Program-made: the position numbers and the translations under genes
In this document: piece after piece, positions 1-64,000 of the stretch
How positions within the stretch are numbered: position 1 is the stretch's first letter
How the letters are laid out: every line of letters begins with the position of its first letter
Notes under the pieces: generated by a model
Told to the model about the DNA's origin: nothing
Databases searched by the model: none
The model's input: the letters and a program-made list of their open reading frames with translations, nothing else
Source: an uncultured Spirochaetota bacterium
Lineage (GTDB): Bacteria; Spirochaetota; Spirochaetia; SZUA-6; Fen-1364
Direction of reading: 5' to 3'
Assembly (NCBI GenBank): GCA_963745235.1
Contig: CAVUXE010000048.1
Span: forward strand, 1-64,000
DNA: 64,000 bases

Positions 1-14
1 GCGCGACGAAAGGC

Positions 15-1304
15 GTGACCGTGCAGCCAACTTCCCGAACGACCGCCGGAAGGCAGACCGGTTGGACCGTGATTGCAAACCATGATTTTCGCGTGTTTCT
101 TGCGGGCAGGGGATTGGCATCACTCTCCCTCCTCATGCTCGGGGTAGCAGTGGGTTGGCATGTCTATGACCTCACCAGGAGCGCCTTCGCGCTGGGGATG
201 GTCGGACTCGTTCAATTTCTGCCCGCCCTTCTCTTTGCCCTTCCCGCCGGACTGGCAGCGGACCGTTTTGAGCGGCGCTCAATACTGCTGGCCGGTTATG
301 CGCTTGAAGTCTTCGTTGCGCTCGTGCTGCTGGCCATGTCGCTCTTCGCAACGGCACGAGCGGCGTTGATTTTTCCAGCGGTGGCCTTGATTGGGGTGGG
401 GCAAGCATTTATCAATCCTGCCGGGCAGTCGCTCGTGCCCTTTCTGGTGCGCAGAGAGGATTTTCCTCGGGCGGTTGCCTGGAGCTCGTCGGTATTTCAG
501 GTTGCCGTCATTGCCGGGCCGGCGTTGGGTGGACTTCTGTATGCGTTCGGTCCGTCCGGGGTATACGCTACCGCAGCGGGATGCATGATGATCTCGGCCT
601 TTCTTATCTCGAGGATTCGCGTCAGAGTCGTCATTGCGTCCAGTGCGGGCCCTGGATTTGAGGGACTCCTCACGGGACTGAGGTTTGTCTTTTCTCGTCC
701 CATTTTGCTTGGTGCATTGTCGCTTGACCTGTTCGCTGTTCTTCTTGGCGGGGCAACCGCGCTCATGCCAATCTTCGCCCGGGACATCCTCAACGTCGGG
801 TCGTGGGGGATGGGTCTGCTTCGGAGCGCTCCCGCCGTTGGAGCGGCCATAGTCGCTCTTGTGATCGCACAGCGACCGATCTCGCGGAAAGCAGGTCCCC
901 TCATGCTCATCTGCGTGGCGCTTTTCGGTGGGTTTACGATTGTATTTGGAATGTCGCATTCGTTCACTGTGTCACTGGCTGCGCTGACGGCGCTTGGTGC
1001 AGTGGACATGGTAAGCGTTGTCATTCGGCAAACGATGGTACAGGTCAATACTCCAAACGAGTACAGGGGCCGAGTCAGCTCCATCAACTCGATCTTCATT
1101 GGAGCTTCGAACCAGCTCGGAGAGTTCGAGTCTGGTGCCACGGCAGCTTTCTTTGGGGCCCCGCTTGCGGTTATCCTGGGGGGCGTTGGAACTATTGCCG
1201 TCGTTCTTGCCTGGACCAAACTTTTTCCGCAGCTTGGCAAAATAGATAGTCTTCTGGACGGAAAATCCGTTGGTCGATTGCCAGGCCGCCCCGGTGATGT
1301 ATAA
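15..1304 (+). CDS. MFS transporter (DHA3/EntS-like)
   Basis: 429 aa, ~12 hydrophobic segments, MFS motif A (GLAADRFERR) and C-terminal PNEYRGRV motif. Confidence 0.9.
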   Translation: MTVQPTSRTTAGRQTGWTVIANHDFRVFLAGRGLASLSLLMLGVAVGWHVYDLTRSAFALGMVGLVQFLPALLFALPAGLAADRFERRSILLAGYALEVFVALVLLAMSLFATARAALIFPAVALIGVGQAFINPAGQSLVPFLVRREDFPRAVAWSSSVFQVAVIAGPALGGLLYAFGPSGVYATAAGCMMISAFLISRIRVRVVIASSAGPGFEGLLTGLRFVFSRPILLGALSLDLFAVLLGGATALMPIFARDILNVGSWGMGLLRSAPAVGAAIVALVIAQRPISRKAGPLMLICVALFGGFTIVFGMSHSFTVSLAALTALGAVDMVSVVIRQTMVQVNTPNEYRGRVSSINSIFIGASNQLGEFESGATAAFFGAPLAVILGGVGTIAVVLAWTKLFPQLGKIDSLLDGKSVGRLPGRPGDV

Positions 1305-1373
1305 TCCCCAGAGGGATTCATGCGGCCCTTTTTTCGAGGCAAAACCATCATCATTCCTGCGACGCAGACCCAG
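1133..1373 (+). repeat. Imperfect direct repeat, copy 1 (MFS 3' end plus start of lipoprotein gene)
   Basis: 1133-1237 matches 5406-5510 with 13 mismatches in 105 nt by manual count; 1304-1373 matches pieces of 5511-5683. Confidence 0.85.
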
Positions 1374-1499
1374 AATCGACTGGACGCCCGTGGCATGAAC
1401 CGCCTTCAGCGAAGTGGCACCCTGCCCACGGTCTGGATTCCTTCGGCTGATCGAGGTGTTTCGAGCTCGCATGGGATTCACATAAGCGCACGCCGCTGA
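1320..1499 (+). pseudogene. Remnant of the 5552 lipoprotein gene 5' end
   Basis: MRPFFRGKTIIIPATQTQ versus MRPFFRGKTV...MPVTQTQ; 78-nt in-frame deletion removes the signal peptide and lipobox, then similarity stops. Confidence 0.6.
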
Positions 1500-1586
1500 A
1501 GGCCCTTCGGATAGAAAGGTCCAGCGACGCATTCAGCAAGAAACGCCGTAAGGATCTTGCGCCTTCCATTCAGCGCGAGGGTCGTT

Positions 1587-4500
1587 TCAGGGGAGACCGT
1601 TGCGGCCCCTGCAATCGACGCCTGACACCCGATTGTGCCCCCGGCGGTTGCGGAAAAGTACCCGTCCGACTTTCAACCGGCTGATGGCTCTTTTTCCGTC
1701 AGTTCCCCGTTCCCGGCAAAGGCGGCGCCGGTCCATGGTTCGCCTCCATTTGCCTCCGCCAGACTCTGCCGCTCCTCCATGCGGGCAACTCGCTTGCGCT
1801 TCGAACAAATAGAAAGCGGCAGGCACCACGAAGAACGTGAGGACTGCGGAGAGAAGAATCCCTCCCAGCATGACCATTCCCATGCTGTGTCCAAACTCGG
1901 ACCCTTCTCCGCGCCCGAGGATCAGCGGAAAGCTTATTACCAGCACCGTCATCGTAGTCATGATGATTGGGCGGAAGCGCAGCCGAGCCGACTCAGTGAG
2001 CGCCTGCACAAAGGGCATCTTGCCGACGCGTTCCACCACGAAATCAAGATACAGAATGGCGTTTTTCGCCGACAGACCGATCAGCATCAGCATGCCCATG
2101 ACTCCGAAGATGTCCAGGCCGCCCCCCATGAGATACACCAGGATCAGCGCTCCGATGAGTGCAAGGGGCACGGGCAAAAGGAGATAGATCGGGTAGCGCC
2201 ATGAGTTGAACTGCGCCGCCATGACAAGGTAAGCGAGAAAGAAAGCCAGAAGGAATGTCATGGGACCCGTTACGATAAGCTGTTGGGCAAGGGCCACCTG
2301 GTTGAAATGGCCGGCCGGGCTCAAAGCCATTCCCTGGTCCAGCAATCCTGCCTCCGTGAGATCCGAGCTGATCCGGTTCATGACGCTAAGGGGTGGAGGT
2401 GCATCAGGTTTCAAGGTGATAGTCAGCTGTCCAGCGTATTCGCGATTGTGTCTGTTGAGTGTGACCGGCGCCTGGTTCAGAACGAATGTTCCGAGTTGAC
2501 CCACCTGGACCGTCGTGTGCAGCAGCGGGGCATAGACAGGCATGTTGATCAGAGATTGCACGCCCGAAAGGGCCGTCGGGCTGGCTTGCACCTCGATGGG
2601 GTAGCTGAGACCGCCGGTGACAACACTGGATGCCTGTACGCCGGAGGCATAAACCTGCAGGTCCTGGGCGATCGTACTGGGAGTGAGCCCTGTCCCCGCC
2701 ATGCGCTCTTGATCCGGGATGAAATCGCTTTCCACTGAAGTATCAGACAGAGTGGAATATGCAGCCTCGATCCAGGGGTCCTTCTGCAGCACCTGCAGGA
2801 TCCGGTTGTTGCGATTTTCCAGAACGCTGGAATCCGGACCAATGACGTAAAGCGACAGGATGGAACCAGCGGCTCCGAATCCGCCGCCCGAGGTAACGAA
2901 GACATTGGAGGAGGGCTGGTAGCGGAACAAGGCGGCGATTGCTTTTCGGTATCGAGGAACCAGTTCAAAGACATTCCTGCGTTTCGACAGAGGAGTGAGC
3001 TGGACAACGATGTTGGCCGTATTGGCGCCCGAGAAGATGCCAGAAAGCCCGTTCGGGCTGCTCCCGATGACCGACTGCACAGTCTGGACCTCCGGCTGCT
3101 GAGAGAGAAAGGCTTCGATGCTTCCCACGTTTCTGTTCGTTACTTCCAGCGGCGTTCCCGGGGAGTTGCGTACGAAGATCTGCATGACTCCTGCATCCGT
3201 ATTTGGCACGAAAGTGAAGGGTATGCGAGGGACAAGAAAAATGGAAAGCGAGAGAATCAGTCCTGCGGACCCGGCAAGCACCCAGGGGCTTACCCTCAGA
3301 ACCCGGGCCAGGGAATTGGCGTAGCGATCACGCACCCACTCCAGCCCGGCTTCCGTCCAACCGTGCAGAAGCGTTGTCAGGGCCTGGAGGAAAGAGAGAA
3401 CGATACGGCCAAAATAGTACACGAGCCCGAGAACAAGAGGATACGTTGCCAGCGCGAGCAGATACAACGCTTTGTGGGTGAGAACAAGGATCAAAACCGC
3501 GACGACAATCCCCCCGATGATCCCGAAGGCCTTCCGCCAGCTCCTCAGACCCCAGCGGATGGCTTCGGGCAGCAGCGCCAAACTTCGCAGAAAGTCGCCC
3601 CACGTCAGAGTCTTTGACTCGGGGAAGTAGGCGAGGCGCACCGTGAGAAAGAGCAAAGCCTCCAGGAGCGAAAAACCGACCGCGGCGGCGAGCCCCAGGG
3701 AAAACTGCTGGATGTACGCGCCAATGAAGCCGCCTATGAAGCTCACCGGAATGAGCACAGCCAGCAACGACATGGTAGCGGCCACCACCGCGCTGAACAC
3801 CTCGCTGGCTCCACGCAGCACGGAGTCCCTGCGAGTCAACCCCATGGCGATATATCGGTCCACATTCTCTGAAACGACGATGGAGTCGTCGACGACGATT
3901 CCGATTGCAGTTATCAAAGCAAGCAGCGAGACCTGGTTGAGGGTGAACCCCGCCAGCCGATAGAGCAGCGGGGAAGCAGAGAGCGCGATGGGGATAGCAA
4001 AAATCACCGACAGCGCTGTGTTCAACCTTCCCAGGAACAAGAGCACGATGATTGCAACGACCAGGGCGGTCACCAACAGCTCGTGATACGTTGCATTCAC
4101 TGACGCCTTGATCGGCGTGGTCGTGTCATTGCTGTACTGCACCACCCACCCGGCCGGTAGCGTCGTCTTCCCCAATAGCTGCTTCACTCCCTCCACAACG
4201 GCTGTTGCGTTTGAATCCGTGGTTTGCTGGACGGAGAGAAGCACTTCCGGTTTCCCATTGATGCGGGCGTAATCCGTGGAGCCTGGATTTGCCCACACGG
4301 TCCCCAACTGGTCCACGTGAATGTCGCGGGTAGAATCCACAACGATACGGCCGATCTGTTGCAAGTCGGCCGGCTGGCTCTGCGTCTGGAATGTCAGGTT
4401 GTAATTATTCTTGACGATGGTCCCGATGGGCAGGTTGAGGGCCGACCGTGTGATTGCGCTCACGACGTCCTGCGCCTGCAGGTCGTAATACCGCAGCACG

Positions 4501-5117
4501 TCCGGCTTGAGGAGCACGGTGAATTGTTTGGTAGGCGCTCCGTCGGGCAGCACCGCTGCCACCCCGTTTACCCGCTCAATGGCCGGGCCGAGGACGTTCT
4601 GCACGTAGTCGCTCACGTCCACAAGGTTCACTCCAGGTCCAGAGATGCCGAACTGGAGGATGGGAAACGAGTTGGGGTCAAACGTCTCGATTACCGGCGC
4701 CGTGATGTTCGGGGGCAGACTGCCGATCGAGGCCGAAACGGCCGTAGCCACCTGGTTGGCATCCGCGTACTTGTCCGTGCTCGGGTCGAAAGTGATGATC
4801 GACAGGCCGAGCCCGAGAGAGCTTCGCGAGTCAATGTCCGTGATCCCGCTGATCGTGGAGATCGCGTTCTCGATGACTTGAGTCACCTGAAGGTCCATGA
4901 CGCTCGGAGTCGCCCCTGGGTAGATGGTCTTTACAACGACCGCGGGAATCTGTATGTCCGGCAGAAGGTCGACGCCCAGTCCGCGCAGCGACATCAGCCC
5001 GAAGACTCCAATCGCCACAAAAATGCCGATTGCGAACACGTATCGGGTCACTGAGAAGCTGACGAGAGGATTGATCTTCTTGAAGATCTTCGTCTCGTAG
5101 TTACGCAGCGTATTCAT
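1587..5117 (-). CDS. RND efflux permease, AcrB/HAE1 family
   Basis: VDLLPDI, GIVVDDSIVV, SAKNAIL and RLRFRPIIMT motifs; the tail after VVPAAFYLFE probably results from a frameshift. Confidence 0.92.
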   Translation of the reverse strand: MNTLRNYETKIFKKINPLVSFSVTRYVFAIGIFVAIGVFGLMSLRGLGVDLLPDIQIPAVVVKTIYPGATPSVMDLQVTQVIENAISTISGITDIDSRSSLGLGLSIITFDPSTDKYADANQVATAVSASIGSLPPNITAPVIETFDPNSFPILQFGISGPGVNLVDVSDYVQNVLGPAIERVNGVAAVLPDGAPTKQFTVLLKPDVLRYYDLQAQDVVSAITRSALNLPIGTIVKNNYNLTFQTQSQPADLQQIGRIVVDSTRDIHVDQLGTVWANPGSTDYARINGKPEVLLSVQQTTDSNATAVVEGVKQLLGKTTLPAGWVVQYSNDTTTPIKASVNATYHELLVTALVVAIIVLLFLGRLNTALSVIFAIPIALSASPLLYRLAGFTLNQVSLLALITAIGIVVDDSIVVSENVDRYIAMGLTRRDSVLRGASEVFSAVVAATMSLLAVLIPVSFIGGFIGAYIQQFSLGLAAAVGFSLLEALLFLTVRLAYFPESKTLTWGDFLRSLALLPEAIRWGLRSWRKAFGIIGGIVVAVLILVLTHKALYLLALATYPLVLGLVYYFGRIVLSFLQALTTLLHGWTEAGLEWVRDRYANSLARVLRVSPWVLAGSAGLILSLSIFLVPRIPFTFVPNTDAGVMQIFVRNSPGTPLEVTNRNVGSIEAFLSQQPEVQTVQSVIGSSPNGLSGIFSGANTANIVVQLTPLSKRRNVFELVPRYRKAIAALFRYQPSSNVFVTSGGGFGAAGSILSLYVIGPDSSVLENRNNRILQVLQKDPWIEAAYSTLSDTSVESDFIPDQERMAGTGLTPSTIAQDLQVYASGVQASSVVTGGLSYPIEVQASPTALSGVQSLINMPVYAPLLHTTVQVGQLGTFVLNQAPVTLNRHNREYAGQLTITLKPDAPPPLSVMNRISSDLTEAGLLDQGMALSPAGHFNQVALAQQLIVTGPMTFLLAFFLAYLVMAAQFNSWRYPIYLLLPVPLALIGALILVYLMGGGLDIFGVMGMLMLIGLSAKNAILYLDFVVERVGKMPFVQALTESARLRFRPIIMTTMTVLVISFPLILGRGEGSEFGHSMGMVMLGGILLSAVLTFFVVPAAFYLFEAQASCPHGGAAESGGGKWRRTMDRRRLCRERGTDGKRAISRLKVGRVLFRNRRGHNRVSGVDCRGRNGLP

Positions 5118-5405
5118 ATGTTCCCGGTCCCCATCCTGATGTCCTTCCCTCTGTTGTCTGTGATTTCATGGAATGAGGTTTTCGGACCCGGAAGCTCTGC
5201 CTTGCGCCGCAACAAACTCGAAATGGTCCCCCTCGTGGTGACGGTCCTGGGGGCGGGCATTGGCAGACCGATTCAAGGTTCGTCGACCTTCTTGCATATG
5301 ACCTGCAGCTTCCTGATCTACCTTCGCGAGCAATACTTGACAAAAATACTATTTGCTCGCTGCCAAGGGGAGTATTTTCACAACGTCTTTTCTGTCACCT
5401 CCCGA

Positions 5406-5683
5406 TGGTGCCACGGCAGCTTTCCTGGGGGCACCGCTTGCAGTTATCCCGGGGGGCGTTGGAACTATCGCGGTCGTTCTTGCCTGGAGCAGGCTTTTTC
5501 CCCGTCTTGGATCCCCAGAGGATTTCCGTAGATCAGTTTGGGGAGGGATTCATGCGGCCCTTCTTTCGAGGCAAAACTGTCATATGCGTCGCTGCCGCGC
5601 TGGCTGTGATGTCCTGTGCCTTGCTGCAAGGCCCATCTTCCGCAGCCGATACGGCGCTGGTCATGCCTGTGACGCAGACCCAG
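5406..5683 (+). repeat. Imperfect direct repeat, copy 2 (orphan MFS C-terminal fragment plus lipoprotein start)
   Basis: Encodes GATAAFLGAPLAVIPGGVGTIAVVLAWSRLFP, nearly identical to the C-terminus of the MFS at 15-1304. Confidence 0.85.
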
Positions 5684-6403
5684 GAAGCCGGGTTCAACTC
5701 CTTCGGCCATATCAGACTACATTTCCTGAGGGAATCAGACAAAACAGCCACGCTTTTCACCATCGACGCCACGCGTCCTTACAACGTTGCGTACGGGCTG
5801 TTGCCTGGAAAGTACTCAATCTCAGAAGCAACATTCGTTTATGATGACCGTCGGATCGCGTCTGAGTGGAATCCGAACATCTCTTTCGCAATGGAACCGG
5901 GAAAAATCACCGTCCTTGATCGGGACTTTGTCCAGCGCCAGTACTACAACGGCTCCATTCGATACATGAATGGGCAATGGGACCCCCTGACGCAGGACAG
6001 GGCAAAGGATCTGCTGACTGTCCTGTGGAAGGACGTGAACTTCAGTCAGTGGAGGTTGAGCGACAGCTCCCTCTCAAGCGGCTCGATACGACAGGCCCTG
6101 GTCGAGGTCGCCGTCTCTCAATCCGGACCATCGGCAGAAAGGCACGAGGTCCACTATGCGCAAGGCGTTGATTCAAACAACCGCGGCCTGGTCTGGACCC
6201 GCAAGGCTGACCACGAGAAAGCCATGGCTGATTTCGATAAGGCCATCGAGCTGAGTCCGAAATATTCTGAAGCCTACAAGAACCGCGCGGCGGAGAAAAC
6301 AAGGATCGGCGACAGCGAAGGTGTCACGGCGGACTCCGCAAGAGCAACGGAGCTCCAAGCGAACAAGTATGGACTATCGCTCCCACAAATACATCTAATG
6401 TAG
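5552..6403 (+). CDS. Putative lipoprotein with C-terminal TPR repeats
   Basis: ATG at 5552 after GGAGGG; signal peptide ending LAVMSC; TPR-like NRGLVW...KAMADFDKAIELSPKYSEAYKNRA. Confidence 0.75.
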   Translation: MRPFFRGKTVICVAAALAVMSCALLQGPSSAADTALVMPVTQTQEAGFNSFGHIRLHFLRESDKTATLFTIDATRPYNVAYGLLPGKYSISEATFVYDDRRIASEWNPNISFAMEPGKITVLDRDFVQRQYYNGSIRYMNGQWDPLTQDRAKDLLTVLWKDVNFSQWRLSDSSLSSGSIRQALVEVAVSQSGPSAERHEVHYAQGVDSNNRGLVWTRKADHEKAMADFDKAIELSPKYSEAYKNRAAEKTRIGDSEGVTADSARATELQANKYGLSLPQIHLM

Positions 6404-6481
6404 TATTTCTCTCCAGAACGTTTACTGCTGGATGCGGCTTTCCCCTTGTGCAGCCTCCGTAAAAAGACTATGGTGCATCCG

Positions 6482-7765
6482 ATGAAACGTCGGGTCGTGA
6501 TCACCGGGATGGGAACTATCAATCCCCTCGGTGATTCCCTTGAAGCATACTATCAAAACCTCCTCAAAGGCACGTCGGGAATCCGCCGCTGGCATACCCT
6601 GGACATGAGCAAGATCGAGTGCAAAATCGGCGGAGATATCGGGGACTATGACTGCCTTGGCGCCCTTGGGCGCTATGAAGGCGTACTGGGGCCGGAAAAA
6701 TACAAGAAAGTCAGGAAAATCTTTCGCACCACCACTTTTTCGGCCAAAGCCTCGGTTCTTTGCACCCTTGCTGCCTGGCAGGACGCAGGCCTCTTCAAAT
6801 CAGGGGTTGATCCGTTCCGTACCTCAGTTATTGTAGGCGGGCACAACCTGAACTCGAACTACATTCACGAGAACTCCCGGCGCTTTCAGGAAGACGAGGA
6901 ATCAGTGGATCCCCTGAGCGGCGTGGAAGCAATAGACCCGAACGTGCCGGCGCTCATCACCGAGGTTTTGGGGCTCCATGGGCCTACGTTCACCATTGGA
7001 GGCGCGTGCGCCAGCGGGAACCTTGCTCTCCGCGAAGGCGTGAGGGACATCCAGAGCGGAGAATCGGATACAGCGGTGATTGCCGGGGGGCTTTTCGACA
7101 TGTCTCCCGGAGACATCCAGGCTTCCGTCATCATCAACGCGGTTGTGGTGAAACCTGAATACCAGGAGCATCCGGAGAAGGCCTCCCGCCCATTTGATGT
7201 ATCCCGCGCAGGCTTCGTCTACTCCCATGGAGCGGGGACGATGATGCTGGAAGACCTGGATCGAGCCCTGGCGCGTGGCGCACAGATCTATGGGGAAGTC
7301 CTGGGGGTGCGGGCCAACGCGAACGCATGCCACCTGCCTGCTCCCGCGGCGGACATCCAGGCACGCCTCATTGGAGATCTCCTGGCATCCACGGGGACAA
7401 AGCCGACTGAGGTCGACTACGCAAGCTGCCACGCCACGGGGACCCCCGGCGGAGACCTGGAAGAGATCAACGCGATCAAGACTGCCTTCGGGGACCACGC
7501 ATACAAGATGAAGTTGAACGCCGCCAAGTCCATGCTGGGCCACACGTGCTGGGCATCCCCAATCGTTGAAACCATCGCCGGCCTGCTGGAGATGAAGCAT
7601 GGGCGGCTCCATCCCACCATCAATGTCGACCGCCAGGACCCGCGGGTGGACCTGGATGTGTGCGCGGAAGGGCCCGTGGAGCACCGCATCCGCTACATGC
7701 TGAAGAACTCCTTCGGGTTCGGCGGCATCAACGCGTGCAGCCTGATTCGCCGCTACGAGGGGTAG
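6482..7765 (+). CDS. Beta-ketoacyl-ACP synthase, PksF-like free-standing KS with catalytic Cys retained
   Basis: RRVVITGMG, DPFRTSVIVGGHN, TIGGACASG, CHATGT, KSMLGH and NSFGFGG motifs. Confidence 0.9.
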   Translation: MKRRVVITGMGTINPLGDSLEAYYQNLLKGTSGIRRWHTLDMSKIECKIGGDIGDYDCLGALGRYEGVLGPEKYKKVRKIFRTTTFSAKASVLCTLAAWQDAGLFKSGVDPFRTSVIVGGHNLNSNYIHENSRRFQEDEESVDPLSGVEAIDPNVPALITEVLGLHGPTFTIGGACASGNLALREGVRDIQSGESDTAVIAGGLFDMSPGDIQASVIINAVVVKPEYQEHPEKASRPFDVSRAGFVYSHGAGTMMLEDLDRALARGAQIYGEVLGVRANANACHLPAPAADIQARLIGDLLASTGTKPTEVDYASCHATGTPGGDLEEINAIKTAFGDHAYKMKLNAAKSMLGHTCWASPIVETIAGLLEMKHGRLHPTINVDRQDPRVDLDVCAEGPVEHRIRYMLKNSFGFGGINACSLIRRYEG

Positions 7766-7768
7766 GGG

Positions 7769-8524
7769 ATGGGCAGCGACGGGGCAGCCGCATTCATCAC
7801 CGGCGGTTCGCGAGGGATTGGCAGGTCAATCGTCATTCGCCTGGTCAGGGAGGGAATTCCGACCGCATTCACCTGGGTCGGAAACGAAGAGGCAATGCGG
7901 GAAACGATGCGCCAGGCAGAGGCCGCGAATGCGGCGGCCAAAGTGCGCGCCTACCAGATGGACGTCAGGAACCCTGCTGACGTGGAGAGCGTCGCGGAGA
8001 AGGTCATGGAGGACTTTTCCGCGGTGGGTGTCGTCGTGAACAACGCGGGGGTCATCCGCAACAACGCGGCGGCCATGATGAGCGACGAGCAGTGGCAGGA
8101 CGTCATCGCAACTGACCTGTCGGGGCCGTTCTTCGTCATCCGCAGCTTCCTGGCTCACATGATGAGCAGGCGCTGGGGACGGATCATCAACATCTCCTCC
8201 CTTGCGCAGGAAGGCTCCAGCGGGCAGGCCAACTATGCGGCGGCCAAGGCCGGGCTCATCGGCCTCACCAAGACCCTGGCCCGAGAATACGCACCACGCG
8301 GCATCACCTCCAACGTCGTGACGGTGGGGTACGTGGAAACTGACATGACGGATGCGCATATGGCCCAGAAGCTGCACGACATCTGGCTGGAGTACTGTCC
8401 GGTCAAGCGGATCGGCACCGCGGATGAGATTTCCAGCCTCGTCAGGTACCTTGCCAGTGACGAAGCGGGATTCATAAACGGTGAGGTCATCCGCGTCGCA
8501 GGAGGACTCAGCTATGTTCCGTGA
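7769..8524 (+). CDS. fabG: 3-oxoacyl-ACP reductase (FabG-like SDR)
   Basis: TGGSRGIG, NNAG, GQANYAAAK (YxxxK). Confidence 0.85.
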   Translation: MGSDGAAAFITGGSRGIGRSIVIRLVREGIPTAFTWVGNEEAMRETMRQAEAANAAAKVRAYQMDVRNPADVESVAEKVMEDFSAVGVVVNNAGVIRNNAAAMMSDEQWQDVIATDLSGPFFVIRSFLAHMMSRRWGRIINISSLAQEGSSGQANYAAAKAGLIGLTKTLAREYAPRGITSNVVTVGYVETDMTDAHMAQKLHDIWLEYCPVKRIGTADEISSLVRYLASDEAGFINGEVIRVAGGLSYVP

Positions 8525-8533
8525 GGGAGCTCT

Positions 8534-9763
8534 ATGAGACCCATCGGTATCGAGAAGATCAACCTCTATGGATCTTCTCTTTTCCTTGACCAAAGGACGC
8601 TCGCGCTTGCGCGGGACCGTGACCCGCAGAAAGTGGTCGCTGATTTCCTGATCGACACCCGCTCGCTGAACCCGCTGTACGAGGACACCGTGACCATGGG
8701 CGCCAACGCGGCCGCCCCGCTCCTCACGGATGAGGACAGGAACGGCATCGGGTTTCTCGTTGTGGGAACGGAGAGCAGCGTAGATTTCGGGAAGCCTATC
8801 AGCACCAACATCCACGGCGCCCTGGGTCTTCCGTCGAACGTGCGCAACTTCGAGACCAAGCACGCCTGCTACAGCGGCGTGGCGGCCCTGGATGCGGCGT
8901 TGAACTGGCTTGCCGCCGGCCTGAACAAGGGCCGCAAGGCGCTCGTGATCTCCACGGACTTCTCGCGCATGCACCTGCACGCGAAGGAAGAGTTCGTCCT
9001 GGGCGGCGTCGCCGTTGCCATGCTCGTGAGCGATTCACCGAAGGTAGTGGAGTACGAGCTTGCCCGGAAAGGGACATGGACCACCGATGTGTACGACACG
9101 TTTCGCCCCAGCGCCCGCCACGAGATGGGCAACAACGAGGTAAGCCTGTACAGCTACCTGGATGCTCTGGAGGGCTCCTACAACGACTATGTCGCGGGAG
9201 ATAGCGGCGGCTCGGACTTCGACACTGCGTTCGCGCAAAACTGCTACCACACTCCCTTTCCCGGGATGGCCTTTCAGGCCCATCGCACCTTGTGCAACCT
9301 CGTGCGGCCTCGGTCCAAGGCTGAGATCCAGGAGAGCTTCACCCGAAAGGTGCTGCCCTCTCTGCGCTACGCGCGGCGCGTGGGGTCGACGTACGGGGCA
9401 AGCAATTTCCTGGGGATCTGCGGCATAGCGGCGTGCCCCAACGGCATCAGCCCGGGAGAGAGGATCAGCTTCTTCTCCTACGGCTCGGGTGCAATCGGGG
9501 AGTTCTACAGCGCAATCCTCTGCCCGGAAGCGAACAGCACGGTCTCGAAAATGGCCTTTGACGCCTCGCTGGACGACCGCCAGGAGGTGGACGTTGCAGA
9601 ATATGAAGAGATAGAGAAGCAGAGGGAGGCCTGGATAGAAAAGGACACCTACACTCCGGATTTCTCCCTTCCGGCCGGCTGGTACGACAAGCACTACCTC
9701 GGGAAGAAGAAGCTCGTTCTTCGCCAGGTCAAGGATTTCTATCGAACCTACGAATGGAGCTGA
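8534..9763 (+). CDS. HMG-ACP synthase (PksG-like beta-branching HCS)
   Basis: Catalytic E/C/H in GTESS, ETKHACYSG and YHTPF; FSYGSG; adjacent to two ECHs and an ACP. Confidence 0.88.
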   Translation: MRPIGIEKINLYGSSLFLDQRTLALARDRDPQKVVADFLIDTRSLNPLYEDTVTMGANAAAPLLTDEDRNGIGFLVVGTESSVDFGKPISTNIHGALGLPSNVRNFETKHACYSGVAALDAALNWLAAGLNKGRKALVISTDFSRMHLHAKEEFVLGGVAVAMLVSDSPKVVEYELARKGTWTTDVYDTFRPSARHEMGNNEVSLYSYLDALEGSYNDYVAGDSGGSDFDTAFAQNCYHTPFPGMAFQAHRTLCNLVRPRSKAEIQESFTRKVLPSLRYARRVGSTYGASNFLGICGIAACPNGISPGERISFFSYGSGAIGEFYSAILCPEANSTVSKMAFDASLDDRQEVDVAEYEEIEKQREAWIEKDTYTPDFSLPAGWYDKHYLGKKKLVLRQVKDFYRTYEWS

Positions 9764-9766
9764 GCC

Positions 9767-10612
9767 GTGGCAAAAGTGGAGCAGTACGTGGACTCCCAGG
9801 TGGCCGTGATCACCCTGAACGACGGTGAGAACGGCAACCTGCTCGGTCCCGAAAGCCTGGGGGAGCTCGCCGCGGCCGTGCATCGCTCAGAGTCGGACCA
9901 GGGGGTACGGGCAGTTCTCCTTCGCTCCAACGGTCCCTCGTTCTGCCTGGGCATGGATCTCGCTCGGCTCACGGGAGCAGCCGCGCCGACGGCCGAAGAA
10001 GAGGCACGCAGAGCAATCTCCCTGTACGCTGATACACTGATGGCCATTTTCTCGTCCCCGCTGCCCTTCGTCTGTCTGGTCCGCGGCGACGTGAAGGCCG
10101 GCGGGGTCGGGCTTGCCTGCGCGTGCGACATCGTGGTGGCAACGGCGGGAGCGACATTCGAGATGGCGGAGGTCCTCTTCGGACTGATCCCTGCCAACGT
10201 CCTGCCCTACCTTCTGACGCTCCGCATGCCGCCCCAGAAAGCGCGCTACCTCGTGATGAGCTCGAAGAAAGTGGAAAGCGATGAAGCCCTTCGGCTGAAC
10301 ATGGTGGACGAGCTCGTCTCAGAGGCCGATTTGGAATCTCGAGCTCGGGAGCTCCTCAAGCGGCTCCTGCGCTCTTCACCCCGTGCACTTTCGGAGGCGA
10401 AGGCCTTCACGGAACAGCTCCTGGGGAAGTCCCCGCGTGAGGGCGGGGCGCTCGCCCGCCAGAAACTGCTGGAGATGCTTCGCGATCAATCCGTGACCGC
10501 CGGCGTCAGCGCTTTCCGGGAGGGTGGAGTGCCCGCCTGGTTTGCGCGGTTTCGGCCCTCCGCTCCGCTGGCCCCGGGCAGCGGGTCCGAACGCCAGGAG
10601 GCGCGGCGGTGA
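9767..10612 (+). CDS. Enoyl-CoA hydratase-like ECH1 (PksH-like dehydratase)
   Basis: Crotonase fold FCLGMDL, AGGVGLACACDIV, EVLFGLIPANVLPYL. Confidence 0.85.
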   Translation: MAKVEQYVDSQVAVITLNDGENGNLLGPESLGELAAAVHRSESDQGVRAVLLRSNGPSFCLGMDLARLTGAAAPTAEEEARRAISLYADTLMAIFSSPLPFVCLVRGDVKAGGVGLACACDIVVATAGATFEMAEVLFGLIPANVLPYLLTLRMPPQKARYLVMSSKKVESDEALRLNMVDELVSEADLESRARELLKRLLRSSPRALSEAKAFTEQLLGKSPREGGALARQKLLEMLRDQSVTAGVSAFREGGVPAWFARFRPSAPLAPGSGSERQEARR

Positions 10613-11358
10613 GCGGCCGCATGAAAGTGCGCCATGAGCCTTCCGGAATCACAGTGCTCAAGATGGACGACCCGGAGGGCCGCAACGTCTTTTCCCACGG
10701 GTTTGTGGAGGAGTTTCTTTCCGCCCTCGGGAAGGTGGAGGAAGAAAACCGGACGAAAGTCCTGATTGTCCAGGGCAGGGAGGATGTTTTCTGCGGTGGC
10801 GCGGAGAAGCAGGCACTGCTGGACCTGTGCGACGGCAAAGCGGCCGTGATCGACCTTGTCATCAGCGAGCGTCTCCTGGAAGCTCCCTTCCCCGTGATAG
10901 CCGCCATGGAAGGGCACGGGATCGGAGGCGGGCTGGCGATGGCCTTGTGCTGCGACGTGGTCATTGCCGCGCGTGAGAGCCGTTACGGCGCGGTGTTCAT
11001 GAACATGGGCTTCACGCCCGGCATGGGCTGCACCACGCTGCTTGCAGAGCTGGTGGGGCCGTTCCTCGCCAGCGAGATGCTGTTCAGCGGCAAGAGATTT
11101 CGCGGCAGCGAGCTTGCCGGCCGGGCAACGAACATCAACTACATCCTGCCGCGCGGAGAAGTGCTGGCAAAGGCGAGGGACATCGCGGAGCAGATTGCGG
11201 AGAAGGACATCAGGTCCCTCTTCCTGCTGAAGCAGGCCTTGAGCGCAAAGAAGAAGAAGCTCCTGGTGGAAGCGCGCCTGCAGGAAGACCTCATGCACCG
11301 AATCAGCTTTGCGTTTCCCGAGACGCGGCGGACGATAGAAGAGCAGTATCCCGAGTAG
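10609..11358 (+). CDS. Enoyl-CoA hydratase-like ECH2 (PksI-like decarboxylase)
   Basis: PVIAAMEGHGIGGG, FMNMGFTPGMG, C-terminal MHRISF like PksI/CurF ECH2. Confidence 0.85.
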   Translation: MSGRMKVRHEPSGITVLKMDDPEGRNVFSHGFVEEFLSALGKVEEENRTKVLIVQGREDVFCGGAEKQALLDLCDGKAAVIDLVISERLLEAPFPVIAAMEGHGIGGGLAMALCCDVVIAARESRYGAVFMNMGFTPGMGCTTLLAELVGPFLASEMLFSGKRFRGSELAGRATNINYILPRGEVLAKARDIAEQIAEKDIRSLFLLKQALSAKKKKLLVEARLQEDLMHRISFAFPETRRTIEEQYPE

Positions 11359-11375
11359 GAAGGAGACATCCCGTC

Positions 11376-12215
11376 ATGGTCGGCGTGGATTTGCGGGGAA
11401 AGACCGCCCTCATCACCGGAGGCACCAAGGGGATTGGCCTGGCGTCCGCCCTGGCGCTTGCCCGCGCGGGGGCCCAGACTCTTCTGACCTATAAGTGGGG
11501 AAGCGCTGCAGGGGGCGCCCAGGGAAGCGCCGGCTTTGATGACGTGGCCGAGCTTTTCACCCAGGCCGGCGCGCTGCGCCCCGGTTTCTTCCAGGCGGAC
11601 GCGTCCCAGGAGGAAGACACGGAAAGGTTGATGGCAGAGCTTGCCGCCTCAACCGGGAAGATCGACATCTTCATCAGCAACGTGAGCTTCGCTCTTCGCA
11701 CGCAGACCCTGGATGACTACAAGAAGAGATCCCTGTTCAAGACCCTGGAATACAGCACGTGGCCCCTGGTGGACTACACGCGCCGCATCAAGGCCCGGTT
11801 CGGGAGCTATCCCCGGTATGTCCTGGGAATATCGAGTGACGGCCCGGATCACTATTACCGGGGATACGATTTCGTCGCCGCCTCCAAGGCGCTGCTGGAG
11901 TTCTTTTCCCGCTACCTGGCCGCGCACCTCTTCGAGGAGGGCTCTCGGGTCAACGTCCTGCGCTTCGGCACGGTGAATACCGAATCTTTTCGCGCGATAT
12001 TCGGGGAGCGGTTTTTCTCCTACATGAGGGAGAACGGTGTGCCCGAAGAGTCTCTGCTCACGCCGGAGGCCTGCGGCAACGCCGTGCTGGCCATGTGCAG
12101 CGGGCTCCTGGATGCCGTCAACGGCCAGATCATCAGCGTTGACTACGGGCTCCCCTTCAAGGATAATTCGATGATGAGATATTTATCGCAGGAAGGCGAA
12201 AGGAGCGTGCAATGA
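11376..12215 (+). CDS. Enoyl-ACP reductase-like SDR (FabI/FabL type)
   Basis: TGGTKGIG and Yx6K motif (YDFVAASK). Confidence 0.75.
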   Translation: MVGVDLRGKTALITGGTKGIGLASALALARAGAQTLLTYKWGSAAGGAQGSAGFDDVAELFTQAGALRPGFFQADASQEEDTERLMAELAASTGKIDIFISNVSFALRTQTLDDYKKRSLFKTLEYSTWPLVDYTRRIKARFGSYPRYVLGISSDGPDHYYRGYDFVAASKALLEFFSRYLAAHLFEEGSRVNVLRFGTVNTESFRAIFGERFFSYMRENGVPEESLLTPEACGNAVLAMCSGLLDAVNGQIISVDYGLPFKDNSMMRYLSQEGERSVQ

Positions 12216-12466
12216 CCAGGGAGCAGATCATGGACGTGATCAAGAAGAACATCGCCGCGAACATCGATGACATCGACGGCGCGACGATAGATCCGAAGAA
12301 GTCCATGAAGGATTACGGGGCAAACAGTCTGGACATGATCGAAGTGGTCTCCACCACAATGCGGGAGCTGAAGATCAAGGTGCCTCGCTCCGAGCTTACC
12401 GATATCAACAATATCGAGCAGCTCGCGGACAAGTTCATGGAATACGCGAACAAAGAAAATGGCTGA
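12212..12466 (+). CDS. Acyl carrier protein, AcpK-like donor ACP
   Basis: 84 aa with GANSLD phosphopantetheine site (GANS is typical of beta-branching donor ACPs). Confidence 0.85.
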   Translation: MTREQIMDVIKKNIAANIDDIDGATIDPKKSMKDYGANSLDMIEVVSTTMRELKIKVPRSELTDINNIEQLADKFMEYANKENG

Positions 12467-13717
12467 CAAGGCACTCAGTTTCAGTCTGGCGGATTTCTTC
12501 TTCAATGACAGCCCTGACGTCCTGACGCCACCCAGCGACTACCTCGCCTGGATCGAGCACCCGAAGATCCAGGCGGCCATGCACTTCTTCGGACAGCAGT
12601 TCCTGACGGCCCCGCGGGCGGAGGCCGAGGTCCTGAACGTTTCCGAGGGAGCACCGCGCAAGGTCATCAACATGACCTCGTACAATTACCTTGGCTTGTC
12701 CTCACACCCCGAGGTAATCCAGGCAGCCAAGGATGCGCTGGACCGCTATGGCCTGGGGGCCTCGGGCGCGCCGCTGCTCTCCGGCACCTTCGACCTGCAC
12801 GTGGAGTTCGCGCGCAGGCTCGCGGAGTTCAAGCAGAAGGAGGACTGCCTGCTGTACTCCAGCGGACTGGGGGGAACGTTGGCGCCATGCAGGGCCTCCT
12901 GCGAAAGGGAGATGTCCTGATCCTCGATGAGCGGTGCCACAAGAGCCTGATAGACGGCGGCACCCTCAGCGGGGCAAAGATGCTGTTCTTTTCGCACAAC
13001 GATCCCTCATCGCTGGAAGCCATGCTGGAAAAGAGCAAAGGCAAGCGCGTCCTGGTCGGCATGGAGGGGGTCTACTCCATGGACGGGGACCTCGCCCGCC
13101 TGCCGGAGATCGTGGAGCTGGCTGAGCACTACAAGGCGGCCACCTACCTCGACGAGGCGCACTCCACCCTGATGTTCGGCAAGAACGGACGGGGCGTTGC
13201 GGAGCACTTCGGGGTAGAAGAGCGGATCGGCGTGAGCTTCGGGACGTTCAGCAAGTCCTTCGGCGGCGTGGGAGGGTTCGTCTGCTCGAATGCAGCCATC
13301 ATCAACTACCTGAAGGGCTACTCGTCTCCCTGGAACTTCTCCTGCTCCCCGTCGCCCCCCGTGGTGGCGGGCCTCATGAAAGCCCTGGAGATCGCCACAC
13401 GCGACTCCAGTCTCCGGGACAAGCTCTGGGCCAACACGGCCTATCTCAGGAAGGGGCTGCTGGATCTGAAGCTCAACCTCGGACAGAGCGAATCCCAGGT
13501 CATTCCGATCATCATTGGGGCCTCCGGGGAGAAGCTCATGCATTTCGCCGCTGAGATCCAGAAGAGAGGCTTGTTCCTTCAGCCCGTTGACTTTCCGGCG
13601 GTTCCGGCGGATTCGCGGCGGTTTCGAATCTCCGTGTCGTCGCAGTTCACCAAGGACCTGATGGACCGGGCCCTGACGATCATCGAAGACGTGATCGCCA
13701 AGGGACTACGGGGATAG
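12459..13717 (+). CDS. PLP-dependent alpha-oxoamine synthase, serine palmitoyltransferase-like (frameshift in G-run near 12870)
   Basis: SYNYLGL, HKSLIDG, GVYSMDGD, DEAHS, GTFSKSFG; adding one G at 12869-12874 joins ORFs 12459-12920 and 12887-13717. Confidence 0.85.
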
Positions 13718-13756
13718 AGTCGTGCGCCTGCGCCGAAAGAATATTCCCGTCCATCC

Positions 13757-14285
13757 ATGTCTATGGACTACCAGGAGCTGCTGAAGCGCAACCGGAAAAA
13801 GCCGCTGGAAGCGTCCGGCGGCTTCACGCCTCTTGCGTGGGGCAGGCGGGAGATCCAGTTGATCCTGCCCCACCGGGAGCCCTTCCTCCTTGTTGACCGG
13901 CTCACCGGGGTCAACGTCGAGGCGGAATCCCTCCGCGGTCTTCGTTCTCTTTCCGCTGAGGACCCGGTCTTCGAAGGCCATTTCCCCGATTTTCCCGTCT
14001 ATCCGGGATGCCTCGAGGTGGAGATGATCGGCCAGCTCGGACTCTGCCTCAGCTACTTCCTGGAGAAGCGCACCACCGAACCGCCGTCGGAGATCGTCCC
14101 GCTGCGCGTGCGCGCCACGAGGATCCTTGGCGCATTGTACCTGGAGCCGGTGCTGCCCGGGCAAAACCGTGACCCTGCTGGCCCGGAAGCTGGACAACGA
14201 CGACTACTTCGCCAGCGTCATGGGACAGGTCATTGTAGATGACAAGGTTGCGTGCGTGGCCATCTGCGAGGTCTGCTTCCTCTGA
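13757..14285 (+). CDS. fabZ: 3-hydroxyacyl-ACP dehydratase, FabZ family (frameshift near 14160)
   Basis: LPHREPFLLVDR and FEGHFPDFPVYPG motifs; corrected frame ends ...VACVAICEVCFL-stop at 14285. Confidence 0.82.
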
Positions 14286-14327
14286 GGGCTCTCGCCCTCT
14301 CCGGCACGGCCCCCGACCTATGCCCCG

Positions 14328-15581
14328 CTAGCCGTCGAATCTCGAAAGCGCGATGGCGGCGTTCTCACCGCCGAAACCGAATCCGTTTGAGAGGACGTGG
14401 TTCACCCGGGCATCCCGCGGTTGATTGCGGACCACGTTCAGCGTGATCCGGGGGTCCTGCTCGAACTGATTGATGGTGGGATGGATGACGCCCTGCTGGA
14501 TAGCCTGGATGGCGGCAATTGCCTCCACGGCGCTTGCCGCACCCAGGGGATGCCCCGTCATGGATTTTGTGCTGTGCGCCGGAACGCCGTTGGCGCGGTC
14601 CTTGAACACCGAGGTGATGGCCTTGCTCTCCGCGAGGTCTCCCAGCGGCGTCGATGCGGCATGACAGTTGATCAGGTCGATCTGGTCCACGGTGAGCTTC
14701 GCTGCCTCCAGCGCTCCCTTCATGGCCTGCGCTGATCCACGGGATTCCGGATGCGGCGCCACCAGGTCATGAGCGTCGCTGGAAAAGCCGTACCCGGAGA
14801 GCTCCGCGTATATCCTGGCTCCCCGCTTGCGAGCGTGCTCCAGTTCCTCCAGGCACAGGACTCCGGCCCCTTCGCTCAGGACGAATCCGTCCCTGTCCTT
14901 GTCGAAGGGCCGAGAGGCGGTTTCCGGCGAGTTGTTGCGTTCCGAAAGCGCCATGATGTTCCCAAAGGCGGCAATGCCGCTGGGGAAGATGGGGGCCTCG
15001 GCGCCGCCGGTGAAGATGGCATCCGCCATTCCCATCTTGATGAGGGAAGCCGCAACGCCCAAGGCGTGGTTGCCCGTTGCGCAAGCGGAGTTCACTGAGA
15101 AACAGGGCCCCTGGAGGTTCCATTCCATCGCAAAGTAGCCGGAGGCAGTGCTGGGAATGCACATGACGAAGAAGGGCGATGATGACTGCATTCCGTCCTG
15201 GAGCATCTTGCGCGTGTTGTTGTACCGCGTTCCGATTCCCCCGTCACCGGTGCCGATGATCACGCCGTAGCGCTGCGGGGCTTTTTCCACGTCGAGCCCT
15301 GAATCCCGGATGGCCTGCGTTGCCGCGATCTGGGAAAGCACGACATAACGATCCAGCCTTTTGGCCATCTTGGTGTTTTTGAAGTACGTCCCGAGCTCCG
15401 GCAGATCTATTTCCCCGGCAATCTGCACTGAATAGCCGTCAATGGGGAACGCCTGCAGGCGGCGGACGCCTGACTTGCCGAGTATCAGATTATCCCAGAA
15501 CTCTCTGACGGTTGCGCCAATAGGGTTGATTGTTCCAAGTCCGGTGATGACGACTCGTACCTCTCGAGGATCCTTAGTCAT
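14328..15581 (-). CDS. fabF: Beta-ketoacyl-ACP synthase II
   Basis: NSACATG, NCHAASTPLGD, TKSMTGH, SRPFDKDRDGF, NGFGFGG. Confidence 0.9.
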   Translation of the reverse strand: MTKDPREVRVVITGLGTINPIGATVREFWDNLILGKSGVRRLQAFPIDGYSVQIAGEIDLPELGTYFKNTKMAKRLDRYVVLSQIAATQAIRDSGLDVEKAPQRYGVIIGTGDGGIGTRYNNTRKMLQDGMQSSSPFFVMCIPSTASGYFAMEWNLQGPCFSVNSACATGNHALGVAASLIKMGMADAIFTGGAEAPIFPSGIAAFGNIMALSERNNSPETASRPFDKDRDGFVLSEGAGVLCLEELEHARKRGARIYAELSGYGFSSDAHDLVAPHPESRGSAQAMKGALEAAKLTVDQIDLINCHAASTPLGDLAESKAITSVFKDRANGVPAHSTKSMTGHPLGAASAVEAIAAIQAIQQGVIHPTINQFEQDPRITLNVVRNQPRDARVNHVLSNGFGFGGENAAIALSRFDG

Positions 15582-15685
15582 TGTAGCCAAATTATTCCCT
15601 TCTTCTCTTTGACAATATCTTCAAATTATCAACCGTCACGGGGGCTGGTTGTCAAGGCGCCTCCGGGCCACTACCATGGCAGCCT

Positions 15686-16438
15686 ATGACCTCTGCCCAG
15701 GCGGCCTGGACAACCCCCTCGGGGCGGCCTTTCCTTCATCCAGGGGACGTCCACCTCTGGCTGGTGTCAGCGGAGAGCCCCCGGAAGGGATTGGAGTGCA
15801 TCCTGTCCCCCGAGGAGCTTCAACACAGTCTTCGCATGATCCGCCCGGCGGATCAGCGCCGCTACCTGGCAGTTCGCGGGGCACTTCGAGACATCCTTGG
15901 AAGGTATCTCCGCATCCCGCCGTCGACAATCAGTATAGCATATTCCGAGGCAGGGAAGCCGTTCCTGGACAACCAGCCCGACTCGAGCCAGGCCCTCCAT
16001 TTCAACGTCTCGCATGCCGGAGGCATTGCCTTGGTTGTTGTCAGCCGCGGTCTGCAGGTGGGGATAGATATTGAGCGTGTGCGTGAAATAAGGGCGGCAA
16101 GCGACATTCTCAGGGACTTTTTCAGCCCAGCGGAGCAAGCCTGGGTTCAATCTCTGCCTGATGAAGAGAAAACCCTGGAGTTCTTTCGCCTCTGGACGCG
16201 GCGGGAAGCCGCCTCCAAGGCGGTGGGGACAGCCTTGCTCAGATCTTTTCCGCTGTTCTCCCTGCCCGCCAGGCCGCTTTGCCCTGGCGGGTTCTGCGTG
16301 GCCCTGCCAAAGTCAGCGCAGGAAACGGCTGTTCAGGAGTGGTGGATGCGGGATCTCAGCCCTGCCCCGGGGCATGCTGGGGCCCTCTGCGTTGAAAACC
16401 AGAACTCCGAACCCTCCTTCTGGCGATTCTCCTGGTAA
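15686..16438 (+). CDS. Sfp-type 4'-phosphopantetheinyl transferase
   Basis: GKP, FNVSHA, VGIDIE and FFRLWTRREA motifs. Confidence 0.9.
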   Translation: MTSAQAAWTTPSGRPFLHPGDVHLWLVSAESPRKGLECILSPEELQHSLRMIRPADQRRYLAVRGALRDILGRYLRIPPSTISIAYSEAGKPFLDNQPDSSQALHFNVSHAGGIALVVVSRGLQVGIDIERVREIRAASDILRDFFSPAEQAWVQSLPDEEKTLEFFRLWTRREAASKAVGTALLRSFPLFSLPARPLCPGGFCVALPKSAQETAVQEWWMRDLSPAPGHAGALCVENQNSEPSFWRFSW

Positions 16439-16743
16439 CACCCAGGGCGAAACGCCCCCAGTACAGCCAGGTGAAGTGTCCATCTGACGTCACTCGCGGC
16501 TTCCAGCGCCACGAGGAGTTCGAAAGGAAGTAGGCTTCGAAGTGCCGGTCACCGGGAATCCCGAGTATCATGCTTTTCCTTCTTTCCCCGGCGGCCCGGC
16601 GCGACGATCCTGCGGATCTCCCGTATTGTCTCTTCTTCTTCCTTGCTTCCAAGAAGCACCAGCTCCAGGATCATGATGACAATGGTAACGGCGGGTCTTT
16701 GCGTTTCGATTGTCGTGAGGTTAAATAATCTTAACAGGAAAGC

Positions 16744-18084
16744 TCAGCCCTCAGAAAACACGAAAAGCTCGAAGTCGAGGGAGCCGCGCCCGGAAAACGG
16801 TGCGCCTGTGGTCATCAGGGTAGCCTGCAGTGCTCTCCACCTGACCCGCCATCCCAATCCAACCGGCATGTTTTCTACCGGGACAGTGACTCGAAATCCT
16901 GTTTCCGCGGCCAGCCCGAATGAGTCGCGGCTTCCCAGCGGAACCGAGCTGGTCGCCAGGAGCGTTGAGAGCTGCTCGAAGGAGAAGAAAGGACCCACCC
17001 CCGCGTCAAGGTGAGCAAGGCCATCAGCGAAAGGCGCCCCGATCGATCCCCCTGCAGAATACTCCGCAAACATGGTGGCCGTTGCGTCGGGATGGTCGCT
17101 CGTGAACCAGCCCTGGGCAAAAGCAAGGAACCCTTCTTCGTGAACGCCATCCCTGCCGCCATGGAGCAGCGCCCCGAGGCGGACCCGCTGGGCCACGGAG
17201 GAGCCTGCTACGAGGCCGAGGTCGAGCGAGATGGGTCGGGAACCGTCAGGCGGCCGCGGGGATCCGAGCACAATGCCGAGGGATCCGTTTGTTTTCCGAC
17301 GCAGCGGAATGTCCTCGAAGGCAAGCGCAAGGAGACCGACGCGCATCTGGAACCCGAGGTACGGTCCGTTTTCAGCGGCGTCGACCGCCAGGAGAGTGGC
17401 GGGGGCGTCGCCGCCGACGACTCTCCACCCTCCGCTCATCGCAAGAAGGGCGTCTGGCCGGGAGTAGCGGAGGCCCGCAACGGCAAGGAGTGACCCTCGG
17501 GACGGAATAGATGCCCGCCCGGCCATCACGAGATAGGGGGAAAGGGAGCTCGCCGAGCTTATGGACAGCTTGAAAAAGCCCAGGGGAGCAGCCGCAAGCT
17601 CACTGCTGTAGCTCGTAGGGACAGGCCGATCCACGCCGGTTCCCGAATGAAGGCCCTCCTGGATGAGAAGGCCGCCAAGGTCCCCGGTGGCATCGATGCC
17701 GGCCCCTGCAAGGAGCTGCGCGGGCGCCGAGTCGAGCACGGAGACCGCGGCACCGAGTGAGGCTTGATCGAGCCGGTTTGCATCCGCGGCGGAATCGGTC
17801 CGATCTGTCAGACCGCTGATGGCGGAGAGCAGCCGAACAGGCCCCAGCGGGAGGCCAAGCCGCATTCCGAAGCTGTCAAGGTCGTCCCATTCATCAACCG
17901 GGCCGGGGCCGAAGGAATCGTTGGTCATGGAGACGAAGCCCGGGGCGTCCCAGCTTTCCGGCGAGGGTGACAGAAACGGATCAAGGGCGAGGGCGTACAG
18001 GTTCGCGGCGAAAAGGGTCATGGCTGCAGCGGCGGCCAGACGCAGTGGCCGTAAGGCTGCCGTGCTGCCAGCCCGCAACGTCAC
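16744..18084 (-). CDS. Hypothetical exported protein, possibly outer-membrane beta-barrel
   Basis: N-terminal signal peptide, Gly/aromatic-rich alternating strands; overlaps the stop of the upstream gene. Confidence 0.55.
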   Translation of the reverse strand: MTLRAGSTAALRPLRLAAAAAMTLFAANLYALALDPFLSPSPESWDAPGFVSMTNDSFGPGPVDEWDDLDSFGMRLGLPLGPVRLLSAISGLTDRTDSAADANRLDQASLGAAVSVLDSAPAQLLAGAGIDATGDLGGLLIQEGLHSGTGVDRPVPTSYSSELAAAPLGFFKLSISSASSLSPYLVMAGRASIPSRGSLLAVAGLRYSRPDALLAMSGGWRVVGGDAPATLLAVDAAENGPYLGFQMRVGLLALAFEDIPLRRKTNGSLGIVLGSPRPPDGSRPISLDLGLVAGSSVAQRVRLGALLHGGRDGVHEEGFLAFAQGWFTSDHPDATATMFAEYSAGGSIGAPFADGLAHLDAGVGPFFSFEQLSTLLATSSVPLGSRDSFGLAAETGFRVTVPVENMPVGLGWRVRWRALQATLMTTGAPFSGRGSLDFELFVFSEG

Positions 18085-19169
18085 CTTTCCGCGGTCCCAA
18101 CCGGGATGGCCGCCCGCGGCCCGCCGTTGCCTTTCCTTCCAAGAAGTCCGAACACGAACCCGTCGAACAGGAGGAGGAGATAGTAGGTGGCCAACCTCCA
18201 GACAAAGACCGCAATGACCGTCGAGCCAACGGCGCCCGTCAGGCCGGAGTACACCAGGGAGAAGGCGCCCTCAACGCCCCCGCTTGCACCGGGGGTGGGA
18301 ATGTAGAAAACGACCTGCCAGAGGATCACGTAGGTGATGATCACCTCGAGGAACGGGAGCGTTGTGCCGGTCACACCTTCCAGCACGAACAGCAGGGAAT
18401 AGGCGTGCAGGAGGATGTTGCACGCGCCCATGAGGATGTCCAGGACCATGGCCCATGTCTTCTCGGACCAGAGCATCCGAACGTTCTCACGCAGCCTGTG
18501 AGACCACTTATGCAGGCTCGGCGCCCAGTTGTGCCTCCCGCTGATTCGGCCAATGAGGCGCCCCAGGAAAGTCCGCTCCAGGACAATTGCGAGGCGGCCG
18601 ACGACGTGCGGCCGGATGAGGAGGACCAGCAGAAGCACGGTCATGCACAGCGAGATGCCCAGCGCTACGTACATGAGCCTTGCCCCCATGCGCAGGGAGG
18701 AGGCAACCCACGATATCTGCGTGAGGAACAGAAGCGAGATGAGGAGCGACGTCATGGCTTGTTCCACGAACCGGGACATGATGATGTTGGTCGACGTCTC
18801 TGCCGGAACGCCCACCACGCTCAGGTGGTAGATCTGGAAGGGCTGACCGCCGGCCGTCATGGGCGTGATGTTCGTGAAAAAACTGCCCACGGCGCTGTTG
18901 TAGAAGGCCTGCACGAACGTGATGCGGATTCGGAACTGCGCCAGGACGAGCTTCAACCGCAGCGAATCCACCACCTGGGAAGCCATGAAGAGGAGAAGCG
19001 GGACGACGAAGTAGATCAGCCTCACCTTGCGGATGGAATCAATGATCTGGGTCCGGTCCATCAGGAGGGAGAGGATGGTATTGACGCCCAGACCCAGGAT
19101 GACGGCAAGGAGAACGAACCGCAGGATTCGGCGGAGGCTTGACTTGTCCCGGAAATCGAAACCGAGCAT
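18081..19169 (-). CDS. Lysylphosphatidylglycerol synthase TM / flippase-like membrane protein (UPF0104)
   Basis: FTNITPMTAGGQP, PTPGASGGVEG, VWRLATYY; ATG at 19169 overlaps the upstream TAA. Confidence 0.85.
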   Translation of the reverse strand: MLGFDFRDKSSLRRILRFVLLAVILGLGVNTILSLLMDRTQIIDSIRKVRLIYFVVPLLLFMASQVVDSLRLKLVLAQFRIRITFVQAFYNSAVGSFFTNITPMTAGGQPFQIYHLSVVGVPAETSTNIIMSRFVEQAMTSLLISLLFLTQISWVASSLRMGARLMYVALGISLCMTVLLLVLLIRPHVVGRLAIVLERTFLGRLIGRISGRHNWAPSLHKWSHRLRENVRMLWSEKTWAMVLDILMGACNILLHAYSLLFVLEGVTGTTLPFLEVIITYVILWQVVFYIPTPGASGGVEGAFSLVYSGLTGAVGSTVIAVFVWRLATYYLLLLFDGFVFGLLGRKGNGGPRAAIPVGTAER

Positions 19170-20284
19170 TATCCGAGGGATTTCACGATGGCAGCGGCGA
19201 TGGCCTCCGCGCCGTTCTGGGGGCCGACCTGCTGCAGCCGCTCCATGACATCCCGGCAGCTTGAGCGGTCTTTCGCCATCAGCGCTATCTGCTGCACGAA
19301 CTGGCGCGGCCGTGGGCAGAACCATCCGTAGCCGTTGTCCACGATGAAACGCATGTTCTCACGCTCGTTGGGCGCGCCAATGTGGGTCACGATCAGGGGG
19401 ATGCCCTTCTTCATTGCCATCATGGCATACCCCGTCCCGCATTTGCCGGCCAGGACGTCTGCCGCCGCCACGATCCCGCTGATGTCCTCCTGGTACCCCA
19501 TGGGAATCACCTTCGGACTGGAGAAACGCTTCGAAAGCAGGCGCAGCAACTGGTCGTTTCGACCGGTCAGCACAAGGAGCGTGGCCCCCTCCACCCCGCG
19601 GATGAATGCATCCACGAAGCGCATGGAGTGACCGATCCCCTCACCGCCGAGGCTGAGGATGACCAGCAGGTCCCTCTCCGGCACCCCAAGGCGTTTCTTG
19701 AAGACCTCCCGCGGCGCTCCGTTGGCGAGCAGGTGGGGATGCACCACCATGGGAACGCGATGCAGTTTCTCCTGAGCCACCCCGATGCGGCGCAGGCCTT
19801 CCTCGATGCGCGGCGTCAGCGTGAAGTACAGATCAGCGCCGCAATTGATGACTCCATAGGTGGCTCCGAGCTCACCGTAGATGTAGAACAGGGGAGGGGC
19901 CTGCGTGCCCCGCGCCAGGGAAAACAGGTGCGAGCATGCCCAATGGGTGGACATGATGAGGTCAGGCTGGTAGGAGGCAAGATACTCCGCGGCCTTGGGA
20001 ACGGCGGTGCGAAACCCCCGCCGGTTGAGCCTGTTGACCAGGCGGGGCGCCAGGCGCTCCAGCGCAAAAAGGAACTGGGACACGAACGCCGGCATCTTGA
20101 GAAAGACTCTCCACAGGTCCTCGAAGGTCTTCTTCATGAGGGCGTCGTCCAGGTCACGGGCCGCATCCATGATGCGGATATCCCAGGACGGGCGCATCTC
20201 GCGCACGTAGTGGGCTATGGCCTGGGCCAGCACGAGGTGGCCGAGCCCGGCGGACAGATAGGTCATGAGGATCTTTTTTCTCAT
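19169..20284 (-). CDS. MGDG synthase/UgtP-like GT28 glycosyltransferase
   Basis: SAGLGH, PDLIMSTH, LSLGGEG, TGRN, GPNERENMRF. Confidence 0.82.
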   Translation of the reverse strand: MRKKILMTYLSAGLGHLVLAQAIAHYVREMRPSWDIRIMDAARDLDDALMKKTFEDLWRVFLKMPAFVSQFLFALERLAPRLVNRLNRRGFRTAVPKAAEYLASYQPDLIMSTHWACSHLFSLARGTQAPPLFYIYGELGATYGVINCGADLYFTLTPRIEEGLRRIGVAQEKLHRVPMVVHPHLLANGAPREVFKKRLGVPERDLLVILSLGGEGIGHSMRFVDAFIRGVEGATLLVLTGRNDQLLRLLSKRFSSPKVIPMGYQEDISGIVAAADVLAGKCGTGYAMMAMKKGIPLIVTHIGAPNERENMRFIVDNGYGWFCPRPRQFVQQIALMAKDRSSCRDVMERLQQVGPQNGAEAIAAAIVKSLG

Positions 20285-20309
20285 CGAGGCAGCTCCGTTC
20301 TGAGTTTCA

Positions 20310-21065
20310 TTACGCAGTTTCCCTTCCGAGCCGCTGCTTGCGCACGCGGCCACGGTAGGCGATGCAGTCGTTCAGGATTCCGACCAGCGCGTGGTGAAAG
20401 AGCACATACAGGAATGAGCCTGTGATAGCGGTGATGCTCCCGGCAATGACGCCGAGGATGAACGCCCCCAGGACTTCCGAGTTGGGGTGGCCGATGTGGT
20501 AGATGGTGGACAGGAACGTGGAGACCATCACCACCACGACAAGACAGGGAACCGTGTGGGGGAGCAGAGCCAGGAGTGAAAAGAGAATGACCCCTCTGAA
20601 GGTAAACTCCCAGGGGAGGTAATACAGGACCAGGTACGCCGACTCATAGAGGATGAAGCGGGCCGGGCCTGACATGGCTTCCTTGGAGAACGGGTAATGC
20701 TCCCGCAGGGCCGGGTCCCGCAGGCCGAAGAACAGCCCCAGCAGTGACAAAGGCAGGAGCGCAACGGTAAGGATCAGGCCCAACCTCCAGTTGCCCAGCC
20801 CCAGCCCCGCGGACCAGGGGGAGAGCCCGACCGGCCCACCGCGCAGAATGACCACCGTCAGCGGAACGAGAAAGAAGAAGACGAAGACACACACGAAATA
20901 GGTCATCACCGGCCTGAAGTCGCTACTCGCGTCCCGCACGAGGTTGCGGATATTGAGCACCGATGAGAGCAGCAGGAACGAGATCCCGAGGGCGCTGAAG
21001 AGAACGGCGTAAGGATCCGCGAGGATGGAGACCGCTGTCGCTGCCGCAGACGTGAGCCATTGCAT
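20310..21065 (-). CDS. CPBP/Abi family intramembrane metalloprotease
   Basis: WEFTFRG, YHIGHP, HHALVG motifs; multiple TM helices. Confidence 0.8.
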   Translation of the reverse strand: MQWLTSAAATAVSILADPYAVLFSALGISFLLLSSVLNIRNLVRDASSDFRPVMTYFVCVFVFFFLVPLTVVILRGGPVGLSPWSAGLGLGNWRLGLILTVALLPLSLLGLFFGLRDPALREHYPFSKEAMSGPARFILYESAYLVLYYLPWEFTFRGVILFSLLALLPHTVPCLVVVVMVSTFLSTIYHIGHPNSEVLGAFILGVIAGSITAITGSFLYVLFHHALVGILNDCIAYRGRVRKQRLGRETA

Positions 21066-21071
21066 GCTTTT

Positions 21072-22091
21072 CTACCTCCCTCGCGACTTGTTCAAATACC
21101 CCGAGGCTTTTTCCCTGGCATACCATTCCATGATGGACTCGAGCTGGCGATCCAGGTCCTGGTCCGGCTGGTAGCCGAGCTCCGCTATTGTCCGGGAGAT
21201 GTCGTAGCTCGTGTCCTTCCCGATCTTGCTCACACGATACCAGGTCAGCAGCGCCTCGTAGGACGGGAAGATCGCATGGAGGACCTGCATGAAAGCGGCA
21301 AGGGCGTAAGCCACGGCAACCGGCACGAAGATACGCTGCTGCCTGCCCAACCGCAGCTGGAAGAAGCCCATCAGCTGCCGCCACGTGACGTCCTGCCCGT
21401 TTGCAACGGTGTACGCAGATCCGTCCTTTCCGCGCATCTGGCAGGCAAGGTGACACGCCTTGGCGAGGTTGCCCACGTAGCAGAAGCTCAGGATCCGGTT
21501 CCCCGTCCCCGCAAGGGTAGGCCAACCGGACTCGATGCCGTCAAGGATTCTCAGGCTCGAGGTCCGGTCATTCGGGCCGAAGACATCGGTGGGCCGCAGG
21601 ATGACCACTGGCAGCCCTTTTTCCATGAACCTGTCCAGGAGGAACTGCTCCGTCATCTCCTTCGCCCGGGTATAGGAAAGGTTCCCATAGGGGGGTTTCC
21701 CGGGATTCTGCTCGGAAATGTTCACAGACCTGTGCCCCAGGACGAGCCCCGTCGAAATGTAGATGAACCGCCGGACAGGGATCTTGTTATCCTCCAGGGA
21801 CTGCACCAGGTTCACCGTTGTGTCCAGGATGTTTTGCCGCGCCTTCGCCATTGAAACGTCATCAAGCACCAGCGACGCGGCGTGGATGACATAGTCGATG
21901 GACGACGGCAGGTCCACGCGGCTGGTCTTTGCCAGGTCCCCCCTGATCAGATTGACCGGAGCTCCCTCCAGGAAATGCAGGTCCGAGGTCTCACGCACGA
22001 GCCCGAAAACTTCGTAGGAGCGTTCAAGAAAGTACGAGCACAGGTTTGAGCCGATGAACCCGTTCGCCCCCGTGATCAGGACCCGTTCCAT
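21072..22091 (-). CDS. NAD-dependent epimerase/dehydratase (extended SDR, 3-beta-HSD-like)
   Basis: TGANGFIG, YTRAK, ILRPTDVFGP. Confidence 0.85.
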   Translation of the reverse strand: MERVLITGANGFIGSNLCSYFLERSYEVFGLVRETSDLHFLEGAPVNLIRGDLAKTSRVDLPSSIDYVIHAASLVLDDVSMAKARQNILDTTVNLVQSLEDNKIPVRRFIYISTGLVLGHRSVNISEQNPGKPPYGNLSYTRAKEMTEQFLLDRFMEKGLPVVILRPTDVFGPNDRTSSLRILDGIESGWPTLAGTGNRILSFCYVGNLAKACHLACQMRGKDGSAYTVANGQDVTWRQLMGFFQLRLGRQQRIFVPVAVAYALAAFMQVLHAIFPSYEALLTWYRVSKIGKDTSYDISRTIAELGYQPDQDLDRQLESIMEWYAREKASGYLNKSRGR

Positions 22092-22184
22092 CTCTTCCCC
22101 TTGCGAGATCTCCACTGACCGCTGTGCACACGACGATAGCGAAACATCGCAATAACTTCCATAGGCGCGGCGGCGCGAAGACCC

Positions 22185-22961
22185 TCACGTCTCCCGTTCA
22201 CGTCTGCGAGCGGGGTCCTGCTTGTAGAACGCGCACAGGAGCCGATAGACGTCCGGATACTCACTCTGCAACACCTCCGGCTGCTCGAAAAAGTACTCAC
22301 TCGCCACCGCAAAGAACTCTCCGTCATCCGTCGCGGCGTACGGATCCATCCTCAACCTGCGCTTCTTTGCCGCGGCGCGCCGCGACAGGTCCTCGAACGC
22401 CCGTGAGAAGACCTCCAGCCATTCACGGGGACTCATGCCCTCATGAAGCGCCGGCCTCCCGTTCACCTCTCCGTCGAGAAGGTCGAGACGATGTGCCGCC
22501 TCGTGGATGACCACGTTGTAGCCGTCTCCCCATCCGGATTCTTCGACATCTTTCCACGACAACACGACGGGCCCAGCGTCCCAGGATTCGCCGCTGTTGT
22601 CCTCTTGCCATTCATGAGCTACCCCGGCGCTGTCGACCTCGGTGTGCTCCTCGATGAAGACATCAGGCACCACCACGATGGTCTTCCAGTTCTCGTACCA
22701 CTCCATCCCGAGGTTGAGAATGGGCAGGCACGCCTGAACCGAAATGACCTCACGGATCACGTCCGTAGGCTCCAGGCCGTCCGCTCCCTCGAAGGTCTTC
22801 TCATGGAGGAATATCGTCGCCATCCCGCGAAGCCTGTCCCGTTCCTCCCGTGACAGGCCGTCGAGGATCGGGTGATCCCTGAGGAGCCATTCCCAAGCCT
22901 CGTCCGAGAGAAGCCCCTCCCTGAGGATGCGCGACCTGCGGATCCTTCGAAGCATTCCCAC
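22185..22961 (-). CDS. Zinc-dependent peptidase, MtfA/M90 family
   Basis: SGESWDAGPVVLSW, NVVIHEAAHRLD, EFFAVASEYFFE. Confidence 0.85.
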   Translation of the reverse strand: MGMLRRIRRSRILREGLLSDEAWEWLLRDHPILDGLSREERDRLRGMATIFLHEKTFEGADGLEPTDVIREVISVQACLPILNLGMEWYENWKTIVVVPDVFIEEHTEVDSAGVAHEWQEDNSGESWDAGPVVLSWKDVEESGWGDGYNVVIHEAAHRLDLLDGEVNGRPALHEGMSPREWLEVFSRAFEDLSRRAAAKKRRLRMDPYAATDDGEFFAVASEYFFEQPEVLQSEYPDVYRLLCAFYKQDPARRRERET

Positions 22962-22976
22962 AGCAGTTTTCCCTAT

Positions 22977-23080
22977 GCGCTCCGACGCTTCCCCTGGGCG
23001 CTCCGGCGCTTCCTCTGGGCGCCCCGGCGCTTCCGCTAGGCGCCCCGGCGCTTCCTCTAGGCGCCCCGGCGCTTCCCCAG
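22977..23080. repeat. Intergenic 21-bp tandem repeat, about 5 copies
   Basis: GCGC(T/C)CCG(G/A)CGCTTCC..T(G/A)G units starting at 22977, 22998, 23019, 23040 and 23061. Confidence 0.85.
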
Positions 23081-23240
23081 GCGCTTTAGCGCTTCTCTTG
23101 ACGCCGCCACCACTTTAAGTGATAGCAGCGAGCCGGTCAATATTTCGCTGGAGGTGGATGGACTCCTGCATCGGCTTCCGAGGTATGGGGCTTTTCCTGC
23201 GCGAGCGGACACTATATGTTCTTTGCGAACCAGCGGATCG

Positions 23241-23311
23241 AGCGCCCGATGGGAGTCGAACCCACGTCATGAGCTTGGAGGGCTCAGGTAATACCGTTAT
23301 ACGACGGGCGC
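23241..23311 (-). tRNA. tRNA-Gly(TCC), CCA not encoded
   Basis: Acceptor stem GCGCCCG/CGGGCGC, U73, anticodon arm TGAGC-CCTCCAA-GCTCA, T-arm GGTTCGACTCC. Confidence 0.9.
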
Positions 23312-23397
23312 GTCTATCCAGGACGAAGAGCAATTTATCCGGGCGGCGGAGAAAGGTCAAGAGAACCGGCCGAAACGCTGCATTTCAGGAGGCGCGC

Positions 23398-23625
23398 ATG
23401 GGGACTCGAGGGGAGATCTTTTCCTCGAAGGCGAACACCGCGAAGCGGACGTATTTCTTCAATGTAAAAGAGAACCGCACGGGAGACGTCTTTCTCAACA
23501 TCGTGGAGAGCAAGAAGAGCGGAGACGATCAATTCGAGCGGAGGTCCGTGATCGTATTCAAGGAAGACCTTGGCGCCTTTCTCGAGGGCTTCGAGGCAGC
23601 CGTGCGCTTCATCAAGGGGCAGTGA
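23398..23625 (+). CDS. PUR-domain nucleic-acid-binding protein (DUF3276, BpuR-like)
   Basis: RTYFFNVKENRTGDVFLNIVESK; GGAGG ribosome-binding site. Confidence 0.85.
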   Translation: MGTRGEIFSSKANTAKRTYFFNVKENRTGDVFLNIVESKKSGDDQFERRSVIVFKEDLGAFLEGFEAAVRFIKGQ

Positions 23626-24172
23626 CGCGGAAGGACAGGCGCTGGATCCTGGACGGTCCCACGAACAACACGACGCGGCGGTGCTCCGGAGTGGGATACC
23701 CCTTGTGCCTCTCGAAGCCGTAGACGGGCTCGAGCATCGCGTACTCCTCCATCCAGGCGTCCCGGGCTGTTTTCGCAATGATGGAGGCAGCCATGATCTC
23801 GGGAACCGTCGCGTCCCCTTTCACGATTGCGGAGCTCGGGATTCCGCAGGCCGGGCAGAACAGGCCATCAACAAGGACCCGCGCGGGACGGACCGTCAGC
23901 GTCTGAACGGCGCGCCTCATGGCAAGCAGGGTCGCGTTGTGTATGTTCAGCGCATCTATCTCTGAGCTCGAGGCCCATCCCAGGCTCCAGGCAATGGCTT
24001 CACGCCGAATGACCACGGCCGCGGCAGTCCTCTGCTCGGGAGTGAGCGCTTTCGAATCATCGAGGAGGTCGCGCGGAAAGTCAGAAGGGAGAATGACTGC
24101 GGCTGCCGCAACCGGCCCCGCCAGAGGCCCCCGCCCCGCCTCATCCACGCCGCACAGGAGATCACAGCTCAT
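23612..24172 (-). CDS. rnhB: Ribonuclease HII
   Basis: GVDEAGRGPLAGPV, DSK, AASIIAK, HKGYPT. Confidence 0.95.
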   Translation of the reverse strand: MSCDLLCGVDEAGRGPLAGPVAAAAVILPSDFPRDLLDDSKALTPEQRTAAAVVIRREAIAWSLGWASSSEIDALNIHNATLLAMRRAVQTLTVRPARVLVDGLFCPACGIPSSAIVKGDATVPEIMAASIIAKTARDAWMEEYAMLEPVYGFERHKGYPTPEHRRVVLFVGPSRIQRLSFRVTAP

Positions 24173-24277
24173 CGTTTTCCCGGCGCGCCTTGACCACCCC
24201 CCTGTATGGGGTGTTTACTAAGTCCCGCTGGGCCCTCCTTCACCGGGCAGCGTAACGCATTTCGACTGGGAGCGAAA

Positions 24278-27094
24278 GTGTTCTTAAAGACGCTTGAGAT
24301 CTTCGGATTCAAATCATTTGCAGACAAGGTAAAGATCGAGTTCACGGACGGGGTCGCGGCGCTCCTGGGACCGAACGGCTGCGGCAAGAGCAACGTCGTG
24401 GATGCCATGAAGTGGGTCCTCGGAGAGCAGTCGTCCAAGTCCCTGCGCGCGGAGAGCATGAACGACGTGATTTTCGCGGGCAGCGACTCGCGCAAGCCGG
24501 TGAACGTCTGCGAAGTCACCCTGACAGTCTCCAACCAGGACGAGGTGCTTCCTTTGAACCTTCCGGAGATTTCCATCCGGCGGAGGCTTTACCGCTCGGG
24601 TGAGAGCGAATACTTCATCAACGGGAACCTCGTCAAGCTGCGGGAGGTCCGTGAGCTGTTCTTCGACACCGGGATCGGGAAGTCCGCCTACTCGATCATG
24701 GAGCAGGGCAAGATCGACCAGCTCCTGTCCACCAAGCCGGAGGAACGGCGCTCCGTCTTCGAAGAAGCGGCCGGGATCACGCGCTTTCGCGTGCGCGGCC
24801 AGGAAGCGGAGAGGAAACTGGAAAAGACCGAGGAGAACATGCGCCACGTGGAGGGAATCCTCGACGAGGTGCGCCGCAGCTACAACTCGCTCAAGGTGCA
24901 GGCGGAAAAGGCGGAGGCCTACCGGAAGCTGCGGGAGGAGATATTCGAGGTGGAGCTGGAAATCCAGCTCCTGCGCCTGAAGGGTTTGCTGGAGGACAAG
25001 AAGAAACGGGAAGGCCGCCTCGGGGACAAGGAGAAGGCGCGTGACGAGATCCAGCGCTCCATCGATGCCGGCACCGCATCAATCGCCCAACAGGCTGACC
25101 TGCTCAACTCCATGGAGTCCCAGCTCGTGGAGACCCACAAGAAGGTCTATCAGCTCGACATGGAGAAGAACACCCGGGAGAACCAGATCCATATCTACCG
25201 GGAGAGGATCGGCGAGCTTGACCGGAGCATGGAGGCGGACCAGGTCCGGGAGAAGAACGTCACGCGGAAGCTGCAGGAGCTCGCGGCCGACAGCGAACGC
25301 AGGCAGACGGCCCTCGTGGACCTGGCTCGCAGGATCCAGGAGACAGAAGGGAACATCGAGGGGTTCACCCGGGACATAGACGGCTTCGGAGGACGAGTAA
25401 AGGCCAACGAAGAGACCATCCGGGACAACGGGTCGACCATCAGCGGGCTCGAGTCCACCATGGAAGGGCTTCGCACCGAGCTGCGCGCCATCACGGAAGA
25501 CATTGTCACGCAGCTGGATGCCCGACTCGCGGAGATGGGCTACTCCTCCGCGGAGCGGCAGGCGGTTGAAACATCCATTGAGGAAGCGCTGCAAAGCCTC
25601 AGGATCCAGCTGGGCGGCAAGATATCCATCCTCGAAGACGCCTCCCGCGTCGACAGCGTGTCCAAGGCGGAGCGGGACAAGATCGTACAAAACACCATTT
25701 CCGTGCTGAAGGCATCCCTGGAGAAGCTCACCACCCTCGAGCAGCTTTTCTCGAAGTACCGGGGATTTGCGCCGTCCTTCCTCGACGAGTTTCTCGCGCC
25801 ACAGGGCATCATCACGCGCAAGAGAGACATCGATGAGAGGATCAACGAGACCGCCGGCGCGGCGTCACGGCTGCGCCAGCAGAACGAGCAGCTTTCCCGT
25901 GACAATGACGCGCTGCGGGAGAAGATAGAGGAGTATCGCAAGACCCTGGAGGAGCTTCGCGTCAACCGGGCCAGGCTGCAGACGCAGAGGTCGGGACTCC
26001 TGGAAGAGATGGACAGGCTCGCGCGGGAAAAGGCGGAGCAGGAAGGGCTCCTGTCGGAGATCGGGCTGCAGATCGAGGAGACGCAGAGGAAAAGGGGAGA
26101 AACCGAGCAGCGGATCTCCGCGGCGGACGAAGAACGCTCGAAGCTCGAGTCCGAGGAGAAAAAAGTCCGTTCCGCGCTGAGCGGGCTCGAAGGGCAGATC
26201 AGCTCGCAGAGCAAGGAGCTGCTCGCGAAGGAGGAGGACCTCAAGCAGCGGAGCATCCTCCTCACCCGCGCGCAATCGGAGATCGAAAAGACGCAGATCG
26301 AGGTGGCGGAGATCCGCACGGAGATCAAGGACCTGCACGCAAGCTTCACCGAGCGCTTTTCCCGCGACCTCTCCGAATACGAGACGCGCATTCCCGACCT
26401 GGTGCCCAATCGCGACCTCCGCCCGCGGTTGGCGGAGCTGCGGGAGGAGATGAGGAAGCTCGGGCAGGTCAACCTCATGGCCTCGGAGGAGTTCGCCGAA
26501 GTCAAGGACAGGTTCGATTTCCTGACGGGGCAGCTCGGGGATCTGACGCGGGCTCGCGAAGACCTGAAGAGGGTCACCACGGAGATCAGGACAGAGTCCA
26601 CGGAGCTTTTTCTCGATACCTACAACAAGATAAAGAAGAACTTCCACACCGTCTTCCGCCGCCTCTTCGGCGGGGGGAGGGCGGAGCTGCGCCTGGAGAC
26701 GCCGGACGCCCCGCTTGATTCCGGGATCGAGGTCTTCGCGCAGCCGCCGGGAAAGAAGCTTGAGAACATCCAACTCCTGTCGGGAGGCGAGAGGTCGCTC
26801 ACGGGTGTTGCCCTCATGTTCGCCATGTACATGGTGAAGCCATCGCCGTTCTGCCTCCTGGATGAGATCGATGCGGCTCTCGACGAGGAAAACGTGGCGC
26901 GACTCAGCACTCTCCTGAAAGAGTTCGCCAACAATTCGCAGTTCATTGTCATTACCCACAACAAGCGCACGGTCGCCGGAGCCGATGTCTTGTACGGCGT
27001 GACCATGGAGGAATCAGGGGTCTCCAAGCTGGTTGCGGTCCGGCTGGAAAACAAGGAGCGAGGTGAAACTGTCCCTTCGGCTGCCCCGGCTTGA
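24278..27094 (+). CDS. smc: Chromosome segregation protein SMC (short spirochete type)
   Basis: Walker A GPNGCGKSN, signature LSGGE, Walker B LLDEIDAALD, long coiled coil. Confidence 0.93.
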   Translation: MFLKTLEIFGFKSFADKVKIEFTDGVAALLGPNGCGKSNVVDAMKWVLGEQSSKSLRAESMNDVIFAGSDSRKPVNVCEVTLTVSNQDEVLPLNLPEISIRRRLYRSGESEYFINGNLVKLREVRELFFDTGIGKSAYSIMEQGKIDQLLSTKPEERRSVFEEAAGITRFRVRGQEAERKLEKTEENMRHVEGILDEVRRSYNSLKVQAEKAEAYRKLREEIFEVELEIQLLRLKGLLEDKKKREGRLGDKEKARDEIQRSIDAGTASIAQQADLLNSMESQLVETHKKVYQLDMEKNTRENQIHIYRERIGELDRSMEADQVREKNVTRKLQELAADSERRQTALVDLARRIQETEGNIEGFTRDIDGFGGRVKANEETIRDNGSTISGLESTMEGLRTELRAITEDIVTQLDARLAEMGYSSAERQAVETSIEEALQSLRIQLGGKISILEDASRVDSVSKAERDKIVQNTISVLKASLEKLTTLEQLFSKYRGFAPSFLDEFLAPQGIITRKRDIDERINETAGAASRLRQQNEQLSRDNDALREKIEEYRKTLEELRVNRARLQTQRSGLLEEMDRLAREKAEQEGLLSEIGLQIEETQRKRGETEQRISAADEERSKLESEEKKVRSALSGLEGQISSQSKELLAKEEDLKQRSILLTRAQSEIEKTQIEVAEIRTEIKDLHASFTERFSRDLSEYETRIPDLVPNRDLRPRLAELREEMRKLGQVNLMASEEFAEVKDRFDFLTGQLGDLTRAREDLKRVTTEIRTESTELFLDTYNKIKKNFHTVFRRLFGGGRAELRLETPDAPLDSGIEVFAQPPGKKLENIQLLSGGERSLTGVALMFAMYMVKPSPFCLLDEIDAALDEENVARLSTLLKEFANNSQFIVITHNKRTVAGADVLYGVTMEESGVSKLVAVRLENKERGETVPSAAPA

Positions 27095-27512
27095 GAAGAT
27101 CAGGGAGGTCCTGCGCTCCCGCGAAAAAGGCGCGGCTCGGCCAGGGGCGCTGCGCCGCGAGGTCCTCATCATTGCGGCCGCGGGCGTGGCCTCAGCCGTC
27201 ATCACGCTGATCGTTCTGACGGTTTCATTCAACGCTCGGGAGCGTCGGGCAGCGGAGCTGACAAAAGCGGCGCCGGTCGGCGCGCAGGCTGCTTCCCACG
27301 CACCAGAGGAGCTGTCCGTTGATGATTTCATCCTTCCCACGGTGCCCCCCGCCGACAGCCTGCCTGACTACTATCCTTTTCGGCCGCGTCTTCATCGATG
27401 GAGCAGGGAGAATGTGGAGAGGTTCTGGGTTTCGCCCCGGCAGATAGCGATTGACACCATCGCGACGATCAACGACAGGAACATGGAGAGCGTGTTCGAG
27501 AAAGTGCGGTGA
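27063..27512 (+). CDS. Hypothetical single-pass membrane protein
   Basis: One TM segment; coupled to the smc 3' end. Confidence 0.6.
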   Translation: MKLSLRLPRLEKIREVLRSREKGAARPGALRREVLIIAAAGVASAVITLIVLTVSFNARERRAAELTKAAPVGAQAASHAPEELSVDDFILPTVPPADSLPDYYPFRPRLHRWSRENVERFWVSPRQIAIDTIATINDRNMESVFEKVR

Positions 27513-27534
27513 GTCGGCCTCGGGAGGGGAACCG

Positions 27535-28992
27535 ATGAGAATCACAGGCAGAGTCTTTCTTTTCACCGTCATGACGGCAGCTCTTCTCTCGTGCGCCTCG
27601 GGCCCCTCGCAGAAGGCTTCGCGCCCTGTTGAAGACTCCCTGCCGCCCGACACGCCTGCCGCGGAGGGCCAGTCCCAGCCCGCGGACGCCGCGCTGGGAC
27701 TGCCGTCCGCCCCGCAGACGCGCGCCGCTCCTGAGGCCCAGTCCATCCAGCCGGCGGGCAGCTCTGAGTCCCAGGACTTCCCCCTGACAACGCCGCAGCC
27801 TCCTTCGGATAGTGAGAAGCCGCCCAAGGTCGCGAAGCCCTCGGCCGCCGCACCGAGTCAGCCGGCGGCGGCACCGAGTCGGCCGGCGGCGCTGAAACCG
27901 TCAGGCGCGCAGAAGCAAGCCGCCGCTCCCAAACCCCGGGCAGGCGCTGCGCAACCGCAGGCAGGCGCCGCGCAACCCCCGGCGAGTCCGCCACAAAGCG
28001 CGCAATCCCCCGCGGCGGCCGCCCAGACGGCAGCGGTCCAGACAGCGGCCGCGCAGCCGTCCGCGCCACCCACATACGGAAAGCTCCGCGAGATTTTTGC
28101 GCGGGAGGGAGATGACGTTCAGATCGGCCTTGATGGACCCGGCTTTCTTTTCCTGGGGTTCCCGGATCGCAGCCCGAACGGGGATGGAATGTCCTTCAAG
28201 GGCAAGGACACCCGGGACGGGAAGACCTGGTTCAGCTTCACGGCGTTGAAGCTTGGCACGTACGACCTTGATTTCCTGAGGCAGGACAACACCACGGGCA
28301 CCTCGTCGAAGGAGACGGTCCGGGTGCACGTGGTCTCCGACGCGGATTTCGCCGCGGCGGTCAACCAGGGACAGCAGCAGGCGCCAGCATCGACAGAGGC
28401 GCCGGGTGACCCGGCTTTTGCGGCAAAGCTCACCAGCCTCGGACAATACGACGCTGCAATCGCGGAGCTTCTCAAGGGATACCGGGACGGCAATCCTGAT
28501 TTGAACGACAGGATCGCACAGCTGTACCTGCGCACCGGGGCCTACGACGCAGCCGGGAAGTACTTCTCCAAGAACATGGCCGAGCAGGGCGAGTACGGAG
28601 AGAGTGCCGTGCTCGGGCTTACCAAAATCGCCATAGCGCAGAAGGACCAGCCGGAGCTTCTCTCTCTTCTGAAACGCCTTCTCGCCGTGAAGGACCCGGG
28701 GCTGGAGGAGACTCTATTGGCCGCGGCGCGCCTGGAAAAAGAGAAGCAGGAGGTCGGGCTGGGGATCGACCTGGCCTCGGAATACCTGTCGCGCTACCCC
28801 GAGGGAACGTGGCGTGATGAAGCGGACTACCTCCTTGCGCAGATGCTGGAGGTCGATTCGCCGTTTCGAGATATCGCGCGGGCCCGCGTGACGTACCGGG
28901 AAATCCTGGACCTGTATCCTGAAAGCCTCTTCGCCTCCCGAGCGCGGGACCGCATCGAGTACATCGACAGGCATTTCTTTCAGATCCGCTGA
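27535..28992 (+). CDS. TPR lipoprotein with Pro/Ala-rich linker (BamD/YbgF-like C-terminus)
   Basis: Lipobox LLSC, low-complexity linker, YLSRYPEG...ADYLLAQ and ILDLYPESLFA TPR motifs. Confidence 0.75.
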   Translation: MRITGRVFLFTVMTAALLSCASGPSQKASRPVEDSLPPDTPAAEGQSQPADAALGLPSAPQTRAAPEAQSIQPAGSSESQDFPLTTPQPPSDSEKPPKVAKPSAAAPSQPAAAPSRPAALKPSGAQKQAAAPKPRAGAAQPQAGAAQPPASPPQSAQSPAAAAQTAAVQTAAAQPSAPPTYGKLREIFAREGDDVQIGLDGPGFLFLGFPDRSPNGDGMSFKGKDTRDGKTWFSFTALKLGTYDLDFLRQDNTTGTSSKETVRVHVVSDADFAAAVNQGQQQAPASTEAPGDPAFAAKLTSLGQYDAAIAELLKGYRDGNPDLNDRIAQLYLRTGAYDAAGKYFSKNMAEQGEYGESAVLGLTKIAIAQKDQPELLSLLKRLLAVKDPGLEETLLAAARLEKEKQEVGLGIDLASEYLSRYPEGTWRDEADYLLAQMLEVDSPFRDIARARVTYREILDLYPESLFASRARDRIEYIDRHFFQIR

Positions 28993-29029
28993 GCTTGCGC
29001 GCATGATGCGCCGCGCAAGTCCCCCATCC

Positions 29030-29058
29030 TTGACACTGCCCATGGATCTCAGTATATA
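29030..29058 (+). promoter_or_regulatory. Sigma70-type promoter of the ffh operon
   Basis: TTGACA-N17-TATATA upstream of ffh. Confidence 0.6.
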
Positions 29059-29093
29059 GTGGCCTGTTCAATACTTACGAAGAACGGACACGG

Positions 29094-30445
29094 ATGCTTG
29101 AGAAACTGAGCGGCAAGCTGGGCGATCTGATCCGGCAGATCGGCGGCAAGGCCCATATATCCGAAAAGAACATCCAGGACGCGATCAACGAGATCAAGAT
29201 CGCCCTCCTCGAGGCGGACGTGAACCTCCGGGTCGTGCGCAGGTTCGTGAACCAGGCCACCGAGGAGGCGCTCGGAGAGAAGGTTCTGCGCTCGGTCACC
29301 CCGGGCCAGCAGTTCGTCAAGATCATCTACGACAGGATGGTCGCGCTCCTGGGCGGAAAGAACCAGGGGCTGGCGCTGAAGGGGCCGGACACGCAGTCGG
29401 TGATCCTCCTGGCCGGGCTCCAGGGCTCGGGAAAGACCACCACGGCGGCCAAGCTTGCGCTGATGCTGAAGGAGCAGGGGCGCAAACCCCTCCTCGTGGC
29501 CGCGGACCTTCTGCGTCCTGCGGCTGTGGAGCAGCTGGCCGTGCTGGCGGAAAACGCCGGTGTGGCGGTTCACCGGGAGGCGGTCACGGACCCCGTGCGC
29601 GTGGTGGAGGGGGCGCTCTCCCGGGCGCGCGCGGGAGCAGTTCGACGTGGTCATCGTGGACACGTCGGGCCGGCTCCAGGTGGACGAGGCCCTGATGGCG
29701 GAGCTGGTGCGGATCCGCGCGGCGGCGGCTCCGGACGAGGTGCTCCTGGTGGCGGACGCCATGACCGGCCAGAACGCCGTGGAAATCGCGCGGGAGTTCG
29801 ATGCGAAGGTCGCGCTCACCGGCGTGATCCTCACGAAGTTCGACTCGGACACGCGCGGCGGCGCGGCGCTTTCCGTGAAGAGCATCACGGGGAAGCCCAT
29901 CAAGTTCGTGGGCGTCAGTGAGAAGCTTGACGGGCTGGAGCCGTTCCATCCCGAGAGGATCGCATCCCGCATCCTGGGCATGGGCGACGTGGTCACCCTG
30001 GTGGAAAAGGCCCAGGAGACCATGGAGGCCGGGGAGGCGGAGCAGCTGCAGGAGAAGCTGGCCTCGGAGACCTTCACGCTGGAGGACATGCTGGACCAGT
30101 ACCGCCGGATGCGCAAGATGGGAAGCCTGCAGTCGATCATGGAGATGATCCCCGGGCTCAAGGGCTCGGGCGCGGAGGAGAAGATCGACGAGAAGGGGAT
30201 GAAGCGGGAGGAGGCCATCATCCTCTCCATGACCCTGCCCGAGCGGCAGGAACTACCGGATCATCGGCCCGGGCAGGCGGGCGCGGATTGCCCGCGGGAG
30301 CGGCACCTCGGTGTTCGAGGTGAACAGGTTCTTGAAAAAATTCGAGAAGACGTGTCTCATGATGAAGAAGATGTCGAGGAGCTCGAAATATCAGGCCCAG
30401 GTGCTGTCGCAGCTCGGCGCCGGGGAAGGAGGAGGACGCCAGTGA
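29094..30445 (+). CDS. ffh: Signal recognition particle protein Ffh (frameshifts near 29630 and 30250)
   Basis: [40 protein letters not shown] found in successive frames. Confidence 0.93.
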
Positions 30446-30718
30446 GCGTGCGCATCAGGCTGAAGAGGTTCGGAACCAAGAAAAGGCCGTTCTACCGGAT
30501 CGTGGTCATGGATTCCCGGACCCCGCGGGACGGGCGCGTGCTGGAGGAGATCGGGCTCTACCATCCCATCGAGAAGCAGGAGAAGCAGGTCGTCCGTCAG
30601 CGCGGAGAAGGTGAAGGACTGGCTGGCCCGCGGAGCCACGCCGTCGAACACGGTCAAGCAGCTCCTGAACCGCAGCGCCAAAGGTAGAACCGCCAGCGCG
30701 CCTGCAGACGCCGTCTAG
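30442..30718 (+). CDS. rpsP: 30S ribosomal protein S16 (frameshift near 30595)
   Basis: [29 protein letters not shown], then [12 protein letters not shown] in the next frame. Confidence 0.92.
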
Positions 30719-30776
30719 GCCGACGCCGCGGACGGCGCCAAGGGAAGCGCCCGCGGACGGCGCAAAGGAGAGATCC

Positions 30777-31010
30777 GTGGAAAAGGATCTTGTCGAATAC
30801 ATCGCGAAGACCCTCGTGGACGACCCGACCGGCGTGGTCGTGAACATGATCGAGGGGGAGAAGTCCACGATCCTCGAGCTGAAGGTGGCGGACAGCGACA
30901 TCGGGAAGGTGATCGGGAAGCACGGCCGCATCGCCAAGGCGGTGCGGACGCTGCTGAGCGCTGCCTCGACGAAGTCGGGCAAGCGGGTGGTGCTCGAGAT
31001 CCTGGACTGA
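30777..31010 (+). CDS. khpA: KH-domain RNA-binding protein KhpA
   Basis: DIGKVIGKHGRIAKAVRTLL; conserved position after rpsP. Confidence 0.9.
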   Translation: MEKDLVEYIAKTLVDDPTGVVVNMIEGEKSTILELKVADSDIGKVIGKHGRIAKAVRTLLSAASTKSGKRVVLEILD

Positions 31011-31042
31011 GGGAGCGTCCGGTGCTGGATGAGGCAGTGATC

Positions 31043-31546
31043 ATGCCCCGGACTTTCTGGCGGTCGGCGTCATCACCGGGACCTACGGCTTCGCGGAGAG
31101 CTCAAGGTGAAGAGCTTCTCGGGTGATCCCGGTGGATTTGCCGGGCTTACGGAAGCGAGGTTTCGAAAGGGGGGGGAGGAGAGGACGCTGCGCATCGAGT
31201 CCGCGCGGCCCCACTCCCTGGGTGTTATGCTGAAGATCGCGGGCGTGGAAGCCCCGAGAAGGCGCGCGGCCTGGTCGGCTACGAGATCTGGGTGCCGCGT
31301 GAGCGCGCCGCCCGCCTCGGTGAGGGGGAGTACTACGCCGCGGACCTCTGCCGGTGCAGCGTCTGGTTCGGGGAGGAGGAGATCGGGGCGGTGCGCTCCG
31401 TCTGGGAAGGCGGAGCTGCCCAGCTCCTGGAGGTCCAGAACGAAGACGGGAAGACCTTCCTGGTCCCCTTCACGGATCATTTCGTCGGGGACGTGGATCT
31501 GGCGGGCGGCAGGATCTGGCTGAAAGAGGACGAGATCGTCAGATGA
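31043..31546 (+). CDS. rimM: Ribosome maturation factor RimM (frameshifted)
   Basis: GELKVKSFSG and GEYYAADL...FLVPF fragments; lies between khpA and trmD. Confidence 0.82.
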
Positions 31547-32292
31547 CGATCACGATCCTCACCCTTTTCCCGGGTCTCTTCGAGGGATTCCTCGAGAGCT
31601 CCATCCTGGCGCGGGCAATCGCGCGAGGGCTCGTGACGGTGAAGCCTGTGGACATTCGGGACTACGCGAAGGACAGGCACCGGGTCTGTGACGACGCCGC
31701 CTACGGCGGCGGGCCGGGAATGGTGATGAAGCCAGAGCCGATCGCCGCGGCCCTGGAGGCAAACGGCGGTCCCGGCCGCAGGGTCGTCTACCTGACCCCC
31801 GCGGGCCGGCTGTACACCCAGGCGCTCGCCGCCGAGCTGGCGCGGGAAGAGGAGCTTGTCCTCCTGTGCGGGAGATACGAAGGGATCGACCAGAGGGTGA
31901 TCGACGCCTTCGTGACGGACGAGATTTCCATCGGTGACTACGTCCTCTCGGGGGGCGAGGTCGCGGCAATGGTCGTGGTGGATTCCGTGGCGCGGCTGGT
32001 CCCGGGCGTGATCACGGGGGATTCGCTGGAGGAGGAGAGCTTCGCCTCCGGGCTTCTCGAGTACCCGCACTACACGCGGCCGGAGGTGTTTCGCGGGGCC
32101 AGCGTGCCGGAGGTCCTCCTGTCGGGGCACCACGAGAAGATCCGCCAGTGGCGGCTCATGAAGAGCATCGAGAAGACGATGAAGCTCCGCCCGGAGCTCC
32201 TGGATTCGGACAGCCTTCCGGTGGAGGCGCGGGAGCTGCTAGGAAAGATCAGGAGAGAAGGAGACGAACATGGACGTAATGAAGGCGCTTGA
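31543..32292 (+). CDS. trmD: tRNA (guanine37-N1)-methyltransferase
   Basis: [45 protein letters not shown]. Confidence 0.95.
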
Positions 32293-32687
32293 AGCGGAGC
32301 AGATGAAGGAGAACGCGGAGGAGTTCCGCATCGGGGATACGGTGAAGGTTCACTACAAGATCATCGAGGGAAAGACCGAGCGCGTGCAGGTCTTCGAAGG
32401 AATCGTCATCGCGATGAAGCGTGACGGGCTTCGAAAGACCTTCACCGTGCGCAAGATCAGCTACGGCGTCGGCGTGGAGAGGATCTTCCCCCTGCATTCC
32501 CCGAAGATCGCAAAGATCGTCCGCGTGCGGGAAGGGAACATGCGGCGCGCAAAGCTGTACTACCTGCGCGGCAGGTACGGCAAGGCTGCGAAGGTCGCAG
32601 GAGCTCATCCATCGCAAGCGGGAGAAGGTGCCGGAGACCGGGACTGCGGAGCAGCCCGACGCGCCGCAACCCGGAGAAAAGGCCTGA
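32270..32687 (+). CDS. rplS: 50S ribosomal protein L19 (C-terminal frameshift)
   Basis: [35 protein letters not shown]. Confidence 0.93.
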
Positions 32688-32712
32688 CGAGGAGCGCTGG
32701 CTCCCCCTCCCC

Positions 32713-33721
32713 GTGAGCGGGCCTTTTGTTACGCCGGGCGCCGCCGACGGCGCCATGCAGCTTTCCCTCCGGCCGGGGCTTCGCCTCCGGCCCGGAGAGA
32801 CCATCATGCTCACCGTCATCAAGCGGCTGGACGTCGACAAGTGGGCGGTCGGAATAGGCGGGCGCGTGTACCCTGCATATTCGCGGATCATGCTCGAAGC
32901 CGGCTCCGTTCTGAAAGCGCGGGTGAGCTCGTCGAGCCGGCTATCTGCTGCTCTCCCTGTCTGAACAGCCCCCGGATCCCATCAGCGCTGCCCTCGGCCG
33001 ACACGGCATACCGGGCGGTGCCGCATCAGAGGTGATTGCGCGCGCCTTCCTTCTGAGCGGCCTTCCCATCCGGGCGGAGACCATCGAAAAGGCAAGAGTG
33101 CTCCTCTCCCGGCTCAAGCTCGCCCCGCACAAGGGGGCGCGGTTGATCGCAACACTGATGGACAAGGGAATCGATCCCGGGAGCCGCGGCATTGACGCCC
33201 TCCTGGGAATGCTTTCCTTCGGTGAGCGCGGGGGAGGAGATCCCCGGCGATACCGCGGGAAGCCGATGCCCTCAACGGGAGAGGCTGTCAAGGAGTTTGC
33301 CGCCGGGCTCGCCGTGGGCGCGCCCGAGGCGCCGGACGCGATCCAGGCGTTCAACCACCGCCGGGGCCGGGCGCAGACGTGGGTGGTGGTGCCTTTCGTC
33401 TTCGACGCGGAGCGCGAGCGAATGGCCGGGACCATCAAGATCCTGTATGACCCCTTCCGCGCGCGCCCTCTCAAGCTTGCCCTCACCGTGAATGGCTTTT
33501 CTTTCTCCCTGCCCCTGGAGGGGAAGCGCCGGAAGCTCTCCGTATTCTGTGACGAGCCGTCCCTGCGCGTCTCTGCACAGCGGGGACTGGACATGCTACG
33601 GGCAAAATTCCATAACATGGGAATGGAAGTTGACGATACTATACTTGGAGGGGAAGCCTTTGACGGATTCTCCCCCGTCGCGGAGGGATCTTCCTTCCCG
33701 ATCATTGACGTTGCGGGGTGA
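32713..33721 (+). CDS. Conserved spirochete hypothetical protein (probably one gene split near 32940)
   Basis: Two consecutive coding frames between rplS and the FlhB-like gene. Confidence 0.55.
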
Positions 33722-33724
33722 TTC

Positions 33725-33988
33725 GTGACGGGGCACGAGGACAGGGCGGTAGCCATCCACTACACGGAGGAGCTCCCGGCGCCCATTATCCTCGCCTCGG
33801 GGAGGGGACGCATGGCGGAGGCCATCGTGCGCATTGCGCGTGAGAGCGGGGTCACCCTTGTCGCGGATCCCGACCTGGCGGACGCCCTGATCCCGCTGGA
33901 CGTCAACTCCCTCATCCCTGAGACCCTGTACGAAGTGATCGCAGCGCTTCTCGTTTTTGTGCGAGGGCTGAAAGCAGAAAGAAAATGA
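33725..33988 (+). CDS. FlhB C-terminal-like (EscU/YscU/HrcU family) protein
   Basis: AVAIHY, APIILASGRG, IPETLYEVIA. Confidence 0.85.
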   Translation: MTGHEDRAVAIHYTEELPAPIILASGRGRMAEAIVRIARESGVTLVADPDLADALIPLDVNSLIPETLYEVIAALLVFVRGLKAERK

Positions 33989-35157
33989 AGAGCATCCGCA
34001 CCAGCGAGCTTCGAGACGGGATGATGTTCGACAAACCCGTCTACATGGACGGGGAGAACGTCTTCGTTCCTCCCGGTGTTCCCATCCGGCAGAAGGACAT
34101 CGACAGGCTCACGCGCTGGGACATCGGCGAAGTGCGGACCGACGGGTCCCCCATAACGGAAGAGCAGAAGAAAGAGGCGGAGAAACAGAGTGACGCGACC
34201 CTCCTCCGTGATCTTCCCACCGAGAAGAAGAACCTTGATGCCTACCTGCGCGCAATCGACGAATACGAGCACATCTCGAACAGCGTGGCGCAAGGGGAAG
34301 CAATCGACAGGGCGCGCATCGACTCCGTGGTGAACCTCCTCCTGGAGCGGATCAAGGAAGGCAAGAACGAGATGATCCAGCTCATCCTGATTGCGGGAAA
34401 GATCGAGCGCAAGATTGCCGCTGGCGTGATCAACGTCACCATCCTTTCCACCATCATGGGGATGGTCCTGAAGTTCACCAGCCATCGCCTCATCCAGCTT
34501 GCCACCGGCGCTCTTCTGCACGACATCGGAATGGTGAAGGTCCCCAAGACGATACTGCAGAAAAAGGAAAAGCTCACCCCGGAAGAGCTGAACCAGATCC
34601 GCACGCATCCCATCCATTCCTACCGCGTCATCTCCAAGGAGCTGAAGTACCCGGAAGAGATCGGCGTCATTGCCCTTCAGCATCACGAGAGATGGGACGG
34701 GCAGGGCTACCCGCGCAAGCTGCACGGGGAAGACATCAACATTTTCGCGCGCATCGTTGCCGTGGCGGACTCCTACATGGCAATGATCAACAATCGGCCC
34801 CATCGGAACTCGATGATCGGCTACAGCGCCATGAAGAACGTTCTGAGCGACAACGGCAGGCATTTCGACCCCAAGATCCTCAAGGTTTTCCTGGAAAGCA
34901 TGGGGATCTACCCCATTGGCAGCATCGTGCAGCTGAACAACTCGGCCATCGGCCGGGTGGTGGAGACGCACACGGAAGCTCCCCTGCGGCCCGTGGTCGA
35001 GCTGATCATCGACGAGTACGGGAACACGCTCGGCGAGCGCGAGGTCGTCGACCTGCTCGAAAAGAAGGGCGTGTTCATCGTCAAGGCAGTGGATCCGAAG
35101 TCCCTGGCCCCGGCGCCGGGCGGCCCGGCGCAGGATGCCCGCGCGGCCGGCTCGTGA
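33985..35157 (+). CDS. HD-GYP domain protein (c-di-GMP phosphodiesterase)
   Basis: ALLHDIG, HHERWDGQGYP, ARIVAVAD. Confidence 0.9.
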   Translation: MKSIRTSELRDGMMFDKPVYMDGENVFVPPGVPIRQKDIDRLTRWDIGEVRTDGSPITEEQKKEAEKQSDATLLRDLPTEKKNLDAYLRAIDEYEHISNSVAQGEAIDRARIDSVVNLLLERIKEGKNEMIQLILIAGKIERKIAAGVINVTILSTIMGMVLKFTSHRLIQLATGALLHDIGMVKVPKTILQKKEKLTPEELNQIRTHPIHSYRVISKELKYPEEIGVIALQHHERWDGQGYPRKLHGEDINIFARIVAVADSYMAMINNRPHRNSMIGYSAMKNVLSDNGRHFDPKILKVFLESMGIYPIGSIVQLNNSAIGRVVETHTEAPLRPVVELIIDEYGNTLGEREVVDLLEKKGVFIVKAVDPKSLAPAPGGPAQDARAAGS

Positions 35158-35550
35158 GCATTGGCGTGGGAGGCCGAACGGTGCGGGTACAGTCGCGGAG
35201 GAAGGGAACGGCGGGAGAAGAGCGCGCCGTCGCATGGCTCCGTTCACAGGGGTGGACAATCAGGGAACGCAACTTCCGCACCCGTCGCGGGGAGATCGAC
35301 GTCATTGCGGAAAAAGGCTCCACGGTCGCTTTTGTCGAGGTCAAGGCATGGGAATCGCTGCCGCAGAGTGAGCTGGAGTACGCCCTTTCCGCCCGAAAGC
35401 AGTGGCGGATCGCGCAGGCGGCTCGGTTCTACCTGGCTTTGCACCCCGGGGTGACTGGGAGACAGATGCGCTTCGACGTGATATTCCTGGGGGCGGGAAA
35501 TGAATCGGATCCGCCACATCGAAGGGGCGTTCAATGGAGGGGTCGACTGA
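35154..35550 (+). CDS. YraN family protein (UPF0102), frameshift near 35500
   Basis: GEERAVAWL, RNFRTRRGEIDVIA, FVEVK, RFDVI, then RHIEGAF in another frame. Confidence 0.85.
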
Positions 35551-35687
35551 TGGTGCGGACTGCAAAGAAGACCGATCCCCAGAAGATCGCTGAGCTGAAG
35601 GTGAAGATCCACGACGAGGAATACCTCCTGCAGGCCATCCAGAAGATCGCGCAGGATCTCACGAAGAATCTCGAGCACGGAGAATAG
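35550..35687 (+). CDS. Small 45-aa protein with FlgM-like C-terminal helix
   Basis: MVRTAKKTDPQKIAELKVKIHDEEYLLQAIQKIAQDLTKNLEHGE; GGAGG RBS; TGATG coupling. Confidence 0.6.
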   Translation: MVRTAKKTDPQKIAELKVKIHDEEYLLQAIQKIAQDLTKNLEHGE

Positions 35688-35690
35688 CGG

Positions 35691-36245
35691 ATGAGCTCCC
35701 GAAGCTTTCGTCGGCGAAACAACAGGCGCAAGCACAACAGGCCCGCGGCGGGGACGGATAGTCGCGCGCCTGCCCAGCAGGGACCGGCGGCCAGGACCCG
35801 CAGAAGGAACCAGGGCAGCGCAGCAACCAGGGCCGGGGGCCGAGGCGGGAGAACCAGCGGCAAGGGCAGCCCGCGAAGAAATCCTTCCGGCGGGAGGCGC
35901 TCACCACCCGACAGGGCAAGGGACGCGGCCGGCCATGTCCAGTTCCCGGAGCCTCCCCGCGTGTATCCCGACTGTCCTGTTTGCCAGCAGCAGGTCAGGG
36001 AGCTCCCCTCCGCCTTGACGCACCGGGCAACAGGTCAGCCCGCGCACTTCGACTGCATCATGCGAGAGCTGCGGGATTCCAACGAGCTTCTGCCGCAGGA
36101 AAGGATCTGCTACCTGGGCGGCGGGACCTTTGGGATAATCGAGCTGCGGCCGGGACCCGGAAAGTTTGTCATCAAGAGACGAATCCCGTACGAGGAAAAG
36201 GAAGCCGTCCAGGAGTGGAAGAAACCTCTCCTGATCCTGCTCTGA
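35691..36245 (+). CDS. Hypothetical protein with basic disordered N-terminus and CxxC/HxxC motif
   Basis: CPVC...AHFDC, YLGGGTFG. Confidence 0.65.
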   Translation: MSSRSFRRRNNRRKHNRPAAGTDSRAPAQQGPAARTRRRNQGSAATRAGGRGGRTSGKGSPRRNPSGGRRSPPDRARDAAGHVQFPEPPRVYPDCPVCQQQVRELPSALTHRATGQPAHFDCIMRELRDSNELLPQERICYLGGGTFGIIELRPGPGKFVIKRRIPYEEKEAVQEWKKPLLILL

Positions 36246-36260
36246 AGCCCCGAGAGAGAG

Positions 36261-37053
36261 CTACTTCGAAGATTTCAGCTCGTCCAGAACCTGCAGCGCC
36301 TTCGCCTTGACGGTGCGCAGGTAGTTGCCCTGGGCAATCTTCACCAGAAGCCGATACGCCTCCGGGTCCTTGAGTCCCCCCGGGGTTTTCTGCGCGAGCT
36401 TTTCGATGGCAAGGCTGACGGCGTAGCCGAAGTTCTGGTCAGGAGACTGGGGATCCTCCATATTGTAGGCGAACTCGATTGCCTGTACGACCTCGTTGTT
36501 GGGATTCATCCCGAGGTTTCCCAACGCGTACGCCGCCTCCGCCTTGACAATGGGTTCGTCATCTATCAGGAGCACGCGCACGAGGGCGTTCTTGGATTCT
36601 TCTGTCCCAACGCGGCCAAGAAGGTTTGCGGCGCGCCGACGGACCTCGGGGAAATTGTTGATCTGGTGACCACTTTCCCGTGAGATCCTTCCCGGAGCCT
36701 TCCATTGCCAGGTACTCGAGGACGAACTCCACCTGCGAGGCGTCCGCGCCGCTGACGCCGGAATTGATTCTCTTTTCCAGGTCGTCCAGGGCGCTCAACT
36801 TGATCTCCAGGTCATCCGAGGCTGCCTTCTCTCTCAGGATCTGGAACTCGATGCTCTTGAGGAACAGTTCCTCGATGGTGATCTCCTTGGATCCGCTCTG
36901 TGTGCCTGACGGGGAGCCCGCCTGCGCGCCGGTCTGGCCCTGGGTGGTGTCCTGTGCGGAGAGGAAAAGGACAGGAACGAGGAAGAAAGCAAACGCCAGG
37001 ACGGTCAGTACTGTCTTTCTCGCGGTGCACCGCGCGTTATAGGCTTCTCTCAT
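36261..37053 (-). CDS. Exported HEAT-repeat protein (frameshift near 36680)
   Basis: Signal peptide; VRRRAANLLGRV and VKAEAAYALG repeats across two frames. Confidence 0.7.
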
Positions 37054-37074
37054 GTGTGCTCCTGTTCCTTTCTT

Positions 37075-37605
37075 TCAGTCCTGATCCTTCGGCCATATGT
37101 CCACCTTCCAGCGCCCGTCCTCCCGTACGAGATAATACAGAATCACGGGCCGGCCATCAACGATGGTCAACGCCTTGACGTGCGTTTCGTCAAGGAAGTT
37201 GATGTCCGTCAGCGATGCCTGGACGCGACTGCGCACGACCACATTTTCGAAATAATCCTTCAGGGTCCTCAGGACGATCCCGCTCTTTTGCAGCACGCCG
37301 CTGTGGGAGGCCACGTCAAGAAACTTCGGGTCACTGGTTCTGGCGATGTAGGCGCTGGTGAGATAGGACCGCCACCCCTCGTAGTCCTGCGCGTTGATGA
37401 GCGACGTCAAGTCCGCTATCACCACCTTCACTTCGTCGAACGTCCTGTTGTAGAGCTCCGGCGTCACGACGAACTCCTGCTGCAACCCCGGGGAGTCCTG
37501 CGCCGGGGAGGAATCAGGGGACTTCGTCTGCGATGCGCATGCGAACAACGACATCACGGCGGCCACGGGAATGCAGATCCTCCACACCGGGCTCATTACC
37601 AACAA
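37075..37605 (-). CDS. Hypothetical lipoprotein
   Basis: Lipobox SLFAC; C-terminal LVREDGRWKV. Confidence 0.65.
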   Translation of the reverse strand: MLVMSPVWRICIPVAAVMSLFACASQTKSPDSSPAQDSPGLQQEFVVTPELYNRTFDEVKVVIADLTSLINAQDYEGWRSYLTSAYIARTSDPKFLDVASHSGVLQKSGIVLRTLKDYFENVVVRSRVQASLTDINFLDETHVKALTIVDGRPVILYYLVREDGRWKVDIWPKDQD

Positions 37606-37662
37606 TTCTATATGCCGGCATACCGCTTGTCAAAGATTTTTGGGGCCGGTATTCTCGACGGT

Positions 37663-38238
37663 ATGTTCAAGGTGCTGCTCCCGGGAACTTTCGACCCTCC
37701 GACGAACGGCCACCTCAACATCCTCCGCCGGGCGTCGCGGCTTTTCGACGCGGTCCAGGTGGTCATAGCCGTCAACCCCGAAAAAGTCTACCTTTTCAGC
37801 GCGGAGGAGCGGCTCGGAATGATGAGCGCGCTGGCGCAGGACCTGCCGAACGTCACGGTCTCCACCTGGAACGGCCTGATCGTGGACTTTGCGGACCGGA
37901 TCGGCGTTCACGTGATCGTGCGCGGCGTGCGCGCGCTGGCGGATTTCGACTACGAGTTCGAGCTTTCCGTCATGAACAGGTCCCTCAATCCGAGAATCGA
38001 AACGATTTTCCTGCCGACTGACCAGAAGTACTCCGTGATCCGCTCGTCGGCAATCAAGGAAATCGCCGGCTTCGGCGGGGACATCTCCGGGATGGTGCCG
38101 CCCCACGTCGCAAAAGCGCTGCAGGAGAAGCTCGCACCCCGCGCAACGCGAGCAGACTCTGACGCCTTGACATTCGAGGGGGTTAGTGTAGCTTTCCGTG
38201 CAGTCACGGCGGCCCGTGACTCATCACAACATAATTGA
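37663..38238 (+). CDS. coaD: Phosphopantetheine adenylyltransferase
   Basis: PGTFDPPTNGH, RGVRALADFDYE, SSAIKE; 3' end uncertain. Confidence 0.92.
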   Translation: MFKVLLPGTFDPPTNGHLNILRRASRLFDAVQVVIAVNPEKVYLFSAEERLGMMSALAQDLPNVTVSTWNGLIVDFADRIGVHVIVRGVRALADFDYEFELSVMNRSLNPRIETIFLPTDQKYSVIRSSAIKEIAGFGGDISGMVPPHVAKALQEKLAPRATRADSDALTFEGVSVAFRAVTAARDSSQHN

Positions 38239-38248
38239 GGTGACGAAT

Positions 38249-38437
38249 ATGGCTTTGCCGAAAAGAAGAATATCGAGGGCAAGGGGACGCAAGCGCCGCT
38301 CGGCGAACATGCGTCTTGCGGTCCCGACGCTCGTGGAATGCAGCAACTGCGGAAACAGGGTCATGCCGCACCGGGTCTGCCCCAAATGCGGGTTCTACAG
38401 GGGAAAGCAGATCCTCAAGCCCGAGGAAATGGCGTGA
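38249..38437 (+). CDS. rpmF: 50S ribosomal protein L32 (zinc-binding form)
   Basis: MALPKRR, CSNC...PHRVCPKCGFY. Confidence 0.93.
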   Translation: MALPKRRISRARGRKRRSANMRLAVPTLVECSNCGNRVMPHRVCPKCGFYRGKQILKPEEMA

Positions 38438-38506
38438 TCGTCAGAGCATCCAGAGAACACCCCCTCGCGCATTGATTCACATCATTTCAACAGGAGGTTG
38501 AACTGT

Positions 38507-38746
38507 ATGGACGAGCTGTTTGAAAAAATGAAGAAACTCATCGCCGACCGGCTTGAGATCGACGAATCCAAGATCACCCTCGATTCATCCTTCCGCCAGG
38601 ACCTCGGGGCGGACAGCCTGGACACGTACGAGCTCGTGTACGCCATCGAGGAAGAGCTCGGCATCAGCATCCCGGATGAAAAGGCGAACGAGTTCGAGAC
38701 CGTGCGAGACGCTCTGGAATACATCCGCTCCCAGGTGAAGAAATAG
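38507..38746 (+). CDS. acpP: Housekeeping acyl carrier protein
   Basis: DLGADSLDTYELV; between rpmF and rnc. Confidence 0.93.
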   Translation: MDELFEKMKKLIADRLEIDESKITLDSSFRQDLGADSLDTYELVYAIEEELGISIPDEKANEFETVRDALEYIRSQVKK

Positions 38747-38753
38747 GAAGGTT

Positions 38754-39569
38754 TTGTTCAAGAGAAACAGACGAGCGCCGGCCATTACGCTGAAGCCGGA
38801 GAGAAAGAAGGAGCTCCAGCTCTTCGAACGGCATGCGGGAATCCGTTTCCGGGAGCTGGAGTTCCTCAACCAGGCATTCACGCACCGTTCTTTCGCCAAC
38901 GAGCTGGGTGAGACGGGCGAGAACAACGAGCGGCTGGAGTTCCTCGGGGACTCCGTGCTCGGCCTCGTCGTGAGCGAATACCTCTACGAAACCCTCCCCG
39001 ACCAGCCGGAAGGGGAGCTTGCCCGGATCAAGAGCTTCGTCGTGAGCGAGGCGAGCCTTTCGGAGATCGCCCGCGGCCTGCGCGTGGACAACTACATCCT
39101 CATCGGCAAGGGGGAAGAGTACTCCGGGGGCAGGTCCAAGAAGGCCATCCTTGCGGACTGCCTGGAAGCCATCATCGGCGCGTACTACCTGGACTCGGGA
39201 TTCCAGCCCTCCGGCCGCTTCGTCCACCAGATGCTCATCCCGGAAATCAACAAGGTGCTGGAGAACCGGCACGCCAAGGACTACAAGACCCTCCTGCAAG
39301 AGTACGTGCAGAAGCGGATGAAGACCTATCCGAAGTACCGGGTCGTGCAGAAGACGGGGCCGGACCACGACAAGACATTCTGGATCGAAGTGCACGTCGG
39401 GAGACCGGTCCTTCGGCGCGGGCAAGGGCAAGAACAAGAAGGAAGCCGAGCAGGAAGCGGCGCGCATCGCCTACGAGGGGATGCACGTGGCCGCAGAGCC
39501 CGGCACGTCCGGGGCGCTCACCGTCTGCGCCGTCCCGCGGCAGAGCGGACACCCGGGACCGGCGCGTAA
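38754..39569 (+). CDS. rnc: Ribonuclease III (frameshift near 39400; 3' end uncertain)
   Basis: NERLEFLGDSVL, ADCLEAIIGA, dsRBD DYKTLLQE and GKNKKEAEQ. Confidence 0.92.
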   Translation: MFKRNRRAPAITLKPERKKELQLFERHAGIRFRELEFLNQAFTHRSFANELGETGENNERLEFLGDSVLGLVVSEYLYETLPDQPEGELARIKSFVVSEASLSEIARGLRVDNYILIGKGEEYSGGRSKKAILADCLEAIIGAYYLDSGFQPSGRFVHQMLIPEINKVLENRHAKDYKTLLQEYVQKRMKTYPKYRVVQKTGPDHDKTFWIEVHVGRPVLRRGQGQEQEGSRAGSGAHRLRGDARGRRARHVRGAHRLRRPAAERTPGTGA

Positions 39570-39585
39570 GGAGGGGAGGCGCCGC

Positions 39586-40943
39586 CTACCCTCCGAGTCG
39601 CTCGCGGTACAACCTTCCCGCAATCTCCAGCAGCTTTTCCTTTTCGTTCAAAGCAGGGTCTTCCAGCACGGCTTGAAGAAGCTCGTTCAGGATGATGCCC
39701 ACCGTCGGTCCGGGCGGGATGGCCAGGCGTTCCATGAGGTCATTGCCGTCCACGGCCAGCTGGCGGACGGTGAAAGCGCGTCCCGCTCTCCATGACTGCA
39801 CGCACGCGCGAAGCGAAGTCCGCAAGCCCCTGCGGGAAAGCAGACGCATTCTCCCGGCACATCCCGATCTGGTCCGCCCTGCGCAGGGCCATGATGTCAT
39901 CGATCTTCTGCTCTCCCACCCGCGCTATGAGCCGGCGAACCGCCGCGTCCGACCATTCCTCCTGGTAGTTGAACATGTGGTGGGCCACAAGGTGCGACAC
40001 GTCCTTCACCACGGCGATGGGAAGCTTCAGCCGCGTGAGGATTTCCTCCGTCATGTGCGCGGAAACCCTCTCGTGCGCGTAGAAGGTGGGACGGCCGTCA
40101 GGCCCCACGGCGCGCGTCCGCGGCTTTCCGATGTCGTGCAGGAGGGCGGCCAGGCGCAAGATGAGGGAAGACGGCGGGGCGGCGTCGCAGGCGTAAAGGG
40201 AGTGCGTGAACACGTCGTAGCAGTGGAGGCTGCCCTGTTCGACGCCCACCCCCTCCAGCAGCTCGGGAAGGACCACCCCGAGGATGCCGGTTTCCTTCAT
40301 GAGGAAGAGGCCGACTGACGGGAGGGGGGATTCCAGGGTCTTGAGAAGCTCGTCCCTGACTCGCTCCGCGGAAACCTTGGCAAGGATGTCAAGCGCGCCC
40401 GGGATGGCCGCCCGTGTCGCTTCATCGACGGCGAAGGAAAGCTGCGCGGCAATCCTGCAGGCACGCAGGGGCCGAAGACCGTCCTCCCGAAAGCGCTCCG
40501 CCGGATCTCCGATTGCCCGGATGACCCGGGCCGCCAGGTCCTTGCGCCCGGCGTGAGGGTCAATGATTTCGATCCCTGAGGAGATCGTACGCCATGGCGT
40601 TGATGGTGAAGTCCCGGCGGGCAAGGTCGTCGAGGATTGTCGGGGCGAAGGCGACGCTGTCGGGCCGGCTCCCGTCGCTGTAGTCCGTCTCCGTGCGGAA
40701 GGTCGTCACCTCGAAGGTGGTTCCCTTGAAGAGCACGGTGACCGTTCCATGCTTGATGCCTGTCGGTATGACACGGCGGAAGAGCGAGAAGACCTGGTCG
40801 GGCAGCGCGTCGGTGGCGATGTCGAAGTCGGTATGGGACCTTCCCATCAGCGTATCGCGGACGGCGCCGCCCACCAGGTGACACTGGAAGCCGGACTCGC
40901 GAAAAGGAGCCGCAAACTCTCTGACGACCCGGGGGATGCGCAT
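39586..40943 (-). CDS. cca: CCA tRNA nucleotidyltransferase with HD domain (two frameshifts)
   Basis: LVGGAVRD, DFDIAT, RRDFTINA, RFREDGLR, AALLHDIGK. Confidence 0.88.
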
Positions 40944-40983
40944 TGCGGCTCAAGTAAATAGGTTTCGGATGGTCAGTGTCAAC

Positions 40984-41012
40984 AAAAAAGCCGCCCCGAC
41001 GGGGGCGGCTTT
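40984..41012 (-). terminator. Rho-independent terminator after flaB
   Basis: AAAGCCGCCCC-CGTC-GGGGCGGCTTTTTT on the minus strand. Confidence 0.85.
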
Positions 41013-41032
41013 CCAGATTGCTCCGCGGGGAC

Positions 41033-41905
41033 CTAGCGGAACAGCTGCAGGACCGTCTGCGGCTTCGTGTTTGCCTGCGCCAGCATGGCGGTGGAGGACT
41101 GCACAAGGATCTGGTCCTTCACGAACTCCACCATCTGCGCTGCCATGTCGGTGTCCCTGATCAGGCTCTCGGCCGCCTGGAGGTTCTCCGCGCCGACAGC
41201 CAGCCCCTTCATGGCGTACTCCAGCCTGTTCTGGTAGGCGCCCAGGTCCGCCCTCTGCTTGTTGACGAGCCTCAGGGCGTGGTCCAGCACCCCGATGGCC
41301 GCGTTGGCGTGGTCCGGGGAGGACAGGGAGATGAAGGTGGCGTTGGCCGGCAGGCCGTTGGCTCCCTGGATCCCCAGCCCCTGGGCGGTCATGGTGCCGA
41401 TGTACACGCGGGTTCTCTGGTCCATGTTGGCCCCGATCTGCAGCCACATGCTGCCGGTGACCGCGTTCTCTCCCGTGGAGCGGGCGAAGCGGCCGGTGAG
41501 CATGTTCATGCCGTTGAACTGGGCGTGGGAGGCAATGCGGTTGACCTCTGCCACGAGGGCGGAAACCTCCACCTGGATCTGCATGCGGTCCTCGTCGGAG
41601 TAGATGCCGTTGGAGGCCTGCACCGACAGCTCGCGCAGCCTCTGCATGATGTCCTGGCTCTCCTGGAGGTAGCCTTCCGCGGTCTGGATGAAGGAGATGC
41701 CGTTCTGAGCGTTGTTCTCCGCCTGGTGGAGGCCGCGGATCTGGGAACGCATCTTCTCCGAGACTGCGAGCCCGGATGCGTCATCGCCCGCGCGGTTGAT
41801 GCGCATGCCGGATGAGAGCTTCTCCATGTCCTTGTCCGCCTGGATGCCGTTGAAGAACAGCTGGCGGTCGGTGAAGAGAGCGCTCATGTTGTGATTGATG
41901 ATCAT
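41033..41905 (-). CDS. flaB: Periplasmic flagellar core flagellin FlaB
   Basis: [39 protein letters not shown]; 290 aa. Confidence 0.96.
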
Positions 41906-41929
41906 CGAATCCTCCTTGAACGGTTCGTG

Positions 41930-41949
41930 CCCGGACGTCCCTGTCCGGG
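41930..41949 (-). promoter_or_regulatory. Putative CsrA-binding hairpin in the flaB leader
   Basis: CCCGGAC-AGGGAC-GTCCGGG stem-loop with ANGGA in the loop, upstream of the AAGGAGGA Shine-Dalgarno. Confidence 0.6.
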
Positions 41950-41964
41950 GTGATCTCCCTTCAA

Positions 41965-41991
41965 TGGTCGGAAGAATCCGGGGGTGCTTGA
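41965..41991 (-). promoter_or_regulatory. Putative sigma28 promoter of flaB
   Basis: TCAA-N15-TCCGACCA versus consensus TAAA-N15-GCCGATAA. Confidence 0.6.
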
Positions 41992-42044
41992 GAAAATCCG
42001 AACACCGACGATTTCGTTGAAAGAAGCCCGCGAAACGGGTACTC

Positions 42045-43847
42045 TTGAGCACAAGAGACCGGATGATGCTGGAGAAAACGAGGCTGGAGGAACTTTCGCT
42101 GGCTCTTCCCGAGAAGGAAAGGAAAGACCTCCTGGAGCGGATTGCCCGTCGGATGGAGCGCACGGAAGGGGAGGAAGCCTTCCCCGTCGAGCTGAAGGAG
42201 GACGAGCGGGAGAAGATCATCTCCTTTGAAATGAAGGAAGCCGGCGTATGGGTGCGCTTCCTGATATGGCTGCGAACGTTCATCACGGGACGGACCCGGA
42301 AGGAAGTTTTTGTCGATATCCGTCTCCGGCGGCTCAAGTCTCACATTCAATCGGTGAATCCCGGGCTCACCGGGTTCGAGACGAGGGATCTCACGCCGAA
42401 GCTGGCGCGCAGGCTGTTCGAGGTCTACCAGCGCATCCACCCTCTTCTCCCCTTGTATCATGCCCTTGGCTCCGATAAGGCGTTCAAGGGGGAAGCCTTT
42501 TCCTGGCTCGTTGATCGTCGCTATGAGAACGCAAAGAGCAGTCTGGAGCAGTTCGTCGCCGAGGAGGAGATGGAAGAGCTCTTCGCAACCACCGGCCAGA
42601 CGGAAGACATCAGGAAGAGACTATCGGCGCGGCTCAGTGAATACGTGCGTACCATTCCGGAAACGTTCCTGCTTCAGACAGAGGAGAGCGCCAGGCTGCA
42701 CCTCTGCATCGGCAGGCTCGTCTTCTTCCCCTTCGCGGGACTCCTCAGATATTTCAGCTATGTTGTTGCCGATCCGGAAGACCCGGAGAGGGCTCCCGCA
42801 TTCGAGCATGCTCCGGCAATGCTGACCCTGGACCTGCTTGAGAAGCTTTCCATCGTGCTCTCCCAGCTCCTCGGGCTGGCTCCGGACTTTCCCTACGCGG
42901 AGGAGCCGGTAGCCTACTACCTGCTGGTCCGGGCCGGGTTGCGGCCTCGTGAAGAAAAGGACACCGCAAAGATAGAACAGGAGCTCATCCGCGTGCGCGC
43001 GGAAATCCGCTCCCTCACAAGCGAAATCGAGCAGTTCGACCGGACGGTGCCTCTGCTGGACATCGTGCGATATTTCCGATCGGATCCGTGGTTCCAGCTC
43101 GTCTCCGGAACGCCGCAGCTTTACCTGAGAAACCTGTACTTCTCGAACCTCAAGACGCACCTGGCGGAGGAGCTGGAACAAAGGCTCGGAACCGTGAAGG
43201 AAAAGGTGATCGGGAAGAAGATTCAGGATCTGCTCAAGGGAACACGTCTTGTCGGGCTCGCCAACCTGAAGGAAGCCCCCGAAGATGCGCTGCGCAAGGA
43301 AGGGTTGCCGTATCTCACATGCGTTCGGAGCATGACGCTCCTGTACAACTACCTCCAGCAGCAATTCAAGGGTGTGATCCAGGAGGCGGCACAGCTCCTG
43401 GGAGCCACCGCGCTGGCCAACAACCGCATCACCCAGAACCGCCTCACGCTGGCGATATCCAACCTGGAAGACCTCGAAGCCAGGATCATCCTTTTTGACC
43501 GCTCCCTGTCCCCGGATGAGGATGACGGAAAAACGCTCGTCCGCTTCCGCTCAAACCTCGCCACGGACCTGCTGTCACAGAAGGGCTATCGCGCCTTCAT
43601 TATCCAGAAGGACGGGGAGGGGAGGGACCTCATTGAGAAGGCCAGGGAGAACCTGGTGAGCGTGCGCCGGATCTTCGAGGAAGTCCGCTTGAGCACCTTC
43701 GAGACCACCCGGTCAACGCTCAAGACGCTGCACGTGTTCCGCGGCAGGAACCAGACCCTCGGCCAGATCCTCACCTCCCGCTCGGACGCAATCGGGGCTT
43801 TTCTGGCGCTCCTTGATCAGCTGGTCGAAGTGGAAAAGGGCGACTGA
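42045..43847 (+). CDS. Conserved spirochete hypothetical protein (DUF5312-like)
   Basis: 600-aa helical ORF with host-like codon usage; family assignment from recall only. Confidence 0.6.
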
Positions 43848-44347
43848 GCGACCATCTCGCGGAGGCGCCGGGTCGTCTCCCGGGGATCCTCCACCAGCAC
43901 CCTCTTGCCTGCAATCAGGTCCGCGATGCCCGTCTCCCGCGGGTAGCGGGGGATGATATGCAGATGCAGATGATTGATCGATGCTCCCGCCGCGGGGCCC
44001 ATGTTGAAACCGATGTTGTAGGCGTGGGGCGCACTTGCGCGGTCCAGGAGATCCAGCAGGAACCTCTGTAATCCGGCGAGCCTGCTCTCTTCATCCGCCG
44101 TGAGCTCCCGCACGTCCTCCACGTGACGAAGGGGATACACGAGGAGGTGGCCGGGGTTGTAGGGATAAAGGTTCACCGACACGATGAAAAGCTCGTCCCG
44201 CCAGATGCTCAGGTCCACGACGTCAGGGTTGCGGTCCCGTATCATGCAGAGGATGCACCCGGATGGATGCTTCCCCTTGACGTAGGCCATCTTCTCGAAG
44301 TTCAGGAAATAGCCGTGGTCCCCCAAAGCGCTACTCCAGCCCGCCAA
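43817..44347 (-). CDS. HIT family hydrolase
   Basis: CILC, NLYPYNPGHLL, HLHLHIIPR; start uncertain. Confidence 0.88.
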   Translation of the reverse strand: MAGWSSALGDHGYFLNFEKMAYVKGKHPSGCILCMIRDRNPDVVDLSIWRDELFIVSVNLYPYNPGHLLVYPLRHVEDVRELTADEESRLAGLQRFLLDLLDRASAPHAYNIGFNMGPAAGASINHLHLHIIPRYPRETGIADLIAGKRVLVEDPRETTRRLREMVAQSPFSTSTS

Positions 44348-45227
44348 GCTTGTCCAGGAGATCGAGGGCCTGGAGGTCTTTCGTCGTCAGTTTCTGGCTC
44401 GTCTCGAGGAAGAGAAACTTGATCAGGGCGGGGTACTTCGCAAGGAGCTCGCCGTACCTGGTGAGTATGGCGATGGTGGCTTCCTGCCTCTCAGCGGCCC
44501 TGCGCTGAAGGGCATCTTCGGCAACCTGCTGGGGAGCCTGGAGGGAAAGGGCCTTTTCCCGTTCGTCGATGATTCTCATGTAGGCGGACCGGAGCTTCCG
44601 GTAAAGCTCGGCGTCGGGCATCTTCAGGATCACAGGGGAGATGGACAGAAACTCGAGGCGAGGGAAGCTTTCCTTCAGACCGCTGACCAGTGCGGCAGCG
44701 AAGGAGCTGGGACCCGCGGCGGATTGGCCTGGAGAGTCGTCAGCCTGCGGAGTGACGTTTGCAAGTCCGAGGGCAAGCTCCGAAGCGCGTCTCTGGATCT
44801 CGCTGTTCGTCTGGTCGTACCAGTCCCCGATGTTCTCCTGCCGGAGACCCTCGTTGGCCACCAGCCCGGGCAGCGCGTCCGGACGGATTCTGTAGAGCGC
44901 GGAAAGCTTGATGTCCACGGAGAAGTCCGGCCGCTCCGGCATGAGCGCGGAGTACGCCTCAGCGGAGGGAAGGAGCGAACGGATCTCCGCGTCAGCCCTC
45001 TCCGTGCTCAGGCTGATGCGGTACAGGGTGAGCGCATGCGGCACCAGCCGCTCCCATCTCCACGTGAACCCCGAAGGGCCGATCACGGATTTGCCAAATC
45101 CCCGCGACGTCGTAAAAGGCACCGCCCACGTATCCGGGCCCAGTGAGAGCTGGACCCATCCGGCAAAGAAGCCGACGAGCACAAGCACGAGAAGGACGGC
45201 CGTCGGAATGTACCAGTAATTCCGCAT
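44331..45227 (-). CDS. Hypothetical membrane-anchored protein (SPFH-like layout)
   Basis: N-terminal TM segment, C-terminal coiled coil. Confidence 0.55.
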   Translation of the reverse strand: MRNYWYIPTAVLLVLVLVGFFAGWVQLSLGPDTWAVPFTTSRGFGKSVIGPSGFTWRWERLVPHALTLYRISLSTERADAEIRSLLPSAEAYSALMPERPDFSVDIKLSALYRIRPDALPGLVANEGLRQENIGDWYDQTNSEIQRRASELALGLANVTPQADDSPGQSAAGPSSFAAALVSGLKESFPRLEFLSISPVILKMPDAELYRKLRSAYMRIIDEREKALSLQAPQQVAEDALQRRAAERQEATIAILTRYGELLAKYPALIKFLFLETSQKLTTKDLQALDLLDKLGGLE

Positions 45228-45313
45228 GAATCTTTCGGCGCCGGTCTGCGCTCAACCGAGATTGCGGCGCGCCGCTGGTGTTGCGGCAGGCCTTGAACTA
45301 TAGTGTAACTCGG

Positions 45314-45649
45314 ATGAAAGAATATCCTTTTCTCACACGGCTGTCCAGTTTTACGGGCAGAGCAGTGGTGTTCTTCTTCTTTCTTTCCCTGCTGCTTTTC
45401 TTTTTCTATATCCTGGGCAACTACCAGGACTTCCTCGACTCCACGCAATTGTTCCTTTTGACCCTGCTGCGGCTTGCCCTTTCCCTGGAGCTCGCAAGCG
45501 GCGCGTATCTCGCCATCTTCCTGGTGCGCCGCACTGTTCATGAGCGCCGGGCCTTTGTGCTTCGGTGGATCCTGCTGGCTTTCTCCATGACCGGCTCCGG
45601 CGCTCTCCTGCTCGTTCTCCAGTATATCCGCGCGTGGCTGCGCGCCTGA
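45314..45649 (+). CDS. Small integral membrane protein
   Basis: Three hydrophobic helices, YILGNYQDFLD. Confidence 0.6.
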   Translation: MKEYPFLTRLSSFTGRAVVFFFFLSLLLFFFYILGNYQDFLDSTQLFLLTLLRLALSLELASGAYLAIFLVRRTVHERRAFVLRWILLAFSMTGSGALLLVLQYIRAWLRA

Positions 45650-45669
45650 AAAACCGCTATACTCCGCGA

Positions 45670-46841
45670 ATGTCTGTCTTCACGGTCGAATCCCCAGCCG
45701 CCATCCATTTCGGTGTTGACACGCTCGACAGGCTCGGCCAGATCGTCGCAAAGGACGGACCGCGCGTTCTTGTCCTCACGGGCGAACGGTGGATGGCATC
45801 TTCCGGCTGGACGCAAAAGCTCCGCCAGCTTCTTTCCGGTCACGAGGTTCAATCTCTCCCCTGCCCGCACGGCGAGCCGTCCACCGAGTCACTTGCATCA
45901 TGCGCGGAGGCCGCGCACCCGTTTTCTCCGACGGTGATCGTTGCCATCGGCGGCGGATCCGTCCTGGACACGGCGAAGGCGCTGTCAGCTCTTCTGCGCC
46001 ACGGCGGACCGGTTTCGAGATATCTCGAAGGCGTGCCGGGCTCCGTGGCGGTGCCGGGCCCGGGCGTTCCCTGGGTCGCGGTGCCGACAACCGCCGGTAC
46101 GGGAGCCGAGGTGACGAAGAACGCGGTCATACGGGCAACTGACCTAGGCGTCAAGCGAAGCATGCGCTCGCCGCACCTGCTCGCGCGGGCGGTGGTCGTT
46201 GATCCGCGGCTGACCCTGACTCTCCCCCCCCGGTGACCGGTATCTCGGGGCTGGACGCTTTGACGCAGCTGGTGGAGGCGTACGTCACCCCGAAGTCAAA
46301 CCCTTTTGTCCGGTCGCTGATCGAAGGCGCGTTCGGGCCCATGATCGCCTCCCTTGAGCGTTTGAGCTCGGACCCGGCGGACATCGACATGCGCTGCGCT
46401 GCAAGCTATGGGGCGCTCGTCAGCGGGCTTGCGCTGGCCAACGCCGGGCTGGGCGCCGCTCACGGCTTTGCCGCCGCGTTGGGCGGGATGTTCGAGGTGC
46501 CCCACGGTCTTGCCTGCGCGGTTTCGCTTCCGCTCGTGCTGGAGGCCAACGCGGAGGTGACAGGGGAACTGGTTGCACAGCTCGCCGTTCGCGCTCACGC
46601 TGGCGGAAGCTCCACCGCACATCCAGTCCAGTGGCTTGCCGACAAGGTGAGGGAGATCCTGCGGGCATTCGGTTTGCCGCAAGACCTGCGGGAATACCAC
46701 ATTCCTGCCGAAAGGATCAGTGAGATCGCGGAGAAGTCCTCGGGATCCAGCATGAGCGGCAACCCGCGACAGCTCGGCCTGGCGGAGCGGGAGAAGCTCC
46801 TCGCAAGGATCGTCTGCGGCGAAACGGAGAACGAGGGATAA
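45670..46841 (+). CDS. Iron-containing alcohol dehydrogenase (frameshift in C-run near 46230)
   Basis: IGGGSVLDTAK, PTTAGTGAEVT, GLDALTQLVE, GAAHG, PHGLAC. Confidence 0.88.
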
Positions 46842-47209
46842 TGACCAGGGCGGTCCGGGGTGCCATCCAGGTGAGCCGCAACGAGCGGCGCGCAATCCAC
46901 GAGGCAGCGTTGCGGCTCATCGATGAGCTCCTGAAGAAGAACCAGGTTCGCGGACGGGACATCATCAGCATACTTTTCTCCCTGACGACCGACCTGGACG
47001 CGGGAAACCCGGCGACCGGCCTGCGCGAGGGCGGGTTTCTGGAGACGCCGCTTTTCTGCGTTCAGGAGGCGAAAGTCGAGGGCGGGATGGAGCGAGTCAT
47101 TCGGGCCCTTGTCACGTTCGAGGGAAAGAGGCGTCGGAAGGCAATTGCGATCTACCTGGACGGCGCCGAGGCGCTTCGTCCCGACATCGCCCCGGGGAGA
47201 TCTCCGTGA
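46841..47209 (+). CDS. aroH: Chorismate mutase, AroH class
   Basis: RAVRGAI, PLFCVQE, YLDGAEALRPD. Confidence 0.88.
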   Translation: MTRAVRGAIQVSRNERRAIHEAALRLIDELLKKNQVRGRDIISILFSLTTDLDAGNPATGLREGGFLETPLFCVQEAKVEGGMERVIRALVTFEGKRRRKAIAIYLDGAEALRPDIAPGRSP

Positions 47210-48777
47210 AGCTTCCCGGCAGCGTGTGGCACGTGGCGCGGGAGTACGCCGGGCTGGCTGAGGCGGGCGGTGTGAAAGACGTGGTTCGGGGACTGGCCGA
47301 CGCCCTGGTCCGACGAGGCGTTTCAACCACGGTCGTCATACCGCTCTACGGTTTCCTGGCGCCTCTGGTGGAGAAGAGGAGACCGGTTACCTCGTTCACG
47401 ATGTTGCTGCCGGACCAGGACAAGGCAAACGAGCTTTTCGAAGAGCGCGTGCGGATCTCCCAGTCGGAGATGCAGGGCGTGAGGCTTCTTCTGGTAGAGT
47501 CGCCCCGCTTTTCCTCGCTGCGCGACGTGTATACATACACAGCCCAGGACGAGGCGGAGAACGAATGGCGAAAGAAGGGGACGGGCCATTGGGATTCCCA
47601 TCAGCTGAACCTGTTGCTTCAACGCGCGGCGCTGGAGGCCGCGGCCGGGCTTGGCGAAGCTCAGGTGCTGTTTCACTGTCATGACGGCCATACCGCGTTT
47701 CTTCCTGCACTCATGAGGGAATCTCCTGCATTTGCGGAGGCGTTCAGGCTCTCTGCTTCCGTTGTGACAATCCATAACGCGGGCAAGGGCTATCACCAGG
47801 AAGTGTGGTCCCCCGAGTTTGCGGCCCTGCTGACAGGACTGCCACCGTCGGTGCTGGAGAAGGGGATGCTGGGGGGCACCGTGGATCCGCTGCTCCTGGC
47901 CGGTTCCTACTCCCTGCTTTGCACCGTGTCAGAGCAGTACGCGCGGGAGTTGCTTGCGGAAAAAGAAGACGAGGTGAGCGGAGGCCTCGGCAGGGCCTGC
48001 CGGGAGCGCGGCATCCCGCTTGCCGGAATCACGAATGGAATAGATCCCACCCCCTGGGATCCGCGTTTCCCTGAGCGGTCGGCGCTCGGCGTGAGGTTCG
48101 ACCCGTCAACCGGTGACCTTGCGGGCAAGAGGGAGTGTCGCAAGACCCTGGCAGAGCGCCTCAACATCCCCCGGGGACCGGCGGAAGACCGGCTTCCCTT
48201 GTACGCTTTCGTCGGAAGGCTGACCGAGCAGAAAGGCGTCGACATCCTGTTCAGCTCGATCAAGGAAATCCTTTTCCATGAAGACAGCCCGCTCTTCGTC
48301 GTCCTGGGGTCCGGGGAAAAGCAGAGAGAGGACGTGTTTGCGCAGCTTGCAGTGCAGCCGCAAACGCGGGGGAGGCTCTGCTTCGTTCCGCGCTACGACC
48401 CGGCGCTGGCAAAGCTCATTTACGCTGCAAGCGACTTCTTTCTCATACCGTCCCTGTATGAGCCATGCGGGCTCACCGACTTCATCTCCCAGGTCCTCGG
48501 AAGCATACCCATTGCGCATCACGTCGGCGGCCTGGTGAAGGTGAGGGATGGTAAGACCGGATTCTCGTATGATGAGCAGTCCCCCGTGGCCCTTTCCGCC
48601 GTACTGAAGAGGACGACAGGCATGTTCGTCTCTGATCCGTCCGCGTTGGAGGCCATCCGGAGGCGGGCCTTCTCTGAGATATTCTCCGCGCACACCTGGG
48701 ACAAGGTTCTGGAGGAAGGCTACCTTCCTCTCTACGCCAAGGCATTCGAGGAGGCAACCCGGTGGACGCGGAAGTAA
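47206..48777 (+). CDS. glgA: Glycogen/starch synthase (GT5)
   Basis: AGGVKDV, HCHDGHT, TIHN, GRLTEQKG, PSLYEPCGL. Confidence 0.88.
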   Translation: MKLPGSVWHVAREYAGLAEAGGVKDVVRGLADALVRRGVSTTVVIPLYGFLAPLVEKRRPVTSFTMLLPDQDKANELFEERVRISQSEMQGVRLLLVESPRFSSLRDVYTYTAQDEAENEWRKKGTGHWDSHQLNLLLQRAALEAAAGLGEAQVLFHCHDGHTAFLPALMRESPAFAEAFRLSASVVTIHNAGKGYHQEVWSPEFAALLTGLPPSVLEKGMLGGTVDPLLLAGSYSLLCTVSEQYARELLAEKEDEVSGGLGRACRERGIPLAGITNGIDPTPWDPRFPERSALGVRFDPSTGDLAGKRECRKTLAERLNIPRGPAEDRLPLYAFVGRLTEQKGVDILFSSIKEILFHEDSPLFVVLGSGEKQREDVFAQLAVQPQTRGRLCFVPRYDPALAKLIYAASDFFLIPSLYEPCGLTDFISQVLGSIPIAHHVGGLVKVRDGKTGFSYDEQSPVALSAVLKRTTGMFVSDPSALEAIRRRAFSEIFSAHTWDKVLEEGYLPLYAKAFEEATRWTRK

Positions 48778-49577
48778 GCCTGAAGACGTCCATCGACGTT
48801 GCTCGGATCCGCCGGGCGTGTCGTGTTGCGGAAGACTGCATGCGGTTTCTTTCCGGGCAGATCCATCCGGGTGCGACCACCGAAGATCTGGACCGCCAGG
48901 CAGCCCGCTTCCTGAACAAGCACAGCGCGGCTTCCGCTCTTCGCGGGTACCGGGGTTTTCCCGGGTGCATCTGCACTTCGGTGAACAATGTCGCCGCCCA
49001 CGGTATTCCTTCAAACAGAACGGTCGAAGAGGGAGATCTGATCTCACTCGACATCACGGTGAACCTGGACGGCTGGTTTGGGGATACGGCCTGGAGCTTC
49101 ATCGTCGGAAAAGGGGGCCCGGACAGCCGGCGGCTGCTGCGAGCTGCCTGGCGGGCAACACTTGCGGGAATACGGGCTGCCCGGGCGGGAAACCGCATTG
49201 GCGACATAGGGGCCGCCATTCAGAAAACGGCCCGGGCGTTCGGATGCTCGGTCATTGAAGACTACGTGGGCCACGGGATTGGCAGGGCCATGCACGAGGA
49301 CCCCCTGGTGCTCAACTTCGGTGCCGCGGACACGGGGATGAGGATCGTGCCCGGAATGGTTTTCACGGTCGAGCCGATGCTGAACCTTGGCGGCCGGGAG
49401 GTCCACGTCACGGAGGATGGCTGGACCCTGGTTACAAGCGATGGGAGCCTCTCCGCGCAGTTCGAGCACACTGTCGCGGTGTTCCGCGACTACACTGAAG
49501 TGCTCACCTATTCACGGGGCGACATCTTCGAGTCCGGCGACTTTCCCCCATCATTCACGGATTCCGCCCCGCGTTGA
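48762..49577 (+). CDS. map: Methionine aminopeptidase type I
   Basis: CTSVN...HGIP, GHGIG..MHEDP, EPM, SAQFEHT. Confidence 0.93.
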   Translation: MDAEVSLKTSIDVARIRRACRVAEDCMRFLSGQIHPGATTEDLDRQAARFLNKHSAASALRGYRGFPGCICTSVNNVAAHGIPSNRTVEEGDLISLDITVNLDGWFGDTAWSFIVGKGGPDSRRLLRAAWRATLAGIRAARAGNRIGDIGAAIQKTARAFGCSVIEDYVGHGIGRAMHEDPLVLNFGAADTGMRIVPGMVFTVEPMLNLGGREVHVTEDGWTLVTSDGSLSAQFEHTVAVFRDYTEVLTYSRGDIFESGDFPPSFTDSAPR

Positions 49578-49648
49578 GGTTGGGGGAAAGCACCTGACGG
49601 CCCGATATTCCCAGCACGGGCTGATGACAACAGGCTGATGAAAGCGGC

Positions 49649-49677
49649 TTGACAGTGAAAAGTGCGCGTTATAGGTT
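49649..49677 (+). promoter_or_regulatory. Sigma70-type promoter of tRNA-Thr
   Basis: TTGACA-N17-TAGGTT just upstream of the tRNA. Confidence 0.55.
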
Positions 49678-49691
49678 TTTTCGGAATTGTC

Positions 49692-49764
49692 GCCACCTTA
49701 GCTCAACTGGCAGAGCACGTGATTTGTAATCTCGAGGTTCTCGGTTCAAGTCCGAGAGGTGGCT
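49692..49764 (+). tRNA. tRNA-Thr(TGT), CCA not encoded
   Basis: GCCACCT/AGGTGGC acceptor stem, loop TTTGTAA, GGTTCAAGTCC. Confidence 0.93.
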
Positions 49765-50132
49765 TACAGACGAAGTTCGCGGCGCTCTGCCTCACCATGG
49801 CGACAACGCCCGTCCAGTCACGCAGGGCCAACGGGGAGTCCTTGCCGTGGCCCGCCGTCTCGATACGTCCTGAGGCCTCCGCCTGTGGGACTTGGTCGAT
49901 AAGGGGTCTACGGCCTTCCCCCGGGCCCTGGCACGCTCTTGGATCGCTTACAATGAGCATTTTGGATCGAGGGCGTCCAAAAATACACAAGCACTGGCAT
50001 CGCAGCGGCAAAGTCTGCGCTGGAGACCGTGACCGTTCAGTCGCTTGTTTGATCCTACGGACTCAGGGATTCAAAACTTTGATTTGACTGCTCCGCGGCC
50101 GGCATTTAGATTCACTGTAGCATCATACGGGG

Positions 50133-50516
50133 GTGAAGAGCATGGGCAGTAAATACCCTTTTCCATTGCTCTGTGTTGTGCTGCTCGCCTCCAATATTCC
50201 GCTATGGGCCAATCCGCTTATGACTGACCGACGGGACGGTGACAAGCGCAGCCCGATCGATCTTTCTACGGGAAGCCCAGAGCCAAGCATCCAAAACGGT
50301 GACAGTAGCCTCTTCGCCCCGAGTCAGTGGAGCGCTCCTCATTCAAAAAACACGTCGCCCATTGATTCGTCCAACGGCTTTACTCTTGGAAAGTTTCCGC
50401 TGTTCTCGACCCGTTTGATACGCAACGCTCTGCCGGTGGAAATAGCGGTCCTCTTCGAAGGCTGCTCTGACGGACCCGCTTGCCTGGTTGAAGCCGGCCT
50501 AATGTTGAGGTTTTGA
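50133..50516 (+). CDS. Hypothetical protein with possible signal peptide (may be a remnant)
   Basis: Hydrophobic N-terminus; no recognisable domain. Confidence 0.3.
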   Translation: MKSMGSKYPFPLLCVVLLASNIPLWANPLMTDRRDGDKRSPIDLSTGSPEPSIQNGDSSLFAPSQWSAPHSKNTSPIDSSNGFTLGKFPLFSTRLIRNALPVEIAVLFEGCSDGPACLVEAGLMLRF

Positions 50517-50581
50517 CGTTTGCGGGTACATCAAGACGCCTGTGCAGGGCAAAGAACCACAGGGGAAGGGAGAGAACACCG

Positions 50582-51133
50582 GTGAGACAGCGAATAGTCA
50601 TTGCTGTAGCTCTCGCGGTCCTTATGGCGGCCTCTGCATATGCACAGACAAATTTCTTTTTGCTGGTAGAAACTGGAACACCGCAGCAGATACAGGCTGC
50701 TATCGACGCTGGCGCGGACGTAAATGCTGCGAACGCGTTCGGTTCGGCCCCTCTGCTGCTCGCTGCCAAGTACAACCATAATCCTCTTGCCCTTACCGTT
50801 CTCTTGAATGCAGGCGCGGACGTCAACGCTCGCAGCAACTTCAACAATACGCCCCTGTTAGTCGCCGCCCAGTTCAACACGAACCCTGAGGTGATAACCA
50901 CACTCTTGAAGGCCGGCGCTGACCTGAGGGCCCGGGGCAGGGACGGCATGACCCCTCTCATGTTTGCCGCTGGAGGCACCTTTAACCCCGAAGTAGTGCT
51001 GGTGCTCCTGAAGGCTGGTGCAAACGCGAAGGGGAAAGACATGAATGGGAAAACAGCGCTTGACTACGCACAAGAGAATCCGAGCTTGAAAGGCACCGAT
51101 GCCTATCGGCAGCTTCAGGAAGCGTCACAGTAA
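50582..51133 (+). CDS. Exported ankyrin-repeat protein
   Basis: Signal peptide ending ASAYA-Q; repeats LLNAGADVNA..TPLL.AA and GKTALDYA. Confidence 0.88.
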   Translation: MRQRIVIAVALAVLMAASAYAQTNFFLLVETGTPQQIQAAIDAGADVNAANAFGSAPLLLAAKYNHNPLALTVLLNAGADVNARSNFNNTPLLVAAQFNTNPEVITTLLKAGADLRARGRDGMTPLMFAAGGTFNPEVVLVLLKAGANAKGKDMNGKTALDYAQENPSLKGTDAYRQLQEASQ

Positions 51134-51271
51134 GCCAGGCAAGGACCGGGTTGCAGGGCTCGCCGATTATTGCGCCGCCGGCCCTGCAGGTGGTTGCGAG
51201 AGTGGATTGTAGAGTATCGCAGAGTGTCGTCGAACATGTGTTCGTCGTCTCAACTCCGAGAGGTGGCTGAC

Positions 51272-51944
51272 TCACCCCATGGCAGCCTGGTTGAGGTAGT
51301 CGATGAAGGGCTTCATCGCCTTGAGGCTCTCCAGCACAAGAGCCGGAAACTCCGGGGAGGCAACGGTCTTGTCATCGAACCTCTCCATTACGCATACCTG
51401 CTTGTAGCGGAGCAGCTCGATCTCAGGATGATCGCTCGGGTACCCCTGGGGAGCGGTCTTCACCTTCTCTCCGGTCAGCTCCTGGAAATGCCGCTTGAAC
51501 TGCACGCTGCTGAGGATCTTCTTGAATGGGCCGGCACCGGCGTCCATGGCCTGCCTGAATGCAGACAGCTGCTGCGGGGTCGGTTCCCAGAGGCCGCCAG
51601 CAGCCATCGACTTTCCATCTGGTTGCAGGTGCAGGTGATACCCGATTCTGCCGGATTTCCTTCCTCCGGGAACTATTCCTGCGCCCAGGCCGGTCTTGTA
51701 CGGGCTCTTGTCCTTGGAGAAACGGACATCGCGATAGATCCGCATCATGCAATCCTTCGGAGTCACTCCGTCAAGGTCCACCACCTTGCCCAAGCCGGGC
51801 AATGAGCTGGCCCACCAGCACCTCGAACTGATTCATGGCCTGCTCGTACTGCTCCCTGTTTGCCTCGAACCACTGCTTGTTGTTGTTTTTCCCGAGCCCC
51901 GAGAGGAACTGAAGGGCAGAGCGAAGACCGGGATCTTTCGTCAT
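51272..51944 (-). CDS. DUF2461 (TIGR02453) protein, frameshift near 51800
   Basis: FLSGLGKNNNKQWFEANR and RIYRDVRFSKDKSPYK in two frames. Confidence 0.85.
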
Positions 51945-52100
51945 TGGTTGCCTCCGTTCGTCAAGGTCTATAGTACAAACACGTCCGTCCGATCGACCAT
52001 GAGCCGGCACCGGGCCCGCACGGGCGGTAGCTGGCCGGCACAAGGCCCTTGACAGAAGCGGATGATTTCTCATATGACCATGTGACAAGTCCATGGGTTG

Positions 52101-52182
52101 GGGGAGATTCCCGAGTGGTCAAAGGGGGCAGACTGTAAATCTGTTGGCTACGCCTTCGAAGGTTCGAATCCTTCTCTCCCCA
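52101..52182 (+). tRNA. tRNA-Tyr(GTA), CCA not encoded
   Basis: GGGGAGA/TCTCCCC stem, CAGA-CTGTAAA-TCTG, long variable arm, GGTTCGAATCC. Confidence 0.95.
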
Positions 52183-52198
52183 ATTCCTACAGCACACC

Positions 52199-52642
52199 AT
52201 GCGGGAACCTTTCTACAGTGACGGCTTGCGCTTCGGATGCACCCGGTGCTCGAAGTGCTGCCGACATACCCCGGGCTACGTTTTTCTTTCGGAGGCTGAC
52301 ATCGAACCCCTCCTTCGGGCGCTGTCAGTGCCGCGGCAGACCTTTCTGCAGGGATATTGCCGTCGGGTTCGCTTCGGTCCTGTGCAGAGACTCAGTCTCA
52401 AGGAGAGACCGAATGTGGACTGCATCCTGTGGGAGGACGGGGGATGCTCGGTGTACGAGGCGCGGCCTCTGCAGTGCCGCAGCTTTCCGTTCTGGAGCTC
52501 CTGCCTCTCCTCAATGGAAGAGTGGCAATTCCATGGGCGCCAATGCCCGGGGATCGGAACGGGCCCGCTGCACTCCCGCAAAGAGATCGAGGGCTGGCTT
52601 GCGCAGCGGATCAGTGAGCCGTTCATTGAGGTGGGGGGCTGA
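52199..52642 (+). CDS. YkgJ family cysteine-cluster protein
   Basis: CTRCSKCC, CSVYEARPLQCRSFPFW, CPG. Confidence 0.88.
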   Translation: MREPFYSDGLRFGCTRCSKCCRHTPGYVFLSEADIEPLLRALSVPRQTFLQGYCRRVRFGPVQRLSLKERPNVDCILWEDGGCSVYEARPLQCRSFPFWSSCLSSMEEWQFHGRQCPGIGTGPLHSRKEIEGWLAQRISEPFIEVGG

Positions 52643-52646
52643 ATGG

Positions 52647-52820
52647 ATGGGCGGGATTTTTCTTTCGGACAGCGAGGAGAACGAGCTGTACGTGATGCTC
52701 AAGCCGCGTGAATCCGACCTTCCAGAGCCGCTCAAGGTGCTCCTCCGCCGGGTGGAGAAATCCCTCTACCAGCGCATGACAATTGAAGACATCGAGGGGC
52801 TTTCCGCGCGCTTTTCCTGA
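52647..52820 (+). CDS. Small hypothetical protein
   Basis: 57 aa (MGGIFLSDSEENELY...), host-like codons, within the operon. Confidence 0.5.
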   Translation: MGGIFLSDSEENELYVMLKPRESDLPEPLKVLLRRVEKSLYQRMTIEDIEGLSARFS

Positions 52821-52889
52821 GCGAAATCGTTGATTTCGCGCCGTGCGAGCGATATTTTCAGGTAGGGCCGGGGAAGGCCTGGTGGATCC

Positions 52890-53906
52890 ATGAGCAGACG
52901 CGCAATCCTTCTTCGGATATCGACCGTTGCCCTGGGAGTGGTTCTCTGCGCGGCGGCAACCCTGGCCTTTCTGAACTCGAGCCCGAGGCCTGCAGGTGAC
53001 AGGCTGTTCTCCATCCGGCCCGGCGAGAGTCTCTCTCGAATCAGCGAACGGCTCCAGGATGAAGGCTTCATCCGATTCGCGCCCTTTCTCGACGTGGTCG
53101 GCAGGATTCGCGGGACACAGGGAGACTTCAAGGCCGGATACTACCGTATCCCCGCGGGCGCCTCGACTCTGTCCATTCACTGGCTTCTTGTGGAGGGAGC
53201 CCAGACCCTGGAGAAACTCACCATTCCCGAGGGGTGGACATCCACCAAGATCGCGCGTCACCTGGAAGCGGAGGGCGTCTGCTCGGAGGCGGATTTTCTG
53301 GAGGCCGTGAAATCTCCCGCGCTGATTTCGAAGTTCGGCGTGCCCGGGAGGAGCCTGGAGGGGTACCTGTTTCCTGACACCTACTATGTCCCCCGGCCTT
53401 TCCCCGCGGATGCCATGGTGGAGCTGATGGTGAAGACATTCTTCGACAGCGTCAGCGGGATATACCCCGGATGGAGGGAGATGCGCCAGGACAAGCTCCG
53501 AGATACGCTGATCCTGGCCTCCATCGTGGAGCGGGAGTACCGCATGCCGGATGAGGCTCCCCTCATCGCTTCCGTCTTCTACAACAGGTTGAAGCTGAAC
53601 ATGGGGCTTGAATCGTGCGCCACTCTTGAATATATTATCACGGAGATCCAGCAAAAGGCACACCCGGAGTACATCACGACGGAAGATGAGAAGCTCAACT
53701 CACCGTACAACACGTATAAGTGGGCGGGTCTGCCGCCTGGTCCGATCTCGAATCCTGGAAGGACAGCGCTGGAGGCCGCTTTCCGTCCTGCGCAGACAGA
53801 TTACCTGTATTTCGTGCTCCGAGACGCGGACGCTGGCCGGCATTACTTCTCTCGCGATCTGAGCGAGCACAACCAGGCGAAGTACCTCTATTTGAAGAAA
53901 TCGTAG
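52890..53906 (+). CDS. mltG: Endolytic transglycosylase MltG
   Basis: TIPEG, LEGYLFPDTY, LASIVERE, SPYNTY..GLPPGPISNPG. Confidence 0.93.
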   Translation: MSRRAILLRISTVALGVVLCAAATLAFLNSSPRPAGDRLFSIRPGESLSRISERLQDEGFIRFAPFLDVVGRIRGTQGDFKAGYYRIPAGASTLSIHWLLVEGAQTLEKLTIPEGWTSTKIARHLEAEGVCSEADFLEAVKSPALISKFGVPGRSLEGYLFPDTYYVPRPFPADAMVELMVKTFFDSVSGIYPGWREMRQDKLRDTLILASIVEREYRMPDEAPLIASVFYNRLKLNMGLESCATLEYIITEIQQKAHPEYITTEDEKLNSPYNTYKWAGLPPGPISNPGRTALEAAFRPAQTDYLYFVLRDADAGRHYFSRDLSEHNQAKYLYLKKS

Positions 53907-53910
53907 GGGT

Positions 53911-55692
53911 ATGCGGATACCGGAAAGCACGCTCTCCGAGATTCAGAACCGCCTCGACATTGCGGAGGTCATCGGGGAGTACGTGACCCTGCAGCGCAAG
54001 GGCGGGAGATACTGGGGCCTCTGTCCCTTTCACCAGGAGAAGTCGCCTTCCTTCACCGTGACCCCGGAGAAGGGAGTCTACTATTGTTTCGGATGCCACA
54101 AGGGGGGCGGGCTTTTCCAGTTCGTGATGGACGTGGAAAAGATCGAGTGGCGCGATGCCGTTGAGCTCCTGGCAAAGAAAGCGGGAGTGGAAATCCCCCA
54201 GGGAGACGCGGGAGGGGAAGGGGCCAAAAGGGAAGCGCTTCTGGAGCTCAATAAGAGGGTCGCCGGAAGCTTCCACTGGCTGCTCCGCGAAGGGGCGCAG
54301 GCGGAGGCCGCCCGGACGTACCTGGAATCCCGGGGCGTGAGCAAGGAGATAGTTGACAGTTTCCAGCTGGGCTACGCTCCCCCGGAAAGGGAGTGGCTGC
54401 ACAGGTTCCTGAAACAGAAGAGCTACTCCGATGAGTTCCTGGCGCAGACGGGGTTGTTCACGCAGGCTTCGCGGGGCGGCATGGGGACGTTGTTCACAAA
54501 CCGCGTCATGTTTCCCATCGCCAACGCTCGGGGGGAAACGCTGGCATTTGGCGGAAGGGCGCTGGGAGACGTCCAACCGAAGTATCTGAACTCCCCTGAG
54601 ACGGCGTTTTTCCGCAAGGGTGAGAACCTTTTTGCGATCGACAAGGCGGCGGCTGCCATTCGCAGCGCAGGCGCGTTTGTCCTGGTGGAGGGCTACATGG
54701 ATGTCCTGGCGATGCACCAGGCAGGCATCGCCAATTGCGTGGCCCCGCTGGGAACGGCGCTCACGGAGCCCCAGGTGCGGCTCCTGAAGCGCTACGCGCA
54801 GAAGGGAATCCTGGTGTTTGACGGAGACGATGCCGGGCAGAAAGCCAGCATGCGGGCCATCGAGATGCTGGAGCGCCAGGACTTGATTGCGCAGGTCGTT
54901 GTTCTTCCGGACGGCCAGGACCCGGCGGACTTCGTGCAGAAGGGGGAGGCCGCGAAGCTTCGGGAGCTGTTGGAAAGGCCCCTGGACAGCTTCCGCTACT
55001 TGACGGCAAGGGCTCTCGCCGCGCGTGACCTCGCCAGCCCGGAAGGCAGGGAAGGGTTCCGCGATTTCCTGTTTCCGTACGTGGCGGCCGTTGGCTCCCA
55101 GTTGAGGGCGGACGGCTACCTGACGCAGATTGCGGAGGCTCTTGGCGCGGAGCCCGGAGCCATTCGCCGGGATTTTTCGGCCTGGAGGTCCCGGGAGAAA
55201 GACCGCGGAAGGGGCAAAGCGGTGAGCACAGCGGAAGGTCCCGCGGCTGTTTCCGCGGACTTGTTTCTTTTTCTCGCCGTTGCCGCGAATCCGGAGCTCT
55301 TCCCACTTGTCCGCAACGGCGGGATTTCGATTTCTGATCTCGATGATGAGCGCGCCAGGCAGCTTTTCATCGCGTTGGAGGAATGCTTTCGGGCGGAGGA
55401 AACCGGGCTTGACGCGTTGTGCGCACGGATCGACTCGCCTGCGCTGCGGGATCTTGTGATTCGCAAGGTCGCGAGCGGAGAGTTCGACATGAACCAGGAA
55501 AGACTGGTCAGGGACGGAGTGCGGCGCGTACGCCAGAGGGAGCTCGCAAAGCGCATCGACCTGTTGGGGGCGGAAATGCGAAGGATCGATCGAGAAAGCC
55601 CGGATGCCGCGCGCATGCGTGAGCTTCTCGCGGAAAAGATGCATCTGGACGACGAGCTTGCGAAACTGAACACGGGGGCTGCAAGGGCTTGA
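53911..55692 (+). CDS. dnaG: DNA primase
   Basis: CPFH..CFGC zinc finger, [22 protein letters not shown]. Confidence 0.96.
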
Positions 55693-57635
55693 AAACGAAA
55701 ACGACGACAAAGGCCAAACAAGCGCCGCACGCGGCGTCACGGGAAACGCAGAAGGCGGCGCGGGAAGCGCCGCACGCTGCGTCACGGGATGCGAAGCATG
55801 CCGCGTCACGGGAAGCGCCCCACGGGGCGTCAAGGGAATCGGCTCACAAGAGGGAAAAGGCCGTGGGGAGGGCTGCCTCCAAGATCACTCGCGGCGCCGC
55901 CCCGTCTTCGGGAAGCGTCGAGCTCGCCGACGACCCGGCTATCAAGAAGCTCCTCGAGTATGCGAAGGGGAAGAAGAGCGTCAGTTATGACGAGGTGAAC
56001 GATTTCCTTCCTGACTCGATTGTGCACTCGGACCGAATCGAAGAGGTCATCGGTCTGCTGGAAAAGCACAACATCAAGCTGGAAGACGAGGAGATCAACC
56101 TCGACATCGAAGAGGAAAAGCCCGGGAAGGACCGCAAGAAGCTCATTTACAGCGACAAGGAATCCTCGGTGGATGATCCCATCCGCCTCTACCTGCGAGA
56201 GATCGGCAAGGAGAATCTGCTCACCGCAGAGCAGGAGGTCGAGCTCTCCAAGCGGATGGAAGAGGGAGAGAACGTCGTCAAGGGAGTCATCAAGAACTCC
56301 GGCGTGCTGGTGCGGGAGTTCCTCCGCCTCGGTCTACGCGCTACCTCCGTCAAGGATCCCCGGGAGATGAACCTCTCCAAGAAGGAGGCCACCGAGTACC
56401 TGGCGGAGACCCGCAAGCTCGGCGCTTTCTATCGGGAGCCCTTCAAGGATCACCTGCCGGGCGTGAAGCGCTACATGGAGATGAAGCGCCAGACCGAGTC
56501 CGAAGGCGGGGACATCTTCGACGACGCGTTCCTGGAGATCCGCAAGGACGTTGCGGACTCCCTCAAGAAGGTCGAGCTGCGCCCGGAGGACATCGCGGCC
56601 ATTGCGGACCGGCTCATTGCCGTGGCCCGGCGGATCCGTTCTCTTCAGAAAGAGATGACACGGGTCGAGAGGCGGCTTCATATTGCCTCTGCAAAAGACA
56701 TGAAGTCCATCGTGCGCAGGCTCCCTGTCAACGCGGAAAGGGAGAAGCTGGAGAAAGCCGTCGGGATGGGGCTGGAAAGGGTGCGGGAGCTGCTCCGCCT
56801 TCATCAGGGCAACGAGAAGAAGCTCCAGCGCTACGAGACGGTGTTCGAGAACAAGGCTGAGGACATCCTGGCCATGGCGGACGAGATAGACCGCGGCCGT
56901 ATCCTCATGAAGGAAGCCAAGGACCGACTGATCAAGGCAAACCTCCGCCTGGTCGTGAGCATCGCCAAGAAGTACACAAACCGCGGCCTTCATTTTTTCG
57001 ATCTGGTCCAAGAAGGGAACATCGGTCTGATCAAGGCGGTGGAGAAGTTCGAATATCGAAAGGGCTACAAGTTCTCCACCTATGCGACGTGGTGGATCCG
57101 TCAGGCCATCACGCGCTCCATCTCGGACCAGGCCCGCACCATCCGGGTCCCCGTCCACATGATCGAGCAGATCAACAAGGTGATGCGCGAATCGCGCCAG
57201 CTGATGCAGGTGCTGGGCAGAGAGCCCACGGATGACGAGGTGGCGGAAAAGCTCGGTTGGGCCACCGGCAGGGTGAAGGCCGTGAAGAGCGTGGCGCGCG
57301 AGCCCATCTCCCTGGAGACCCCTATTGGAGAGGAAGAGGACAGCCTGCTCGGGGATTTCATCGAGGACAAGGAAGTTGAGAGCCCCTCCAACATGACGGC
57401 GTTCCGGCTGCTCCAGGAGCAGCTGGAGTCCGTCCTGACCACGCTTCCGCCGCGGGAACAGGAAGTGCTCAAGATGCGCTTCGGCCTGGAAGACGGGTAC
57501 TCCTTGACGCTGGAGGAGGTGGGCCTCTACTTTAACGTCACGCGAGAGCGGATCCGTCAGATCGAGGCCAAGGCGCTTCGGCGGCTGCGCCACCCCACGC
57601 GGAGCCGGCGCCTGAAGGATTATCTGGAACACTAG
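55689..57635 (+). CDS. rpoD: RNA polymerase sigma factor RpoD
   Basis: [47 protein letters not shown]. Confidence 0.97.
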
Positions 57636-57655
57636 GGCAAGGAAAAGGAAAAAAC

Positions 57656-58477
57656 ATGGCACGGACAGTGTATGACAAGCTGAGAGCGCTCCAGGACGTC
57701 CTCTCCAAGAAGTTCGACGTGGAGAAGGAGATCCAGGAGATACCCAAGTCCCTCGCGACGAAGACGGAGCTTCTCAACCGCCTGAAGAAGTCCTTCATGG
57801 ACAAGAGCGCCACCTACGAGGCCGCGCAGGCGCGCGTGGTGGACCTGGGCCAGAAGCTCACCGAGGCGGAGCAGGGCCGCGAGGGCTTTGAAGGCCAGAT
57901 GGACGTCATCAAGACGCAGCGCGAGTACGAGGCGCTGGACAAGGAGATCAAGGACGCCACGGAAAAGGAGCAGCAGCTGCGCAAAGAGCTGCAGCGCGAG
58001 CAGACCTCCCTGGAGGAGCTCAAGGGCGCCATCGAAAAAGAAGAGATGATGATCCGCAAGCAGGAAGAGGACGTCAAGGAAGAGCAGTCCAAGATCAAGC
58101 TGAAGATCAAGGAAAAAAACGGAGAGCTGAAGAAGCTGCAGGGGGAGGAGAAGAAGATCACCCCGGGCCTCGATGAGGACATCCTTTTCAAGTTCGAGAG
58201 GATCATCAAGAGCAAGTCGGGCCTCGGTATCGTGTCCCTCACCAAGGGCGTCTGCACGGGATGCTACATGATTCTCCCTCCCCAGTTCGTCAACACGGTC
58301 AGGCTCGGAGAGCGCGTGGAGTTCTGCCCGTACTGCAGCCGCATCCTCTTCTACCAGGAGGACGAGGAGGGGGAGAGCCTCGAATCCGCCGTCGTCGACG
58401 AGGAGGTCGAGGACGAGGAGGAGGAAGAGGAGGAGCAGGAGGAAGAGGCGCCGGAAGAAGAGGAAGAGGAGATATAA
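57656..58477 (+). CDS. Coiled-coil C4 zinc-ribbon protein (DUF164-like) with acidic tail
   Basis: CTGC...CPYCSRIL, long coiled coil, poly-Glu C-terminus. Confidence 0.85.
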   Translation: MARTVYDKLRALQDVLSKKFDVEKEIQEIPKSLATKTELLNRLKKSFMDKSATYEAAQARVVDLGQKLTEAEQGREGFEGQMDVIKTQREYEALDKEIKDATEKEQQLRKELQREQTSLEELKGAIEKEEMMIRKQEEDVKEEQSKIKLKIKEKNGELKKLQGEEKKITPGLDEDILFKFERIIKSKSGLGIVSLTKGVCTGCYMILPPQFVNTVRLGERVEFCPYCSRILFYQEDEEGESLESAVVDEEVEDEEEEEEEQEEEAPEEEEEEI

Positions 58478-58565
58478 GGCGATCGGCGCTCCCGTTGATT
58501 CGCTGCGCGAATCAACTGCCGCGCCGATCGGCCTCCCCCACCATCGGCTCTGCCGATGATAGGGG

Positions 58566-58974
58566 AGGGCAGATCAGGTCACCGCTCGAGCAAGTCCAAA
58601 GGACTTGCGAGAGAGGAAAGTCCGGGCTCCAGAGAGCAGAACGCCGGCTAATCCCCGGGTCCTGGAACCGCAAGGCCATCCAGGAACAGAAAGTGCCACA
58701 GAGAACAGACTGCCTGCAGCAAACCCGCAAGGGTTTGCGAAAGGTGAGGGTGAAAAGGCGGGGTAAGAGCCCACCGCCCGTCCGGCAACGGACGGGGCAC
58801 GGAAAACCTCGTTCGGAGCAAAGCCAAGCAGCAGGGGGCTGCTCGTCCAATTGCAGCTCGCGGCCAGGCCGCGCGGCTGCAAGAACCTGCGGGTCGGCTG
58901 CACGAGGGCACGGGAGACCGCGGCCCCAAGAGAGATGGTGACCCTCGACAGAACCCGGCTTATCGATCTGCCCT
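58566..58974 (+). ncRNA. rnpB: RNase P RNA (class A)
   Basis: GAGGAAAGTCCGGGCTC, GAAAGTGCCACAGA, GGTAAGAGC, ACAGAACCCGGCTTA; P1 pairing AGGGCAGATC/GATCTGCCCT. Confidence 0.95.
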
Positions 58975-59014
58975 TTTTCTGATATTCATTGAGGGTGTCC
59001 GGCGTGAAAGACTC

Positions 59015-59965
59015 ATGATCCTGAACTATGATCACTACCGAACCGGCCAGCGCAAGCACGGCCGCCGGAGAGCCCTCATTACTCTGGGCGCGGCCGCCCT
59101 GCTTGTCCTGGTCGTGCTGGCCCTCGTGCTGAAGCTTCCGTCCCGGCTCTTTGATCCCGGGGTAGCTCGACAGGCACCGGGGAAGCTTCCAGACCTGTGG
59201 AAGTCAGAGAACTATGAAGGGGTCATTGCGGCCGCTGATTCCGTGCTCAGGGGAGATCCCCTGAATGCAACGGCGCTTTCCTATCGCGGGTTCGCCTATT
59301 TCTATCGCGCCGCTGCGGAAAACGCCCTGGAAGAGAAGCTGCCCTACCTCGATGAATCCATCGTTTCACTGAGGCGCGCGCTGCTGGTGGGCACGCCCTT
59401 CAACGGGGAGGCGGACTACGTCCTGGGCAAGGCTTACTTCTACAAAGGGAAGTACTACTACGACGAGTCGATCTCCTTCATGGAAAGCTCCCTGGCAAAG
59501 GGGTACGTCCAGAAGGACTCCAACGAGTACATCGGCCTCGCCTACACCCAGCTCGGTGACTACGAAAAGGGAATGGAGTACTTTCTTACCGCTCTCAAGG
59601 ATGACTCCGGCGACCTTCTGCTCTTGACAATCGGGCAAACTTACTACCAGATGAAACGGACCGGAGACGCGATCGACTATCTCCTGCGCACTCTCAACAA
59701 GACTGACGACAAGGCGATAGAGAAGCGGGCGCGGTTCCTCCTGGGCGAGATTTATCTCGACAGGAACGAGCTTTTCAAGGCTGAGGAGCAGTACACGGAA
59801 ATCGTGAAGGTGGATCCCCAGTCAGCGGACGCCCATTTCTTCCTTGGAGAGGTGTACGCGAAGATGAACGACCCCGTAAAGGCCAGGGCGGAATGGCGCA
59901 ACGCGTTGATCATAGATCCTTCTCACTATGGAGCGAAGCTCCGCTACTATTCCTCACGGAAGTAG
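59015..59965 (+). CDS. Membrane-anchored TPR protein
   Basis: One TM segment followed by multiple TPRs (AHFFLGEVY). Confidence 0.85.
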   Translation: MILNYDHYRTGQRKHGRRRALITLGAAALLVLVVLALVLKLPSRLFDPGVARQAPGKLPDLWKSENYEGVIAAADSVLRGDPLNATALSYRGFAYFYRAAAENALEEKLPYLDESIVSLRRALLVGTPFNGEADYVLGKAYFYKGKYYYDESISFMESSLAKGYVQKDSNEYIGLAYTQLGDYEKGMEYFLTALKDDSGDLLLLTIGQTYYQMKRTGDAIDYLLRTLNKTDDKAIEKRARFLLGEIYLDRNELFKAEEQYTEIVKVDPQSADAHFFLGEVYAKMNDPVKARAEWRNALIIDPSHYGAKLRYYSSRK

Positions 59966-60071
59966 TCTCGTGCCCGCCGCGGCCCGCGCCGCTGCAGCAT
60001 GAATGTCACGGCAGCGGCGGCGCGGCAGACCCCGCGGACGCCCACCGTGGCCGCAAAGGGAGGTTTTCCTG

Positions 60072-61109
60072 ATGGCCTGGGACAGGATGTTTGAAGCTTT
60101 TTCCACCGATCTCGGCATAGATCTCGGCACGTGCAGCACGCTTGTTCACGCCCGCGGCAAGGGGATAGTCCTGTGCGAACCGTCAGTGGTTGCCATGGAG
60201 CGCGGCACCAAGAAGGTGATGGCGGTGGGCACGGAAGCCAAGAAAATGCTCTGGAAAACCCCCGGCGACATCGTCGCCCTGCGGCCAATCCGAGACGGCG
60301 TCATTGCGGACTTCGAGGCGACGGAGAAGATGATCAGGTACTTCATTGAGAAGGTCATCTCCCGCCGATGGTTCGTCAAGCCGCGGATGGTGATCGGGGT
60401 TCCCACCTGCATCACCGAGGTGGAGAAACGCGCGGTTCGCGACTCCGCCGAACAGGCAGGGGCCCGCGAGGTCTACCTCATCCAGGAATCCATGGCGGCC
60501 GCCATCGGCGCCAACATCCCCATCCTGGAGCCCGCCGGACACATGATCTGCGACATCGGGGGCGGCACCACCGAGATCTCCGTCATCTCCCTCGGCGGCA
60601 TGGTGGTCACCAACGCCATCCGCGTGGGAGGGGACGAGTTTGATGAGGCAATCATCAAGCACGTGCGGAACGTGCACAACCTCATCGTCGGTGAATCCAC
60701 GGCAGAGAACGTGAAGATAACAATCGGGAACGCCTCTCCCGACAAGAAGATCGACAAGATGGAGATCAAGGGCACGGACGCCATTACGGGCCTTCCTCGG
60801 AAGCTGGAGATGGATTCCGTGGAAGTGCGCGAAGCGCTGCAGGAGCCCATCAACACGGTGATTGAAGAGATCAAGAAAACCCTCGGCCAGACGCCCCCCG
60901 AGCTGGCCGCGGATATCGTGGAGCGCGGCATCGTCATGACGGGAGGCGGCTCGCTCCTCAAGGGGTTCCCGAAGCTCATTTCCAAGGAAACGGGGGTCCC
61001 GGTGATCCTCGCCGAGAACCCGCTTTTGTGCGTGGCCCTCGGCGCCGGGAAGTTCCTCGAGAGCCTCGTGCGGGAGAAGAACTCCAAGTACTTCAACGTG
61101 AAGACCTGA
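60072..61109 (+). CDS. mreB: Rod shape-determining protein MreB
   Basis: [22 protein letters not shown]. Confidence 0.96.
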
Positions 61110-61113
61110 TCCC

Positions 61114-62023
61114 ATGCCCGGTCTGTTCGAAGGCTTCGTAGCGAGGCACAGGAAGGGCGTCACGCTGGCCGTCCTGGTCATCGTGTCCCTGACCTTCCTG
61201 CTCGTGTCCAACCGGTCAATCGTGATCAAGCCCAAAGAGGTCGGGCTGTCCTTTGTCGGGTTCTTTCAGAAGGGGTTCACAGGATTCTTTCGCTGGTTCG
61301 GCGACACGGCGGGCTCCATCCGGCAGCTCAACGCCGCACGGGACGAGCTCGATGCGGCGCGGGCAAAGCTCCAGGACATGGACAGGGTGACCCGGGAGAT
61401 CGTGGAGCTCCGCCGCCAGAATGCCATGCTGAGAGGGCAGCTGGACCTTTCGCAGTCTCTCCCTCCGGACCGCATCGCGGCGGAAGTCATTGCGCGTGAC
61501 ACGGACAACCTCTTTTCGACCATCACCATCAACAAGGGCGCGCGGCAGGGAGTTCGCCCCGGGCATGCCGGTGGTGGCGTACCAGGGAGACATGGAGGGG
61601 CTGGTCGGAAAGGTGCTCTCCGCGGGCCCCGGCGCTTCCCAGATCCTCCCCCTGTACGATCCTCAGTGCCTTGTTTCGGCCCGGCTGGACGCCTCGCGTG
61701 ACGAAGGGCTTGTGAAAGGGGAGGGCAAGGACCACGGGACTCTCCTCCTCCAGTACGTGAAGAAGACCGCCAAGGACGCCATCCAGTACGGAGACCTCGT
61801 GGTCACCTCCGGGCTCGGCGGGCTCTATCCGAAGGGGATCAACCTGGGCCGGGTCCGCGACATCCGCGCCCTGGCATATGAGACGTCGCTGGAGATCGAG
61901 GTGGAGCCCATCATCAATTTCGACAGGCTCGAATACGTATTCCTCATCGATGCGGAAAGCAGCGGCGGGCCGCCCGGAGCACAGGCAGGGCCTTCCGGAT
62001 CCACGGGGGCGCCGGGGCAATGA
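61114..62023 (+). CDS. mreC: Rod shape-determining protein MreC (frameshift near 61560)
   Basis: TITINKG..G, then GLVGKV and GDLVVTSGLGGLYPKGI. Confidence 0.9.
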
Positions 62024-62535
62024 ACAGGGACGGACGAATCACACTCTTCACCATCTTCGCCCTTGCCCTGTGCGTACTCCTGCAGTCGACGCTCCTCAAC
62101 CGGATAGCGATCAAGGGAGTCCGCCCTGACCTTGCCCTCATTGTGCTGATCTTCGTCTCCATGCGCAGGGGCTCCATGGTCGGACAGGTCTCGGGATTCG
62201 CCGCCGGGATCTTCGAGGACCTCATGAACGTCTCACCGCTCGGCTTCCACTCCCTCATGCGGACGCTCATCGGCTACCTCTATGGCATTTTCGCCGGCAA
62301 CGTGTTCATTGATCCGTTTCTCATGCCCATGGTTCTCACGGTAATCGCCACTATCCTGAAAGGCCTGCTTGCGGGGATCATTTCGGCGATTTTCGGAATT
62401 GCGTCGTCGGGTTTCATCACATTCACCGGAAGGCTCTGGATCGAGGTCGCCTACAACGGTGTGCTTGCGCCGTTCCTTTTCGCGCTCCTGGGACTCTTTC
62501 GGATCTTCAAGCAGGCGGACAAGGAAGGGGCCTGA
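62020..62535 (+). CDS. mreD: Rod shape-determining protein MreD
   Basis: PDLALI, GFAAGIFEDL; multi-TM; position after mreC. Confidence 0.9.
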   Translation: MNRDGRITLFTIFALALCVLLQSTLLNRIAIKGVRPDLALIVLIFVSMRRGSMVGQVSGFAAGIFEDLMNVSPLGFHSLMRTLIGYLYGIFAGNVFIDPFLMPMVLTVIATILKGLLAGIISAIFGIASSGFITFTGRLWIEVAYNGVLAPFLFALLGLFRIFKQADKEGA

Positions 62536-64000
62536 TGGAGCACGGAGAGCGGCAGCAGCGGCGGCGTTTCGTCTTTCTCACCGCCCTCTTTGCCGGCTGC
62601 ATCGGTTTCCTCGTCCTGTACCTGTTCTGGCTCCAGATCGTCAAGGGCTTCGAGTTCAAGCAGCGGGCCAAGGACGTGTCCCAGCGGGAGGTCCCCATCC
62701 CGGCGCAGCGTGGGGAGATCTTCGACCGCAATGTCGACGACCCCCTCGTCTTCAACGTGGACTCATTCGCCGTGGATGTGACTCCGGGCGAGGTCGCGTC
62801 AGCGGACCTGCCCACACTTTTCCAGAGCCTGTCGAAGGTCCTCGCAATCCCCGTGGCTGACATCCAGAAAAAGATCCCGCAGAAGAATTACCGCACCTAC
62901 CAGCCCGTGGAGATTTCCGGCGGGGTCCCTTTGCAGACGATCTCCTACATCGCGGAGCACCTCTCGGACTTCAGCGGCGTGAGCTGGCACAACAAGCCCA
63001 TCCGAAACTACGTGGAATCCAGCTCGCTTGCGCACGTGATCGGCTTCGTCGGAGACATCACTCACGAAGAGCTGCAGGTCCTGTACAACCAGGGCTACGA
63101 GTCGGGGGACGTCCTGGGCAAGACTGGAATCGAGAAGGAGTATGACGACATCCTGCGGGGAAAGGACGGCACCCGTTTTCGCGTGGTGGACGTGAAGGAG
63201 CGGCGGCTCACCGGAGAGGAGCAGGAGGTGGTCCCGCCCGTGCCGGGCAAGAACGTCGTTCTCACGATCGACAAGCGCATCCAGAAGCTTGCGGAGCAGG
63301 CCCTCGGGCCCCGGAAAGGCTCTGTTGTGGTTCTCAAGCCGGCCACGGGGGAAATCCTTGCCATGGTGAGCTACCCGTCCTTCGATCCGAACAAGCTTTT
63401 TGCGCCGGATGCGGGAGACTACTTCGGCAAGCTCTCCCTGGATCCCACGTTCCCCTTCATCAACAGGAGCATCCAGTCCGTGTATCCCCCGGCATCGACG
63501 TTCAAGATCATCATGACAACGGCAATCGTGGACGACGGCACCATCCCCATCAACCGGATGGTGCGATGCACGGGGAAGCTGGTGTTCGGGGACCGCGTGT
63601 TCAACTGCTGGGTGAAGACGGGCCACGGGTACGAGGACCTCTTTGGCGGTCTTGCCGACTCCTGCGACGTGTATTTCTGGACGATGGGCAACGAGCTGGG
63701 CGTGGACAAGATCGACAACTACGCGCGTGACTTCGGCGTGGGCTCCCTGACCGGGATCGATCTTCCCGAGGAAAGAACCGGTCTTCTTCCCACCCCCGAA
63801 TGGAAGGACAAGATCAAGCACCAGAAGTGGCTGGGCGGAGACACGTTGAACCTCGCCATCGGCCAGGGGTTCGTCACGATGTCTCCCTTGCAGATGGCGG
63901 ACATGGTGGCAATGGTCGCCAACAGCGGCGTCGTCTACCGGCCACACCTGTTGAAAGAGACACGGGACCCGTTCACCGGCCAGGTCCTCTCAACCATCGC
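62535..64000 (+). CDS. mrdA: Penicillin-binding protein 2 (runs off the window end)
   Basis: AQRGEIFDRN, GKTGIEKEYD, YPPASTFK (SxxK), SCDVYF, AIGQG. Confidence 0.92.
   Translation, partial: MEHGERQQRRRFVFLTALFAGCIGFLVLYLFWLQIVKGFEFKQRAKDVSQREVPIPAQRGEIFDRNVDDPLVFNVDSFAVDVTPGEVASADLPTLFQSLSKVLAIPVADIQKKIPQKNYRTYQPVEISGGVPLQTISYIAEHLSDFSGVSWHNKPIRNYVESSSLAHVIGFVGDITHEELQVLYNQGYESGDVLGKTGIEKEYDDILRGKDGTRFRVVDVKERRLTGEEQEVVPPVPGKNVVLTIDKRIQKLAEQALGPRKGSVVVLKPATGEILAMVSYPSFDPNKLFAPDAGDYFGKLSLDPTFPFINRSIQSVYPPASTFKIIMTTAIVDDGTIPINRMVRCTGKLVFGDRVFNCWVKTGHGYEDLFGGLADSCDVYFWTMGNELGVDKIDNYARDFGVGSLTGIDLPEERTGLLPTPEWKDKIKHQKWLGGDTLNLAIGQGFVTMSPLQMADMVAMVANSGVVYRPHLLKETRDPFTGQVLSTI

What the first reader, a model, noticed from the sequence alone, without database searches (positions are those of the whole stretch)
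6482..16438. Stand-alone beta-branching cassette coupled to type II FAS enzymes and an SPT-like enzyme: candidate branched sphingolipid-like lipid pathway in a spirochete
Seen in sequence: a tightly coupled operon KS-KR-HCS-ECH1-ECH2-ER-ACP-alpha-oxoamine synthase-FabZ, followed by a convergent FabF and an Sfp PPTase, with no modular PKS/NRPS in the 64 kb. Established: HCS/ECH1/ECH2/KS/donor-ACP sets (PksFGHI-AcpK; curacin CurBCDEF) add beta-methyl branches to ACP-bound beta-ketoacyl chains, usually for type I PKSs. Alpha-oxoamine synthases condense acyl thioesters with amino acids (SPT uses Ser). Inference: discrete enzymes build a saturated methyl- or iso-branched acyl chain and release it onto an amino acid, giving a branched sphingoid-like base. 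I do not know of this arrangement being described in spirochetes.
Basis: partly seen in the sequence, partly recalled or inferred. Interest (0 to 1): 0.9.

Follow-up and report, generated by a model that had tools for sequence, protein, structure and literature searches.

The report
Branched sphingoid-like lipid gene cluster
A soil/peat spirochete carries a conserved operon that joins fatty-acid-building enzymes, a methyl-branching enzyme set normally seen in antibiotic factories, and a sphingolipid-type condensing enzyme, so it probably makes a methyl-branched sphingoid-like membrane lipid that has not been described.

Summary
Window 6446-16438 encodes KS, FabG-type KR, ACP-dependent HMG synthase (HCS), ECH1, ECH2, FabI-type ER, ACP, alpha-oxoamine synthase (AOS) and FabZ. 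A convergent FabF and an Sfp-type PPTase follow.

Two corrections:
- AOS and FabZ each carry a 1-nt homopolymer frameshift in this MAG. Independent metagenome contigs and relatives do not have them.
- The cassette KS keeps its Cys-His-His triad. It is not the condensation-dead KS of canonical beta-branching cassettes.

- No modular PKS was found in the 86%-complete genome.
- The AOS-cassette linkage is conserved, gene for gene, in several spirochete families, a gutless-worm symbiont and cultured Nannocystis (Myxococcota).
- The genome has a separate Kbl+Tdh pair, and no BioB or BioD was found.

The AOS clade also contains Verrucomicrobiota enzymes flanked by sphingolipid-desaturase-like and fatty-acid-hydroxylase genes.

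Best reading (0.6): a dedicated ACP-bound FAS-like line builds a methyl-branched acyl chain, most simply an iso-primer made via HMG-ACP. The AOS then releases it onto a small amino acid as a long-chain-base-like amino ketone. Product, branch position and amino acid are inferred.

I rate it a new variant of known kinds, testable in Nannocystis.

The parts
6446..7765 (+). KS1: cassette-type beta-ketoacyl-ACP synthase with an intact Cys188-His329-His366 triad. Alternative ATG starts lie at 6470 and 6482.
   Evidence: Pfam KS N and C domains. NF005490 scores 311 bits, below the 445 cut-off; FabF model 299 bits. The triad aligns to Thermus FabF. It is kept in 19 of 19 aligned orthologues. KS1 is 32% identical and co-linear with a Ser-bearing cassette KS in G032, and 35% identical to the cluster FabF.
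7769..8524 (+). FabG-type 3-oxoacyl-ACP reductase (KR)
   Evidence: adh_short_C2 183 bits. TIGR01830 243 bits, below the 297 cut-off.
8534..9763 (+). ACP-dependent HMG synthase (HCS)
   Evidence: HMG_CoA_synt N and C domains. Best PDB hits over the full length are VirC 8s81 (261 bits), CurD (253) and PksG (224), against HMG-CoA synthases at 207 or less. Glu80, Cys112 and His239 are kept in 18 of 18 sequences.
9767..10612 (+). ECH1: crotonase-fold dehydratase
   Evidence: ECH_1 141 bits. NF005498 133 bits, below the 250 cut-off. Best PDB hit is isohexenylglutaconyl-CoA hydratase-like 4zu2; PksH 3hp0 scores 82 bits.
10609..11358 (+). ECH2: crotonase-fold decarboxylase
   Evidence: NF005496 269 bits, above the 215 cut-off. 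Best PDB hits are PksI (145 bits) and CurF (135), with generic crotonases at 93 or less.
11376..12215 (+). FabI/FabL-type SDR enoyl-ACP reductase
   Evidence: adh_short_C2. Best PDB hits are FabI 1ulu and other FabI and FabL entries. The stretch YDFVAASK aligns to the FabI Y-x6-K motif.
12212..12466 (+). Dedicated ACP (AcpK-like). It overlaps the ER stop by 4 nt and the AOS start by 8 nt.
   Evidence: PP-binding. NF005502 62 bits, below the 79 cut-off. The motif DYGANSLDMIEVVS is nearly invariant in 18 orthologues.
12459..13717 (+). Alpha-oxoamine synthase (SPT-like), about 419 aa. In the window it is broken by a 1-nt deficit in the G-run at 12869-12874.
   Evidence: Two ORFs. Contigs of 3 of 3 DNA runs insert a G. 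An intact 419-aa orthologue exists in G006. Best PDB hit is SPT 3a2b/8guh at 2e-78. The PLP residues are conserved.
13757..14285 (+). FabZ-type dehydratase with an N-terminal extension of about 30 aa. In the window it is broken by one extra G at 14159-14161.
   Evidence: FabA/FabZ N-terminal match only. The true C-terminus is readable in the other frame. Two runs delete 1 nt at 14159. The intact G006 orthologue hits FabZ structures.
14328..15590 (-). FabF-type elongating KS, convergent with the operon
   Evidence: KS N and C domains. The Cys-His-His motifs are visible in the translation. It is conserved next to FabZ in all spirochete loci that reach that far.
15686..16438 (+). Sfp-type phosphopantetheinyl transferase, divergent from FabF
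   Evidence: ACPS plus AASDHPPT_N. It is conserved after FabF in most spirochete loci at 27-64% identity.
16744..22115 (-). Possibly associated lipid-tailoring operon. It holds an unknown 446-aa protein, a flippase-like LPG_synthase_TM protein, an MGDG/diglucosyl-DAG-synthase-like glycosyltransferase, a CPBP protease and an OleD/HpnA-like extended SDR.
   Evidence: Pfam and NCBIfam hits. It is syntenic in G006, G007 and G015. A flippase-like, extended-SDR and CPBP trio also follows the cluster in L024. A flippase-like protein plus a CDP-alcohol phosphatidyltransferase follow it in L022. The association is an inference.

Best explanation
This is a self-contained, ACP-bound, type II FAS-like assembly line. 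It makes a methyl-branched acyl chain and off-loads it by decarboxylative Claisen condensation with a small amino acid. The product would be a branched long-chain-base-like 2-amino-3-ketone (a 3-ketosphinganine analogue), which feeds a membrane lipid.

Proposed steps, all inferred unless noted:
1. The Sfp-type PPTase activates the dedicated ACP. Malonyl is loaded by the housekeeping FabD in this genus, or by an in-cluster AT in other lineages.
2. KS1 is a cassette-type KS that has kept its Cys (shown). It both decarboxylates malonyl-ACP to acetyl-ACP and condenses to give a beta-ketoacyl-ACP, most simply acetoacetyl-ACP.
3. The HCS adds acetyl to the beta-keto group, giving HMG-ACP. ECH1 dehydrates it. 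ECH2 decarboxylates it. The FabI-type ER saturates the product. With acetoacetyl-ACP as acceptor, the result is isovaleryl-ACP.
4. FabF, KR, FabZ and ER run ordinary elongation cycles.
5. The cluster has no thioesterase. The AOS, translationally coupled to the ACP gene, releases the chain onto an amino acid. Serine is the likeliest, but this is unproven.

Neighbouring flippase-like, glycosyl/phospho-transferase and OleD-like reductase genes may finish and export the lipid.

My odds: about 0.6 for the general scheme, and about 0.4 for the iso-primer (HMG-ACP) sub-mechanism.
For: Enzyme identities and catalytic residues:
- They were checked.
- The AOS keeps His161, Ser207, Asp232, Ala234, His235, Thr263 and Lys266. 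These align to His138, Ser185, Asp210, Ala212, His213, Thr241 and Lys244 of S. multivorum SPT (alignment; invariants; residue roles from passages of PMC10196870).

Operon structure:
- The genes are tightly packed, with ER/ACP/AOS overlaps. No thioesterase lies between 6446 and 16438.

Conservation:
- The same order, KS-KR-HCS-ECH1-ECH2-ER-ACP, with AOS and FabZ adjacent, is found in 9 of 10 relatives' loci and in 11 of 80 AOS-centred loci from a collection of one genome for each of 185,579 species (7 Spirochaetota, 4 Myxococcota).
- Spirochete-to-Nannocystis identity is 42-53% for eight of the nine shared genes and 33% for ECH1. This suggests the cluster moves as one unit.

Why KS1 should act more than once:
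- Nannocystaceae loci have only one KS but keep KR, FabZ and two ERs. The KS must therefore work in at least one ordinary cycle as well as the branching cycle.
- KS1 is condensation-competent by its triad. The KS of a canonical ACP-KS-HCS cassette in a related spirochete has Ser in that position.

Long-chain, lipid character:
- Bradymonadales relatives (AOS 58-61% identical) replace KS1 and the cassette with a FAAL-ACP-KS protein, and keep KR, ER, ACP, AOS and FabZ.
- Twenty-two Verrucomicrobiota loci put the AOS homologue beside Lipid_DES/FA_desaturase and/or FA_hydroxylase genes. That group nests inside the 53-row clade (SH-aLRT 98) that holds the cassette-linked AOSs.
- Flippase-like, CDP-alcohol transferase, GT, OleD-like SDR and GNAT genes recur beside the cluster.

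Not a PKS helper.

Not Kbl or BioF.

Possible expression: two contigs of a peat metatranscriptome lie on AOS and FabZ. This is weak evidence.
Against: - No product is known.
- The AOS is below every curated SPT cut-off (321 vs 640, 274 vs 500, 234 vs 670). Its loop GASGAPLLSG differs from the GCAGSRFLNG loop of S. multivorum SPT.
- The amino acid cannot be read from the sequence. Passages of PMC13692747 report that first-shell and loop swaps did not convert a cysteate enzyme to serine use.
- No ceramide synthase was identified in the cluster.
- The genome already has an SPT-like AOS (491 bits to the CFB-type model) and a cysteate-synthase-linked AOS. A third long-chain-base enzyme is therefore not obviously needed.
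- The cluster is accessory. It occurs in 11 of 20 other genomes of the genus and is missing from three that are 90-96% complete. This pattern is also typical of secondary metabolism.
- The HCS acceptor chain length, and hence the branch position, was not tested.
- The only ACP is donor-like (AcpK-type) by its best model.
- The MAG is 86% complete with 5.9% contamination, so a PKS could be missed.
Confidence: 0.6

Rival explanations
1. Same enzymes and same AOS release, but the branch is added late. KS1 or FabF takes a ready-made fatty acyl chain from primary FAS and extends it on the dedicated ACP. One cycle is processed by HCS/ECH1/ECH2/ER, which gives a 3-methyl branch. Another cycle is processed by KR/FabZ/ER. 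The long-chain base would then carry a methyl group near the head group, at about C5 or C7, rather than an iso terminus.
For: - The Bradymonadales variant clearly starts from a pre-formed fatty acid. It has a FAAL-ACP-KS protein and one set of KR, FabZ and ER.
- Spirochete clusters have exactly two KSs.
- ECH1 is closest to a hydratase of a long-substituent glutaconyl-CoA, 4zu2.
Against: - Nannocystaceae clusters have one KS but keep KR and FabZ, so that KS must iterate anyway.
- There is no FAAL or acyl-ACP synthetase in the spirochete or Nannocystis clusters.
- The HCS scores higher against VirC and CurD than against PksG. CurD acts on acetoacetyl-ACP; that point is recalled knowledge.
Confidence: 0.2
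2. The cluster makes a small or medium diffusible secondary metabolite or signal rather than a membrane lipid. Candidates are a branched alpha-aminoketone, an alpha-hydroxyketone (CqsA/LqsA-like), a pyrazine or a pyrrole.
For: - Distribution within the genus is accessory and patchy.
- The Sfp-type PPTase and the HCS cassette are hallmarks of secondary metabolism.
- There is no ceramide synthase in the operon.
- The genome has other SPT-like enzymes.
Against: - The AOS scores only 185 bits against the 428 cut-off of the autoinducer-synthase model.
- The nearest AOS relatives sit with FAAL or with sphingolipid-desaturase/hydroxylase genes.
- A full KR/DH/ER/FabF set argues for long saturated chains.
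- Flippase-like and head-group transferase genes recur as neighbours.
Confidence: 0.12
3. This is a canonical trans-acting beta-branching cassette that serves a modular PKS encoded elsewhere in the genome.
For: - HCS, ECH1, ECH2 and an AcpK-like ACP are the canonical set.
- The MAG is incomplete.
- A different, canonical-looking cassette exists in another spirochete of the order, G032.
Against: - All 7 KS hits lie in frames of 453 aa or less. There is one AT, and four small ACPs.
- KS1 keeps Cys.
- The cassette is always embedded between FAS-type genes and the AOS, in two phyla.
Confidence: 0.03
4. The AOS is a housekeeping BioF or Kbl that happens to lie in the operon.
For: The top NCBIfam hits include the BioF/Kbl subfamily model, at 351 bits.
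Against: - The AOS is below the BioF (325 vs 426) and Kbl (330 vs 460) cut-offs.
- A true Kbl (619 bits against a 493 cut-off) with Tdh lies on contig C73.
- There is no BioB above cut-off and no BioD hit.
- The ACP-AOS overlap and the linkage are conserved across phyla.
Confidence: 0.02

Closest known systems
PKS beta-branching (HMGS/HCS) cassettes: PksF/G/H/I-AcpK of bacillaene, CurB-F of curacin, VirC system of virginiamycin M
   Same: It has an ACP-dependent HCS with the Glu/Cys/His triad, an ECH1 dehydratase, an ECH2 decarboxylase above the curated cut-off, an AcpK-like small ACP and a cassette-type KS. The chemistry, beta-keto to beta-methyl, is expected to be the same.
   Different: - Canonical cassettes use a condensation-incompetent KS to make acetyl-ACP (passage of PMC11522927). 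Here the KS keeps Cys-His-His in 19 of 19 sequences.
- No modular PKS acceptor was found.
- The cassette is embedded in FAS-II genes and ends in an AOS.
Bacterial serine palmitoyltransferases and the Spt-bCerS-CerR ceramide pathway (Caulobacter, Sphingomonas, Bacteroides, Sphingobacterium)
   Same: It is a fold-type I PLP alpha-oxoamine synthase. Its best solved relative is S. multivorum SPT at 2e-78, and all the PLP-site residues are conserved. Use of an acyl-ACP donor is known for bacterial Spt (abstract and passages of PMC11087976). An extended-SDR reductase and a flippase-like gene lie nearby.
   Different: - It is below all three curated SPT cut-offs.
- It forms its own clade with a conserved N-terminal extension of about 60 aa and a GASGAP loop.
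- It is coupled to a private FAS and a branching cassette.
- No bCerS homologue was identified here.
Myxococcus xanthus alternative isovaleryl-CoA pathway (MvaS, LiuC, AibA/B, AibC).
   Same: The logic is the same: HMG thioester, then 3-methylglutaconyl, then 3-methylcrotonyl, then isovaleryl, as a leucine-independent source of iso-branched primers.
   Different: That pathway is CoA-bound and uses a glutaconate-CoA-transferase-like decarboxylase. This one would be ACP-bound, use an ECH2 decarboxylase, and be wired to an AOS.
Capnine/sulfonolipid pathway (cysteate synthase, cysteate fatty acyltransferase, 3-ketocapnine reductase)
   Same: An AOS makes a long-chain base from an acyl thioester. 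The same genome carries such a trio on contig C53.
   Different: The cluster AOS is a different paralogue, about 35% identical. It has no cysteate synthase neighbour, and the tree places the C53 enzyme as a distant outgroup.
RedP/Q/R plus RedL of undecylprodigiosin (recalled), and FAAL-ACP-AOS fusion proteins
   Same: A dedicated type II FAS-like set feeds an acyl-ACP to an AOS-type PLP enzyme. FAAL-ACP-AOS, ACP-AOS, AOS-AT and AOS-GNAT fusions occur among the relatives.
   Different: Those systems have no beta-branching cassette, and the AOS there is a domain of a larger synthase or belongs to a different clade.

Membership tests
PKS beta-branching (HCS) cassette | ACP-dependent HMG synthase with the Glu/Cys/His triad | tested here: met
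   VirC, CurD and PksG are the best solved relatives over residues 1-408. The triad is kept in 18 of 18 sequences.
PKS beta-branching (HCS) cassette | ECH2 decarboxylase (PksI/CurF type) | tested here: met
   NF005496 269 bits, above the 215 cut-off. PksI and CurF are the top PDB hits.
PKS beta-branching (HCS) cassette | ECH1 dehydratase (PksH type) | tested here: inconclusive
   It belongs to the crotonase family. NF005498 scores 133 bits, below the 250 cut-off. PksH scores 82 bits, and a glutaconyl-CoA hydratase-like protein scores higher.
PKS beta-branching (HCS) cassette | Condensation-incompetent stand-alone KS that only decarboxylates malonyl-ACP | tested here: not met
   Cys188, His329 and His366 are intact in 19 of 19 sequences. 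A canonical cassette KS in G032 has Ser at that position. The definition comes from PMC11522927.
PKS beta-branching (HCS) cassette | Donor ACP of AcpK type | tested here: inconclusive
   NF005502 is the best model, but at 62 bits it is below the 79 cut-off.
PKS beta-branching (HCS) cassette | Acceptor ACP on a modular PKS in the same genome | tested here: not met
   There are 7 KS hits, all in frames of 453 aa or less, 1 AT and 4 small ACPs. No KAsynt_C_assoc-type module was seen in the KS loci I annotated. The genome is 85.7% complete.
Serine palmitoyltransferase | AOS fold with the PLP Lys and the His/Asp/His/Ser/Thr cofactor site | tested here: met
   The alignment to 3a2b/8guh was read against the residue roles in PMC10196870. 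These residues are invariant in alignment A1.
Serine palmitoyltransferase | Score above a curated SPT equivalog cut-off | tested here: not met
   321 vs 640, 274 vs 500 and 234 vs 670.
Serine palmitoyltransferase | Uses L-serine and a long-chain acyl thioester | not testable with these tools
   Only context bears on this: the FAAL-linked and DES/FAH-linked relatives.
Serine palmitoyltransferase | Linked to ceramide synthase and reductase genes | tested here: inconclusive
   An OleD/HpnA-like extended SDR and a flippase-like gene lie nearby. A GNAT gene lies upstream in L024 and L023. No bCerS model was available.
Kbl (glycine C-acetyltransferase) | Score above the cut-off and pairing with Tdh | tested here: not met
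   330 vs 460 and 285 vs 493. The real Kbl+Tdh pair is on C73.
BioF | Score above the cut-off and presence of a biotin pathway | tested here: not met
   325 vs 426. The best BioB hit is 85 bits against a 225 cut-off, and there is no BioD hit. Genome incompleteness applies.
CqsA/LqsA autoinducer synthase | Score above the cut-off | tested here: not met
   185 vs 428.
Type II fatty acid synthase module | Discrete KS (Cys-His-His), KR, FabZ-type DH, FabI-type ER and ACP | tested here: met
   All hits are below the housekeeping equivalog cut-offs, so these are paralogues of primary FAS. The AT is absent from the cluster in this genus but present in 5 other spirochete loci and in Nannocystaceae.

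The most novel reading that the evidence does not exclude
The HCS cassette does not act once. It acts repeatedly during iterative elongation on the dedicated ACP, so the operon would build an isoprenoid-mimicking, poly-methyl-branched acyl chain. The AOS would then turn that chain into a sphingoid base. The result would be a hybrid polyketide-sphingolipid membrane lipid class made without the mevalonate/MEP pathways or SAM methylation. It would be shared by soil and peat spirochetes, a gutless-worm symbiont and Nannocystis.
Probability: 0.1. Interest if true: 0.85.

Novelty: new variant of a known kind. Interest (0 to 1): 0.65.

Why it matters
- **Rewired use of a known cassette.** If the reading is right, a beta-branching cassette, a tool known from polyketide antibiotic assembly lines, has been wired into lipid metabolism. 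It would make branched sphingoid-type lipids without branched-chain amino acid primers or SAM.
- **Wider range of sphingolipid-like lipids.** The known bacterial producers would extend to Spirochaetota, where I found no report. There would also be a new biosynthetic origin for methyl-branched lipids in peat and soil.
- **An animal symbiont.** The same cluster sits in the Olavius algarvensis spirochete endosymbiont.
- **Immediate testability.** Cultured Nannocystis species carry the whole set.
- **Enzymology.** The Cys-bearing cassette KS is a natural case of a decarboxylating KS that kept, or regained, condensation ability.

Tried and rejected
- Supplementary files of papers were closed and not consulted. 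Phylogenies in the supplements of PMC13692747 and PMC11334938 might show whether this AOS clade has been noticed before.
- I ran no structure prediction, fold search, complex prediction or the protein-atlas search. The families were clear from sequence, and an enzyme-carrier complex would not settle the open questions.

**Literature**
- Full-text searches for this arrangement found nothing relevant:
  - oxoamine synthase + HMG-CoA synthase + ECH + ACP (0 papers);
  - ECH1 + ECH2 + AONS (0 papers);
  - beta-branching + HMG-CoA synthase + SPT (0 papers);
  - isovaleryl-ACP / HMG-ACP terms (0 papers);
  - HMGS cassette + type II FAS (nothing relevant among the 20 listed);
  - spirochaet + sphingolipid + SPT (3 papers, none on spirochete synthesis, judged from the listing only);
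  - Nannocystis + sphingolipid (4 papers, none relevant, judged from the listing).
- The library lacks most subscription journals, so 'not found' is not the same as 'not published'.

**AOS function**
- Assigning the AOS to a curated equivalog failed.
- I tried to read the amino-acid specificity from active-site residues, using passages of PMC10196870 and PMC13692747. This was abandoned. Serine contacts are mostly water-mediated, and published swaps did not change specificity.

**Tree**
- The careful ML tree did not finish within 300 s. The quick IQ-TREE (SH-aLRT only) is reported.
- Two rows (L088, L095) were dropped before the tree because their matched stretch was shorter than 380 residues.
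- The three outgroups sit on long branches, so the root is uncertain.

**Loci set aside**
- L018/G032 was fetched as a possible orthologue. It turned out to be a different cassette, ACP-KS(Ser)-...-HCS at 37% identity, and was excluded.
- L028 (Spirochaetia) has the AOS without the cluster.

**Reads**
- All runs laid were contigs, so depth and uncovered parts mean nothing.
- The RNA run gave only two short contigs.
- One of the DNA runs may be the sample the MAG was assembled from.

Full report
**What is in the window**

On the plus strand:
- KS1, 6446-7765
- FabG-type KR, 7769-8524
- HCS, 8534-9763
- ECH1, 9767-10612
- ECH2, 10609-11358
- SDR enoyl reductase (ER), 11376-12215
- ACP, 12212-12466
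- alpha-oxoamine synthase (AOS), 12459-13717
- FabZ-type dehydratase, 13757-14285

A convergent FabF (14328-15590, minus strand) and a divergent Sfp-type PPTase (15686-16438) follow. Gaps between the plus-strand genes run from -8 to +39 nt. The ER/ACP and ACP/AOS pairs overlap, which suggests one translationally coupled operon.

**The window lies on a chromosomal contig of a MAG**

The MAG has 5.85 Mb in 104 contigs, is 85.7% complete and has 5.9% contamination. The rest of the window holds housekeeping genes: SMC, TrmD, and acpP followed by rnc.

Homologues of the AOS are labelled Spirochaetia, Spirochaetales or Spirochaetaceae MAGs. Near-identical DNA occurs in soil, peat and wetland metagenomes.

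**Two breaks that are not real**

In the window the AOS is split into 153-aa and 276-aa ORFs, and FabZ loses its C-terminus. The AOS break is one missing G in the G-run at 12869-12874. The FabZ break is one extra G at 14159-14161.

Contigs from three DNA runs of three studies all carry the extra G after 12868. Both runs that cover 14159 lack one base there. One of these runs may be the source sample, but they still disagree with the assembly.

Relatives encode a single 418-420 aa AOS and a full FabZ. Other genes of this MAG are split in the same way: cysteate synthase, a KS on C58 and an HMG-CoA synthase-like gene on C97. I therefore treat both genes as intact, and used the G006 orthologues for analysis without repairing any sequence.

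**Identity of the parts**

- **HCS.** It is of the ACP-dependent polyketide class. VirC (8s81), CurD and PksG are the best solved relatives and align over the whole length, ahead of HMG-CoA synthases. The Glu/Cys/His triad is kept in 18 of 18 orthologues.
- **ECH2.** It exceeds the curated PksI-type cut-off (269 bits against 215). PksI and CurF are its top solved relatives.
- **ECH1.** It is a crotonase closest to glutaconyl-CoA hydratase-like proteins, with PksH lower down.
- **ER.** Its best solved relatives are FabI and FabL, and its YDFVAASK stretch aligns to their Y-x6-K. That this motif marks enoyl reductases is recalled knowledge.
- **Dehydratase.** It hits FabZ structures.
- **ACP.** Its best model is the AcpK-type one, but below the cut-off (62 bits against 79). 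It lacks a Trp after the Ser. I recall such a Trp flags beta-branch acceptor ACPs, but I did not verify this here.

**The unexpected KS**

Canonical cassettes start with a condensation-incompetent stand-alone KS that only decarboxylates malonyl-ACP to acetyl-ACP (passage of PMC11522927).

KS1 scores about equally against the PksF-type model (311 bits, cut-off 445) and the FabF model. It keeps Cys188, His329 and His366, as do all 19 aligned orthologues. Those are the window, 14 Spirochaetota loci, 3 Myxococcota loci and 1 alphaproteobacterial locus. L044 gave no aligned residues.

A useful internal control turned up. Another spirochete of the same order (G032) has a different cassette of the form ACP-KS-...-HCS. 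Its KS is 32% identical and nearly gap-free against KS1, but reads GGASASGN where KS1 reads GGACASGN.

KS1 is thus a cassette-type KS that should be able to condense. It is 35% identical to the cluster's own FabF.

**No PKS partner found**

The whole MAG gives 7 KS-domain hits, all in reading frames of 453 aa or less. It has a single AT domain (FabD, beside the housekeeping FabF) and four small ACPs. The other KS and ACP loci are stand-alone genes next to unrelated functions. With 14% of the genome missing, this is 'not found' rather than 'absent'.

**The linkage is conserved**

With the HCS as query over 40 relatives, clear orthologues (61-88% identity) occur in:
- 11 of 20 other genomes of the genus;
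- 0 of 4 genomes in other genera of the family;
- 4 of 16 genomes in other families of the order.

Nine genomes of the genus lack it. Three of those are 90-96% complete, so the cluster is accessory.

In 9 of the 10 loci I fetched, the order KS-KR-HCS-ECH1-ECH2-ER-ACP-AOS-FabZ / FabF / PPTase is the same. The tenth is G032.

I then searched one genome for each of 185,579 species with an AOS alignment and kept the 80 best loci. The full set lies beside the AOS in 11 of them:
- 7 Spirochaetota loci. These include the Olavius algarvensis spirochete endosymbiont and a Brevinematales MAG. Two of the seven are cut by contig ends.
- 4 Myxococcota loci: Nannocystis radixulma, N. pusilla and two MAGs.

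In Nannocystaceae the order is AOS-AT-FabZ-KS-KR-HCS-ECH1-ECH2-ER-ER-ACP, with an in-cluster acyltransferase and no second KS in the 15 kb beyond. Spirochete-to-Nannocystis identity is 42-53% for eight of the nine shared genes and 33% for ECH1, as expected if the cluster is inherited or transferred as a unit.

An AT also precedes KS1 in five spirochete loci (L015, L022-L025), but not in this genus.

**What the relatives say about function**

Representatives at 50% clustering drop quickly in identity to the AOS: 65, 57, 47, 46, then 42%. The AOS is therefore a tight family. Relatives include ACP-AOS, FAAL-ACP-AOS, AOS-AT and AOS-GNAT fusions.

In Bradymonadales and a related Myxococcota MAG (AOS 58-61% identical), the cassette and KS1 are replaced by one FAAL-ACP-KS protein. 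KR, ER, ACP, AOS and FabZ stay. There a pre-formed fatty acid is clearly being loaded, extended, reduced and passed to the AOS.

In 22 Verrucomicrobiota loci (AOS 43-47% identical), the neighbours are a desaturase carrying the sphingolipid delta4-desaturase N-terminal domain and/or a fatty-acid hydroxylase.

A quick ML tree of 89 sequences gave the following:
- The spirochete and Bradymonadales enzymes group together (SH-aLRT 93).
- The Nannocystaceae enzymes group with the Verrucomicrobiota enzymes (SH-aLRT 99).
- Both groups sit in one 53-row clade (SH-aLRT 98).
- That clade is apart from Gemmatimonadota, Acidobacteriota and Bacteroidota homologues and from this genome's three other AOS paralogues.

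The careful search did not finish, and the outgroup branches are long.

**SPT-like, but not a curated SPT**

The best solved relative is Sphingobacterium multivorum SPT (2e-78), ahead of BioF/Kbl-type and Kbl enzymes. His161, Ser207, Asp232, Ala234, His235, Thr263 and Lys266 align with the cofactor and substrate residues named in PMC10196870.

The protein is nevertheless below every curated equivalog cut-off: SPT x3, Kbl x2, BioF, ALAS and CqsA-type. It also has a clade-specific N-terminal extension and a GASGAP loop.

I could not assign the amino acid. Published first-shell and loop swaps between cysteate- and serine-using enzymes did not transfer specificity (passages of PMC13692747).

**Not Kbl or BioF**

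The genome has three more AOS genes:
- a true Kbl (619 bits) next to Tdh;
- an SPT-like enzyme of the CFB type (491 bits, cut-off 640);
- an AOS between a cysteate synthase and a 3-ketodihydrosphingosine-reductase-like SDR, which looks like a capnine-type sulfonolipid trio.

No BioB above cut-off and no BioD was found.

**Neighbourhood**

Downstream, on the minus strand, lie these genes:
- an unknown 446-aa protein;
- a flippase-like protein (TIGR00374, above its cut-off);
- a lipid glycosyltransferase-like protein;
- a CPBP protease;
- an extended SDR whose best models are OleD (a long-chain 3-oxo-lipid reductase) and HpnA, far below their cut-offs.

This block is syntenic in three genomes of the genus. 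In an independent spirochete lineage (L024), the cluster is followed by the same flippase-like, extended-SDR and CPBP trio and preceded by a GNAT gene. In L022 it is followed by a CDP-alcohol phosphatidyltransferase and a flippase-like protein.

The bacterial ceramide pathway uses Spt, an N-acyltransferase (bCerS) and an NDUFA9-like reductase (CerR) (abstract and passages of PMC11087976). The resemblance is suggestive, but I did not test it.

**How it most likely works**

Shown:
- the enzyme families, the intact catalytic residues and the conserved linkage;
- no thioesterase, with the AOS as the only release enzyme;
- no PKS found.

Inferred:
1. The PPTase primes the ACP. FabD, or the in-cluster AT in other lineages, loads malonyl.
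2. KS1 supplies both acetyl-ACP (by decarboxylation) and a beta-ketoacyl-ACP (by condensation).
3. HCS, ECH1, ECH2 and ER convert the beta-keto group into a saturated beta-methyl.
4. FabF, KR, FabZ and ER run ordinary cycles.
5. The AOS condenses the finished acyl-ACP with an amino acid.

Nannocystaceae keep KR and FabZ with a single KS, so that KS must act in more than one cycle. In an iterative system, the simplest way to get one defined product is an HCS specific for acetoacetyl-ACP. That would give HMG-ACP and then isovaleryl-ACP as an iso-primer. I give this about 0.4.

The rival readings are a late branch near the head group (0.2), a diffusible aminoketone-type metabolite (0.12), a helper for an unseen PKS (0.03), and BioF/Kbl (0.02).

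**Novelty and verdict**

Every part belongs to a known family. The combination is what I could not find described: a cassette with a Cys-bearing KS, embedded in a private FAS-II and terminated by an SPT-like AOS, conserved in Spirochaetota and Nannocystaceae. Seven full-text searches found nothing on it. The library lacks most subscription journals.

I rate it a new variant of a known kind, with interest 0.65. It is not a new principle. It is a well-supported, widespread and experimentally accessible orphan lipid pathway, with an enzymologically unusual KS.

Noticed in passing
G000 contig C53, locus L103:2677-6114: This looks like a capnine-type sulfonolipid trio in a spirochete MAG. A cysteate synthase (TIGR03844, 329 bits against a 325 cut-off, split by a frameshift into two ORFs) is followed by an AOS, then by an SDR with a 3-ketodihydrosphingosine-reductase-like hit. 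As far as I recall, sulfonolipids are known from Bacteroidota.
   Followed up: partly
G000 contig C35, locus L102:4164-5363 (minus strand): A fourth AOS paralogue has the CFB-type serine palmitoyltransferase as its best model (491 bits, cut-off 640). It lies next to accA. The organism may make ordinary sphingolipids as well.
   Followed up: no
L061:8805-11820 and 21 other Verrucomicrobiota loci (L036-L079): In Chthoniobacterales and Udaeobacter-type soil MAGs, the AOS homologue is flanked by a desaturase with the sphingolipid delta4-desaturase N-terminal domain and by a fatty-acid hydroxylase. This predicts sphingolipid synthesis in these abundant soil bacteria.
   Followed up: partly
L030:4595-11781 (Bradymonadales MAG); also L031: This is a variant cluster without the HCS cassette. 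One FAAL-ACP-KS protein (with KAsynt_C_assoc) is followed by KR, ER, ACP, AOS and FabZ.
   Followed up: partly
L018:10350-14528 (G032, same order): A separate, canonical-looking beta-branching cassette of the form ACP-KS-...-HCS. Its KS has Ser in place of the active-site Cys. What it serves was not examined.
   Followed up: partly
Window 12869-12874 and 14159-14161; also C53, C58, C44 and C97 of G000: Single-base homopolymer frameshifts split several genes of this MAG: AOS, FabZ, cysteate synthase, two KS genes and an HMG-CoA synthase-like gene. Annotations of this assembly will over-call pseudogenes.
   Followed up: partly
G000 contig C45, locus L105:2176-5191: An AMP-binding enzyme, an ACP and a B12-binding radical SAM protein lie in a row. 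This could be another lipid or natural-product tailoring set.
   Followed up: no
Proteins P0128, P0143, P0133 (relatives of the AOS): Fused forms exist among the relatives: AOS-acyltransferase, AOS-GNAT and PilZ-AOS-FemAB-like. They hint at partners of this enzyme family.
   Followed up: no
Window 38525-39569: The housekeeping-type acpP is followed directly by RNase III. The window also holds SMC (24206-27094) and TrmD (31354-32292). This shows that the cluster sits in core chromosome.
   Followed up: no
L033:19717-20988 (Nannocystis radixulma) and window 16744-18084: Two conserved-position ORFs, 423 aa and 446 aa, lie at the ends of the clusters. Neither has a Pfam or NCBIfam hit.
   Followed up: no
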